A stretch of 64,000 nt of DNA from Raillietiella orientalis (taxonomy: Eukaryota), in assembly GCA_036172245.1 (NCBI GenBank), contig JAYWIR010000022.1, positions 2,170,001 through 2,234,000 of the forward strand, read 5' to 3'. The position numbers were made by a program, and so were the translations under genes. Shown here piece by piece: positions 1 through 64,000 of this stretch; the stretch's first letter is position 1; each line of letters opens with the position of its first letter. The notes under the pieces were generated by a model. The model searched no databases, was not told where the DNA came from, and saw nothing but the letters and a program-made list of their open reading frames with translations.

Positions 1-1184
1 CACCAACTGAGCGCCCGCCGCGACAACCGCTCGGCACGCACGCACCAAACTGCCGCCCGATCCGCTCCGACCTCTCCATCTCGGCATCTCGGCAGCATCG
101 CCCCGAGGCACTTCCATCTGTCGAAAAAATCGGCTTCCTCTTTAAACCACCGAAAAATTTCTCTGGGAGGAGGAGGAAGGGGAGGGAGGGGTGCGAATAA
201 TCGACGGAAAGTCTTTTCCTTCGCTTTTGTTTTCGCTAAACGAAAACACGCGATCGTCTCCAGCGGGAAGCGGGCGCTTCTGTGCGCAGCGAGAAAAGAG
301 GGGAAGGAAGGAAGGAATGCGTTCCGCGGGTGTCTGTTCCCAACCCCTGCGATCTGTCCGAAGGGATCCGCATCGGGTATCACAAGGTGCGGATGCGACC
401 GATTGCCGCGAATTTCTCCTGTGCCTTCCGATTCGGTTCTCCCGACAAAAGGGGGGAGGGAGAAAACGCAGCAGCTTTACTGACACACGGGAAGTTCTCT
501 CCTCCTCCCCCCTTCATTCGTCACTCGAGTTTCTGCGGATCGTGTTCGCTCTTTTTTGTCTCCTCGAAGGCTCGCAGAAATCTCTGCGGACTTGATTTCA
601 GATTTTCCTTTTGAATAAGAGTTCTGGAAGCAAAAATTTTCCGTCCAGGCGCACTTCTTTTTTTTTTTTTTTTTTTTCCATTTCGCTTACCTCTTTGTGT
701 GTGCGTGCGTGTGTGTTTTGTTTCGTAAAGACCACTGGATTCCAGGAGCAAGCCCGCGTTGCTGTGATGCGGCTTCGAAATCTCCAGCGATCTGTGCGAT
801 TCCCTGATTTCGGCGTTTTCCAAGGCGGGAGGAAGATCGGCCGAGACGCTGCCGGCTCCTGGCTGTAGTGGGACAGCGGCAGCACGCGATCCATTTTTCC
901 CTTCCCCCTTTTCACCGATTTCCATTGCAGGAGCATTTTCGAGGCTGGAATAAGCGAAGGTGGTCGCGTCCACGCACCTGGGGCACACAGCAACGAGGGA
1001 GGAAGAGTACCTTCCTGGGTACACCACACGTAAACCACTCCGACGCGGCACGACGTCCTTTCGTTCGCGGGGGTGGAAAGAGCCCCGGCGCCCTGGGTCT
1101 TTCCTAACGCAGCAGGCAACAATGGCAAACGGGCGGCGCCGCCGTGCCACATTGTCGCTCCATTGTTTGCTCTATTTTGGTCAC
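1..1184 (-). other. Candidate spliced minus-strand exons of a gene continuing off the left edge (exon ~1184-691, intron 690-118, exon 117-<1)
   Basis: Minus-strand acceptor TTTTTGTCAG at 1185, donor GAG|GTAAGC at 690, and acceptor TTTTTTCGACAG|ATG at 118 with a frame open to the window edge (MEVPRGDAAEMPRW...). No recognisable protein. Confidence 0.25.
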
Positions 1185-3299
1185 CTGACAAAAATAGCAG
1201 CGCTGAAGCCGTAGGCCTAGTCCGAAGGCCCGGTGCTGGTCGCAGCCATCTTGGAGTGCGCATCCCCAGGAGGCGCGCAAGACGGTAGGCACTTCGAATG
1301 CCACACAAACCAAACGGAAACGATGCGCGCCCGCCCTAAAACTCTTGGAAAAGGTCAGCATGTGCAGCAGCGCATCGCACTGGGCTCCGAAAAACGCCGA
1401 AAGAAGAAGGAAGAAGAGACGATTGCATTCCAGCATTTCCATGTTCGTTAAACACGAGGTCAGAGAGCCATAAGTTCCTTGAATTCTTTAAAAATGAAAC
1501 CTAGCCGCACATTCCACCCACCGCCACCACCACCCTTCTCCTCATCGCGGTGCATTTGGATTCAGAGAGACGCAATTCTTTCATCTATTTAAAAAAAGCT
1601 GCTCCTCCAATAAAAGAATAACCCATCGGAAGCTTAGAGCTAATATGATCCGAGCAAACTTTTGTTGAATAATTCAAACCAGATTCCATCGCACGCTAGC
1701 ATAGTAGTAACACTAATGCAAATAAATTGGATCAATCACGGAATTTTTTCGTCCAACGCATCCTTAGAGGAAAAAGGAAAAAGAAGGAATGGTGTTCAGC
1801 GGTGAACCGAAATTCCCCCTCCGATTCTCTCTTGCGCAGAAACACTAACCGTTTTTCCTTTCGGAACAAACAAGTAGTGTGAAAGATGAAGCGCTGCCAT
1901 CCCCAGCAACGAAGGCGAGGATGCTGGGTGCCGTTTCAACAGATTGCTTCTTTCGGCTTCGGATTCCGCCTGGGAATTCCACTTTCACTGGAGTTAAAGT
2001 TATTATTTGAAAAAGAAAAGAAAAAAAAAAAACGAAAAAAAGAATGAAGCGTATTTTTCGAGCTGGCCCATGCCTTGTGCACCAAGCAGTCCGGGTTTTA
2101 ATTTTCTCTCAAATGGAAATTAAGTTATCGGTCGCATGGCAATTATCAGGTAATTAAGCCAGGCCGCTTCTGAGTAAACTCCTCAAACCCACACTTCGCA
2201 TTTCCACTTCCAGAACAAACTCGAAGCGCGTCTTCAGCGTTATTTATCTGCTTGTGCAACAACTCATTCTCAAAAGCCTCAAGCCGTGCGCATATCTAAG
2301 AAGTCGTTTTCTCTCGAAGGCGCTTTTTTTTCCTCAATGATAAGTTGGGAGAGCATGGACCCGTTGACGGATGCTACTAAAAGTTCGAGGTGCATCAGCA
2401 CCCTTCTTCGAAGCCAAAATGATTTCTTCCCCTGCTTGTCATTTATTTTATCTTTTGTTTGCTCTTTTTTTTCTTTTCTTTTCTTTTTTTTCTATCCTTT
2501 TTCCTTTTTTCTGGTATTTTGTGCAATTACCCGTACGAATACGTCGCGCTCGCTAAAGACGAATTTCCGAGACGCCTTTGCAAAGAACCCTACCGTCCTA
2601 GATGTTTCAGAAGATCTCCATAATGCTTCTTTGGGTAAGCGATTGTCATCTTTACGCACAATTGCCCATTCATGCCAAAGTTTGGCTTCTTTGTCAAGAG
2701 ATTTGTCTTCATCTCATCTGCGCGGCGCATGAATCAGAAAAAGAAAATTTCGCCTGCGTGCTCCCCATTGTGATCACCATCCCCCCGCGTGTTCAGTGGG
2801 CGAGTCGGGGGTGCGCGTGGCAGGGTGGTCGTGCGACTCGAGTGGCTCACCGGACGACCGAGGGAAGGAAGAGCGGTGGTTGATCGCGTCACCGGGTGGG
2901 GTGCCGGCCCGAGGACTTCCGAGGAGGGGAAGAAAGGGGAAGACGGAAACTTCCAGCCGTCTCGGCAGGGAGGGAAGGCCGCCGCTGCCCACCCTTCCGC
3001 AAGCGAAGACTCTCGGTCGCTCCCGGAGCGGCGCACCCGAGCGAATTCCAGGAGACGAAAACACAGTCGCTTTCGTTCGTGGCGGCAGAAGGCGCGGACT
3101 AGGTGGGGAAAGGGAGGGGGGGGGGGAGGAACCCACACCAGAATTGGCCTGCTCTGATTGGGACGATTAAAAGATCGGGTTTCCCCCGGCGACAGGATGA
3201 TGCGCGGGGCGAGGGGTGCCCCGCTTCCGGCGTGTCGGCAGCCAGCACAGGACTCGCGCGGAAAGGTTCACCCCCCCACCATCCACCCCGGCACGGGGA

Positions 3300-3990
3300 T
3301 TTCTTGACGGACGGACGGGAACGAAGCGAGGAGAACGCGCGGACGCGAGGGAGAGACGTCCAGAGCTCCTCGGCGGGAAGGACGGGGAGGGACGGCGAGG
3401 AAATTGCAAAATGGATGACCGGCGGCGCGATGGTGGGCGCGGAAGAACTCCGCCCTCGCCTCCTCGGAGGAGGGGGTCTGGGCACCGGAGCTGCCGAGTC
3501 TACGGGCCGGCCTCGGGAGCAGCTTGGAGGAGGAAGAAGAGGTCGTCAGGAAGCCGAAAGCCGAGGAAGAGCTGGCCGCTCGCTCCAGAGGAGAACGCGC
3601 GCGCGTGCGGGGGGTGGGGGGGTGGAAGCCAGCGCGTCGCTCCGAGGAACCACGGGCAAGAGGGAACCGAGGGGGCAAGGGCGGCGGTCCCGGGACCGGG
3701 AGTCGGAGGCGGGTGGCGGCAAGCATCTTGGACTCCGCATCGGAACGCCAAGGAGGTGGCGCTGCAGCGGGGCAGCTGCCGCGCCGAAAAGACGAATCCC
3801 CCAGGAGGCCGGGAACGGCTGCCGCTTGGAGCTGCCGCAACCGAGCGTTCGCTTGGAGCTGCGGGACGCCGGCACGAGGGGCATCGTCTTGGCCCGACAC
3901 CCTGCTCGAGCTCTCCCGGAAGCCAAGGGCAGCGGAGGCCCGGAATGGGGATTCTTCGCCCCTTTCCCGCCCTGAGGCAGCGCCGTGAGG
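3300..3990 (+). mobile_element. Ancient GC-rich LINE ORF2 linker / RT-start relic
   Basis: EEELAARSRGERARVRG (KARGAxxRSR-like), then RALPEAKGSGGPEWGFF (KSPGPDG..EF-like). Confidence 0.4.
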
Positions 3991-3999
3991 CGTGATGAA

Positions 4000-4900
4000 T
4001 GTGACAACTCGGTGCGCGGGAGGTCAGTTTGACTGGCACGCAACCCCCGCAGCTGGTGGGGGCCCCTCCAGCTGCAGGGAGGGGGGAGGAGGAGCCACCG
4101 GTGCTAGCCGCTCCTCAGAGAACCTGGGACTGGGTCTGCTCTGGGCGGATGGTGCCGTCAGGAGACCCACCCCTTTCCCGGCAAGAGTGGCGTCCCGATT
4201 CACTACCCCGGGAAGGCGCAGCAGTTAAAAAAGGGTCCTGAGCAGGCGGAGGGCTCCTTGCGGAGGGTGGGGAGGGGCGTGCCCGCGATCGATGCCCCAC
4301 GCGAAGGTGTCCTGGAGCGCGCGGGCGGAGCAGAGACGAATACCATTCGCGCCGGGGAAGCGACGACTGGGCCGGTCGCGAAACGCCTTCCTCTTCGCTT
4401 TGCTGTTTGTTCCCTGGGGCCACAGACCAGCCTCCCCCCCACCCCTCTCTCTCTCCGAACCGTGAGCCACCGCCCCTCGATAACGAAGGTCCCCGGCGCG
4501 CTCTCAGATCCGGGTTTGGTTGCCATGGAGGCTCTTCTCAACTGCCGTCCTCCTCGCCTCTGCCCGAAAAGGGGGAGGGAGAAAGAAGGAGACGCTTCCT
4601 TACGAATCCGTTCCGGCATCCCTTGGCTCCGCTTCCAGAGCAGCCCAGATGGTCCCTTCTGGTGCGCCCGCGTGATTCCTCGAGAGACGCGCACCTGGCC
4701 TCCGCGCGGACGGATGTCCCCCAGACCTGCGTCTTCCCAAATCGTGGGTTCGTTTTCCAGAAGATAGCAGAAATGGGCGAAGGGGGGGCGATTGCCGGAG
4801 GGAGTTTCCTTTTTTCCTTCCTCCCTCTTCCTTTTTCCGTCAATCACAGGAGGCCCGCTCACAGGCGGCGGCGCACGGGGCAGCACTTTCGCTTTCCCCA
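4000..4900 (-). mobile_element. ORF1 relic
   Basis: GGRQLRRASMATKPGSESAPGTFVIEGRWLTVRRERG resembles the Tx1-like ORF1 segment just before the zinc knuckles. Confidence 0.33.
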
Positions 4901-7900
4901 CGCGGAGGCTGTTCGCTCTCCGAGTTCATGCTCAAAGGTCGTGCCGGGGAGCGCACCCTTTCCCCGCTCCGGGCCCCGAGAACCTGCCAGTGACGTCCCT
5001 ACAGCCCGCCTAGACCTTCCGACCTGCTACGTCCTGCAGTAGGAGGATGCGGCAGTCTCCGGAGCCACGCCGGCGGTGAGTAGCTGACTCTTGGAGCCCG
5101 CTGCCGCCACCCCGCTTCTGAAAAGGAACCCGAAAGGGAGAGGGGTCTGTCGTGAGCGCCCAGCCGCTCTGGAGCACCCCGAGGGGCGCGCTCGCGCAAG
5201 AGAGAGCGAGAGAAGCTGGACCTTCTCAAAACCTGCAGCCTCCGGGAGCTCTCCTCGATTCTTTCGGCCCGACCTACTTCGTCCGGACGGGGCTTCCTCC
5301 TCGGAGCGCGGGCGGGGGTCTTCAGGCAGAGTCGCTCCGGCGGCGATCACGACTCCTCTCTCCCGCCGAACCACCGTTAAGCGCGCCGCGAGCTGCCATT
5401 GCAGACTCTTCCGTCGCCTCGTCCGCGTCTGCAGCGAGAGCGCGCCCGCGCACGGGCTTCCTGCGCCATTCGGGAGTCTCTCCTGGCAGCCGCCGGTAGC
5501 ATCGAGCCGCGCGAATCCGACGAAAGCAGGGAGGAGGGGGGGGTTCAGCTTGGATTCCGAGCCACGCACGAAGGAGGGGAGGAGGGAGACGAGAACCCTC
5601 AAAAAGGAAGAGTTTTGCGAAATCCGCCATACTGCAGGTGCGTCCGCGCACGGGATTCCTCTTCGAAAGGGGTGTTTTGAAAAGCGAAAAAAAGGACCAG
5701 GGACCCGTGCACGGGGAAAGGCCCATTTCCCGAGCGAGGACGAAACACTTTCACCGACGGAGGCTCTGCCAATGGCGACGTCCAGCTCGAACAGGGAGGA
5801 CACGCGCAGCTCTCGATGATGGGGGTGGCGAAACAAAATCGAGCAGCGGAGGGAGCCGAGAGCGACGTCACGGCAGGCGAAGAAAGCGCGCGCGGCGGCG
5901 TCGCTAATGGCAACGCAGAACGCAGAACAGGGAAGCTCTCGAGGAACGCGATTAAGCGATTTGCATTGTTGCTGCATTTTTCGAGGCGAGCGGGGGGAAT
6001 TCTTTTAAGCCGAGTGGCGTGAAAGGATGGGGCGCCCGCAGGGGCACGGTCGAGGGGTCGATTACTGCACCGTCTGTTTGTTTTGCTCTCCCGTTCCAGG
6101 GAACACACGCGAGTGCGCGCGCGCACACGCGCGCGCGAGAAAAGATAAAAGTGGAGGGGGAAGCGGGGGGGGGGGGGAAGGAGAGAAGAAGTTTTCGAGA
6201 ACGCGGAGGAAGATCGAAAATGGTGATGATGGAAGTCGGCAACCGCGAGGAAATAGCAACCTGGAGCGATGGCCACTCGAGGGACAGCGTTTCAATTATT
6301 TCTGCGGATCCTTGAAGCGAACCCTCCCACCTGCAGGAATCGGTAGAAGCGCAGACGAAAGCTGCTTCGAAGAAACCGCTGGATTCGGCCGCTCGTGACG
6401 TAGAACTGGATAAGGAATGGCGACAGGTGAAGGAGTGGAGAGCGCGGCCCGCGCGCTCTAACCGTGGCATTTCGCAACGCAATCGAAATCGAAAATGACC
6501 AAAAAAACAAAAGAGGAAGGGGAGGGGGGGGGGACAGAATCATCGATGGCGCAAACCCTTGTGAGGAAGGGGGAAGGGAAAGGAGGAAGATCTGCAGAGG
6601 TTTCGCGCATGCAATATGCGCCGCCGCCGCGCTCTCTCGGAAAAACGGCTGGTCAGTGGCGGCGGAAGAGGGGAGGCTTTTGCCCGGTGCGCTTGGCGCC
6701 TGCGGTTCCCTTGGCAGCATGGCCCACGGGAAGATGGGAGGGGGACGCCGGTGGCTACACTTGCGGTTCCCCGAGCACTAGCCCACCCCCGCAGAAGAGG
6801 TCAAGCGAATGAGCACGCGCGCAGTGCCGGGATAGGCGAGAGAGCCAGCGGCTCTCCTCCTCCGAACGAGCTTTTTCTCTCGGAGGGACCCGGCCGGCTT
6901 CACCGGTTCTGGAGGAGGAGGAGGTGGAGGCCCAGACGCTCCGCTTTGTAGCTCAGGTAACGACAAGAGGCGACAAAGCGCGGTGTGAGTTGATTTACTG
7001 GTTTTCTTGTACGGCTGCCTACCGACACTGGAAGTCTCTGAGTCCCGCGCGATGAAGACACGCGGGTGAAGCAAGCAGAGAGGGAGAGCAACAGCAGCAG
7101 ATGCCAAAAGCAATAAAAAAAAAAAAAAAAAATCGAACCGTACAAGCAGAAGGAGGAGGCGGAGGGGAAATGGAAGCCGCTCTGGGCGGAGCGAATCCCG
7201 AAGATGAAACGGCAAAGGAAAACACGCAAGAAATCATCAGATGGAACGCGCGCGCGTGCGCTAGAGGCGCGTAGCAACGGTTGGGACGGACGTTCGGTGG
7301 TGTGGCGCCAAGCAACAGAGCGATGCCAGAGGGATCGTCGCCCCGAGGCAGCCGCGGCAGCGTTTTGCCAGCGAGCTCGGTCGCGGAGGAAGACCTGGAG
7401 GACCCCTGGTTTCCGGGAGAGAGCGCTCTCTCGGAAGACCCGCGTCTTCTGGAGGTTCGCTGCAATCTTCCTCTCCTTCCTTTCGCCTGGAAGTGGCGAA
7501 GTGGCTGCTGGGTCGAGCGAGCTGTTGGAGGGAAGGATGGCTGCGGAAGCTGAGCTGTACCGAGCGCACGCGACAAGGGAGCCTGCCTCGCGTCCGACGG
7601 TGAGGGGCGGGGTCTGCAGCTTTCAGCCACGTACCCCCGGCCGTGGGGCTGCGGCGAGAGTCCCAGACGAGGTCAGGCGGATCGGGGTGGAGCAGTAGAC
7701 CGCCTCGCTCCTCCCTCCTCCTCCACGCCAGCAGCCGAGTGCTTGCCGACCCCTCCGGCGCTCGTCAGCTGCCCTGGCCGGTGCAGGATGGCACGGAGGG
7801 GGGGGGGGGGAGACGCAGGTTGAAGCAGCGCGGCACTGCGCCCACGCTGGAGTTTTCCCGCTGCGGTCGCTGCAGGTCCCGCACAGGTCTGACGATGCGG

Positions 7901-7999
7901 TGCCCGCCCGAGTCCCCCTTCGCCGCCCGCTGGGGACCTGGGAGAAGGAGAGCGGAGGGCGCAACATCCGATGCAGTGTTGCCAAACTTCTTCGCAGAT

Positions 8000-10300
8000 G
8001 CGAGAATGCAAAATTCGAATTGGACGCGCACACTCGCCGGGCACGAGACGGTTTTCCTCCCGTGCCAATCTGCCTTTCAAGTAGGGGTGCCAAAGGTCCC
8101 AACTTCCTCCTGAGCAGGGCACCGCCGGTTCCTCGGCGGGAAGTCGCGCCCGGCCGCGACGATACCTGGACCCCTCCTGACCCCCCGCAGAGCGCGGAAC
8201 TTCGAGTCGGAGAGGATCATGGAGCCTGCCGAGATCCTCGGCGGGATCCACCGAAGGAAACGGGGCGGCGCGCTTCTCCACCCCGACAGCCCTTGCGGCA
8301 GCAGCAGAGAGGAGCTACGCCCGGCAGGATGCGACCTGCAGCTGCCTGGGGTGGTCACGGCAACCGAGGGAAGGCGAGTGGAAGACGGGCGAGCGCGGAC
8401 GATGAGAGGGGGCGGAGGGTCGAAGGCCCTTTGCAGGTTCTGAACTACCCAGCGTCCCTCCCCCACACTCTCGCTTCCTTCCGAACGTTTCCCTTCCCGT
8501 CGGGACGCGTCCGGACGGGATGCCCGGAGCGGCGCAGGATGCCCCCCCTCTTCTCCTTCCCCATTGCCTAGCAGAGGACGGCCCTTCTCCCCCCCCCCCA
8601 CGCTCGCGGATTCCGTTTTTTCGCAAGGGGCCGCGAGGGCGGGACCCTCGCGAAAAACCAAGAAGGGCGCGTGACCGCCGTCCTCAGCTCTGGGCTGCAG
8701 ATCTCCCTCCACTGCTTCCGGGGGCGCCGGAGGGCGCAGCCGCTGCCGGGAACCGCGCTCCGCCCCTCGGGCTGGCGCGCCTCTCCAAGAAGGGGGGAGA
8801 AGGCTGCGCTCCAGCGTGGTGGGCGCCGACCTCGCGGAAAGGGCGCTCGGGGTCGTCCCCTCTCCTAGCGTCAGGGGTCCTCTCCAAGGAGCCCGAAGTA
8901 CTCGCGGGAGCGGCTCGCCCGTGCTCGCAGGCCTGCCGCTCGCCGTCAGCGATCCAGGAGCTCCCCCGTTATGGTTTCCGGGAGAGAGCGCGCGCCCGGA
9001 CCTTTGCCCGGGCGCGCGCTCCGGGCAAAGGTCCGTCTTCTTCCCGCAGAGGGAGTTGGCGGCTGCTGGGGGGAGGAGGTGGAAAATACCACCAGGCGTG
9101 GGGGCTCCCGCCCCGCCCCGCCCCGTTTCGTCCATCGAAGGCGGTCGCCATCGGGGGGTCAGCGGTCCGCTTGGCCGCGGTGACCTCCCGCTGCTCACGA
9201 CGTGACCGCTGCTGCTGCCGCCGTCCACTAACTACCCTCCGGCGATCCGACCGGATCCATCAACCCTTCTGCTCCAGGGCCCACGAGCCCCGCTCCCATC
9301 GCTCCCTGGTCCGCACCATCGGCCACAAGGCGGTCCGGAAGGGCGCCCCCCAGCCGCCCTTCCCTCTGACGCGGGAGCGGTGCGGCGCGGCCGCCGAACA
9401 AGCGCCGACCTCCCCCCCGCCCTGACACAGTGCTCGTTCCCGCCATCCAGGACGCGCCTCGGCATCTCCGCAGGTCCGCCTGCCGCGGAACGCGCGACGA
9501 CGAGGAAACGCCGGCGCTCGCGGAGACAAACAGCACCAGACGTCTGAAGCCGCGGAGCCAAATAAATCCTCAAAGGTCATTACCGATGTGTAGCCCGAGG
9601 GCAGGTTTGCAGAGGGTGTCAAAAAGCTTCTTGAACACACGAGATAAGCTACCTAACAGTAGAAGTCGGAACGCCCGGAGGCGCGCGAGCGGGGCGTCCG
9701 CCTCTCCCTCGCGCCGCGGAGATCGGAGGAGGAAGCGCGGACCTGGCGGCGACGCTGCCAGCCAGCCGCCCGGCGCGCGCCCGGGCAGGAGAAATTCCTC
9801 GCGGTGGTGGTTGGCCGCCGGGGGCGGTGGCGTTTTCCAGGGAAACGCCGCGGCCTGCTTCCCTCCCTCCCGGACGGAGGGCTCGCCGTCTCCGGACTCT
9901 TCCTTCCCCTCTTCTTCTACACTTAGCAGTTTCTAAGCCGGAAGGGGTCCATCCGGAGGGTGGAGGTGAAGTGGGGGGGAAAGTGGGGGGGACTGCTGGA
10001 AGGCGGCGCGTTTCCTTGGCCCGTCCGGAAAAAGCCTCGGACACCACTCCCCCCTCGACAGTGCTCCTTTGGAAGCAGCGCGCGCGCTAGGACCATCCAA
10101 CCAGCCACGCGCTTCGGGAAAAACAACCGCAGGAACGACCCATTCGCCACCACCGGGATGGCTGCCTGAACCGCTCGCGAGGCAGTAGTCCCACCGGGAC
10201 GGCAGGCACCACCGGGAGCACGTCTGAAGGAAGCAGACCTTCAGGAGCGTCGGGAGCGCATTTTCTCCGCCTCCCTCAGCGAGGCTGAGCCATCTTCAGG
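8000..10300 (-). mobile_element. Ancient GC-rich LINE ORF2 relic (APE endonuclease plus linker)
   Basis: LKVCFLQTC (10218-10244; LQET-like), SDVWCCLSPRAPAF (~9505-9548; DxWR..P-like) and LPDRLVA...GAMGAGLVGPGAEGLMDP (~9253-9345; SDH...GxGxW..LLxD-like) occur in the expected order. The lower boundary is uncertain. Confidence 0.5.
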
Positions 10301-12899
10301 CGAGCTGCGCAGGCTTCCTTTGTGCCCCTGGGTACCTCCGAGTTCACGCGTTCGGCTTTTGCGAACTCACCTTGGGCGTGACTTCTTAGCAGAAACTCGA
10401 AAACCCCCCCCCCTCCTCCTCGTTCTCTCCTCGTCTTCCCTCCTCTTCTCTCTTTCTCTCGAGAAAAAAATAAATAAAAAAAACCCAAATCCACAGCATT
10501 TGAATCCAACAAGCAGAGACCCTGGTCAAAAAAAAGGAGGGGGGAAGGGGGGGAGGAAACAAGCCGCCACCTTCAGTTTGAGGAGGAGGAAGGGAGGCAT
10601 AGAAAAGCAGAGGACGAGAGAGTCAGGGAGACGTCTGAAAGACGGGCGACGGTGCGGTGCGCGCGCGTGGACTCCCGGCGGCCGTCACAGTAAAACCAAA
10701 CAACAACAACAAAAGCAGCAGCGGGAAGTGTCTCCGAGACCCGCTGATGCCTAAGCCGGGTCTCGCTCTCTCCTGAGGAGCTTCTCTCACGAGACGCGCG
10801 CAGGAGGGAAGTCCTCGCAACGACCCGGGCAGGCTTGACGAAAATGTTCCGCGGGCTGAGGCCGTGCAGCCCGTCGGGGGAATCCTTCTGCGCTCCCAAG
10901 CCTCTTTGAGTGCGCAGATCTCCCCCCCCCCCCTCCCTTTCCTCCCACTCCCCGACAGCGCCCGCCGCCACCGGAAACCTGCTGCGCCAAGATAATGCTG
11001 AATGCATGCGTTCGCGTCCGAATGCAAACGCGTGCTTTTCTTCACACGTGCTCACCGCCGCGCGCGGAGAGCACCATCGCAACTGCGACGAATGCGCAGC
11101 CATCTATAATTAGCGCAACAATGGAGCGCGGGGGGGGGGAGGGAGGGAGGGAAGAGAGAATTCTCAGCCTGCGGGAGAAAAGGCGGGGGGGAAGGGGGAG
11201 GGAGAGAGAAGTGGGAAAAAAAGAATAAGGGGGTAGCTCCTGTTGGCGACGGGTAAGATCCTCTCCCCTTACTCCCCCCCCCCTCCCAATAAGTGCTGAC
11301 GAAACCTCTGGACGACGAAAAACCTTCCTCCCAGACGTCTCCCGCGTTCGACGCACGAACTCCCACCACTACTCCTTCCACTCCCTCACGCGGGACGAGA
11401 TTACGCTCGATTCCGGGGAGAATGCATACCTCGGATGCTCGATGTATCCATTTTCGAGATGACGTGAGGAGAGGAAAACCGCACCTAGAATAAACGAGCC
11501 GTCTTCTTGGGGGGAGAGGGAGGGGGGAAAGGGGGGGGGGCGGAAAGGTGCTGAAAAATTCGCAGGTAGAACAAACATTCGGCGAATTCCTCTTTCCCCC
11601 CCCCACCTCCTCCTCCTCCCCCCGTCTGCTGCTCGCTTTATCAGCACTCCAATCCGCGACGCGCGAACGTGATTGGCTGCCGCAACAATGAAGCCAAGAC
11701 GTCGGGGGAAAAGGGAAGGTGTGGTGGTGGCTTCCCCGGTAAGCAAGCAGTTTCATATCGAGCACTCTGCTGTGAATGACCGCCGCCTCGCACAGCGAGG
11801 TACCTTCCGAAGTGGGGCGGGCCTAACAACAGCGAATGTCTGCTCCCCTCATTCCCCATGTTTTTGCAAGTAGCGAGATTCCCGCTTCCGAACCAGGCGT
11901 TGAATGCATGGCTCTCTTTTTTTTTTTTTTATCCGTGCTTTCCCCTCCAACTGCACCGCGCGGCAGCGATCCGAACGCGAGGCGTGGACTCTGCCGCAGA
12001 GTCAAATTGCTCCGAAGCTGCTGAACTCCGCCAGGTAACTTACTAACGTTTCCCTTTCATCCATCGCTTGTGATGATTGGATTCCTCTGCGTCGTTTCGA
12101 ACTTTTTTGCATCCTCCGAGTCAGTATGGCTGCCTGAGCCTCCGGGGCAACCCATCGCTCGAATCCTGAGCTTATGGAAACGGGGCACTCCTTGGTGATT
12201 TCTCTCGGCTCTGGTGAGCGCCGTCGCTCCGACGAGGGGGAAAGCGTGCAACTTTCGACAGAAACCGTTGGTGGCTCTAGTTTCTTAACTCTCCCATGCA
12301 CCATCCGGATGGCAGCGATGGCTTGAGGATTGAAATCCTCTGAGCCATCCAATCACCTCTGAGCCTTTCCCCCTAAGAAACTGCTCTGTCTCCCAGAAAA
12401 CACAGCTAAAAGAGAAGGGATCACGTTTCCTCATGTCTGCGGACGTTCACCTCTGGTATGGCAGACGATGGTGCCGAATCCGGGGTATTTGCGGTGACAT
12501 GAGAGTCCTCTGCAGACAGGTCTCGACAAGAGGAGGAGAGGATGAGCTCGATGAACCAAGACTCTCACGAGTCGTCGTGGCTATCCTTTGAGCTTCCCCG
12601 CATAAACCGACTCCTTCCAACTCCAGTCATCCCACCTACTCCAGAATCCGCGCGCCTTCCAGGCAAAGACGAGCGTGAGATTGCTCTAAAGATATTTCTA
12701 TACAGCTGCTGCTGCTTCAGGGAGAACGGGAGAGAGGGAAGGGTCTGTGCCATTCTCGGATCTCAGATCCCCAAGATGTTCTGCCCAGTGCCTCCTCTGG
12801 GAACCGGGTGAAGACGGATTCTTTTCTCTGGAACTGGAGATTGTGGAGACATTGGAATCTGCCACTTCGAACCTGGCTGATCCTGTCTCAGACCTCAGA

Positions 12900-13520
12900 T
12901 TGGCCCCAGCACTGTCCCTAGATCCTGAGCTCCCGTCCCAGGAAGCTGTGCTCTAGAAAGGAATGCTCCGTCGTCATCTTCATCACCAGGGGAGGGGGGT
13001 GGATAGGAAGGTGCGAAAGCCGTGCCGGTCTTTGGCCTCAACGAGTCTTTCCTTTTTCCCCCGGACGTGCTGCTGTAGACCGTCTTCAGCACGTTGGCTT
13101 CCGCTATCCAGTGTGACTTTCAGACCATTCCCTGGCATCCGATGTTCGGACAGGCCCCGCTGGGACCCTTTTGGACACTCTGAGGATAACGGGAGGTGCC
13201 CGGGAACGAGAAGGCGAGAGTGCAGACACTGCTGCCCTTTGGGCCGTATGTGAACTCGCACGCGAGCTCGCGCAAGGGGGGAAAAAGGCGCGTGTTCCCA
13301 AAGTCCCCTCCTCTATTGGGTCCCGTGGGCCGCTCTCCCTATAGGGTCTGCCTGCCAGTTTGGTGCACGGCCGAGGAGGGAGGCGCATCAGTGGGGGATG
13401 CAGATGAGGGAGCAGGATGAAGCGGCACGCTGTTCAGTGCACAGCTGAAGGGAGAGCGTGGAAATAGACGCCGTCCTTGGTGGATGGGGAAATCGTAAGG
13501 TGGGTGGAGACAACTTTGGA
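12900..13520 (-). mobile_element. Tx1-like ORF1 relic with degenerate zinc knuckle
   Basis: VYFHALPSAV, then RVHIRPKGQQCLHSRLLVPGHLPLSSECPK (GQ..C...GH....CP). Confidence 0.42.
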
Positions 13521-13799
13521 ATGGCTGGAGGGGGGGGGGGAGGGTGCAAGGAAAGCAACAGCATGATAGGGACGTCCTGAAGAGACGGCAGAACCATTAT
13601 AAGAATGGCGGGGAAGTGGTGCAAACAGTAATGATCACGAAGATTGTATGACCTTAGAGTATGACCACCACCATGCGTCCAGCTAAGCTCTCCTGCTTTC
13701 CTCCTGACGCCCGGAAGGAGGAGGGGCTCCCTCGAAATCTCCAGCGTTGTCTCTCTCCCCAGCTGCCAGCCTCTCTCGACTTCTCGCTTCCTTTATGAA

Positions 13800-15250
13800 G
13801 GTTCACGACTGTGTGTCAACGGCGCACCCGGCTGCGCCTGTGTTCGCCATGGCAACCGCTACGGTTGCGACGGTCGTGGAATCCCCGTCACGCGAGGCAC
13901 CATCACGTCCGACGACGAGTTTTTTTTTTCTTTCTTTCTTTTCTTTTTTACTAGTTGTCACTTCCGCTGACCCCGACCCATCGGCTGCAGTGCAGGAGTC
14001 GTTAGCAGTCGCGGCCGCCGGCTGTCCTAGTTCCCGACGCTTCCGCACGTCTTCTCTGAGCGCTGCACGCACCCTCCCGCCGAGTGCGCTTTGCTTGCTG
14101 GAGGGGACTTCCGACTCCCGTCGGTCTCCTCCTCCTGCCTTGGCTCTCACAAACAAGCAAAGGCGGTCCCTCTCCAGCCCTCCTCCAGAGCGGAGGGTGC
14201 ATCCCGCCCGCGGGTTCCTTGCCTCCCGGGAAAAACCTCAAGGCAGCCTCCTCCTCTTGGTTCCGGAACGGTCTCGGGATGAGCGCGCGGGAGTGGCAGC
14301 GGCGCGGTCGTCCGCAGATTGGCCTGCAAGTACTCCCCTCTCCCTGGTGGCGTCGCCTAAAGTCCTCGTGCAGGAAAGTGGCGAGAGGGCTCCTCGTACC
14401 AGCCTCCGCCCCAGACGGCAGCACCAGCATCGGCGGCGCGCGGAATCACCGGATCTCTCCCCCCCCTTGTCTTCCTTGTCTGACCCTTTTCCATCTCCTT
14501 CCAGCAGAAGTCGTTTCCACCACCACCTCGCCGGGACCGAGTGCAGAGCGCAGGGTCGGTCGGAGTTCCGAGATGAACCCGCGCGACGCGGGGAAGAAGG
14601 CTCCTTTCCCCTCCTTTCTCCGGAACATCCTGGAGTCTTGGCTCCTGCAGACAAAATCCTGGAACCCCCGACAAAGGGGGGGTTCGTCCGTTCCCTGAAA
14701 CGATCGGAAACGGGCTCCGAAGAGCGGAGCCTCTTCGGGAACGGCGGACAGTGCAGCGCTGGAGGGTCTCCAAGGTCCAGGAAGGGCATGACTGCTGTGG
14801 ACTGGGATGCGTAGTCTCCACGGAGGTCAGGCGGCATCGGGAACGCCAGCTGCTCTCCAGTGGAGTAGAAGATGACTCGCCCGCCCTCGATTGGCTGACT
14901 GCCGAACCGGGAGGGAGGCAGCTGCCACTGAGCTCTGTTGAAGGGGAAGAAGCTGGGCGGGCGACCTGACAAAGGACCACTCAGGGTGAGCTCTCTAGTC
15001 AGGCCCCAGTCCCCATTCCTCTCCGGAAGAAGAGGAGCAGGGTTACCAGGACCGACCGAGTCACCGAAGGGGCAATGGGGCCCGATCACTGAAGGCAGGA
15101 CTATCTGGACGCAGGGGAAGTAGTGGAGTGTAGCCGACCACCCCGCACGACCCGCCATCGGACGCCGCCGCAGCAGACCAAGGGACGTCGGGAGGAACCT
15201 CGGGCTGGTGTCCTGGAACTGGGAAGGAGAGCGCGCTTTTTATTAGGGAG
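13800..15250 (-). mobile_element. Tx1-like ORF1 relic
   Basis: TLHYFPCVQIVLPSVIGPHCPFGDSV...GLTRELTLSGPLSGRPPSFF fits the Tx1-like ORF1 pattern (VxxLP...FGxV...GxR..L...PSF). It is followed by a low-complexity basic tail (KKEKKERKKK). Confidence 0.42.
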
Positions 15251-17475
15251 TAACCCGCGTTCAAGCGCGCCGCCGCCGGAGCCACTTCTTAGCGGAGAGT
15301 GAGGCTAGCACACACGCCCGGAGGGAGGGGGCCAACCGGAATATCGGAGAAGGATGCGAATGACCCCGGGCACAACTGATCTTGGGGGTAAGTCCGGCGC
15401 AACGAGGAGGACGAGGATGGCGATGGCGCTCTCTCTCGATGCTGGCACCGCACCATTACCAGGGGGCCAGCGTGCATCCGTGGGCAGAGGGAATCCTAGC
15501 TCCAAGAAGAGTAGGAGGAGGAGCAGAAAGGGAGCGTCCCGAATCTCTTGCGGGGTCCGAACAGCGGCGCGCTCGTACCGCGGGTGGGCTGAGCAGTGGG
15601 GTGCTCCCCGTACCCCGAGTGCCTTCCAGGAACGCAGAGGCCGTGAATCAGACGGGGAACGCGCAGCAGACCCCAGGCACGCTCTACGCAACGGTTGGCA
15701 GGGTAAAGGAAGGGATGGCTCCAGTACGAAAGGGCAACTCCCATCTCTTCCCCTTCCTCCCTCCCCCGGACGGTGGGCAGTCGCAGAAGAGCCCGGGTAG
15801 CCGCCAGGCGCCTCCTCGATTTCACCACCGCCCTCTCCTCTTTGCTCCTTTCGCTCGCCACCCCTCCTCTCTGGCCCACTTTGGGCCACCCGGAAAGGGC
15901 AGTTGGGAGAGGTGGCATAGGCACTCCACGCCCTGCCACGAGCGTCGTCCCTCGAACTCCTGCCAGATCTGAGCGTCGATTCGGCGCTCAGATCTGACCG
16001 GCACGACCCCACGAGCCAGCCTCTAGTCCCCTTCCCGCTCCCCGGTTCGCTCGGAGGCCAGTCTTCTCGCCCTCCCGTGGCCGCCGTGGAAACGGCGCTG
16101 AGGAGGCGCAGTCACGTTTCCTCGCACGATGGAGCTCACCAGGAAAGTTCCTGAAGACCCGGGACAAGCAGGTCGACCTCCGCGGGGGACGATGCCGCAT
16201 GTCCACTTTCTTCGTCCTCGAAGACCCCTTCGGAAGCGCCTCCGGCAAAACCGTTCCCCTCCGATAGGGAAACGGAAACTGGTCGGCCTCCATCCTTTCC
16301 CAAGGAACGCCTCGGGGCAGCGGACGTGTGATCCCACCTGCTGGGGAGCGCGGGCACCTCCCTCCCTCGAAGGCGAGGGTGCAGACGAAGGCGCGGTCTT
16401 GAACTCGCCGCCGTCGGTGGGTGCAGGGAGGGCGAGAGAGCTTACTCCCTCCCTGAGGGGGTCAGGGAAGCCTCTTCTCGTCCGCTACCCTTCTGCCCGA
16501 GGACTCCTCCTCCTCCGCTCCGGACCGTTCCAGGCTATCTCAGGAGGACCCACGGGTGATGGCGGCGCTCCCTCCTCTCCCCTCTTGCCCTCCCTCACCT
16601 TTCCACCCTCCGTCCTTCCAGTTTCCCGGAGGTCTCTGGCGACCTCCTGCGCTCCGCGCTGCCGGATCGGATGCTCTGCTGACCGCTGTCTCCAGGAAAC
16701 GAGTGGGAGGAAGCGCCTTCTTTACAGTTGGGCCGGGGCCCCTGCAGACGCTGCCCCCGCCAGCCCCGCCCATCGCAACTTCGCCTACAAGCTCTTCTGA
16801 AGCAGCCGTATGGGCCACGGCATCTTCGCCCGCCGCCAGCTCCTTGCAGCGGAGGCGGGGAAGGAAAGGAGGAATTCAGCCCCATCCTCTCCTCTCCCTC
16901 CGGAGTCCGAGCGGTGACAGCGCGAGGCACTACCCCTCCCGAGGTTCGCCGTGCAGCCGGACGACCCCGCGCGCTTCGGGAGCGGGGCACCTCCTTCGAG
17001 AGTGCTGTAGCCGCCTGGTGGCTCCGTACCCCCTCCGCCGAGAGGGAGGTCAGTCGGCCGTTTGCGCGCACCACTAAAGAGCAGGGGCCCGTAACCGGCG
17101 GCGGCCCCCACGGGGTCGCTGGATGGCGGCTGGCCGGTCCGCGGATGCAACTCGCAGCCTCTCGCCGCGGCCAGGGACAGCCCGGAGCAGGGTCCTCTGC
17201 CCGCGGCCTGGGACGGGCGGCGCTGCAGCCCCGTTCGGGACGCGGTCCGCCTCCTCCCCCAAGCGGTGTTCCTGTCTGCCGAGGCCCACAGTTCCGCCCG
17301 CATCCGCCGGGCCGCCTGCCTCGCAGCAGCCCCTCTCGCCGGCTGGCGAGAGGCCGGCGCGTCCTCTCCCGGGAGGTGGGGGGAAGGGCGGAGGAGGAGG
17401 GAATGGGTGGAGAAGGGGGCGGGGAAGAGGGCACCCCCCGAAGAGGCGGCGGTGCAGGGAGGTTGCTTCCTCAGA

Positions 17476-17511
<36 letters not shown>
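17476..17511 (+). repeat. (GGC)12 microsatellite
   Basis: Twelve perfect GGC units. Confidence 0.95.
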
Positions 17512-17514
<3 letters not shown>

Positions 17515-17829
17515 GTTCCCAAGGTCACTCGGGCGTCGCCCCTGCGAAGGCGGCGGCGGAAGAGCGCGCGGGGCCTCGGAAGCCGCGAAGGGAGGCCCCG
17601 CATGCGCGCGCGCGTGCGCGGCGGCGGCCGAGGCGTCGCACCGCCTCCCGACGGCCCCTCCCTCCTTCCTGTGGTCCGCCCGCGGATAACGACGAGGAGG
17701 AGGAGGGGGGGCAGCAGCGAGCCGGAAAGCGATCGCCGCATTCTGATGACGAGGAGCCTCACCACCCGTCCCCTTCCCCGAACACGCCTGCCTTCCGGGA
17801 GGGGGGGGGGGGTGCGGCCCTCCCCCAAC

Positions 17830-18200
17830 GGCGTAGGTTACCAGGCCGTACCCATCCTCCTCGCGGGTGCGGAGCGCAGGCGCACGGTGGCGTCGCTGCC
17901 GAGGTCCAACGCGCGGCACTCCACAAGGGTTGGTCGGTGGCACAGGATCCGGGAAAGGAGCCAGGCACGCTCCAGAGGATGGATGTTGGGGGGGGCGACC
18001 GCAGCTTACAGGGTTCCTTACGAAGCGTAGGCTCAACCGAGTCTCGACGAACGGAGCAGGGCAGGGACGAACGTTTGTTCCTCCGTCGCCTCCGGGAAGG
18101 GATGCAGGCCAGGGAGAATCCTCCCAATGCGCAGAAGGGGACTCAGCTGCGCCACCCGCGGTCGTGATTCAGCCACGGACTCCGCCATCTGAAGGGCGGC
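17830..18200 (-). mobile_element. Small LINE ORF2 relic
   Basis: SILWS followed by LRTREEDGYGLV (LPxEEGGLG-like). Confidence 0.3.
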
Positions 18201-18989
18201 CGGCGCGGACGACCGCGGGGGGTTCACGCAGAGGGCGCTTCTGCGTCAACAGAGGAGGAAAGGAGCCGGACCGCAGCCTGGGCCCTCCCGGACCTTCGAC
18301 CCCCGGAATTTCCCTCTCCCAGCGGTGGGAACGGTGGGCGTGGTGGCCGCGCCGCCGCCATCTTCTGGTCGCCGGCCTCCCGCTGCGGAAGGAGCGGACG
18401 CCTCCGCCTGTGTCGCGGCTCTGCCCTCTTTCGAAGGATTTGAATGGTCCAGGGAGGGTCGCCCTCCTTTTGCGATCTCCCTTGGCCGTTTCCTGCGAGT
18501 ATGAGCGGAGCAGCCGGCATCGGAGGTTGCTGCTGCCGAGGGGTCAGGCAAGCAGCACCCAATCCCTGGAGGGATTTCGACATCCTAAAGGGACTTGTAG
18601 GCCTTCCATGGGCAACGGGCATCTCGGCCCCATTTTAAGGGAAAGGAAACGGCCGCAGTTGATCTTCGAAAGAGTTTCTTTTTTTTGGTGGGGGGAGGGG
18701 CAGCTACCGGTGGACTTGCGGTCTTCCCTGCAGCCTGGAGGCGTCCTGGACGTCGGCATTAGCCGAGAGACTGAGAGGATGCCGTCCCTCAGTCTCCGGG
18801 GGTGCGGTGCTCCCTCCATCCCTCCTTCCGGGGGTGCAGCGTCGGTTTCGAGCCCCCACACAGGATGACGGCGGTTGGCTGAGGGTGCAGCCGGAAACCG
18901 GATGTTGGGACCTCTCCACGACCACACCAGCCTCGGGCGCCCTGCAAACATAAAAGGGGGAAAGAGGAGATGAGGGGTGTGGGGGAGGG

Positions 18990-19956
18990 GCAAGCAACGT
19001 GTAGAGTTTTGCTCGCCCCTCCCAGCGGTGCTGGATACTCCAGCGGTCCAGAGTTACTTTGAAAGCAACCGAGATATGGAGACGGCAGCAATACTTACAT
19101 CATTCCAGGGTGCTCCGTTACATCCGAAGAATGTCTGGCAGCTTCACCCATAAGACCCGCGAAGTGTGGAAAAGCCACAACGACTTTGCGTGGTCCAGGG
19201 TAACTAAGAGAGTCGACAAATAGTCGAAGAGTACGACACCAGTGCCCTCCAAGAAGCCGCCTACCGCCACGCCATCAGTGAATTTAATCCACTAGCGATT
19301 GGAACGGTGCTCTGGAGGAGTGATCTGCCACCGGACACTCAGGATAACCTCCTAATGTTTTGCCATGAAAGCATCCTGAGTGGAATGAAACTATTCACGG
19401 GAAGAAGAGAAGAAGAAATCTGCAGAGCATGTGTGGCATCGATACAAGACTTCACGTTTTGATCTGTCCCACAATGCAAACAGAGTGGCATACCCTGAAA
19501 AGGGTTATTGGGCTGCCCAACACCTCAACCATGGCGATCTTGGCAGGAATGTTCCAAGGAAATGGAACTGTTCCCTGCTATAATCCCATGGTAAGAGGCA
19601 CCATCGCCCTCTTCATCACCGTCATCCTTGTGCGGTGGTGGAAGATGAAGACCACCAGGAATGCCATATCTCCAATGGAAATCCTGAAAGGACTGATCCA
19701 GAAGGAGAGCGGCATCAGAAATTGCGGAAGCGTCCAGGACTGGAAGTACCGACACATCCTGAGAAGGATTGAAGGCAGCATCTAGGCTCAAACGACGCCC
19801 AGGTAATCAAGTGCAGTGAACTTTTCAGAGACCCAAAGAAGTAGACTTCAAGTGAACAATAGTGAAGTGCAGTTCTTGTAAAATTTGTATGAATGAGATT
19901 GAAGTGTGAATGCAAAAAGTAAAATAAATTCACCTCATCCCTTGTGGGACTTGGGG
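18990..19956 (+). mobile_element. 3' portion of a second L1/Tx1-like LINE family (zf-RVT) with its 3' UTR
   Basis: VLWRSDLPPDTQDNLLMFCHESILSGMKLFTGRREEEICRAC/GIDTRLHVLICPTMQTEW matches the zf-RVT pattern (W..LPP...C-x2-C...H...C). There is a 2-nt frameshift at TGTGTGGC (~19430), a stop at 19783-19785 and AATAAA at 19923-19928. Confidence 0.8.
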
Positions 19957-19989
19957 AAAATAGAGTTTTGCCCTTTGGCTACCGCGACT

Positions 19990-21420
19990 CAGCCAGCGAC
20001 CACTGACGAGGAGAGAAGAGAGCATCTCCCTGGAAATCCTGTCAGGTCAGGGCATCTCGGGGGGGAAGGAAGTGACGTGGCTGTCTCCAAGCTCGCCCTT
20101 GGGACTCCTCCGGAAGATCCGTCCCTGAATCTCTGACCACTCCCCCTTCCTACTCGGCCGCAAGGTCACTACCTTCATCTGACCCCTTTCTTCTCCTCCC
20201 CCAGACGAATCGCCGCAGGATCCATCCTGGAGCCGGAGCCATAGGACTCGGCGTCGTTCTCCTGGAGAACATCAGGAACCCTGAGCGGACCCCGAGGACT
20301 GCGTGGAGGATGGACGACGGAAGACCACAGCCGAGGGGATCCTGGAGAGGAGCCGTCGACCTACTCGGCACAGGCCGCTGCCCATCCGGAAGCGCAGAGG
20401 CAGAGCCCTAGGGTGTGCGCAGTCATCTCTGCTTGCCCGTTTCACAAATGATGGGGCACGCCCAGTGATGTTGGGAGCCCTGATTCGTCGTGGCTCCTCT
20501 CCGCGTGAATAAGTGGCCTCTGATGATGTTGGGAGCCCTGATTCGTCGTGGCTTCTCTTCCGACTTTTCTTTTCGTTGTTTTCCACCTCTTTTTCGGTCT
20601 TTTTTTGATTAGTCAGCTGCTCGTAAAGCGTTGCCTCACCCCGTGGAAACATCGGAGAGTCTCGGCGCCGCCGTCGCCATATGAAGGTTCACAGAGCTCT
20701 CCTTCCGCCACCACTCCCAAGAGGTGCTCTCGAAGCGGGAAAGAGGACGCCAAAGGTCTACCCTCAGTTCCGGGCTGCGGGCATCCGGCCGATCACGGAC
20801 GCGGGCAGTCTCCTGCCAATGAGCACCCAAGGCCTGGAGCCAACTCAACTTCATCATGCGGGGACTGCGGAACCCGCGACGCCTCCAACTGAACATCGAC
20901 CCTTCACACGGGCGACATTCGGACCCACAAGGACGCCGGCACAGCCTCTCCACCGCTTGTACTGTCAGGATGTCCTCTCTGTTTTGTCCTCCACCTGAGG
21001 CGTTGGCATGAAGAACCCCCCAAGACGATCGGTGGCCATTCCTGCCCCTCTCTTAAATCTCCCTGGAGTAGCGTGTCTGAGAGCGCCCCCTCCTCCCCCC
21101 CTCCCAAGAGCTCCACCCATGCTTAGGGTCATCTTACGATTCCGAGAAAAACGGTGCTGGAGCCACGCCCTCCTATCGGGAACCCAGGAACCAGTCGCTG
21201 GCACGCTGGGCAGCCGGGATGTCCTTCAGGAACTGGAAATTCCGAGGTTGAATGCAGACTGATGGCATCGCCCAGCATCCAGGCCTGCATGCTCGAGTCT
21301 CCAGGGAGAGATCGCAGGTCTCCATCTCCCCGAGCAACGCCGGAACACAAACGAACAGGCTGGGCCCCAGCCTCGACAAGTCCCCGAGCTCAACAGACGC
21401 GCGCTTTCGTCTTTGAGCCA
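19990..21420 (-). mobile_element. ORF1 relic from a putative start codon
   Basis: AAAAAAATGGCT start near 21420 (MAQRRKRASVEL), then VPASLWV and a frameshifted H/LAGDCP knuckle (~20800-20830). Loosely homologous to 51.6-53.4 kb. Confidence 0.38.
20466..20553 (+). repeat. 30-bp perfect direct repeat with 28-bp spacer
   Basis: TGATGTTGGGAGCCCTGATTCGTCGTGGCT at 20466-20495 and 20524-20553. Confidence 0.92.
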
Positions 21421-21899
21421 TTTTTTTTGGTCCGGGAACGAGCATCCTTTGGCTGGTGAATTCCCGAGGGAAGAGGCGTCTCCTGTGCCAGTGCCTTCTC
21501 GTCGCTGGACGGAATACTCCCAAACTGAACAGAGGGATCAACCTTCCCCGGAACAGGAGGCAACATATGGGCGAGCCATGAGAAAGCCACTAGGAGAACG
21601 CCACGAGGAAGAAGGAACAGGAACGGGAGTCCCCGATCAACCGCCGCCATTACTGAGTGGTGGTCATGGGTGGCGGGAGAGATGGGTCAAGGACCGCTGC
21701 TCCGGCGGCAGGGCCAACGGTGACTCAGAGACTCTCCGACGAGGAATGGGAAGGACGCGCACGCAGGACGCGTGGCTGCAGTGGCCTCCACGCGCGGCAC
21801 CGATCGTCGCGGGTTGGAACCCCGCCCGGAGAAGGAAGGGTCGGCGCCGAGCAGAGGTGGGTGCGTCGTGGGGTCTGTGAGTCCTTTTCCGCAGGATGA

Positions 21900-22400
21900 T
21901 GACGCCTGTTGGTTTGAAGGCTTTGCGTGTGGAGCTGGCAGAAGCCGGATGTCCTGTTCACAGGCTGGGATTGGAAGTGGACAGTGAACCCCCCGTGGTC
22001 CTTCCTGGGATTAAGGGGCTTCTTGAGGTTCCCCTCTGGTTGTGAAAAGGGAGCCCTACGATGGAGCTGGTTGATACCACCCTCGGAGGGTTGGTTGCCT
22101 CTCCAGAGTGTCAGGAAGGGATAGAGCGACCCTTCAGAGAAATCGGGGAAGTTCTCTTCAGTAGAGGAAATCAGGAGCGGATCTCTTCCGGAAGTCCCTC
22201 CGGAGAGAACAAGGAAGAGGTGGTGGAGGCAACCAGGGCGAGGGTTCCCTCCCAAGCGTGGGAGCAACGAAGCCCTTCATCCGGAGCCCCTTCCTGGATT
22301 CATAGGGTGGTCCTCCCTCCTTCCCCAAGGCACCCTCCAACTTGAAGAGTGAGCGTACGCACCCTCGGGTGGCCTATAACGGTTCGTGAAAGAGCTTCGT
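21900..22400 (-). repeat. Dispersed copy of the ORF1-tail repeat (homologous to 45.56-46.15 kb)
   Basis: Shared DNA blocks ATGGAGCTGGTTGA, CCCTTCAGAGAAATC, GTCCCTCCGGAGAGAA, GGTTCCCTCCCAAGCGTG, TGGATTCATAGGGTGG and AACTTGAAGAGT. Confidence 0.8.
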
Positions 22401-22549
22401 GAGCCCCCCTGAGGGAGCGAGCGGTTCTTCAGCACACGGCGAGCCAAAACAAACCCGAAAAGGAAAAGCCGGAAGGAAAGCAGCAAAAACAGAAGAACCC
22501 GGAAGAATTTCCATCACCATCCAGTCCCTTTCCATCATGCCCTCTGACC

Positions 22550-23100
22550 CCTTTGGGATCGCCTCGCAACGATCCTAGGTGTCTCGGCGGGCAGCCCCGG
22601 GACGTTTGTGGACACCTCTTCGCAGGCGATGCCGCAGTGCCGCCACCAGGCTCGTCCCTCGCAGTCCTCGGCTGCCTCCGCGGGATAGCGGTGGCCTGGA
22701 ACGCCAGAACAAGAGGGCCGAAATGGCAGGGACGCCATCCACTGGCCGCTGATCTATCTGAGGACCTCCTCGAAATGGTCCACGTCGTAGAGGCACGGAA
22801 AGAAATTGCCGGCATCTTGAACAGGACGCAGAGGACGCCGGGCAGTGCACTGAGATCACTTCCTCGGTTCCTCTCCCCGTGTGAAAATTCCCCTCCCCTG
22901 TTCTGTGTGTGTGTGTATGTGTTTTTTTTTTGTTTTTGTTTCCCCTTCCCTTGCGCTGCCGGAGCGGATCTCGCCGGTTTGAGCTCCGCGCTCTTCAACA
23001 GGTTCGCCGCACGTTGTGGAACCACGCCACGCCGGTTCGACCGCGCCAATGGATTTTTACTGTTTTATGTGGCAAATGTCCCGGCATGACCAAGTGATAA
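22550..23100 (+). mobile_element. Short 3' fragment of the same LINE family
   Basis: RDVCGHLFAGDA...LGCLRGIAVAWNARTRG...KEIAGILNRTQR aligns with the 40.2, 56.8 and 60.2 kb copies. It ends in AAATGTCCCGGCATGACCAAGTGA (23074-23097). Confidence 0.68.
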
Positions 23101-24540
23101 TCATTCAGCCCAGCAACTCGTGGAGTCCTCTCCAGCGACGAAGAAAGGTCGCTCGAAGCGGATTATCGAGCGGGAAGCACCTGGGGATTGCCAGCCGAGT
23201 CTGGCTGATACAGCACTGTTACCGTGGAAGCCAAAGGAAAAAAAAAGAAACTTCCCCGGTGCCGAGCGGGAGGACTGCGAGCTGGAACCACGGATGGCGA
23301 GCCGAGAAGATAGATGGAGGAGTTTCCGTGCCACATCCCGAAAGGATTCCGTGCGGGTCACCTGCTGGAATGGGACCTGCTTCCAGGGTGCTCTTCAGAG
23401 GGCAGCAGGATGTGCCTTCCATCCACGCAAGCACGGTCTCTTGGGTGACCTTCCGCAGTTGCTGCAGCAAAGAACTGCCATCGGGTTCCTGCTCCTGACG
23501 CCATCACAAGGAAAGAGCACCTTGTCCCAGTTTTCCTCCCAGAAAGCATCCCTTTTTTTTTTTTTTTGTGACAAAGAAAGGGCTTTGTAAGTTCGTGCAT
23601 CCCATCAGGGAGACGTGGGCTTGCGCCTGAGTGCTTCCTTGCTGGCCATCATCGTTTCCTCTTGTTGGAATCTTCTTGAAGAAGGAGAAGCTACCAATAA
23701 GCTCTTTTCTTGCATCATCTCTTGGAGTGCTGCTGGTGCTCTCTGGGGATGAATTTCAGCTCTGCAGTGCCTTCTTGTCTGCGGAGGTCTCTTTCACTCT
23801 TTCACGTCTCTTTCGCTTTCCTGACTTGACAGATCCGAACCAGACGATCAAGAGAAAAGCATCGTTATCGTTCCTCGAGTCCGCGGCCTTCAGAGCAATC
23901 TTGCCGAAGAGAGGATGCTGTCTGCTCCGTTGCGTCGATCGGCACGATCGAGGACGTCCGTAGATGCATCGACTGCCGGACGGGGGTCACTTAGCGGGGG
24001 CCATCACAGTTCCCATTCAAGGATTCTCCTCCTTTGTCATACGGGAATCTTCATCAGACTTCGGGGAGGAAGGTCACACGAGATCTGTCCTCGCCCTCCC
24101 GTTGTCCACCCTAGGCCGAACTTCCTCTGCACGCGTTGAACGCTGGAGCTCACCAGATGGAACGGAAGGAACAGTCTTTGCAGCCGAGCGGCCATGTGTG
24201 AGCTACCAGGGCACCATAAGGTTCACCAGGAGCAAGAGCGCAGACGTTGAGTGCTCTACTCCTCCCAGGTGGATGCACACACCAGCGAGCGCGCCAGTAG
24301 CGTCCCGGAGATCTCGAAGCAGCTCTCGAACTCTCAGTGAGATCTGATGTCTCTTGAGCGTTTCGTCACATCTCCACGATCTGGAAACGTGTGATCAGCA
24401 AAGTTTTTTTCCTGGTAAGAGCAGGTTCCAACCAGACCCACTGGGGGTTTGGCACTATATTTTTGTTGATGGAAAGCTTCAGCATCCGGAAAATGTTCAA
24501 CTTCATCCTCCAGCTTCCCATGGTGTCTTTCGTGCTCGCT
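23100..24540 (-). mobile_element. Possible LINE ORF2 endonuclease-RT linker relic
   Basis: Weak motifs GSWRMKLNIF (GxWKLN-like), GSFSFFKKI and LQQLRKVTQE...LKSTLEAGP. Heavily decayed. Confidence 0.33.
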
Positions 24541-25011
24541 AATGCGAAAAGCCTTTACACGTGACTTCCTACTTTTTTGGAACTGGACTGGGTTGTACAG
24601 AATGCACGATTGCGTTGGGTATGCATACCTTAATCTCCGAACCGCCCTGGTTCAGTTCTGCAGAGAAACTGCCAATAGTAATGTTTTTATTATTGCAAGA
24701 ATGTTATACTTTCCCAAGAAATGCGTATAGAAAGCTTCTCAAGGCTGCTGTCCTTAGCGAAACGTCAGCTTTCAACTTTCGAGCCTACGTGATGCAGCAT
24801 CTTGGGAGCTCGGTCTGCATGTACAGGGCTCTTATACAGTAGGTAGGAACCTTGAGGGTTAGGAGGAATCACGAAAGAGATAAGGTGAGTGCATGCACGT
24901 GTTTCGGGAATATTAGTGCTTTATCGAGAAACATTGATTGGAGTTGTCGATCTGGTTCTTTTTGTGGTAAAGTGATCATCGCAATCTACTTTAATTTCAC
25001 AGTTCGTTTCT

Positions 25012-25990
25012 ATGATTTCATCACACGACACCGTACAAACAAACTTTATGCAAAACCTGGGAGAATTCGTGAATGAGGACGTAAACAAGATCCAACAAAC
25101 TATAAATAAGTACTAGGACGGAGAATTCATTGATGAAACTTGAAAAGTAACCAGCAATACCACAGATATTTGGATAATATGTTGGTAGTAGTAACGAATT
25201 AATAACGACAGCCTTCCATAACAATCTGATACGTGTATCAGATTGAACAATACTGTGGAGAGTCCCACAGAATTATTAGCTGTCTTTACTTCTGTTGTTC
25301 CTACGTATTCAAATGGGTTAATACAAGGAATAGGTAGGGTGAAATATTCTAGATGTACCTTCTAATCTAGGATGTTGGTAGACTGGAATCACTGCGTTTG
25401 TTTAAAAAAGATATATTATTTCATTGTCTTTGCTACTTTGTATGCTTTCCTTGGAACACACATATCTCTGATGATAATGGCACGTTCACACGAAAAAAAG
25501 CATTTGTAGAACAAAGTAAATCGTTCAAAAAAAAAAATTTGTAAAATTGCAACTACATTCAAGTACTTATGAAATATTTGCATTATTCATATGCGCCTTG
25601 CTCTTGCACTTTTCAGGTTTTCCTTCTGTATGTTGAAACTTAATGTCACGCTGTTTAAAATTTTTTGGTTTGGAAGGTTTGCTTTTCAAAACAGCTTTGT
25701 TGGACTTTCTTTCAAAGAAAATTGTTAATTATCATACCTGTTACACAACCCTTTGTTGTCATCATGATGTTTTTTGGTAGTTATTTATAGTTATTTTCGG
25801 TCACAAAGTCATTATAGATATTGTATACTTAATTATTTAAGGAATTTCTTTCTATTTCCATTTATTCTCGATTCCTAATGAAATTCTTAGATACTCTGAT
25901 GATGTTACGAACTTAGCGAACTGCAAATGCCATGGAAGAATTTGAAGTTATAGCCAATTCTGACATCTCAGTGTGCATTCCTCATCAGTA
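25012..25990 (+). pseudogene. Possible decayed relic of the N-terminus of DNA polymerase delta subunit 3 (POLD3/p66-like)
   Basis: Collinear peptide pieces in different frames: MQNLGEFVNEDVNKI (ORF 25012-25116), TY/KWV (25303-25319), HVHT../AFVEQSK (25481-25520), LQLHSSTYEIF (from 25547) and NAMEEFEVIANSDI (~25926-25967). These resemble my recollection of the POLD3 N-terminus (LENIDEFVTDQNKIVTYKWL...HVNQAKQMLYDYVE...QLHVTYLV...KAMLKDSGPLFNTD). An upstream AAG|GTGAGT...TTTCACAG intron lies at 24885-25002. Stops and frameshifts are present and each match is short. Confidence 0.33.
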
Positions 25991-26579
25991 CCTAGCAGAA
26001 CTCTGACACTTTCTTTTTCCCGTTTTCACAGCATCCGCTATTATTTTTAGTTTGCAAAATCAATGATTGCATTTCCTTTTTCGAAAAAATCTTTTTTTCC
26101 TATGTACATTGAATGATGTTTTCTTCGTTTTAAAGAACTTTTTCAAGCAAATTATGAATATCGTGATGCTATAGAAATTCTATGTAACTTCAATTTAATA
26201 ACTTTAATTTTTTACTTGGCAACATTGTATATTTGTTGTAGAATTATAAGCTACTGCTTGTGAGGAACTCTATTGTTGCACTTAGTTCGCTTTTTGAAAA
26301 AAACAAACCGAAAGATCGAATGTAGACTAATTTTTTGTTCGTGGAAATTTTCTTCGGAGGGAATGTTTATGGAAAGCTTAATTTTAATACAGTTACTTTA
26401 AATAAGTTCGGACTCCATTCGTTTATTTCTTTCTCCTTTTACTGTAAACAGTGCTAATCGTGTTTCTCATGGCCTCAATTTATTAAGAAAACTGAAAATG
26501 TTCAAGGTATTAAAGGCACAGAAATGTTTAGCGAGAATTTCCCGAAATATTCAAAAATTTTGTTACAGAGCTAGGGAAC

Positions 26580-26667
26580 TTGCAAAATCGTAGTACTTTT
26601 TATACATGAAAGTACACTTTGATGCAGAAAGTGCACTTTCTATGTAAAAAGTACTACGATTTTGTAA
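26580..26667. repeat. Imperfect fold-back with ~40-bp arms and a 7-nt loop (MITE-like or hairpin RNA)
   Basis: TTGCAAAATCGTAGTACTTTTTATACATGAAAGTACACTTT-GATGCAG-AAAGTGCACTTTCTATGTAAAAAGTACTACGATTTTGTAA. Confidence 0.9.
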
Positions 26668-27392
26668 TGTGTGATTGCAGTGTATGGTAATTATAATCAA
26701 CAATTTGGAAAGTTAGCTAACAGGATTCTTTAATTTCAAGTATGGTTCCATTATTTTCGAGTGTTTTCGAGAGAGACTAAATTTTTAATCATATCCTGGC
26801 ACACATTCAGGAGGTTGTGTGCATGCATACCTATCCCCATTTTCGTAGTCTCAAATTCTGTAGTTGGTTTATCGTTGTAATCTGCAGCATAAAATTTTCG
26901 ACTATTCTCCAATACTTATTGGACTTAGGAACTATGACTTTCACACTGCTAAATTTTTTATTAGGTAGTAGTAGACTGTACAAGTGCCGTTGGTTGTATG
27001 TTTGATGTTTAACATGAATCTGTTCTGCAATTTGTAATTTGGGAACAGTAAAATTCAATAAGTTATTAGTGATTCAGTAATAAGCTTATAAGTAGTTTGC
27101 AGTTTAAAAAGGGGATTTCAAGATCTTAGATTTGAAGCATAAAAAAATGCTCATGGATATGTTTTCATTCATTGCTATAAACATACTGACGTGGTGTATT
27201 CCTTTTATTCATCTCATGTACACTAGCAATCACCAGTTATTGCAATACAAGAACAAACTAGTATGGTTGCATGTCTTGTTTATCTGTTGGTTTTTATTCT
27301 TAAAGATCATATTAAATCTTCAAAATTCCATTACAGTGAACTGTATTTGTATTAGTTTTTTTGAGATATTTAAACACATATTGTACATAGTG

Positions 27393-27438
27393 CACATTGC
27401 TGATGTAGTCAACTGAAGTTGACTACATCAGCAATGTG
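27393..27438. repeat. Perfect inverted repeat, 22-bp arms, 2-nt spacer
   Basis: CACATTGCTGATGTAGTCAACT-GA-AGTTGACTACATCAGCAATGTG. Confidence 0.95.
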
Positions 27439-27912
27439 ACTTAATTCATGGGCTCTATAGGACATTCTTTGATATGCATATGACTTACCGGATTTGAATC
27501 ACAATGGTATTCTCCTGTAGAATAATTGGAAATATAATAAGTTAGACCTTCACTAGTTCAGTGTAATTGCCTGTTTGGTATTTAAATATCTCTAGCCTGA
27601 GTGGGAAACTTTATTCAAATTTTTGGGGAATTTTTTGTCTATCTATGAGCAATGGAGGTATGATTGAATATAATAAATAACATAATATGATGTACCATAA
27701 TCAGTCTCAAGCATACGAGAGTAAGGAATTTCTGCACTTTCCTGATGTCCTTAAATTTTTCATGTATGTTGGAGTACTTGTCTTGGTATTGGACAGGTTA
27801 GCAAATGATTTGTTCAAAGATTTGAATTTTTAGAGATTTTTTAGTCTGCAAAATTAGTGAGCAAAAAATTTCAGCAGTGTATCTGATTCAGTGATGTTTA
27901 TTTTTGCAAGAA

Positions 27913-29712
27913 ATGCGTATAGAAACTATCTTGGTATTTCTATCTATAATTTATGGAACTGATATTTTTCTTGTAAGTGCATATGAAACAGACTGTAGGA
28001 ACTTGCGTTTGGGACAATATTTGTGTGAGAATGTGAACATTAATCCGCAAACCCAAGCATTGGTAGGATGTACAAGAAAGGGAAAAGCCAAAGGTAATGC
28101 AAATATTAAGTGGTAAATGGAACAAATGTGATTGTGGTTGCAGTGAATTGCACAGCATCACCTGGGATCATATGTAAAGATTCAGGTTCAAATGTTTTCC
28201 AAAAAGAAGTGGATTGCAAGTGGACGTAAGTTGAATGTGGTTTCAATTGTCATGTGAACTACTAAGTACAGAAGATTTCATAATGGTAGACGTGTGAATT
28301 GGTTCCAAGTGTGTATGATTGAATGCTCTATCAGAACATAAGAAAATTTCATGATTTGGGGGATAAATCACTGAAGTTATCAATTACACTGAAACCTTCA
28401 TTTCAAAATTTGATTTATGGTAGAATCATTTTTACACATAATGATTACTATTTACTTCATACTGCTAGCCATATATTTAAATACATGATTCTTCTAATAG
28501 AGAAAATTGCATCACGGAATAAATTCTAGTATTCTTGATTACCTTTAATTTTTGTACATTATTCATTAAAATTGTTGTCAGCATGACCAAGTAAAACTTC
28601 AAAATGTGTGTATCATTTTCCTATAATATAATTCATGACAAAAGATAAGTAAATTAATTGTAAGAGTTATGAGTTTGGGATTAGCAAAATTGCATCCTTT
28701 GAGAGGACTGTTAGACATATGCAAGTACTGTGACTGAAAGGTTGTGCATAATGCAATCTCTGTGATTGTTCCCTGTTGTTCAAGTTAATGATTTTCCACT
28801 TAATAACATAACTGCATCCTTATGTCCTTTTGGATATTTGAAGTCTAAAGGAAAACTACATTAATATTCTAAAATGTTTTTGTGAAGGAAACCTGATTTC
28901 TAGGAATTGTTTTGTGATTGCTGACAAATTCCATATTCATTTAGAAGCATTATACCAATAAAAGTAAAGCATTGTATGATCCTGACTGGTGTTTTGCTTC
29001 CATTACAAGAAATCAAGAGACATCTCAGGAGATTGTTAACAAACTTTGAATAAATAAAGATTTTAACAGCACTGCTAACAGAATGTTCACTTTGATCATA
29101 TGAATAGTAAACTGAATAGTAAACATCTGACATAAAAATGAAGCCAATGGAGTTCTTTCATTGGAGCTTAATTTTTGTTTTTTGTTTTGTTTACGTTTCA
29201 AGATAGAGCATTCAAGAATATTTGTTTAAACCATGTCATAGTTACAAGTGCATAACTATCAATTTTGAAATCAGTCTTAAAGTGAATTCAGCTTGTTATT
29301 TCCTAACCCTTTGTTAGGGAGGGGGATTTGTTTTGTTTTGGTGCTTTAGCAACTTTAGCAGTCATTTAAAATCATTAAAGTTTTCAAGATTTTAATGTAA
29401 TTTCTGCATAATCGTATATTTTGACATTTCAGAAATGGTTACTCATTTGAAGTAGCACTCTTGCTCTCTGTATTCCTTGGTATGTTTGGTGCAGATCGGT
29501 TTTATCTAGGCTACCCAGCTATTGGACTTCTAAAGTTCTGCACATTTGGATATCTTTTGGTTGGACAGTTGATAGATATAGTATTAATTGCCACACAGAT
29601 TGTAGGTCCATCAGATGGCAGTTCTTATGTAATGGGCTATTATGGTCCCAAGCTCGCTTTTGTGAAATTAAATAATGAAACTTATCGTAACCTGCAGGAA
29701 GACTGGTTATAA
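27913..29712 (+). CDS. TM2D1: TM2 domain-containing protein 1 (beta-amyloid-binding protein / Drosophila biscotti CG10795-like); 3 exons: 27913-28093, 28144-28225, 29433-29712; 180 aa
   Basis: Spliced translation: MRIETILVFLSIIYGTDIFLVSAYETDCRNLRLGQYLCENVNINPQTQALVGCTRKGKAK/VNCTASPGIICKDSGSNVFQKEVDCKWT/NGYSFEVALLLSVFLGMFGADRFYLGYPAIGLLKFCTFGYLLVGQLIDIVLIATQIVGPSDGSSYVMGYYGPKLAFVKLNNETYRNLQEDWL*. It has a hydrophobic N-terminus, the Cys-rich GQYxC...TQ...C ectodomain typical of TM2D1, and the TM2 DRFYLG motif. Introns are canonical GT-AG: 28094-28143 (50 bp, phase 1) and 28226-29432 (GTAAGT...TTTCAG, phase 2). Exon lengths sum to 543 nt with no internal stop. Confidence 0.95.
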
Positions 29713-29895
29713 TCACTTATGATACTCTCTACCATTTGTTTCAAATTTAATGAAGTTAGTTGATAAACCATCCGTTGATGAGAAAGGATGTTAATATCTT
29801 GATTGTGTAGTGAGCTATGGACAACTGGTTGCCACATACCCAAATGATTTGATTGCAGGAGTTTTATGGAAAAGGATATAAAATACGTATTGTGA

Positions 29896-29906
29896 AATAA
29901 AATAAA
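29896..29906 (+). promoter_or_regulatory. Overlapping AATAAA polyadenylation signals of the TM2D1 3' UTR
   Basis: AATAAAATAAA about 185 nt after the stop codon. Confidence 0.55.
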
Positions 29907-30329
29907 GTGGCCTAAAAGGAAACAAATACTATGTATTGCTCTTTCATTGTATGCATATTCATGCATAAGTGATAAATATGTGTGTGTGTCATGCATCATA
30001 TTGTAAAAAGCATGCAGCCAAAAATAGCAATCTATTAGTGAAGGTGCACTCCTTACCTTAACATCTTTGTACAAAACACGGATATATAATAACAGTATGC
30101 ATAATAGTAATAAGATCAGATCATTACATATACATGAAAAAATGTGTGAGAGGATCCTTTTCTACGTGTTCTTTCATATAATGCTAATGCTGTTATCACC
30201 TCAGTTCTAACATGGGGATTCTTTAAGATATAAAAAAGGAATGTGAATATTGAAAAAAGCAAAACAGAGACTGATCTCGCTTTCCCTAATTTGGGTTATC
30301 TAAATTGGCCTGTCTTGAAGCACCGAGAT

Positions 30330-32100
30330 GCTGGGATCTTGGTGAAAACAAAGCTTTGAAATTCTCATGTGCCATCAGCGCTTTAGAAAACAGAATGTTG
30401 TCCAAATGCCGCAAAGCGCACAGTAGTGGGTTTGGTTGGCCGTGCAAAATTCAGCCCAGATTTCACTGATTTCATTCTAATAGAGATTTTCTATTCTAAT
30501 TCTAATAGATTTCATTTCATTCTAACAGAAGACGCCGAACGTTCTATCCTTTCTCCACGTGCAGCCTGCATCGCAAATGGATCTGTTTAATTCTAGAGAT
30601 GGAACAGTTTTGATTCCATCGTTTCAGCTAACAGTTGCATCACAGTTCCTTATTGCTGTAACTGAAATTATTCTCATTTCGATTCCGCAGGTCAGCCGTG
30701 CCACCGACCCGGTGAACTCGGCCGAAGGGTGTAAGCGTTTCTCTGCGGGTTTGTGTTCTCTTGGTCTTGCGCTGCCCAGCGTGTATCCTTCCGGTTTGTG
30801 TGGACACTGTGTTTCTGCTGACTGCGTACAGCGACAACACAAACGTGTACCACCTGGCGCCGAAGTCCTTCCGGCAGTCCGGAAACGTTCTGTTTGAGAC
30901 CCAGCCAGCGATCCTCCGGTCTCAAATGGCGAAATCCGAGTACTCTAAGACTTCGTGCCGAGTGACTTCTCAGAGCACTCAAACTTCTGTGTCTCATAAC
31001 TTCTGTGTTCCTACAGATTTCATTTTTTTTCTTTTGTCGATTGCATCAGCGGTAAGCGTCGTTCGTTTTCGAGTGAGTTCCTCTTCCGATAAAGTAACGC
31101 TTCGCGCGCTCCCACTTCTTTCCAGGTTGCTGGGAGTGGCGCGCGGGAAGTTCTCGGAAAACCAATCCTGCCGGATGTTGGCGCATTTCGAATAGTACGT
31201 CGCATGCAAATGTCATGAAGAGCGCTACTTTGTTCAAAAGATGAAACATACTGAGAGCATGCAGAGTGCCCTCGACGAGCGGTTCAAATCCGGAATATGT
31301 AAAGAAGGGAACCGAGGACGCTGAAATTTCCAGTTGAAGAGCGATATATATAAACCAAACTCCCACGGATGAGTACTCCGATCTCGGAATTACCAGAGTT
31401 CTGAAAACTTGCCCAAGAGCACATTTCGTGCCAGCATTGCCCTTCAGATAGGCATCCCGACGGCAGTCGTGGAAAAAAGTCGGCTGTTGACTTCGCTGGA
31501 GAGAGCACATGGTACGCAGTGACTGGTGCAATCCAGTGACGTAACGACTTACCGCTAAGTGGCTCCTCGATGCAGGAGGAACTTCTGGAATAGCATTTTC
31601 GTGACTGGTTCGCTGGAAAGAGGCAAAGAGGACCGGCGCAAATTGAAGATTCCATTCCAGACTTGCTGGTGATCTCTGAATAGGTTCTCACAATGATGAA
31701 ATTCCTTTCAAGTGTCGACACTTGAAAGGAATACACAAACACGCTCAAAGGAAATGCCTTTCTTGTGTGGGTGGATGGACCGGAAGATGCTCGCTCGTCT
31801 AGGAATTCCCGCTAGGCATCGACGTCGGAAAGCGGTTTCAAAAATTTCCCGGTGGGAACCACCGGAAGGCTTCTGGGCCTTTGATGTTTGGGAGCTCCTG
31901 ATGGATACGTCCTTCGCGGAGAATTGCACGCGGGAGAGGGGTCAAGTTGCCTCAGGAAGGATGTGCGATGCAGCTTTTCCGCACACTGATGCAACAGATT
32001 CCGGAATCTGCTCGCCATCGTCCACTTCCCAGAAAGCGAAGCTGCCGAAACGTAGACCGATCATGTGGCAGGCCTTCTCGATAAGCCCAGTGAGGGCCGA
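30330..32100 (+). mobile_element. Decayed LINE reverse transcriptase region abutting the gene island
   Basis: Ordered degenerate RT motifs: AISALENRM (LANRL-like), SSGFGWPCKI (QxGF..R-like), SAEGCKRFSAGL (QGCPLS-like), LTAYSDNTNV (~30818-30847; AYADD-like), TPTDEYSDLGI (~31360-31392; GGLG-like). Many stops. Confidence 0.55.
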
Positions 32101-34399
32101 AAAAGTCTACGGGAAGAGGGGGGAGGGAAGACCGAAACTTTGGAGGAGAGGCAAGAAAGCAAAGGCTGGAGGCGCTGCAGCCAGTGCCTCCGGCCGGTCG
32201 CTCCACGAAAAGGGCACCGGTCGGACCTCCCGGGTCTACCGGCATCCGGGGATTTGCTCGGCGTGTCGGTCGCCCCGGCTACGGCGCATCGGGTAGGCGG
32301 CAGCCAGGAGCGCGAACCCAGGGAAGGCGCTCGCGGAAGACGGCTGCCGGTCCTGCTGCTCGGGAGGACTCGCAGCGGTGGCTGTGCGAAGCAGGACAAC
32401 TGATGCGGGATTCTCCCGGGATTGCACGCGAGGGATGCGCCCTCCTGAAATGAGATTAGGTCTTCTGTTGCATCGGAGGAAACCTTCCTGCCCTGGAGAA
32501 AAATGGGTTCGCATCAGCGGAATCGGGGGGAGGGGGGACGTCGAAGAGAGCGGATGAAATAAGGGAATGCGTTCCTGGTCACTGGGTGGCGCGCGCCCGA
32601 AGGACCGCAGCCACGGGTGCTTCTCTTTCTGCGGGTCCCTTCGCCGTGCTCTGGTGCGCCATCCCCGCCTCCGACCCACGTCCGGAGGCAGGGGCGGCAC
32701 GCGGACCTCCGTGCTGAGACGCCCTCAAGATTTGTCCCCGAGCGGGGGGGGAAGCCGCTGCGATAGGGGCGTCGGCAAGTTTCCGTCCCCCCTCTCGCGT
32801 TCCCTGGAGTCCTCCAGGAACCTCGCGAGCACCCGTGCCTCGCTGGCAGGCGGCGAGGCACGAAAGGGCTTGGTCCTGGCACGAAGGGAGGGAGAATGAA
32901 GGTCCGAAATCAACTGGGGCCAGATGGCGCGCGAGGTTTCCGGGGCAGTCCACCCCGGTCCCACGCGAGACCGAGGCTACTGCGCGTCGAGGAGGGGCGA
33001 GGTAGAGGGCGCTCCCTCCCTGTGCCATCGGGGGAGGGGCGGGCGGGAACGTCACTGGCGCGAGGGAGGGTGCGCTCGCCTCCTGCAACCGGTCTGGAGC
33101 GTCGCGTAGGGAAGCCGTCGGGGTCGCGTCCAGAGTGGGACGTGGCGACGAAGGCAGGGGCGACCGGGGATGTCCAACCCCCCCGGGACGAACGGGGATG
33201 TCGCCCCTGTGCCGCGGTCGAGGCGCCAAGGACACTCCTCCTCTCTTCCTCTTCGCCGCCCACGCGCGGGAGAACCTGCGCTCGCCTCGTCCGGTCGCCA
33301 AATGGACATTCGCTGCTCAAGCTTTCGGTTCACCACCCCGGCGCGCGCGCGTCGAAGCGATGGCTGCGTGAAGGCGCGGGCCCGGCAGGGAAAGCGGGCG
33401 ACGAAGGAAGAGGTCGGGAGACCCTCAGGGGGAGACAGTGGTGGGGATCTGGAAAATCCGCTCTCCAGGAGCCCGCGGCATCGACGGTCTCCCCACGATC
33501 CTGTGACCCGAGGGTGTGTCATCCGTCGGAGGTCGGCAGCGTCCCGGGAAAGGGCGCCGGTCAGACCTCCCGGTTCTACCGGATCCGGGAACTTCTCGCG
33601 AGTGCGGCATCCTCCAGGATGGGCAGCCATTCTCTCCTCTGACTCTCTCAGGGCGCTCCCCCGTACCCTCCTGGCTTGGGCGAAGCTGACGCTAGGCAGA
33701 TGGTGGACATGCCGCTGCGCTTGCTGCAGAGGAGCCGGGAAGCGCCTCCACCTCGGAGAGTGGACGAGGGGCCGCGTCGTCCTCCACGACGACGGAGGGG
33801 ATGAGCCTGGAGGAAGTTCGAGCAGCCTGGAGGAAGTTCCCCGGTCAGCGACCCCGTCCGGGAAACGGCGCTGCTTGTCGGGTTTCAGCGAGCGCCCTGC
33901 GGGAACCGTCTGTCGGTCTTGGAAGCGCCGAACCCGAAGGAAGGAGGTCCTTCCTCACTCTGCCGCGCGCGCGGAGGACACTTCGAGCGCTGCCGGGGCA
34001 AAGAGGCGCTGAAAATGAAATCCGGCTCTCCATCTCCTTTCCCTCCCCGGGAGAACGAAGCCCCGCGCTTGGGAGCGCGCGGTGCTTGGCGATGGCTGCG
34101 AGGCTTCCCCCGTGCAGCCACACGCGACCCTTCCACGGGCGGTGCCTCTTCGCGTCCGCGGCGTGCCCGTCGGCGGTGCCGGGCACGCCACGAACTCGAC
34201 CCACCGTCCACTCGGCTCTTAGGAAATACACGAGCGCTGCAAAGGGTCAAGAAGTCGCGTTGGCCCGGCAACTGTCGATTGACCTGGCATAGGTCGCAGC
34301 TGGCGCGCCGAAGGTTTCCTTTTCCCCCTCTACCGAAGACAGTGCGCGATGTAATCCCGGATCCTGGAAGAAAAAGGGTGTAGACTTCGAGGTACCCGA

Positions 34400-35150
34400 G
34401 GCATCAGAAGGGGCGTTGGAGCACGATGGGGTCACGCTTCCCTGAGGGATCGAAGAGGGATGAACCGAATTTCGGTTGGATGTGAGTGCGGTGGGTGGCG
34501 GCGGGGTCGTCTCGAAGGGAAACTTCGGCTGGCGGACGGGCGGAGACGCGCGATTTTTTCGCGAGGTTCCGCGTCCCCCCCCCCCTCGTGCTTCTGAATC
34601 TTTTAGCACCACTCCGACTTGAAAGCGTCCGACTGCCGCCCTCCTCCATCTCGAAACGACGGGGCAGACCTACGAAGGAAAATGGCGGGTTCTGCTGCCG
34701 GAACTTCGTTTCCGAACGGGACGGAACTTGAGGCGCTCTGCACGGTTTTCTTTCCGCTCGGAGGCGAGCGCTCTCGCCTGTGGCAAAGAAGTCCAAGGTG
34801 TCTCTGGGAAGAGCGCTGCGGCAGGAGGTCCGGGTGCTGGGGGGCGTTCGCCAAGATCGATCGGCACACGAGGGAGGCTCGAAGACCTCCTTGGAGCTGG
34901 ATGCCAGGACTGGCGGCACGACTTGAGAGAGGCCGGCATCTCTGCGGCGCCACTTCCAATCAGCGCAGCTCGATCTTCGAGGCGAAAGACGGGGAGGAGA
35001 GCTGGTCTTCCGGGCCGAAACTCTCGGAGAGCTTTCGACGGAAGAGCCGCCGCAGATCGGAGGACGGTGAACCGAACCTCCGAATCCCGTCCGGGGCAAG
35101 GCCGGATGCGCGAGTTTCCCTAGCGGGACACGCCGGGAACGCCTGGCTTG
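34400..35150 (-). mobile_element. LINE endonuclease relic
   Basis: ADRSWRTPPSTRTSCRSALPRDTLDFF resembles the APE segment DxWR..P...T...RLDxF. Confidence 0.35.
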
Positions 35151-35999
35151 TGGGGACCCCAAGCGGAACTGCAGGGGTTTGCCGGAAAAGGAAAAAAAGC
35201 AAAAAAGGGGTGGGCGCAGCCCAAATCATGGAAACCTGCTCGAGCATGGAATTCGAATAACCCACCCAAACATCTCGCGCACTCACATGCATGTGGTAAG
35301 AGAAACGCTCGGCAGACGGAAGGTGAATGGCGTGGCTCGAGAGGGACTCATCAGATTTTTATTGCACACCAATCTGGCTTGCAATTCCTGGCGCCTTCCG
35401 GTGGAAATCCTCCGAAAACAGGCAATTTGATTTGGCAATCTTGGAAATTAGCGAATAATTACCGGGCGCTCCGCGTCTACAGGAAGTACTGCAGCAGCCG
35501 AAATCACCCGCTGACGTCACACCTAACGGTTTTCGGATAGTTACGGCGATCGGTGCCGAAAATTGTTACCGTACGGCACGACCGAATTCGCGAGCCGGAG
35601 TGGCCAGCGTGCCAGCTTCGGAAGGTCGTGCCGGGAAGGGTGGACACGGCCCTCTCTTGCCTCTCTCGCGCGTTGGCGTGGAAGCAGGGTCCTGTGCCCT
35701 CTCCCCACCGCCGGGGGGGCTTCCGGAACTCTTCATCCCGATCCGCGAATCCTTGTAAACCAGACGGCGGCAACTGCTGGAATCCCGAATTCCTGGACAC
35801 GGGGCGCGTTCGGCCTGACGCAGGAGCAGGGCGATGATCGCTTTCCGTGTGCGGTTCATGTCTGGCCTTCCTTGCTCCGTTCGCTTCTCCCGAACCTCGC
35901 AACGGGTGGATCCATTCTTCAACAGGCAAAAAACACGCCGGCCAATCTTCCTTTAAAGTGTCTCTCTCCATGCACCACGGAAAGTCTTCCGAAGAACGG

Positions 36000-36700
36000 G
36001 CAGGAACAGCGAACGGCCCCTGTGCTCCGCTCCGTTTCCTGGTGGGCGAGCAGTGCTGTTGGCGGGTCTCTCTGCTTCTTTCGATCATCTCTAGGATGCA
36101 GCCCTGGGACCCCTCCGCATGGGGACGTCCGTTGCCGCTATGCGCACACCCTTCCTCCGGAGCTCGGTCTTCCTGACGAAGAAGGCGGGAACTATCCTCG
36201 ACGTGAGGTTGTACGGGGGGGTGGGGAGGAAGACGATTCCTGGTCCCTCTAAGGATCTCGATCCTGGGATGCGCCGCCTTGTCCATGGCCCTCTTGATCA
36301 CTTGTTCATCCTGGACGACGGTTCCGCAGGTGTGCACGTGCAAGTCGTCCTGAGTTTCTGCCTTGGGGTTCCTCGCCCACTGTTGTCGCCTCTCTCCGCA
36401 CGGGACCGGGAGGCGGTTTCGGATCTCTGGAGGCAGGCGGCTTCTCCACAGGACGGTTCCGAGGGCATGTGGAGTCGAGGGCTGGTTGCCCGGACAGTGT
36501 TCAGATCTCGCACGCCTCTGCTGCGGCGGCTTGCAGCTGGAGGTCGGGGCTCGAAACTTTGGCCCGCTGCGCAGCCCCGGGCTTGCCATTGTCCGCGGAT
36601 CCCGCGCGTGTCGTCCACCCTCGCACACCTGGCGCGCTTGCGCCGGAGCACCTTGCTCCGTTCGCCCGAGTAAGCACAATGGATGGTCCCCATCCAGAGG
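36000..36700 (-). mobile_element. Older copy of the second LINE family (zf-RVT region)
   Basis: PHALGTVLWRSRLPPEIRNRL...DDLHVHTCGTVVQDEQVIKRAM...EILRG aligns with PLAIGTVLWRSDLPPDTQDNL...TRLHVLICPTMQTEWHTLKRVI...AILAG at 19.3-19.6 kb. Confidence 0.7.
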
Positions 36701-38739
36701 GCTGTATCTCCATAGTGAAATATGCCTTCAGGTGCTCCTCGCAATTCTTTCCTTCCCCTCCCCCCCTTTTTTTTTCCTTCAAGTTTTTCCCATACAAAGG
36801 ACTGCCTGTTACCCTTCATGCGCTTTCACACGTTGTCCAAAGGCACATCCAGGCGGAATTCCATCCGCGGAATCCTTTAATAGAAGACGGAACGATGGCG
36901 CATTAGAAACGGGGCCAGCGCTTCCTTGTGCGGACCTTCGCGTTTACGGCAGCCACGCGTACCGCCACGTCCAGGGCTCGAAACCCCCGAGGCCTCGGCA
37001 GTAACTCGAGACGAACTTTGAAACCATCCCCCTTCTACGAGACGCTGCCTGGAATTCCCTCTCCATCCCCGCGAACGGTCACGGCGCCCCGGCACGGGCG
37101 GAAGTGAGAGAAGCCCCACCCCCCGCCCAGCATGCCCGAGCGAGGTCGAGGAGAGAGTCGAGGGGGCGTGCCTCCTCCGAAGAATCCCTGAGCCGGATGC
37201 AACCCCCTCTGTGGGAGGAGAAAGGGGGGGGGGGCAACTCCGCACGCGAGCGTCGCTTCGGCGACTGCACCACCACCGCTTGTGCCGCACGCGCGCGTGC
37301 CAGACGAGGTGTGCGCGGATTCACGCGGGGAGGTAAGGGCGACACCTTCACACGGATCGCACGCGACTGCGCTGAAGCTCCCCCTCTCCTCGCCTCGCTG
37401 CGAGGCCACGCCCTTTCACCTGAAGGAGAGCTTCTCGTTCCGAGGCGAGCTCGCTTGCGATCGGCTCCCCGCGTCGTGGGTCCAGCCGGGAGGGGACTGT
37501 CGTAGGTTTCCTGTCGCGTCATACTGGTTGGCAGCTTCTCCCGAACCCTCTCCGACAGGAAGCCCTGGCGTCGGATTTCACAAGGCTGTGCTCTCCCTCC
37601 CCGTCCGGTGGCTCGTCCTGTTTGGGGACTTCTGGGCGCTGTCCGGCTCCAGTCTCGGCGGAGGGAGGGTTTGATCCACGACCTCACAAATCAGCAGCCC
37701 CGCTGCTGGCAGCGAAGACCAACGCCTGAGCGCACGCAACCCGAGAAGCAGGTAGGCGGCGAGCTCCGCCCGCCGTTGGCAGATGGCGCTGCACGTCGCT
37801 CGGCGCTCGCGCTGCTTCCGCGAGTCGGCTGCAGACGTCGCGCGCGAAGGTCAAGGAGGGTGCGCCGCCCGACCGCGCCATCCGGACGAACGAGAGGACA
37901 CGAAAGCCGAGTTCGGAGCCCGTCGCCAAGCGGCGCACGGGACGATTCGGGAAGGGGCGCTCGCTCTCGCGAGCATGCGAGTGGCACCAGCAAGGGAAGA
38001 GGGACGGACGGGGCGACCGCCCTCAGGGCGCCCATCTGGGCGGCTTGCGTGGGGTCTGACAAAGAAGGGGCGGCGATTCACGCGCGGCTCCTGGCCCCCA
38101 TTCTGCGCGCAGCTCGGGAGGAGGCGTCTCTGCACGAGGATTTCCCCCCTGCATCCGAAAGTTTCCCGGTGTCGAATTACGGGGGTCTTCCTGTCTTCCC
38201 GGAAAAGGTGACCTTCCCCCGCCGCCGCGCACCAGGGGGCGCAGTCAGCCCGACGACAGAGTCAGGTCCATCGAGCGCCGGCGCCGCGTCCGTGCCACCG
38301 AGGGCGGCCCGGAAAGCGCTCGCGTAACCGATGCCTTCCGATCTGCGCCGCAGCCGCGAGGAACCCTCGCGGAGCTTCGAGGGCACGCACGCCCTGTCGG
38401 GTCCTGCTCGAAGGGAATCGCCGCTCGCGGAAAGGCACACATCCCGTCTGTGCCTCCCCACCGAGAACCCGGCCGCCCAGTCGAGTCCGTGCAGGGGCGC
38501 GCGGGGGGGAGCGCACCCGAAGGAAAAAAAAAAACGGAGTCTGGAAAAAAGCGAAGGGGGAGAATGAAGGCCCGGGCGCTGCCTTCGACCGCGGACTCCC
38601 TCGCGGCGGGTCACCCTTCGCCGGATGGAGGGACCGATTGGGCAGGGAGCCGTCGCTCGGCCCCGGGGTCCCAGCGAAGTAGTCCGGTAGCGCGCCATTT
38701 TCGCGCGCGCGCACGACGGCAACGACGTAGGGGGAGACG

Positions 38740-40600
38740 TGCGTCATCCGCTTGGCGAAGCTGCGAGCGCTATCTCGGGGGCGAGGCGCTCGACGGACGT
38801 TCGCAAGGGTCGGACAAGGGGAGAATGGGGTCAGGGAAGGGAAGGGGGAGGGGAAGAATCCACGACATTCAGGGACTTCTCACCCTCTCCCACCCGCTCC
38901 CTCTTGTCGATCCCCTGTGGGAGGGAGGGACCGTGGCCGGAGTTTTACCAGAGGGCGGCTCAGACGAAGGTTCTTTCACGGCGCCCGCGTTAGCGCCCCT
39001 CCGTGGGTTCTCCCAGGCGAGCGGAGCCCGCGGATCTTCTCCAGCCACCTAAAGTCGCTCCGGGTGAACCGCCCGACAACCAAGGATCAGGAGATCATTC
39101 CCGCTCGCAAGCCTCTCCCTGGAAAATTGACCGCTCTCGAGGCGGCGAAAGTCCTAACGATCTCGAAGAACACGCTTTCCGTCTGCGGCTCCTCGGCCTT
39201 CCCTCTTCGGGTCGCGGGGCCAACTTCCGTTATCGGCTGGCGAAGACGTCCCGCGAGATGGATTCCTCCTCAGTCGGGAAGGCGTTCCCGGATCGCAGTC
39301 TTCGCTCGATCCCGTCCCGTGGACGCATGCGGCCGAGAGGGCGCTCAAGAAGAGAGCCGCGTCCGACGCGGAAATGCGCCCACGGCCTTCCCTCACTCTC
39401 CGCAGAGGGAATCACAACGCGCGTCCTGACGGCAGCAGCACTTCTTGGGAGAGAGTGGTGGGGGCAGTCCACGCGAACGGCCAACCATTTCCTGCTCCGT
39501 GGATGGAACCACGAAGCAGTCCGGGAGAAAGTGCGCGCATGGCTCCGTTGAGCAGTGGGACGCAATACCCAAACACGAGGACACAATCACTTTCTGCGCA
39601 CAATCAGGAGGAGCAGCTCCGGATGCGCTCTGCCGGGGGGAGGTCTGGATTTCGCTCCATCTTGGAACCTCGAAAGAGCCGTTGCCCTTCTCGGGGAACG
39701 GGACGCCACCAGCTCGCGGCAACAACAGTAGGGTGGGCATCCGTTCCGCCAGGAGCCTTCGGGCCGAACGACAGCGAGATCGGCACCGTCAGCAGCAACC
39801 TTTCGAACATCCAGATGGTTGCACCACCTGCGTGCAGTCTTTGCGTGCGATTTCAGTACCGCTCGCAGCAGCGAGTGAAAGAGCACTTCCTCCTTCGTGG
39901 ACCACGGGCTCACTCCGTTCCACCCACAGGCCAGTGGAACAGCAACTGCTCTGGCGACCGACGCGCAACATCCGTCTCTGCTCCCTGCCTACAGAGGTTT
40001 CCAGACGGTAAAGCAGCCACCGTCCCTCCTCATCGCACGGCGACAAGCCGGCGACTTCCGGTCGACGGGAAGCGGGAACTGCTCGTTTTTGTCTTCCCTC
40101 GGAACAACCCTCTTTTCTTTGCGTCCTGTATGGTTAACTGGCCTTCCACTGGAGGAGCGCAACCTTCGAGGACAGTGCTCCGAGCATACCAATGGCGTTC
40201 CTTGGTGCACCGACAGACAATCCCAGGGACGTGACGAAACATCTCTTCGTGCTCGATGCCCTTTCTCCTGACACATCCCTGACAGCTCTTCGCTACCTAA
40301 GTGGGATTGTGGCTGCCTGGAGCTACTCGAGAGGAGGACGGCAAGATAGAAGCGTCATCTGCTTAGCCCTATGCTTCATGAGATCGGCAGCAACATGACC
40401 TCACTTGAGACATACTCAGAAAGAACTTGCCGGCATCCTGGAAAGGATGCAGAGGGTGCCCTCCAGCACCCGGTGAACCCTTCCCTAACCCTCTCAATGT
40501 TTTGTATATATCTTTTTGTTTCTTTTATTTTTGCTTGCTTCCTTCCCCCTCCGCTGCCTAGGCAAACCTCGCCAGCCTGCGTGCCCGGGTACTCGCATCC
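38740..40600 (+). mobile_element. Decayed LINE ORF2 (RT remnants, C-terminus) with partial 3' UTR
   Basis: Weak RT-like motifs ALDGRSQGSD and GGSDEGSFTAPAL. A clear family C-terminus DVTKHLFVLDAL...LSGIVAAWSYSRGG...LCFMRSAAT*PHLRHTQKELAGILERMQR (40225-40455) is followed by a U-rich tract and hairpin-1 sequence CCTCGCCAGCCTGCGTGCC (~40567-40585). Confidence 0.6.
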
Positions 40601-43600
40601 TGCTCGGAGCGGCCCGCGTCGTTGAGATTCAAAGGGGTGCTCCTTTCCATCGACTGCCACCAGGCGAGGGCAGCCCCAGCGATCAGGAAATGAAACACCC
40701 GCGGCGCGGACGTTCCCCGTTCGCGGCGCGGATGAGCGCCAGTGCGTGCACGCCCGGCCGAACTGCGCGCGCGCGCGCGGCGAGTGCGCACGGCGCTCCG
40801 ACATGCGGAGCTTCCACGTCTCTGAAATCAGGTAGGCTAGACCGCACCTGGATTGCTGGGATTTTTGTCGAGCATTGCACGAAAGCTCCCCTGCCGTTCG
40901 TGAGCTCGAGGACAGCACAGGAGCTCTAAACAGGAAGAATCCGGAAGCTCGGGGTTTTGCAGAAATGGAGTCGCACTTGTTTTCCAGAACATGCGAGGCT
41001 GGGCCGCATCGGAAGGGGCAACGCTGCCGCATCTGGCAGCGTTAGCAGCCACCACGACCCTGGAGACGCTCTCTTATCCAGGAGGGTTGTGACGCAACCT
41101 TGGAATCGGAGAGCCCATTTCCTCACCGATCTCCGGACGAAAGCTGAAGGGCTGCCGTTTCGGTGCCTTTCCGTCACTTCCGGTTCCTCTCTCAAAGAAG
41201 TCTTTGTTTGTCGAAGTCATGGAACTTGAGGAGCAGCGCCTCAGGGTGGCCCCTGCTGGCGGCCGGCAGCGTTTCCCTCGGCGTGCTGGCACCGCTGCTG
41301 TGGTGCTTCTCGGTTGTGGGACGGATGGTAGGCTCCTGTCGACCGGACCTGCTTTTTAAAGAGGGCCGTCCCGGTCCGTCTGGCGTTCCGGTACGTCGCA
41401 TCTCTCGCGGGAGATGCAGCAGCCTTGCTCCTGTCCGCGCGGTCTTCCGCTCGCTCTCATGCGCGCAACGGGATCGTCGTGAACTGGACTGCGGTCCGAA
41501 AAAGGGGGGAGCCGATCCAATCGGGAACGAGCACTCGAAGAGGCCCTCTTGTAGGAACCGAGCCGTCCCCGATGACACCGGCTAGCGTTCAGCGGATGGC
41601 ATCCTCCCCTCAGACGAGACCTCGAAGCGGAGAGGAAGCTCCCGTATGGAGACGCAGGAAGGGGCGCGTCCGTGCGTTGGTCTGAGCCTGCAGTCACCTT
41701 CAGGAGGTTCCGTCGCCACCGGCGTTGTGCCGCGGCCGATCGTGCCTTTCGCCCACCTCACCCTGAGGGGTTCGCGGATCCCTCTGTTCCTTCCTTCCTA
41801 TCCACGGTTTTCGGGACAACGGACCTTTCCCACGACACTTTTTTTTTATCTCCCTCGTTCTCCAGCTGCTGTTCCTGCTGTGCTCTCACCTTGAGGCATC
41901 AGAGGACCCAGCCGGATGTCCCTTGAAGGGGGGCAACGGACAGATGATGGCGCACGTCCCAGAGGTTCCCCCATGCAGCCCTCTGGGACGGCGACGTCCA
42001 GAAGACTTTGCGTATAGAGCATCCGTCTCCAAGCTCCGTTCCCCTTCACCAGTCAGCTGGAAACGCCCAAGGTCGTTGCTCTGTCAGTCGAGTTGCCCCA
42101 TCCAGTCCGCTTTTCGATCCCTCTGGAAGTCCTTTCCTACCTTTCCGTACTCCTTTTGGAGTCTCCTCCATGAGGCTCTTTAAAGGTGACAGAAGTGTCG
42201 ACCATCCTTCGCCGCGTCCGTGACCTACAGATTTTGGTCCAAGAGGCCCCATAAAGGAGGTGGATTTGTTTCTGCTTCCACATCCTCCAGGAGTGTCCTT
42301 CTCGACTTTCTAAACCTTCTGGAGGGGCAGCAGCGGCAGCCGGAAAGCCAAGATCACAGGCGGCGGCAGTAGAGGCGGCTGACAGTCGCCCTCGGAAACG
42401 GGTGCACAACGGAAACGACCTCGAAAAGCCTGAGGGTGCGGAGGGAGGCAGAGGGGAAGTTCCTCCTCCGCCCTTCGCTTCGCCACTTCACGTTCTGTGC
42501 CGAAGATGCCTCCCTCTGTCCCTCGTCGAGCGGGTCGTTTTTACCATCCGTCTCTAAGGAGACAAGGGCGCACGTTGACCCTGATCCTCCTCTGGAGCCA
42601 GAGTTCGCGAGACCAAAGGGAACCTTGTGCCACTCGATCCTCGGCTCCCGGCTTGAGGGGAAGGACAAGACTGAAAGAAGTGTGAGCCCCAGCTGCACGG
42701 GACAAGAACCTTCCGCCAGTGGACAGGACTGCATCTTCCCCGCTTGTCTTCCTTCCGGGAGAGAGATGCCAGGGTCGCCCAGTCTCCGTCCTCGTTATCC
42801 AAGAGGGCGCGGACAGGGGAGGAGTCCGGAAAGCGGAGAGAGGGATCGAACCTCGGGAGACGGACCGTTCGTTTCCAAGGGATACCGAGGGAAAGTACTC
42901 CGGACATCCCTCCTAGGAGGCGATCGATGATCCCTGCCCGAGGGAGCCGGCGTCGCGGCCGGCTGCTATCCCAGACAGGTCGGATCATCAGGAGAGAGCC
43001 GTGGGTCCATCCGCTCTCCAGAGGTGGTCCGACAGGATCGGTCTGGAGCGACGAGTCTTCCCGACCCTTCCTTCTGACCTCGAGGCGCCCGGGAGAAAAC
43101 GCCGCTCTTTCCGCCGCAGATCCTGCGTTTCCAAAGGGAGTGCGGCTTGCTACTCGTGTGGGCGACGGAAGGGTTGGCGGAGACAGGCATCGTCCAGAAA
43201 ATCCCCTGCAGAAGGCCTACTCTTCACTCATGGCTTCCCAGTCCTCACTGTGGTGCCCTCACTGTCCTTGGACGTCGCTGAGCCACCAATCTCGGCCCGG
43301 AGCGCTCCTCTGGACGCTTCCCGTGCATTCCAGCAGTTCCTCCTCCTCCATGCTGCTAGAAGACTACGCAGGGTCCAGGTCGCACCGAAAACCCTCCGAA
43401 CGGTCGATTTTCTGGAGAGGGTTTCGAACGAGGACTGCTCGGCGCTCCCATCAGAGAGGCAGGAAGTGTCTTCATCAGATGGAGAGCTACCAGAAGATGG
43501 GGTCATCTGAGGGCTTGGTTGGGAGGCAGTCCGGAAGGCCGATGCGTCGGTCGTGTCTGAGGGATGGGCACAGTGTCCTCACGGGGCGAGTTCCCCCGCT

Positions 43601-43849
43601 GCCCATTTCCCCGGAAAAAGCATCCCTCTGTGTCTGTGACTTCCACGGCTCTCGCGGCGCCGGTACCGGCAGCCACCTCCACTTCCCGAGACATCTGCCA
43701 CTATCAGCCTCGCCAGGCGACGGGCGTCTGCGAGAGAGCGCGTCTGCACAGCTCGACCGCTTTCGTCTTATTTCGGCCTCTCCGGATGCAGGTGGCTTCC
43801 TTAGTGAGCCCAGCGAGCGCTGATGGGCACCACAACAATGCGCGAACCA

Positions 43850-45485
43850 TTCGTTTAAGCTATTTCGGGGTTCCCCAACAATGGCGAGCATCGTAACAAT
43901 GCTCAAAAAGTTCGCTAGGGCTATTTCGGATGTCGTGAGCTGCCCCGAACGCAAAGCAAATTGCACTTCACGGGCAAATCATGCGAGGGAAGGAAAGGGT
44001 TACGGAGCCTCCCACAGGCACTCTAGGGATTTGGAGGATCCAATTGGGGTCTCATCTCGTCCACGGAGCATGGCTGCTTGGTAGGAGGGATCGTGGAGGA
44101 AAGGGTAACTCTTCAAGGAAAGCCAGTGGGGGTTCATTCCTTCGAGAGAGATGCGAGATCCAACGCGGAACAACGGCAGCCTCCAGGAGGTGTCGCTTTC
44201 TATGGCACCATGTCGGCAGGAAACGAAACTATCAAAGAAAAATTCCGTTCGATTTCGATCCCTGCCTCCCTCTAGCTCCGACATCCTACTAGGCAACCGA
44301 GCCCTTCCTGCACATTCCAAGTCAATGATAAACCGATGCCTGCATAAGGTAAGGAAGGAAAGCATCCTCGAATCCCGAGGCGCTCTGACACCAACTCCTC
44401 GGTCAAACTCTCTCCCAAACTTCCCGAGTTCGACGCTCCGTCTCGTCTCGGAACTACATTACGTTGCCGTGCTATTCCTGTTCATTAAACTACCATATGC
44501 CCTTCGGAGAAGCTTGAATTCACCGACATTAACAGATCTCGTGCACCATTCCCCAGGTCTTTCATGGAGTTCTATACGAAGGTTTGCATTCGAAGTCTCT
44601 CACGGACGAAGTTTCAAGTGACCGCACTTGCAATGTTCCAAAGCAGGGGAACCACTTTGGCCTTCCACCCCTTTTTGGACGAAGAAAACTTCTTTCACAC
44701 TACCTGCAATGTCGAACCTTCCCAGATGGAACCAATAGAAAAGTGTGTGGCACGTGCTGGCGATGATGACGCAGTCTAACGGTTTCGTCCGGAGCACTCA
44801 AGGATCCACCAAAGAGCCACGAAATCTTATAGCATTCCGGTTTCCATCGACGGCTACTTCATTTTTGGTGACCTGGCTCCCAGGAATATAGGAGACAGGC
44901 CTTACCTTTCAGACAGCTTTCCCACGATCTGCAAATAAGTCATCGGACCGTGTGGCTGCAGTCCCCACTTGTGGTACCAAGCATTTCAGGCTCGAATACC
45001 CATAAAGGATCTGTGTCTCTTCACGTGCGGCTCGACGTCGCCTGCAGCTTCCCTTTTGCCTTTGCGAGATCGTGGCGCCGAAAGAGTCCAGTCGAACGGT
45101 GAAATCATCTCAATTGTCTGCTCCTTCATGGGGAAGGCGACAAGATGGTCTCATCTCTGCCAACAAAAGGAGGAAGTTGCTTTAGAGGATGCTGAGAGCG
45201 TCAATAAGAGACTGGGATAGACCCTTCTCCCCAGCATATATTTTTATATATTTTTAAACTGAGCTTTTGTGTGTGTTTTTTGTTTTTGTTTATCCCTTCA
45301 CCCACTTCTCCCGTGCGGACCTCATCATGGGAGCTACTCACGAGAAGCAGTGCCTCGGAGGCATCTCCCTTCCCAGTGGTGATGTGAAAGCACTACGAAG
45401 AAAGATATTCTTATATTTTATAAGACTGTTTTTTTCTGTCGATATTTTTTTTTTACAATAAACGCCCCGGCGTGACCGAGTGAAA
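43850..45485 (+). mobile_element. Decayed L1/Tx1-like LINE, 3' part (RT thumb to 3' UTR)
   Basis: Motifs MLKKFARAIS, TLGIW and FLWHHVGRKR. The C-terminus SFMGKATRWSHLCQQKEEVA is homologous to FMRMATRWPHLKH (60.2 kb). It ends in AATAAACGCCCCGGCGTGACCGAGTG (45457-45482). Confidence 0.65.
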
Positions 45486-45499
45486 ATAAAGGATCAAAG

Positions 45500-47300
45500 A
45501 CAGAGAAATGGGTGCGCCGTGGATTTCGAGTCCCCACCGCAAGATGACGCTGGCTGGTCGATAGCTTCGGGTGCGGCACTGGGTGGAAACCGGATGCCCA
45601 CGTTGAATGGCCGGGATTGGTAGTGATACTCCAGGATCCTTCCAGGAATCAAGGAGCCGGTCCCCTTCAGAGTTACCCTCCAGTTGTGCAGATGGAGCCG
45701 TCCTCACCCCACCTCGAGGGGGAAGACCCTCCATCGAGTACCATGGAGCTGGTTGACTGATACCTTCCAGAGTATGAAGAAGCTCGATGTTCCCTTTGGG
45801 GAGAGCCCTTCAGAGAAATCTGGAAGCGTCCCTTCCGGGCTCTCTTCAGAGGAGGAAGGAACAGGAACCTCCGGAGGGATCCTCCCTTCCGGAGGATCCC
45901 TCCGGGGAAGAAATTCCAGGAGTGAGGATCCTTTCCAGGATCCCTTCGGTGAAGAAACGAGTTCCCCCTCCGGGGGTCCCTCCGGAGAGAATGAGGAAAC
46001 GGTTCCCTTCGAGGTTCCCTCCCAAGCGTGAGAAGAAAAGACCGCTTCCTCCCGAGCTTGGTGGATTCATAGGGTGGCCCTCCCGGGTACCCCCTAACTT
46101 GAAGAGTTGAAACGCCCCCTCGTGGATGGCTTGGACGATGTGGAAGAGCTTCACTAGCCGCCAGATGAACGATTCTTCAGTACTTAGCGATCTGCAGATC
46201 ACACACCTCTCCCTGCAAAGCATCGTGAACATCAGTTCTCCTTCGCAGTCGCTCCAGACAACTGTCTCCCGCATCTTCCTGCAGCCCCTCGGCACCTGTT
46301 GGGTGCAATAGAGTTCTTAGGTCTCCCGAGAACATGGACTTTCCCCTCCCTTCAAAACAACGAGTTGGAACGCGGATATGAGGATGAGTGTTTTTCACCC
46401 AGCACCATCTACCCACCGTTCGCGTCATCAGTTTGGCGACTTGTCGACAGTGTCCCCTCACTATCAGGATACGGTAGTCCTTTGTCACTCACAGACGAGG
46501 GGGGTTGCAGCTCATCCTGGTTGCAGGAAACGTTTCCATGAAGGGACGTCTCCTCGTCCATCATGTTCCAGGGCTCGCCCCCCCTCGACCCGCTGACAAG
46601 GCTCGCTGATTTCCAGACTCTCCACCCTCGGCCGTCTGCTTCACAAGTCCGTCGCTGGTACTCCACCGACCGCAAGTCCCTACCACCCTTCCCTGCCCCG
46701 CGTCCTTAAGTGCCCTCTTCAGCAGTTCGCACACTCTTCGGCGCACGGCTTGCCCTTGTCGCTGGCGCCCGAGCGGCTTCGACCTGCACGGAACCAGGCG
46801 AAAAGACCCCGCCAGCCGCTCCATCCTTTGGATGCAGCCCACCTGCCCCTGGAGAATTTCCTCCCTTTCCTCTCTCTCCAGTAGCCTTCACCCGGAGACC
46901 CCCCCCTTCCACCCTACCCCTCTCGGGGACAAAGGCCTCCGGTGCCCTTGGACAAAGGAGGGAGATGTTCCAGGTTCGCATCTTTCCGCTGCCCTCGAGC
47001 TCTTCCCGACCGCTCCCACACCGCGGTCGAGCACGAAGTCAGCATAACCGGGTCCAAGGCAGCAGGGCAGCAGTCACCGGACCACCCCTTCCACTCTCCG
47101 TCGTCGTGCCAACCTTGCCCGTAAAAAACAGGGTTCTGTTGCGAGTGGCAGCTGCTGAGCCCCTGCGTTTCAGGACTGTCCCAGGGAAAAACCCTCTCGC
47201 CAAGCCCTCCGACCCTGCAATGCTGCCCTCTTTGGCACTTCCCCTCTGACTCTCCCTCCCCATCCTTGCCTCGAGAAGGGCGCCGTCCTTGTCGGAGCTC
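45500..47300 (-). mobile_element. L1/Tx1-like ORF1 (gag-like) relic with zinc knuckles and S/P/E/G-rich tail
   Basis: QQVPRGCRK...CRERCVICRSLS (~46180-46305) is followed by SFSPEGPPEG...SSSEESPEGTLPDFSEG, which recurs at 21.9-22.4 kb and 49.05-49.56 kb. Confidence 0.55.
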
Positions 47301-48099
47301 CCGGAGAGCTTCCATTAGGGAAATTGGGGAAAGTCCTCTCTCGGGAAGGGTGAAAGTGGCGGCGTGGGGCGTCGCCTCCACCCCAGTCGTGAAAGCTCCC
47401 CCCCCTGCAGTGTCCCCTCTTCCTCTTCTCTCCTGCCGCGCACGCCACATGCCACCTGGAGCAGCGTCTGGGCAGCCACCCGGAAATCGCAAGACCTCCT
47501 CGAATCCCGAAGAATCCCCAGAGAGATCCGGGGCATCTACCGGAAGTGCCGCCTCACGCCCAAGACCAGACATGGGGAGCGACCAGCGCCCCCGAAATGC
47601 GTCGAGGAAACCTCTCCCTGCTTGGAACCCAAGCTCCGGACGCTGTGCACGCCCTCGAGACGGGGAGGAGGAGTCTCCGAGCCCCTGCAGCGCGCGTGCG
47701 GGTTGCCGTCCCATCCTCCTACCCGCTCGTGCCTCGTCGCAGTCGCGCCGGACCGAAGGGCCCGAGGATAACGTCACCAGGGAAGGGAGGAGAGGACCCA
47801 TGGACGACCGGAGTGCGGGGCGAGCGCCTGCCCTCTCCAGGAAAGGGTCGCCTTCCGTCCCCTTTTTGAGGATTCCTCCCCCTCGACCTCTCCCCGTTTT
47901 TCCCTGCCCCTACCGGGTTCCCTCCTTTCGGAGTCCGCACCGCGTCTGCTGGGCGCAATGGAGGAGGCAGCGACAGTGAAGAAAGGCGGAAAGAGTGAGG
48001 GAGCACAAGGGAGTGTTTTCTTCCTTCCTTCTCGCCCTCTATTTCGCTTCCCCAAACGGGCGTGCCGTTCCCGCTCGGCGGTTCGGCAGCGCTCCGCCT

Positions 48100-48700
48100 T
48101 TCCTTCGCGCGTCCGCCGTCGGGAGTTACCCGTAGCGCCGAGGTCACGATCTGACAGGAGGGGGAGAATTTGGCTCGGGACTCTCACGGGCAGAAGAGCC
48201 GCGCCGACGGACGTCCACGTAGAGGGCCCCAAAGCGGGTGCCTCCCGAGACAGCGCGACGGTCCACGAAGCAGAGCATTGGTTGCCGGGGGAAACGAATG
48301 CTTCTTGCCTGTCCCTTCCTCGTCTCCGCCGGGGCAAGCTGGGTCGGCCCGACGGACTGGAATTCGGACGGGCGAGCCCGGACACCCCTCGACCCCTCTG
48401 CCGCATGCCCGCGGGCGGCTCGTTCTCGAAAAGGAGTGGGTGGGTGGGGTGAACCGGGAGAGGGAGGAAGATAGGGCCAGAATCCCCCAGCTCGGGAGCG
48501 GATGCAGGGGTTGCCTACCCGCTGAACCGGTCATCTCTTCCGGGGGGGCGGGTCAGCGATGCCTGGGCGAGACCCCTGTTGCTGAAGCTCGGTTGGTCCC
48601 TTGCTTCCCGTCATTCCTCAAAAGGACATGACTCCAGAGAATGCCTGGGGCGTCGTCGCCGGGAATCGGGAAGGCCGAGAGTGCCTTCTCGCATGTGGGC
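48100..48700 (+). mobile_element. LINE endonuclease relic
   Basis: DVHVEGP (NVYGP-like), LVAGGNECFL (GGDFNC-like) and ARIPQL (SRID-like), in order across frameshifts. Confidence 0.4.
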
Positions 48701-49049
48701 GTCGGACAGGCATCTCGGGTCGCCACCTGCCGGAGGAAGGCGCAGCATCCCGCCGAAGGGACAGCGCCCTCGAACCGGGCCTGGGGGATCGCTCGCAGCG
48801 GATGCTCCCCGGAAAGGTGGAAGGCGAGCACAGGGACGCCCCTCCCTCCCTCCCCTGCTACTTCCCGGGAGTGGCGGTCGGGGAGAGGGCACGGCTCGTC
48901 AATGTCCGACTCGTCCTTTCCTTTCCGGGATTCTCGGCGGAGTGTCGCCATCCGCTCGGCCTACCGAAGTCACTCGGGAATTCCCGCGGGTCTCGTCTGG
49001 AGAAACCCGTCGAGCCACGAGGTAGCTGACGGAGGGAGGCGACTCCACC

Positions 49050-49560
49050 GATCCCAAGGAACCTAGCGGGGGGCACCCCTAACCCGAAGGGGGAGAATGG
49101 CTCCTCCGCCTTTGCAACCGGAAGGGGGAACGCCGAAGGGAGCAGCCTCTTTCTTGTTCTCTCCGGAGAAGTTGTCTGAAGGGAGTCACTCCCCATTCCT
49201 TCTCCGGAGGGCACCCTCCAGGGATCCGCTCCCTATTTGCTCCTCTGGAGAGAGCCCACAAGGGGCACCTCCCAATTTCGCTGAAGGGTGTTAGCGGGAC
49301 ACTCTGGAGAGGCGCCCCTCCGAGGGAAGCATCGACCAGCTCCACGGTACGGGATGAGGGGTTATCTTCTGAGGGGAGGGGAGGCTCCCTTCTCACAACC
49401 GGAGGGAAACAACCTCTCGGTTCCTGGAAGAACCCCAGGAGGGTCATCTTCCACTCCCGGTCCATCGGTGGAGGCATCCAAGGGCTTGCGCCAGTGCCGC
49501 ACCCCGATAGGCCAACCAACGTCATCCTCTCAGGAGGACTCGGACTCCCCACGACGCACC
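49050..49560 (+). repeat. Inverted dispersed copy of the ORF1-tail repeat
   Basis: SFLFSPEK...SSGESPQGAPPNFAEG and the DNA blocks ACCAGCTCCA, TTCTCACAACC and CCAGTGCCGCACCC match the reverse complement of the 22 kb and/or 45.6-46 kb copies. Confidence 0.7.
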
Positions 49561-51559
49561 TCCCCATTACTCGGAGCCGACCCGTCCTTCCCCGGGAGGG
49601 ACTCGAACCCGCGATGCGCAGTGCCGTGCGCGGAGGAGACTGCAGCGGACTCTGTCCTCTTCGTACCGGTGGCCTTGAAGCCACCCGTTCAGGTCAGCTC
49701 CGGGTCCGTCCCGGTTCAGAAGCATCTCCGCGGTGCCCGACCTCCTAAGGCAGCTCGGGGGAGGCGCCTTCCGTGCCGCTTCTTGTCGCAGCCATCGGAA
49801 TACTAGGGAGCGCCCCACGAGGAGCCCAAGGTCGGCTCCTCAGCTGGACAGGGGGAAGGGAAGGAGGCGACCCCGTTTCAGCGAGTCCCGGGTTCTCCCT
49901 GACGCGTGGGGCGGAGGACCTCTATCGGGCCGGCCGATCTCGCCGAGAATGGCAGCAGTGGGGCCAGCGATCTGCTCCGCGTGGCCTCTGTGCCGCAGAC
50001 GCCCGGAGAAACCCAGAACTCTTCATCTCTCCAGCTCGGCCGCCTCCGGGCACCCGTGGACATCGGTCGGGAGAGCCGCCCGGAACGGAAGTCTTCTGGC
50101 AGGTGCCCACTGAAGGAGAGGATGCCTTCCGAGCAGGGACCATTCCGGACGGGGGGGACGACCCCTTTGAAGAAGATTGATCCCCTGGAAACGTTCCTCC
50201 TTCTCAACCCCATCCATTATAGAAGTTGGTCGTGTACTCCACGGAGAACGGGCGCCACACTAATGGGAAGACCGGCCGATCGATCAGAGTGCGTCTTCAT
50301 CTTCCGTCCGGAGCGGCAGGCGAGTTCATCCGTAGTGACCGTTGCCGGGGATGCATCGACCTCCCCGACAAAGGTCCACACCTCAGCTGTGGGCAGTCCC
50401 TTGGAGCTCTCCTGTCGCTTTCCCACCCAACCGTCTCTGGACTTTCCCGGGATCGTCCGCGTTGATTCAGCTTTTAGAGGAATGTGAGTCGTAGCCACGA
50501 CTTCCGCGGGTGCGACTCTCCCGAGGAGGGTGTTGGTCAAAGAGCCAAAGCTCAGCTCCTCAGCTGGACAGGGAAGAGGGATGGGAAGGAGGCGACCGCG
50601 TTCCAGCGAGTCGCAGGTATTCCCTGAGACACTCGCGCACTTCTCTGGACTCCCCCCTTTTTCCACGCTGCCCATCGCATGAAAATCCTGGCCACCAGGA
50701 TGAAGACGGCGCGCCAGTCGGTCGGGGCAAGCGAGGAGATGGGGGCGTCCAGTAGGGGGAGCTTGGGGCGATGCCTTAGTCTTTTGGCACCCCCGAGCAG
50801 GGAGCTTCGCATGCCGGCCGCGCTGCGCTCCGTGACTACCCGGACAACCCTGCTAGCCTGCCGACCCCGTGACGGGGAGGGAGTCATGCACACCTTCCTG
50901 CCTTCGCCAAGGACGAGAGAAGAAAGGGGGAGAGGAGAGGGTTGCGTTCAACATGGCGTCGCAGAGGGAACCCGCGGTTCCGCGGGAACGGCGACTCGCG
51001 GAGGTGGTGCCTCTTCGATTGCCGCCTCACAGTTCGGTGAGAAACCGGGAGAGGATGCTCGCGATGCTCGCCTCATAATGGCGGTTCCAGAGGTTCGCTC
51101 CGCGAGGAAGCCTCTGCCAGACCCCTTCCGGGGAAGAGACGAAACCGTCAGGGCGAGGGATGCTGCGCGTTTCTTCTTCCGTTCTTCCTCGCTCGAAGCG
51201 GCCCAGAACCAAGAAACAGGGAGGTCGGAAAGCTACCAGCGACCTAGTTGGCCACCCGAGAGGACCAACTCTCACCCTGAAGCTCTTTTTTTCCCCAAGC
51301 CGCCCCCACCCTACCCATGTCGCCCCCAAGGACACTTCCCATGAGAGTGCGTAGGTCTCATCGCCCTCCGCATGGACGAAGCGACCACTCTCTTCTGAAG
51401 TGGGGCCCGAAGATGTTGACCTCTCCGCTGGCCCATCGCCGGGAATAGTACCGCGAGCCTCGGCTGCCTACCGTTGGCGCAACGACCTGCGCCGCTTGGT
51501 GAGCGAAGAGGACGGCCCTTGACAATGCTTCAGATGATCGGCTCGCAGGCGGCCACCCA

Positions 51560-53400
51560 GGGTCACGGCTGACTGATCGGAGTCTCCCCTAGCCAATTCC
51601 TCCTGAAGGGGAGGAGGTCGGTGGACGACCCGCACGCGAGCTGAGCCTGGCCGGAGCCACCTTGGCGCACGAGCTCCTTCGCAGACATCCCGCCCGAGAG
51701 CTAGAGACCCTGGGAGCTCCCGTGGGTAGCGAGGAGGGGAAGGGTAGCAGCAGCAGAGCCCTCATGCGGAGGCTTCTCAAGCTGCCCTCTCCCGGAGGCG
51801 CCCATCCACCTCCGGACACCCAAAGTGCCACGTGCTGCAGAGGTCACGACGGGGCTCCCTCGTTGGCGTCAGCTGGGTAGCAGCAAATCCCACCTCCTGC
51901 TCCCCTGAAACCCTCTCCAGGGAGATACTCTTCCCGCCCGTGACCCAGAGCCCTCGGGGGCTGGTCAGATGTTGAGGTGTCGCCGGATGGCTCGCCTGCA
52001 CCCGCCTCGAACTCGGACGCGATCCGTGGACGCCAGCACCCCCCGCGAGCCATCCCCTCCCCTCTCCACGGCCACTTGCCCGCTGGCTCAGAGTGGTGTT
52101 TGCTCGGACCCGCCACTCCTTGCCCTGAGACCGGCGATGGTAGGGGGGTAGCCCCTCGTTTTCGGCTTTCCGCAGTAGGGCGTCGACTCCCGTCCCTCTG
52201 AGGGTGTGCGAGGGGAGGCGGTGAGAGAGAACCCGGGAAGACCACTCTGGGAGAACGAGGTTAGCGATCCCACCCGGGGAGGCCCTCCAGGTGCCTCCTG
52301 CCTGATCCAGGGGACTAGTGATTGTCGACAGCGTGACCTCGCCCCTCCTGGAGGTGCACCGCTGCCTTTTCTCCGCTGCGCTCAGCCCACGTAACGCCAA
52401 ATGTGGGGGAGGAAGGTCACCTTCCCGAGGCACCGCCCCACCCGCTCTTCCTCTCTCTGAGAGCACCGCGCGGAGGCTCTCCGAGCGGGCAGAAGCTACG
52501 AGAGGATAAAAGGGGAAGTGGAACGGAACTCTACCCCCTCGCAGCACTGGAGGGACCGTCTCCGGTCCCACATGGGGAACACTTTCCCTCTACTCCTTCC
52601 GTTCCCTAGGATGTTGGCAGTCCTTCGAGAGACGGCGTCGTTGGGATCCTCCCCTGCCCTTCCAGTCACGTGAGGGGGCTGTCCCCAACGCACCCTGAGG
52701 GGAGACCCCTGGAGCTTCAGTAGAGCGGCCCACACCTTGCTGCGAGGTCGAGCCCGCAGCGTTCCGGAGTTGCCGGGCGAAAACCCGGTTGAAAAGGTCA
52801 GGTGCACGATGACTCGGATCGCGCAACTGGCGGTTGGGGAAGCGCCGGGGCCCAAGTCCACCCCGGGGAAGAATGGAGCAGCATCTGCTCCGACGGACGT
52901 TCCCGGACCGATCCATCGGCTGCAGCGAGGGGCTGGGGCCTCTGCTTCGGCGGAGCCACCGCGGTCCCCTCCCGCGGAGGATGGTGCTCCCCGCAGGTCG
53001 CCCAGGAGGAAGGGTCTCCCTCGAAGAGAGGATGCAGCATCACAGAGGAGCTCCAGACCTCCTCCGTCTCATCTAGAAAGGGCTATCGGAGTGGGCGCCT
53101 CGCGCTCCCCAACGGCAGCGGGAGCCGCATACGAGCTCGCCCGAGGCAACCGAGACCACGGCGTTTCGCTAGCGACCCTGGGAGGTGCCAGAGTCCAGTC
53201 GGCCATCTTTCCCATGCGATCTCCCTCTCCCTCGCTTCCCCTCTCCCGATGATCAACATGGTGTCGTCCAGTCCACAGGCCTGGCGAGTTTCGCTCCTTC
53301 CCCATCCTTGGGCTGGAAGCCGCTGCCTATGTACACTACGAAGGCGACGAGCTCAGATCTCGTCCGCCTTCTTCGGACGGTTTTTATTTTTTATAAAAAA
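51560..53400 (-). mobile_element. ORF1 relic
   Basis: LKLQGSPLRVRWGQPP.../SKDCQ (~52615-52720) is a degenerate VxYxGQP..C..C...H...C region. Confidence 0.38.
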
Positions 53401-56400
53401 AAACAAAAAAGAAAAAGAAAAAAAAAGCCTTCCGGGTTTTTTCGTCTGGAACTGTTTCGTCTGGCACCTCCTCGAGCTCTCTTCCCAAAGCGAAGAAGCT
53501 GCTGACAGACTCCTGGGGGAACTTCTTTGTCTCGTCTCGGACACCTCCACTTTTCCCGCGCGGAAAGAGAGCGGAAGCTTTTGGAAAAGTTCTACCCTGA
53601 ACCCACAGCCCGCCCGTCCCGCGGCATCCGGTTGCGAAGTTTACCGGATGCCACCCCCCCCCCCCCAGCGCTGCACCGGGGGAGCGCGCCAGGCGCGCAC
53701 CAAGCACGGAACGGTTAGCGCCTTCTCCTAGAGGGGGTGGCTTAAGATACCCTCCTCGATGAGACGCTTCAATCTCACCCCTTCCTACCTGGCTCCCCGC
53801 CGTTAACCGTGTTGATTGCCGTTCTCCCCTCACGCGTGCCTCGTCTTCGGGGGGACTGGGGAGGGGGAAAGAGGGAAAGAAAAAGAAAAGATCTCGGGCT
53901 AAGGGTCTTTCACTCGAACGGGAGAAAACTCGGGAGTGGCTTAAAAGAGGAGGAGGAGCATTCCCGAAAGATTGAGAAGGGACCAGGAATTGATTTTCGG
54001 TTCGAGGCTCGGGGGCCGCGAGCAGCGCTCGAAAGCGAAACCGGTGCGCGCGCCAACGCCGCCCATTCCCCGTTAGCGATGAGGCCGGCGTAGGCCCTCC
54101 GGGAGGGGAACCTGGCGGCGCGCATGCCAGGGAAGACCGCGGAGCGTCGATTTCGACGCGGCCCACGGCCCTTCGGGGGATGGCCCCCCTCGGGGCACAT
54201 TTCGTCCCCCTGCACGTGGGACACCTTCTAAGGGGCGAGCGCACGGGGCAGCGGGAAAATCCCTTCCGCACGTGCGTCCGCAGCGTCCCCCAGTCAGGCC
54301 CAGTCCAGGGCACCCGCGCAGCCCGCCGCAGATCGATGCAGAGTGCGCTGCCAGGTTCGCGCCTGGCCATCCTCGTTCCCCTTCCCGGGCACCGCAGGCC
54401 ACAGGGAAACCGAGCGGCGGGATTCGCGCACTTCCCGGCCGTGCTGTTTGGGCTCGTCTTTACGCGACCATCGTCCGAGCAACCGAAAAGAGAGCGCTGG
54501 TTTCTCGGTCTTCTCCTTCCAGGGAAAGCACAGCTGCTGGAAACTTCCATGAAATAAGATCAGCTCGATTCCTTGATTCCCTGCTCCGGTCCATCACATG
54601 GCAGGCAGGAGGATGTCCATTCCCTAGCGCTCGTATCATTAAGACCAAGGCTCAGCCGGGCGGAGGAGGGTGGCGGAGCATTGCCCCATTGCAATCCCTG
54701 CATCACCGGGGCAAAAAATGATCCTCTCTTGCCAGTAGGCGCAGGAAAATGCTTCGAACAGGAACAGAGAGATTTTTTTTCCCCCCCCCCCCCCCCCCCC
54801 CCGCGTGTGCAGAGGAAGCCCACGGAGAGGGGAGCAAAGTCTCAGCTTTCGCTCTCTGAGGATGGCTTTTTTTAAAGTGGGTTCCCTCGAAAATCTGCAG
54901 CTGGATGCGACGATTCTCAGCGCTCGGTACGAAAACATGCGTTGCACCTGATGATCTGCCCCACATCCGATGCTTTTCGAACCTCGAAGCTCATGTTTGC
55001 TCTTCTGAACGTTACTTTGCAAAAGAAGAAGGTGACGATGAAAGAAAGAAAGAAAGAAAGAAAGAAGAAAAAAAAACAATTCCGTACCCAAACATTCCTT
55101 ATTCAACGCAGCAATTATGCATTCCGAATAATCGTTATCTCCTCATAGTGTGACGTCAGCAACCACGAGTGCGTCATTAAGCCACCCTGGGAGATCTAGA
55201 ACACGTAGAACTTTGAAATCTTGGGGCCCCAATCGCTCAAGAATCGCAGCGTCTTCCTCCACGCCCAAGCACCTTGTGAGGTTCGACTTCTCTTGGCAGG
55301 GAAGCGTTTTCGTGTTCCTGTCAGGAAACGTCAGGTCGGAAGTGAAGGTTCCGCGAATGTGGCTCGCAGTGCAAGAAGAGCTCTTCAGCGGCCATTACTC
55401 GCTGATAAGCTGAGATGACCCCGAGCAAGCTGATTCTGGGCCTCGGATCACGGAACCGATCAGAAAAATCGCCGCAGACCGCGATAATTCCGTGGAAAGA
55501 GAGGGGGGGGGGCAAGGGGGGGAGGGGAGGGGAAGCGCGTCTTTGCGTCCGATCTGCCACGGGCGAAATTTTCGGTTGGCGTGAACCGCGAAGAACCTTC
55601 TCCCGGTGAGGGCGCCGAAAATCTCCTTTCCGTTGAGTCGTTCGGAGCGAAACGCGGGCATCGAGGGGCCCGCTCCTGCGAAGGGCACGCGGAAAGAAGG
55701 CCCTCTCTTCTTGCCTCCTCTCTCTCCCCCCCATTTCCAAACCAAAAGTCCCTCCTCCTGCTTGTCTCCCGAGCCCCGCGCGAAACCGTGACACCGGCTG
55801 GGATGGCTGCTGAACGATGACTCGAGAGTGCTCCAGATGTACTTCCCTCCGACTTCCAGCTCCGTTCGTCCCCTCCACGGAGATTTTTTTTGTTGGCTCT
55901 GTACCGTTCAATCTCCGTACTCGATCTGGCTGAAGAATTCCCTGTTCCAAATCCTCACGTTTCTTCAAGGAGGCCGTAAGCTCTCTCGTAATCAAGATCG
56001 GCCCAGAGTACATTAAAGCGATTACATTGCGAGAGTATGTTTTACTGGGAAGTTTGCAGGATCCCGGAACACTAAGGAACAACAAACAAACAAAATTATT
56101 CCACAGCATCGTCTCCTTTTTTCTTTTCTTTCTTTTTTTTTTTTTGGCACGCGCACAAGCTGATGAATTTATCTGCCCAATAATTGGCAAATTTAGGCGC
56201 AGCTCGGTTTGAATAAGAGCAGCAGCACCGTTTGCTAAGGGGAGCAGAAAATTCGGCTGCTCTTAATCGGATGCAGATTATGCGATCAGGTTCTTCGATA
56301 GGAGCTAATAAATCTCGCAAGGATGATTAGCTGCAGCTTTGCATTTCCGGGAGCTCCAGAGATGATCTGCGAAAGTCTTCGCAGGCATCCCGTCGCAGAG

Positions 56401-56479
56401 GCTCGGACGCGTCCGGCCGGCGAGACCAACGGCCCCCTCCTTCCGCTTCCCCCCACCGGAACACGAGCCCGCTGTTGAT

Positions 56480-57250
56480 TTCCACCCTGGTGCGCCGGAG
56501 TGTTTATTTCAAGAACGAACATATTACAAGAACTGTGTGGTTGGACCAGTGGTATCCAACCACGCACAATTTAATGGAGACCTGCCGCGTCACCGGTTCG
56601 CAGACCGGCGCGGTCCACCACGGCAGCAGAGGGGAGGGGACAAACAAATCGAAAAAGAGAAACAAAAAATAAATATGTTTTAGCAGGTGCGGCAGGGATC
56701 ACTGACTGCTGGTGGCGGTCCCGTCCATCCTCTGTAGGATGTCGTCAGCGTCTTGCTGGATATTCCTTTCCATGCGGGACCATCGCGTTGCTATCCTGAT
56801 GAAAAGGAAGGCGAAGTGGATGGCATCCCTGTCTCTGGGTCCTCCCGTTGCTTTGCTCCAGGCTGCGACGATCCCGCGCAGTCAGCACAGGGCTGCCAGC
56901 AAGGCCGCTGGCCGAAGGACATCGCGAACGAAGAGGGGTTTTAAAGCATCCCTGGAGTTGCCTTTGGGAGTTCCCAGGGCCCCAACAAAGCGTTCCCAGA
57001 GGGGACGGAGGGCAACACAGTCCAATGGCAGGTGGGGGAAGGATTCACGTTCCCCGCACCTGGCACAGTTGGGGTTCACACACACCTCGCGTCCAGTGAT
57101 GACGGCGGGCGTTGCACGGGAGACCCCGGTGCAACAGAAGAAGCGCCGGCTGCCGCTATATCAGGGGGAGGGTGCGGGTGTCCTTGAGCACCGGGGAACC
57201 CGCTGCTGAGGAGCGCTCTAAGTAGATCTCCCCCACGACAATAATAGGAT
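56480..57250 (-). mobile_element. 3' fragment of the same LINE family (zf-RVT, ORF2 C-terminus, 3' UTR)
   Basis: NPNCARCGERESFPHLPLDCVALRPLWERFVGALGTPKGNSRDALKPLFVRDVL aligns closely with the 60.1-60.6 kb copy. The 3' UTR has the same hairpins and an AATAAA (TTTATT at 56503-56508). Confidence 0.82.
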
Positions 57251-58139
57251 GCACGCAGGCAGCCAATCCTCCCGCAGCAACCCGCTCAGATCGGGTCCGC
57301 GGTTCTCTGGGGTGCGGAGGGGGGCTTCACTCCCCTCTCCTCCTTGCCATCCTCCTGCAGCACTGCGTGCCGAGTTTCGAGAGGTGGGTCAGACGCGCAG
57401 CGGGGTCAGCAGCGGTCCGCGGAAAGCCCTTCTGCTTCGCGGTACGTCCAGCTAAAGGAGGTTGAACCTAGGGAGGAAGGAAGAGGGGAAGGGGGCCAAT
57501 CGCGGTGGTAGGAATCGCATGTGGAATGCTGCGGCCGCTGCTGCCGCCTTTCGGCTCCGAAAAATGCGTGGGCGCGTCCTGGGCCGCGCGGAGATACGCC
57601 GCCGAGGCACCGTGCGGCCGATTTCACATGCGGTATTGCGTCTTCGTGCAGCCACTCCAGGGGGAGGGGGAGGAGAGAACGGCAGCGCATTCCTTCAAGT
57701 TTTTTTCTTTTGATTCTTCCTGATTCAAATTACTTCGACAGTGGGTAAAATCCAGCTGTCAGACAGATGAGAGTGATCTTTATAGGAATGCTGCGATCAG
57801 CGGAGCATACGTGGTCAGAGAAGGAAGTAGGTCCTCAAAAATACATAAATAAATACTTCCAGAAAATGAAAAAAAGGAATGATTTGATTAATACGGAATG
57901 CGAACGTGTGTGAGACAGGCTTTTCGTACGAGAACAAGATGGGGGAGTTCGTGGCACGCCGTCGAGTGGAAAGCTTCGCGCCGAAGTGGCGCCAGGGCAC
58001 GCACGTTTCCAGTAGCGAAGAGGGTCACGGACGACTCCTTGGGAGACTGGATTTGGCTACCCCCTGAGGCGTCTGTGATCACTTCTGGTGGCTTATCCCT
58101 GGATCCCCTGCCCCCCCCCCAAAAAAAAAACTGCAACTC

Positions 58140-58440
58140 CTAGCGGCAGTAGGCGGTAGAGCCCTGGGTTGCCACTCTGGAAGTGCGCCAAGAGGAACTT
58201 CGACCACTGCGGAGACTACCATGCAAGCCACTGGGAGATATCCTGCAGGACTGGACGCAGCAATCCCGGGTGGCCGTCATTCCCCTTGCCGAATCACCGT
58301 CTGCTCTCAGGACAAGTGATGACAGCTGCCAGTGATGACGGCGGGGAGGGAGTTGTCCTGCAAAATGAGTTGAGCAAATCCTCGACGGCTGCAAGACGAG
58401 CGCGTTGGTGGACAGCGCCACTCTTCGTTTCCAGGCGAAG
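58140..58440 (-). mobile_element. Small internal fragment of the same LINE family (just before zf-RVT)
   Basis: Shares CCAGTGATGACGGC (minus strand: AVITG) with ~57093 and ~60569. Confidence 0.4.
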
Positions 58441-58469
58441 GGACTCCTTCGGTCGAGTGACCTGCTCGG

Positions 58470-59700
58470 TGTATCACCTGGTCACTCCGGGACATTTATT
58501 ACAAAAATAATAAACATACATGCGTAGGGCCGATGGCCCTACATTGTCAGAAAATGCTCGGAACCTGCCGAGTCACCGGCACGCAGGCCGGCGAGGTTCG
58601 GCTCGTCAGCGGGAGGGAGGGGGAGGGGGACAAAAGAAAATAAAAACAAAACACCTGTTCGGTGTGCCCCACGAAGAACTCGCGATTCCTTCCCTGTGTG
58701 TGCGGACATCCCCGTGTTCCCGTTCCGTTGGAAACGGAACGTTCTGCTGTTTCTGCACTGGGGGGATGCCAGTGCAACCAGCACAGGCACCCGGTTTCCG
58801 AAGAGCTGCCATCCCGAAATCCATTGATGGAGTCGTTCACGCACTTCTCATGTCGGACCGCAGTGCCCTGGAGGACACGTGGCAGAGACCAACCTCGGCG
58901 CTCCTCCACCTGGAGGACACCGACAAGGACTTTCTGAGCGGCGCTCTTTCACGCGTACGAAGACGGGAGCCGCGATCGCAATGACCTGTTGCTCCTCCGC
59001 ACCACCGTCGTCGCTGCCCTCCCCGTGGCGGAGTCTCGTTCGCAGCAGTGAGGGGCGGCCACCCGGATGGCGGCCACCCGAATGGCAGCCACCTCGATGA
59101 GGACGGCCGCATGGTGACCTCATATTCGGGGAAGGGAAGAAGCAGGAGAGATGCGCGACGCCGGTCTGAGACGGTCCGAAGGTAGGGGTCCGCTGTTTCT
59201 GCAGAGGAAGAGGAAAGATGTCCTGCCATAAGGAAGAGATCGCGCCGCCAAAGCGGTCCTGGGGCTGGGTGCACCCGGGAGACGGGATCCGAGGTGTTCC
59301 TCTCCAGGAAGAGGGCCGCGCGAGGATCGCGGTAGAACGCGGAGGTCGCCTCTGGGAAGGATCGTGAGACAACTGGCGCAGAGAGCACGCTCTTCGCGGG
59401 AACAAGCTCGCGAGGCTGAATCTCGTGGACCGGGACGCGGCACTCGGATCCGGAATCCGGCATCGTCCACGGAACACGACCAGGAGGCTGGCGGGAAGCA
59501 CACCTGCGCGGACGGGAAGGCGAGGTTACGCAGGAAGACACCTTCTGCGTCCTCTGCAGCCACCCACCGTCTCCTCCCAGGGGCCGAAAAGCAAGGAGCG
59601 GAAGCACAGACGGTTGTCTTCTGCGGCATCTCCATGTTCGCTCCTCTCAGAGGTCGCGGAGATCGGCATCCCCTGACCTAGGAGCGAACTACTCCTCCTC
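58470..59700 (-). mobile_element. LINE relic ending in the family 3' UTR module
   Basis: 58472-58660 reproduces the 3' UTR architecture: hairpin 1 at 58561-58599, hairpin 2 at 58524-58542, then AATAAATGTCCCGGAGTGACCAGG. The upstream extent is poorly defined. Confidence 0.6.
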
Positions 59701-59964
59701 AGCTCAGGGATGCTTGGACGCCAGCAGCCGGTACCCCCGCACGAGAGCGTCGCTGACGCCGCGGTCTCGCCTGCTGCCGATGAGGGAGCGCGTGCAAGAG
59801 CTTTACACACGCGATGGGGCTTCGGCTGCCAGGAGACCGTCCCATCGCTAGCTGATGCCTTCCGCTGGCCGGCAGGACGATGCTGCGGTTTCGTCTTCCC
59901 TCCTTTGGAGGGGAAGGCAGCCTGGCCCTCTCGGTTCTTCCCCTCTGGATCCCGTGTGACCCGA

Positions 59965-62900
59965 TAGCTTATCCGGGTGGACCGGGGAATTTATGTAATG
60001 TAAAAATAAACATTTACAAAGATTGTGGTTGGACCGGTAGTACAACCACGTCCATCCAACGGAAGCCTACCGGTTCGCAGACCAGTGAGGTCCTCCACGG
60101 TAGCAGAGGGGAGGCGGAAACAAAAAGAAAACAAAAATAAAAACAAGTAAATAAACTTTGGAGAGGAAGGTATCCCGTCCTTCTGGAGAGGTCTTCTGCA
60201 TCTTTGCGTGGATGCCGACAAGCTGTTGCTGTATACAGTGCTTCAGGTGGGGCCATCTCGTTGCCATCCTCATGAATCGGACGGCAAAGTGGACATTGTG
60301 CCCTCCTCTTGCGTCGCTTCAGGTAGCGACGATCTCGCGGCTAGCGAGATCTGCTCCAGGCAGGGCAGCTAGCGAGGCTGCCGGACGAAGGGCATCGCGT
60401 ACGAAGACGGGTCTAACAGCGTCCCTGGAGTTGCCGCCGGGGGTTCCTAGGGTCGCGGCAAGGCGCTCCCAAAGGGGACGGAGCGCAACTCAATCCACAA
60501 GCAGGTGAGGGAGGGATTCCTGCTCTCCGCACCTGGAACAGTTCGGGTCCACAGCCCTCCCTCTGTGTCCAGTGATGACGGCAGGCGTTGCACGGGAGAC
60601 CCCAGTTCAGCAGCAGCAGCGCCGACTTTAGTGGGAGGTTGCAGAGTCGGTGAGCTTGCTCGTCTTCTGCTCACCCGGTCCTTTCTCCCTTCCGGAGATG
60701 GTCACAGTAACCTCCCATTTCGCCGCGATGCTGCTGCCCAGATGTTCCCTCAGGGAGGTTCGTGTGGCCCGATGGAAGTGCTTCTGCTGGTTCCTCGAGA
60801 TAACCTCGGCATCGCCGCGGCACGCCCGCCTCCCGCGCGCGTGCGCAGCTTCTATTCCGCTCGAGCCTGCCTATCGGATGGTCACGTAGGAGTGCGCGCA
60901 CGCCGCCGCGAACGCCTCCCGCGGAAACGTCGCTGCGCAGAAGTCGTCGCGGAACGCGGGCAACGGGGTCTCCGCGTCCGTATCAGTCCCGGAAACAACC
61001 ACGTGACTTTGTTTTGGAAACCGGAGACTCCGAGTCCACTGCGATACCGCTCCAGCGGAAGGGTAGGCTTCGAGATCCGTCAGCGGAGGCGTATCTCCCG
61101 CGTATCCCAGGGTCGAATTTCTTGCCTATTCGAGACTCCAGCAGCTCCCGTGCTCTTCATGCCAGCTCGAACCGAAGCCTTCATGCGTCCAGCGAACAGC
61201 GGGAAGCCAAGATTCACCCAACCAATGAGGCATCGCGTATTCAGTTGTTGGGTCGCGACGTTTCCATGGGAGGTGCACGGCGACCTCAGCCGGTTCCATG
61301 GGCCGACGACCCTGCCCACGAGGAAAAGGCGCAGTCTTCCCGTAGATGGATGTTTTTCTTTTCCTGTCTCCCTCTCTCTTCCTCCTCCGGGTCCCTTGCT
61401 TGCGCCTAGTTTCCTGGTAAGCTTGCCGGTCCGCGCGACGGGAGCAACGGGGTGGGGGGGGAGCTGCGTTCCGTTTCACTCTGTAACGGCATCTGGATGT
61501 GGGAGAGGAGGTCACGACCCATCCGGGACACGAACTTATTTGTTGAGGGCAGCAGGCTGGAAGGGACGGCTCCATCCAAGCGGCGGCACGGGGAAGTCCG
61601 ATGCAAAGATGGCGCTTCATTGTTGCCAGTCGCCAATCGCCTGCCGGAGTGCACGCATGCACATATTTTCCAAACGCTTGAAAACAGACGGCCACCCCGC
61701 ACCCCCTAAAAAAAAGAAGTCTTCTTCTCTGATTCTGTCGTTTGCTCGTGCGGATGCAGGCACAGCCGAGAGAGGTTCTGCGTCATTCCAATGAAATGTG
61801 GGAGCTCGTGGCATACTCTGCCGGCTGAAGTGACTGGGCGGGAGTCGCGGTAGGAATTGATCCGAGCACTGCTGCAAGATGCAAGCCGCAGGTGCCAGAT
61901 GCCTCACCAACCCTTTGATTTATCCGTTGTGAAACGCCTCTGCCAGAGAAAAAAACTCCCCTTAAAATTCTGCATGGTGTGTGTGCCCTCCCGTTGATTC
62001 CATGTCTCCTGTTGATTCCACATCCCCAGTGCGGAAAGAGCTGTTTTTTGAGATGCCGCTTCGCTCTTCATCACTCAGCCGTCGCACCAACACTTCCTGC
62101 GCCGCCCCACATCTCGCATCCGCTCATCTCGGTGCAAAATCGAGTCTTTACGGTTTTAACCCTTCAGGTTTCTCGGGTCCCAATAACTGGGTGTGAGAAC
62201 TTCGAGATGGAACGAAACTTCCCCCATGTGAGGAAAGCACTGCAGCTGAAGGAGCTCTTCCTCGCAAGGGACTGGATTGATGAGCTTGCGGATTTACGGA
62301 TAACATCGGGCAACCTCAGTTTTCCCTCCACAGGATCCCAAACATGTGATGGTCTCCCTAGTCTTGCAGCTGAACGATAACACTGGTTCCGTCAAAATAC
62401 CAACCAAAGCTTCAGAAACAGCGAGCAGACCAAACATGTAATGGTAATTCTTACTGGCAATCAACCGGTAGTCTAGCAGTTAGCAGCTCCAAGTGATAGC
62501 TTCTTTTCTTCTTCTTCTTTTGCTTTCTTTCTGTCTGTCTGTCTCTGTAGTTTCCTTTTTTTCTCCCCCCTTCGACTGCTGATAACCACTTGAGATGCGA
62601 GAATAAGTGGGTAAGAAATTCCTGCGAAGACTCCGGTTGGGGTCGAGCTTTCCAAAGAACAAGTTAATCGAGGAGGGCTTGGAATCAAGCTTGTTAAAGA
62701 TTCAGCAAGTCTTCCCGATCATCCCAGAATCACGTGGGAGGGCTCTGAGGCTGCTCTCAATGAGATCGTGTTCGTGAACCTGGTTTTCCGATCGAATCTC
62801 GGTTCAAGGTGAATCGAAAAATCTGCATGCTGAAGAAGCGCTCTCCTCGCTGCACCGCGGAACACAAAGACGGACAACCGTAGACAGCTGGAGGTTATGC

Positions 62901-63560
62901 AAGACTGCAGAAACACCAAAGCAGCGGGTGAAACGCACAGAAGATTGCCTTCGTCGGCAAAAAGGCTTCTGACGTGTCCTGGTTTGGCGAGGTGAGCCGC
63001 CAAAAGCACAAAGGCAGTGATTTCCTTTTACGGTATCCCTTATTGATCCAGATGGCAGACTGTGTTCCCCGGTACCTCCTTTGGGACTGGCTAGCGTCTA
63101 ACACCACTGGTTCCTCCGATATGAGAATCCCAAATGGCTGACTTCTTCTCCTTTGAACCCCCTGCTCCATCCATCTAGGTGAGTCTTTCCGGTTCCTATC
63201 TCTTTTCCTTTGACAGCTAAGAGCTGTCAGAGGGGCAGGGATGATGGAGCTGCATCCCAGTGATCGTCTCCTTCCATTTGGCGTTCAGCTGAAACTCGAA
63301 AGATGTGAATCCAATCGGGTGCATGCAAGACGGGCTTCAGGGAAGCTCGTCTCGAGTGCACCAAACCATCGACGACGCAGCAACTGAAGATGTCCGCGCA
63401 CTCGCATTTCGACTCGGACCTTTGCGGCGCCACGCCTTTCGGTTATTCCCACGATTTGGGGCAGCATCCAGCTCCCGGTTTCACGGTCCTTCCTATGACT
63501 ATGTTGGTGTGAAAGTTCCTATGTTTGCTAATTGGCGCCGACACTCTCCTCCTTGGAAAG
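59965..63560 (-). mobile_element. Decayed L1/Tx1-like LINE: near-complete ORF2 relic (endonuclease end, RT, zf-RVT) plus 3' UTR
   Basis: Ordered minus-strand motifs across frameshifts: ISKHR...KPGAG (~63465-63533; SDH...GxGxW-like), RWMEQG (~63160-63177), DYRLIASKNYHY (62438-62473; NYRPISLLNxDY-like), GINGRAHTP (~61975-62000), IKGLVRHLAP (~61890-61919; RGVRQG-like), ARAND (~61738-61752; YADD-like), LPLERYRSGLGV (61026-61061; GGLG motif), CSRCGEQESLPHLLVD*VALRPLW (~60471-60549; CCHC-type zf-RVT with the last Cys mutated to TGA), then the structured 3' UTR. Confidence 0.78.
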
Positions 63561-64000
63561 AAGCCGCAAGCCACCAGGCTGGGTGCACACTGGGCGCATC
63601 TCGCTAGAAGATCGCGGGGGTGTCCATCCATTCCGCAGTTCGGCAGGCGCTTCGAGGATCTTTCGACGGGCTAGTAGGGGTCGAAAACGGCGCGGGACGC
63701 GTGGCGCTTCAAGCGGAACCGTGGCGGCGGTGCGGCGCCGTTGAGGCCGGAAGTCTCGACCGCTCGAACCTGCCCTGTGCTCGCAAGATGCACAGAAGAG
63801 AGGGTCCACGTGAATGGCAGGAAGGTGGAGGAGGTCCCGCCCCGGAGGAGAGCAGCCGGCGGAAGACATCAGGACGGGCCTCGGAAGTGGAAGAGCGACA
63901 GCCGCTCTTGGCGAACGGAAGGTCAGCACTGGTCCCCGAGTCTTCCCGCACGAAGCGGACGAGACGGACCTCTCATCCCGTCCACGGGACGCTACGGGGA

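What the first reader, a model, noticed from the sequence alone, without database searches (positions are those of the whole stretch)
56480..60120. Conserved multi-hairpin 3' terminal RNA module with compensatory changes in an L1/Tx1-like LINE family
Seen: diverged copies share the order ORF2 end, U-rich tract, CCCCTC, hairpin 1, hairpin 2, U-rich tract, AATAAA, hairpin 3. Hairpin 1 keeps the loop CUGCG(A/U) while its closing pair co-varies: CCGGU/ACCGG (56593-56608), CCGGC/GCCGG (58576-58591), ACUGGU/ACCGGU (60069-60086). Hairpin 2 changes sequence but keeps pairing: GUGGUUGGA/UCCAACCAC (56537-56563), GUAGGGCC/GGCCCUAC (58524-58542), GUGGUUG/CAACCAC (60025-60049), and GUGGUG/CACUAC near 45376-45396. 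Known: 'stringent' LINEs such as L2/CR1 and R2 use 3' stem-loops for RT recognition, whereas mammalian L1 relies on poly(A). Inference: this lineage may use an uncatalogued structured cis element for RNP assembly or priming.
Basis: partly seen in the sequence, partly recalled or inferred. Interest (0 to 1): 0.7.

Follow-up and report, generated by a model that had tools for sequence, protein, structure and literature searches.

The report
Structured tail of tail-less LINE retrotransposons
A large group of L1-like jumping genes ends in a conserved set of RNA hairpins instead of the usual poly(A) tail, most likely the handle for their own copying enzyme, and sister families each land at their own fixed spot inside other jumping genes.

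Summary
The hairpins are real (minus strand). They lie in the 3' UTR of an L1/Tx1-like LINE superfamily (APE-RT-CCHC ORF2). Across sister families, hairpin 1 changes its closing pair (U-A, C-G, G-C). Hairpin 2 keeps 80 of 80 pairs in 10 family patterns. None of 147 copies has poly(A); ends lie 24-26 nt after AATAAA, where target duplications begin. No Rfam match. A pseudoknot stays unproven, and no SINE sharing the tail was found.

Families insert at fixed sites in sister LINEs or a tRNA-SINE. Two young families with 94-98% identical endonucleases but different 3' ends land at different motifs, hinting that the 3' end guides targeting; recombination could mimic this.

The scan noted these hairpins, the missing poly(A) and the targeting many times on other contigs. 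Verdict: new variant of stringent LINE tails.

The parts
56479..57198 (-). Copy A: 5'-truncated LINE (ORF2 tail with CCHC knuckle, stop codon 56699-56701, 3' UTR)
   Evidence: tblastn to ORF2 aa 1095-1198, E 8e-16
56582..56626 (-). Copy A outer helix P1 (5' strand 56621-56626, 3' strand 56582-56587) enclosing hairpin 1
56592..56609 (-). Copy A hairpin 1, 6 bp with hexaloop
56537..56563 (-). Copy A hairpin 2
56479..56508 (-). Copy A terminal cassette: AATAAA (56503-56508), hairpin 3 (about 56485-56500), 4 terminal bases, no poly(A)
56468..56478 (-). Copy A 3' target-site duplication (10 of 11 match with 57199-57209)
57199..57209 (-). Copy A 5' target-site duplication
58473..58652 (-). Copy B: 180-nt insert, 3' UTR only (core 58556-58615, hairpin 1 58575-58592, hairpin 2 58524-58542, AATAAA 58495-58500, hairpin 3 58477-58491)
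58460..58472 (-). Copy B 3' target-site duplication (12 of 13 match with 58653-58665)
58653..58665 (-). Copy B 5' target-site duplication
58042..59078 (+). Host: decayed ORF2 tail of sister LINE family G, split by copy B at the family-B target site
59966..60760 (-). Copy C: 5'-truncated LINE (hairpin 1 60069-60086, hairpin 2 60025-60049; 3' strand of P1 deleted; CATAAA 59990-59995)
59953..59965 (-). Copy C 3' target-site duplication (12 of 13 match with 60761-60773)
60761..60773 (-). Copy C 5' target-site duplication
45012..45485 (+). Copy F: related family with hairpin 2 (about 45369-45400), AATAAA 45457-45462 and hairpin 3, no hairpin 1; 10-nt duplications at 45002-45011 and 45486-45495
44945..46195 (+). 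Host tRNA-headed SINE split by copy F just after its B-box-like head (ends approximate)
22528..23100 (+). Copy D: decayed LINE tail (core 22950-23010) inserted at the 3' part of a SINE (about 21749-22516)
40219..40605 (+). Copy E: B-like ORF2 tail and core 40548-40605; hairpins 2 and 3 missing

Best explanation
This is the 3' cis-signal of a poly(A)-less, L1/Tx1-like LINE superfamily. Shown: the 3' UTR keeps an outer helix P1 around hexaloop hairpin 1, a hairpin 2 whose sequence turns over but stays paired, and a near-invariant AATAAA plus hairpin 3; copies end 4-5 bases after hairpin 3, where the target-site duplication begins; families insert by target-primed reverse transcription (5' truncation, duplications of about 8-17 nt), several at a fixed site in sister LINEs or a SINE. 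Inferred: selection acts on the master elements' RNA; ORF2p binds the structured tail (stringent recognition) and starts cDNA at a fixed point just 3' of hairpin 3, so any poly(A) on the transcript is skipped. Hairpin 3 is the likeliest universal handle; P1, hairpin 1 and hairpin 2 are lineage-specific additions.
For: ORF2 is APE+RVT_1+zf-RVT, ORF1 has a zinc knuckle; best solved relative human L1 ORF2p, E 1.9e-44, against R2 at 2.6e-15. No A run over 8 in the 40 nt after the end in 147 of 147 copies scored (3 of 150 dropped for a poor terminal match). Duplications scoring 8 or more in A 17 of 28, B 7 of 23, F 8 of 27, C 10 of 30, controls 0, 0, 1, 1. On 46 real copies 87% of 828 cells pair, with 48 double-change cells against 18 in shuffles, 0 of 500. 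Family-level RNAalifold returns P1+hairpin 1 at -19.7 against -11.1 (sd 2.6), 1 of 300 column shuffles. Identity between 7 families: P1 1.00, hairpin 1 0.81, terminal 27 nt 0.83, rest of core 0.58 against 0.53 at 891 fourfold-site comparisons and 0.74 at second codon positions. Hairpin 2: 80 of 80 cells paired, shuffle mean 61, 0 of 5000. AATAAA-to-end spacing 20-21 nt in 13 of 13 families. CpG decay only 1.0-1.6 times non-CpG. Precedent: stringent tails with compensated stems (PMC3472496; PMC5135761).
Against: No binding or transposition data. RNAalifold on the 46 decayed copies gives no structure at all. The number of pairs with a double change (8) is not above shuffles (177 of 500), and few independent events underlie the counts. 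The 6-bp P1 core is invariant, so its pairing rests on three outer or sub-lineage double changes. Single-sequence folds prefer other structures in C, young A and D (hairpin 1 probability 0.00-0.18); window copies A, F and D fold no better than shuffles (z -1.9, -1.3, +0.7). Hairpin 2 was picked by a search for the best stem and 3 of 13 families did not pass. No SINE carrying the tail was found, the usual evidence for stringent recognition. Duplications were not detected automatically in D (0 of 24, controls 2).
Confidence: 0.7

Rival explanations
1. The RNA end also chooses the landing site. Cleavage 24-29 nt after AATAAA leaves 4-5 bases of the parent's own flank on the RNA; these pair with the nicked strand, so each family re-targets the sequence its master sits in. 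This adds to the best explanation rather than replacing it.
For: Young families J1 and J2 have endonuclease domains 94-98% identical (5 J1 and 4 J2 copies) and differ in the last 1.2 kb (79-94%), yet land at different motifs: J1 CAACC 7 and CGACC 2 of 9, J2 four variants of (A/C)GYRG in 6 of 6 (one copy misfiled as J1 set aside). One J1 copy with another endonuclease (85% identity) is at the J1 site, and a J3 tail on a 5' half with the same divergence profile lands at a J2-type motif. In dispersed family A the genomic copy of the duplication starts with TCG in 8 of 13 (background 0.015). Precedent for primer pairing: R2 (PMC11601368), SART1 and R1 (PMC7265360).
Against: The 3' end and its flank are linked, so recombination after insertion plus array amplification gives the same mosaic; J1 elements (0.95-0.97) and flanks (0.92-0.96) are about equally alike. 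The C-terminal protein differs too. Bias of consensus bases to the 3' copy in A is 7 against 1, p 0.07. Endonuclease swaps change targets in SART1/TRAS1 (PMC7265360).
Confidence: 0.25
2. The structures serve RNA processing, stability or ORF1p packaging (for example control of the poly(A) signal), and ORF2p does not read them.
For: AATAAA is kept at fixed spacing and can pair with the U-rich tract before it in several families. No partner SINE shares the tail.
Against: The AATAAA stem test was inconclusive (fractions 0.02-0.09 in 6 of 13 families, and the script scored family A wrongly as 0). It does not explain why cDNA starts at a fixed base without poly(A).
Confidence: 0.2
3. The core is a pseudoknot like that of avian R2: four bases of the large bulge pair with the bases right after P1.
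For: 83% of cells paired on 46 copies; one family-level double change, G-C in A against A-U in B and H, with G-U in D; not a CpG change.
Against: Only 4 bp; broken in C, young A and I; a rival 4-bp helix scores as well in the exhaustive scan; no linker between P1 and the helix, which looks sterically tight (inference).
Confidence: 0.25
4. Artefact: GC-rich palindromes plus CpG decay or gene conversion mimic covariation.
For: Copies are about 10-17% decayed at C/G positions; consensus folding of raw copies fails.
Against: Changes are fixed at family level and include transversions (closing pair G-C in family I; hairpin 2); CpG excess is small; conservation exceeds coding controls.
Confidence: 0.04

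Closest known systems
Stringent L1-clade tails: monocot LINE1-1_ZM group with ZmSINE2/3; Chlamydomonas L1-1_CR with SINEX-3_CR (PMC3472496, first third of text read; PMC3747384, passages)
   Same: L1-clade ORF2 with a conserved 3' hairpin showing compensatory changes
   Different: Those have one hairpin of about 45-80 nt and partner SINEs, and the algal pair ends in poly(A); here three to four helices over about 150 nt, no poly(A), no partner SINE found
Tx1-clade target-specific LINEs: Tx1 in Tx1D, Tx1-Mar in Mariner-N4_AMi, Keno, Kibi, Koshi (PMC4494074, passages)
   Same: APE-type LINEs that insert at preferred positions, in fixed orientation, inside other repeats
   Different: Targets here are sister LINE ORFs and a tRNA-SINE, a different site per family; Tx1 membership unresolved; no structured tail seen in the passages read
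Zepp and ZeppL of green algae (PMC8226300, passages)
   Same: L1-type elements nesting into existing copies and forming arrays
   Different: Here many families cross-target each other at codon-precise sites in both orientations, and old copies are dispersed; centromere role not tested
Avian and turtle R2 3' UTR pseudoknot-hinge-stem (PMC11601368, passages)
   Same: Multi-helix 3' end, a few unpaired bases, then bases that can pair with the primer
   Different: R2 has a restriction-like endonuclease and an rDNA target; the pseudoknot here is unproven
SART1Bm and R1Bm (PMC7265360, passages)
   Same: APE LINEs with required 3' stem-loops; short target-like RNA may anneal to the nick
   Different: SART1 copies carry poly(A) and its endonuclease sets the target

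Membership tests
L1 group (L1/Tx1) LINE | ORF2 with APE endonuclease, RT and C-terminal CCHC; ORF1 with zinc knuckle | tested here: met
   Pfam on intact copies elsewhere in the genome; window copies A and C match ORF2 aa 1079-1198
L1 group (L1/Tx1) LINE | RT closest to L1-type enzymes | tested here: met
   PDB: L1 ORF2p E 1.9e-44, R2 2.6e-15; database relatives only 22-32% identical
L1 group (L1/Tx1) LINE | 5' truncation and target-site duplications | tested here: met
L1 group (L1/Tx1) LINE | poly(A) tail (usual, not universal: PMC3472496 table lists L1 families with none) | tested here: not met
   0 of 147 copies with an A run over 8
Tx1 clade | RT groups with Tx1 on a tree | tested here: inconclusive
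   Five own ORF2s form a long branch (2.6) with weak placement; no curated Tx1 reference in the set
Tx1 clade | Target preference, over 20% of flanks in one repeat (criterion in PMC4494074) | tested here: met
   I 12 of 14, young A 3 of 3, H 5 of 7, F 13 of 30; B 14 of 30; D 21 of 30. Not met for dispersed A (0 of 30 share a flank) or C (one duplicated pair). B, D and F queries included some flank, which can inflate these fractions
Stringent-type LINE tail | Conserved 3' stem-loop with compensatory changes | tested here: met
Stringent-type LINE tail | Partner SINE sharing the 3' tail | tested here: not met
   The one candidate (family D) is a LINE inserted into the SINE at variable lengths; only one SINE family was examined
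Stringent-type LINE tail | 3' structure required for retrotransposition | not testable with these tools
   needs an assay
Zepp-like | Nested insertion into existing copies | tested here: met
Zepp-like | Phylogenetic affinity and one cluster per chromosome | not tested
   no Zepp sequence in hand; many old copies are dispersed
R2-type 3' pseudoknot | Pseudoknot supported by covariation | tested here: inconclusive
Any Rfam family (ribozymes, cis-elements) | Match at gathering score | tested here: not met
   0 in the window; best E 0.31 in 56400-60300, off the module

The most novel reading that the evidence does not exclude
The structured tail is also a built-in guide: fixed cleavage after AATAAA leaves a few bases of the parent's insertion site on the RNA, hairpin 3 presents them to the nicked DNA, and the RNA end rather than the endonuclease decides where each family lands. 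That would explain how sister families with nearly the same endonuclease came to hit different codons of each other's genes, and would make an APE-type LINE retargetable through its RNA.
Probability: 0.25. Interest if true: 0.8.

Novelty: new variant of a known kind. Interest (0 to 1): 0.5.

Why it matters
How L1-group enzymes pick their template without poly(A), and what sets target choice in APE-type LINEs, are open questions with practical weight for RNA-templated gene insertion. This genome offers intact, young elements, more than ten sister tails with natural compensatory changes, and a natural swap of endonuclease against 3' end, so both questions become testable with simple constructs. 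If only the tail recognition holds, it is a well-supported, unusually elaborate example of a known strategy.

Tried and rejected
Rfam: nothing at gathering score, nothing on the module by E-value. RNAalifold on raw copies: no structure. Shared sequence downstream of B, D and F first looked like a longer tail or 3' transduction; empty sites and 5' junctions show it is target. Family D first looked like a SINE carrying the LINE tail; rejected because the LINE part varies from 466 to 1465 nt. CpG decay as the source of covariation: rejected. AATAAA held in a stem: inconclusive, test partly faulty. First fourfold-site control was misaligned and was replaced. Tandem same-site pairs (L239, L243, L246) were considered as evidence of read-through RNA; a repeated insertion with a tripled duplication explains them as well. 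Tree placement L1 versus Tx1: unresolved. ARAGORN found no tRNA in 7 SINE loci; the SINE head is called tRNA-like from A- and B-box resemblance (own knowledge). Expression: no RNA holder listed. 45 long window ORFs had no Pfam hit. Resemblance of the hexaloop to pseudo-triloop protein-binding loops (iron-responsive element, hepadnavirus epsilon) is recalled, not tested. Further young arrays could not be sampled, so family numbers stay at 2-41 copies. Paper searches: (LINEs targeting other retrotransposons, 4 of 5 terms) returned 0 and one paper, which is weak evidence of absence. No supplements were read; those of PMC3472496 and PMC4494074 may hold comparable tails or targets.
Full report
Setting. 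The window is G000:C22:2170001-2234000 in a 210-Mb assembly. It is mostly GC-rich repeat with one AT-rich island that holds a TM2-domain exon.

Observation. All quoted stems are present. Copies A, B and C read on the minus strand. Own-genome searches gave 1293, 883, 837, 293 and 142 first-look candidates for the A, B, C, F and D tails, of which 40 were scored and 30 fetched each; these are not copy numbers.

What the element is. Intact relatives have ORF1 with a zinc knuckle and a 1212-aa ORF2 with APE, RT and zf-RVT. The closest solved protein is human L1 ORF2p. Database relatives are 22-32% identical, and five own ORF2s form one long branch whose place between L1 and Tx1 is unresolved (123 of 125 rows kept). 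Copies have variable 5' ends and a sharp 3' end. None of 147 scored copies has an A run over 8 in the next 40 nt. Duplications begin 4-5 bases after the terminal hairpin; the automatic search found them in 42 of 132 copies with a mapped 5' end against 4 controls, and in none of 24 D copies, whose 5' ends were confounded by shared flank (seen by eye).

Structure. From all loci in hand, 255 distinct terminal motifs fell into 13 clusters of two or more plus 28 singletons; I split these into 13 family patterns. Because dead copies decay without selection, the test is between families. Hairpin 1: closing pair U-A in A, C, young A and D, C-G in B and H, G-C in I, and a second double change in H. On 46 real copies chosen as closest to their family pattern, 91% of hairpin-1 cells pair. 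Outer helix P1: six pairs identical in 7 of 7 families, with double changes at the two outer pairs and, in 4 family-I copies, at one core pair. RNAalifold on the seven patterns returns P1 plus hairpin 1, beaten by 1 of 300 column shuffles, but returns nothing on raw copies, and single-sequence folds favour other pairings in C, young A and D. A model-fitted alignment of 29 matches, partly overlapping the training set, gives similar counts. Hairpin 2: 80 of 80 cells paired in the 10 of 13 families where the anchored search found it, with double changes at 5 of 8 pairs; the selection favours pairing, the shuffle (mean 61) addresses covariation. Hairpin 3 and AATAAA are almost invariant, 20-21 nt from AATAAA to the end motif in 13 of 13 families, with 374 exact genome matches and 0 controls. 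P1 (1.00), hairpin 1 (0.81) and the last 27 nt (0.83) are more conserved between families than fourfold sites (0.53) or second codon positions (0.74) of the adjacent ORF2; pairwise comparisons are not independent. CpG decay is 1.0-1.6 times the non-CpG rate, too little to create these changes. A 4-bp pseudoknot has one double change but fails in three of seven families and is matched by a rival helix: unproven. P1 and the CUGCG loop are absent from F, J and K, so only the terminal cassette and, mostly, hairpin 2 are general.

Targets. Sequence shared downstream of many copies is the insertion site. B sits antisense at one site in the ORF2 tail of family G: 14 of 30 B hits share the flank, 23 of 30 hits to the flank are empty sites, and 7 of 14 show the upstream half of G at insert lengths 179-1390 nt, so these are separate events. 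F sits just after the head of a roughly 790-nt tRNA-like SINE (13 of 30; upstream half seen in 5 of 15, one doubtful). D sits in the 3' part of that SINE (21 of 30, inserts 466-1465 nt), H antisense within it (5 of 7). Family I is antisense at one codon of ORF2 in 12 of 14 copies with flanks 59-95% alike; three young A copies are antisense at the AFD codons of the RT. Dispersed A and C copies share no flank, apart from one duplicated C pair, but A duplications start with TCG in 8 of 13, the same bases as the young-A target. Queries for B, D and F included some flank, so their on-target fractions may be inflated.

Mechanism. Shown: structure conserved between families, fixed end, no poly(A), TPRT hallmarks, family-specific sites. 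Inferred (0.7): ORF2p grips the tail and starts cDNA just after hairpin 3, as stringent LINEs do (PMC3472496; PMC3747384; PMC5135761). More speculative (0.25): the bases left after cleavage pair with the nick and select the site, as primer pairing helps R2 and R1-clade elements (PMC11601368; PMC7265360). The best hint is that J1 and J2 share their endonuclease (94-98%) but not their 3' third or their landing motif, while one J1 copy with another endonuclease keeps the J1 site. Recombination within arrays, array amplification, or the differing C-terminal protein could give the same picture, and I could not see both junctions of these copies.

Comparison. It works like a stringent LINE tail on an element that behaves like target-specific Tx1 (PMC4494074) and nests like Zepp (PMC8226300). 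It meets the L1-group definition; Tx1 membership is open; no partner SINE was found. Rfam has no model. Papers were seen as passages, except PMC3472496 (first third of the text); the others in the listings were seen as listings only.

Earlier scan notes. The hairpins, the missing poly(A), SINE and sister targeting, a 'guild' of cross-targeting families and read-through guidance were all noted on other contigs, none near this window. They are unchecked and count as leads.

Verdict. Real, selected RNA structure; new variant of a known kind; interest 0.5, rising to 0.8 if the RNA end directs targeting.

Noticed in passing
window 24500-30500: AT-rich island (GC 31-41%) inside GC-rich repeats, with a TM2-domain exon at 29425-29709 (+; Pfam E 8e-18); host genes may sit in AT-rich islands here.
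   Followed up: partly
window 21749-22516, 44945-46195, about 49181-49646 (-): Three copies of a tRNA-headed SINE of about 790-860 nt (2552 first-look candidates) that is hit by families F, H and D at three different fixed sites.
   Followed up: yes
L163, L167, L169, L181, L182; D loci L097, L102, L103, L104, L110, L115, L121: Many SINE copies stop right at the family-D target motif and run into unique flank, as if the SINE RNA were primed there by D-type machinery.
   Followed up: no
L237-L256 (contigs C4, C9, C33, C44, C46, C53, C54, C57, C72, C81, C89, C113, C136): Young, partly intact LINE copies (open frames to 1272 aa) in nested arrays, often on small contigs or near contig ends; could be centromeric or subtelomeric as with Zepp.
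   Followed up: partly
L237:1308, L249:7242, L218:1390: Young family A inserts antisense into the conserved AFD codons of the RT of sister elements, which would inactivate them.
   Followed up: partly
L239:6565-6726, L243:6303, L246:5694-6178: Tandem double insertions of one family at one site, separated by 8-12 nt of target.
   Followed up: partly
window 26580-26667, 27393-27438, 31701-31732, 8997-9035: Near-perfect DNA palindromes of 32-90 nt.
   Followed up: no
window 49822-49902 and 50542-50627: Direct repeat of about 85 nt, 83% identical, 720 nt apart.
   Followed up: no
L019, L030, L066, L088, L167, L170: Further families keep the hairpin-1 loop with another stem pair (A-U for G-C) but lack P1; single copies only.
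   Followed up: partly
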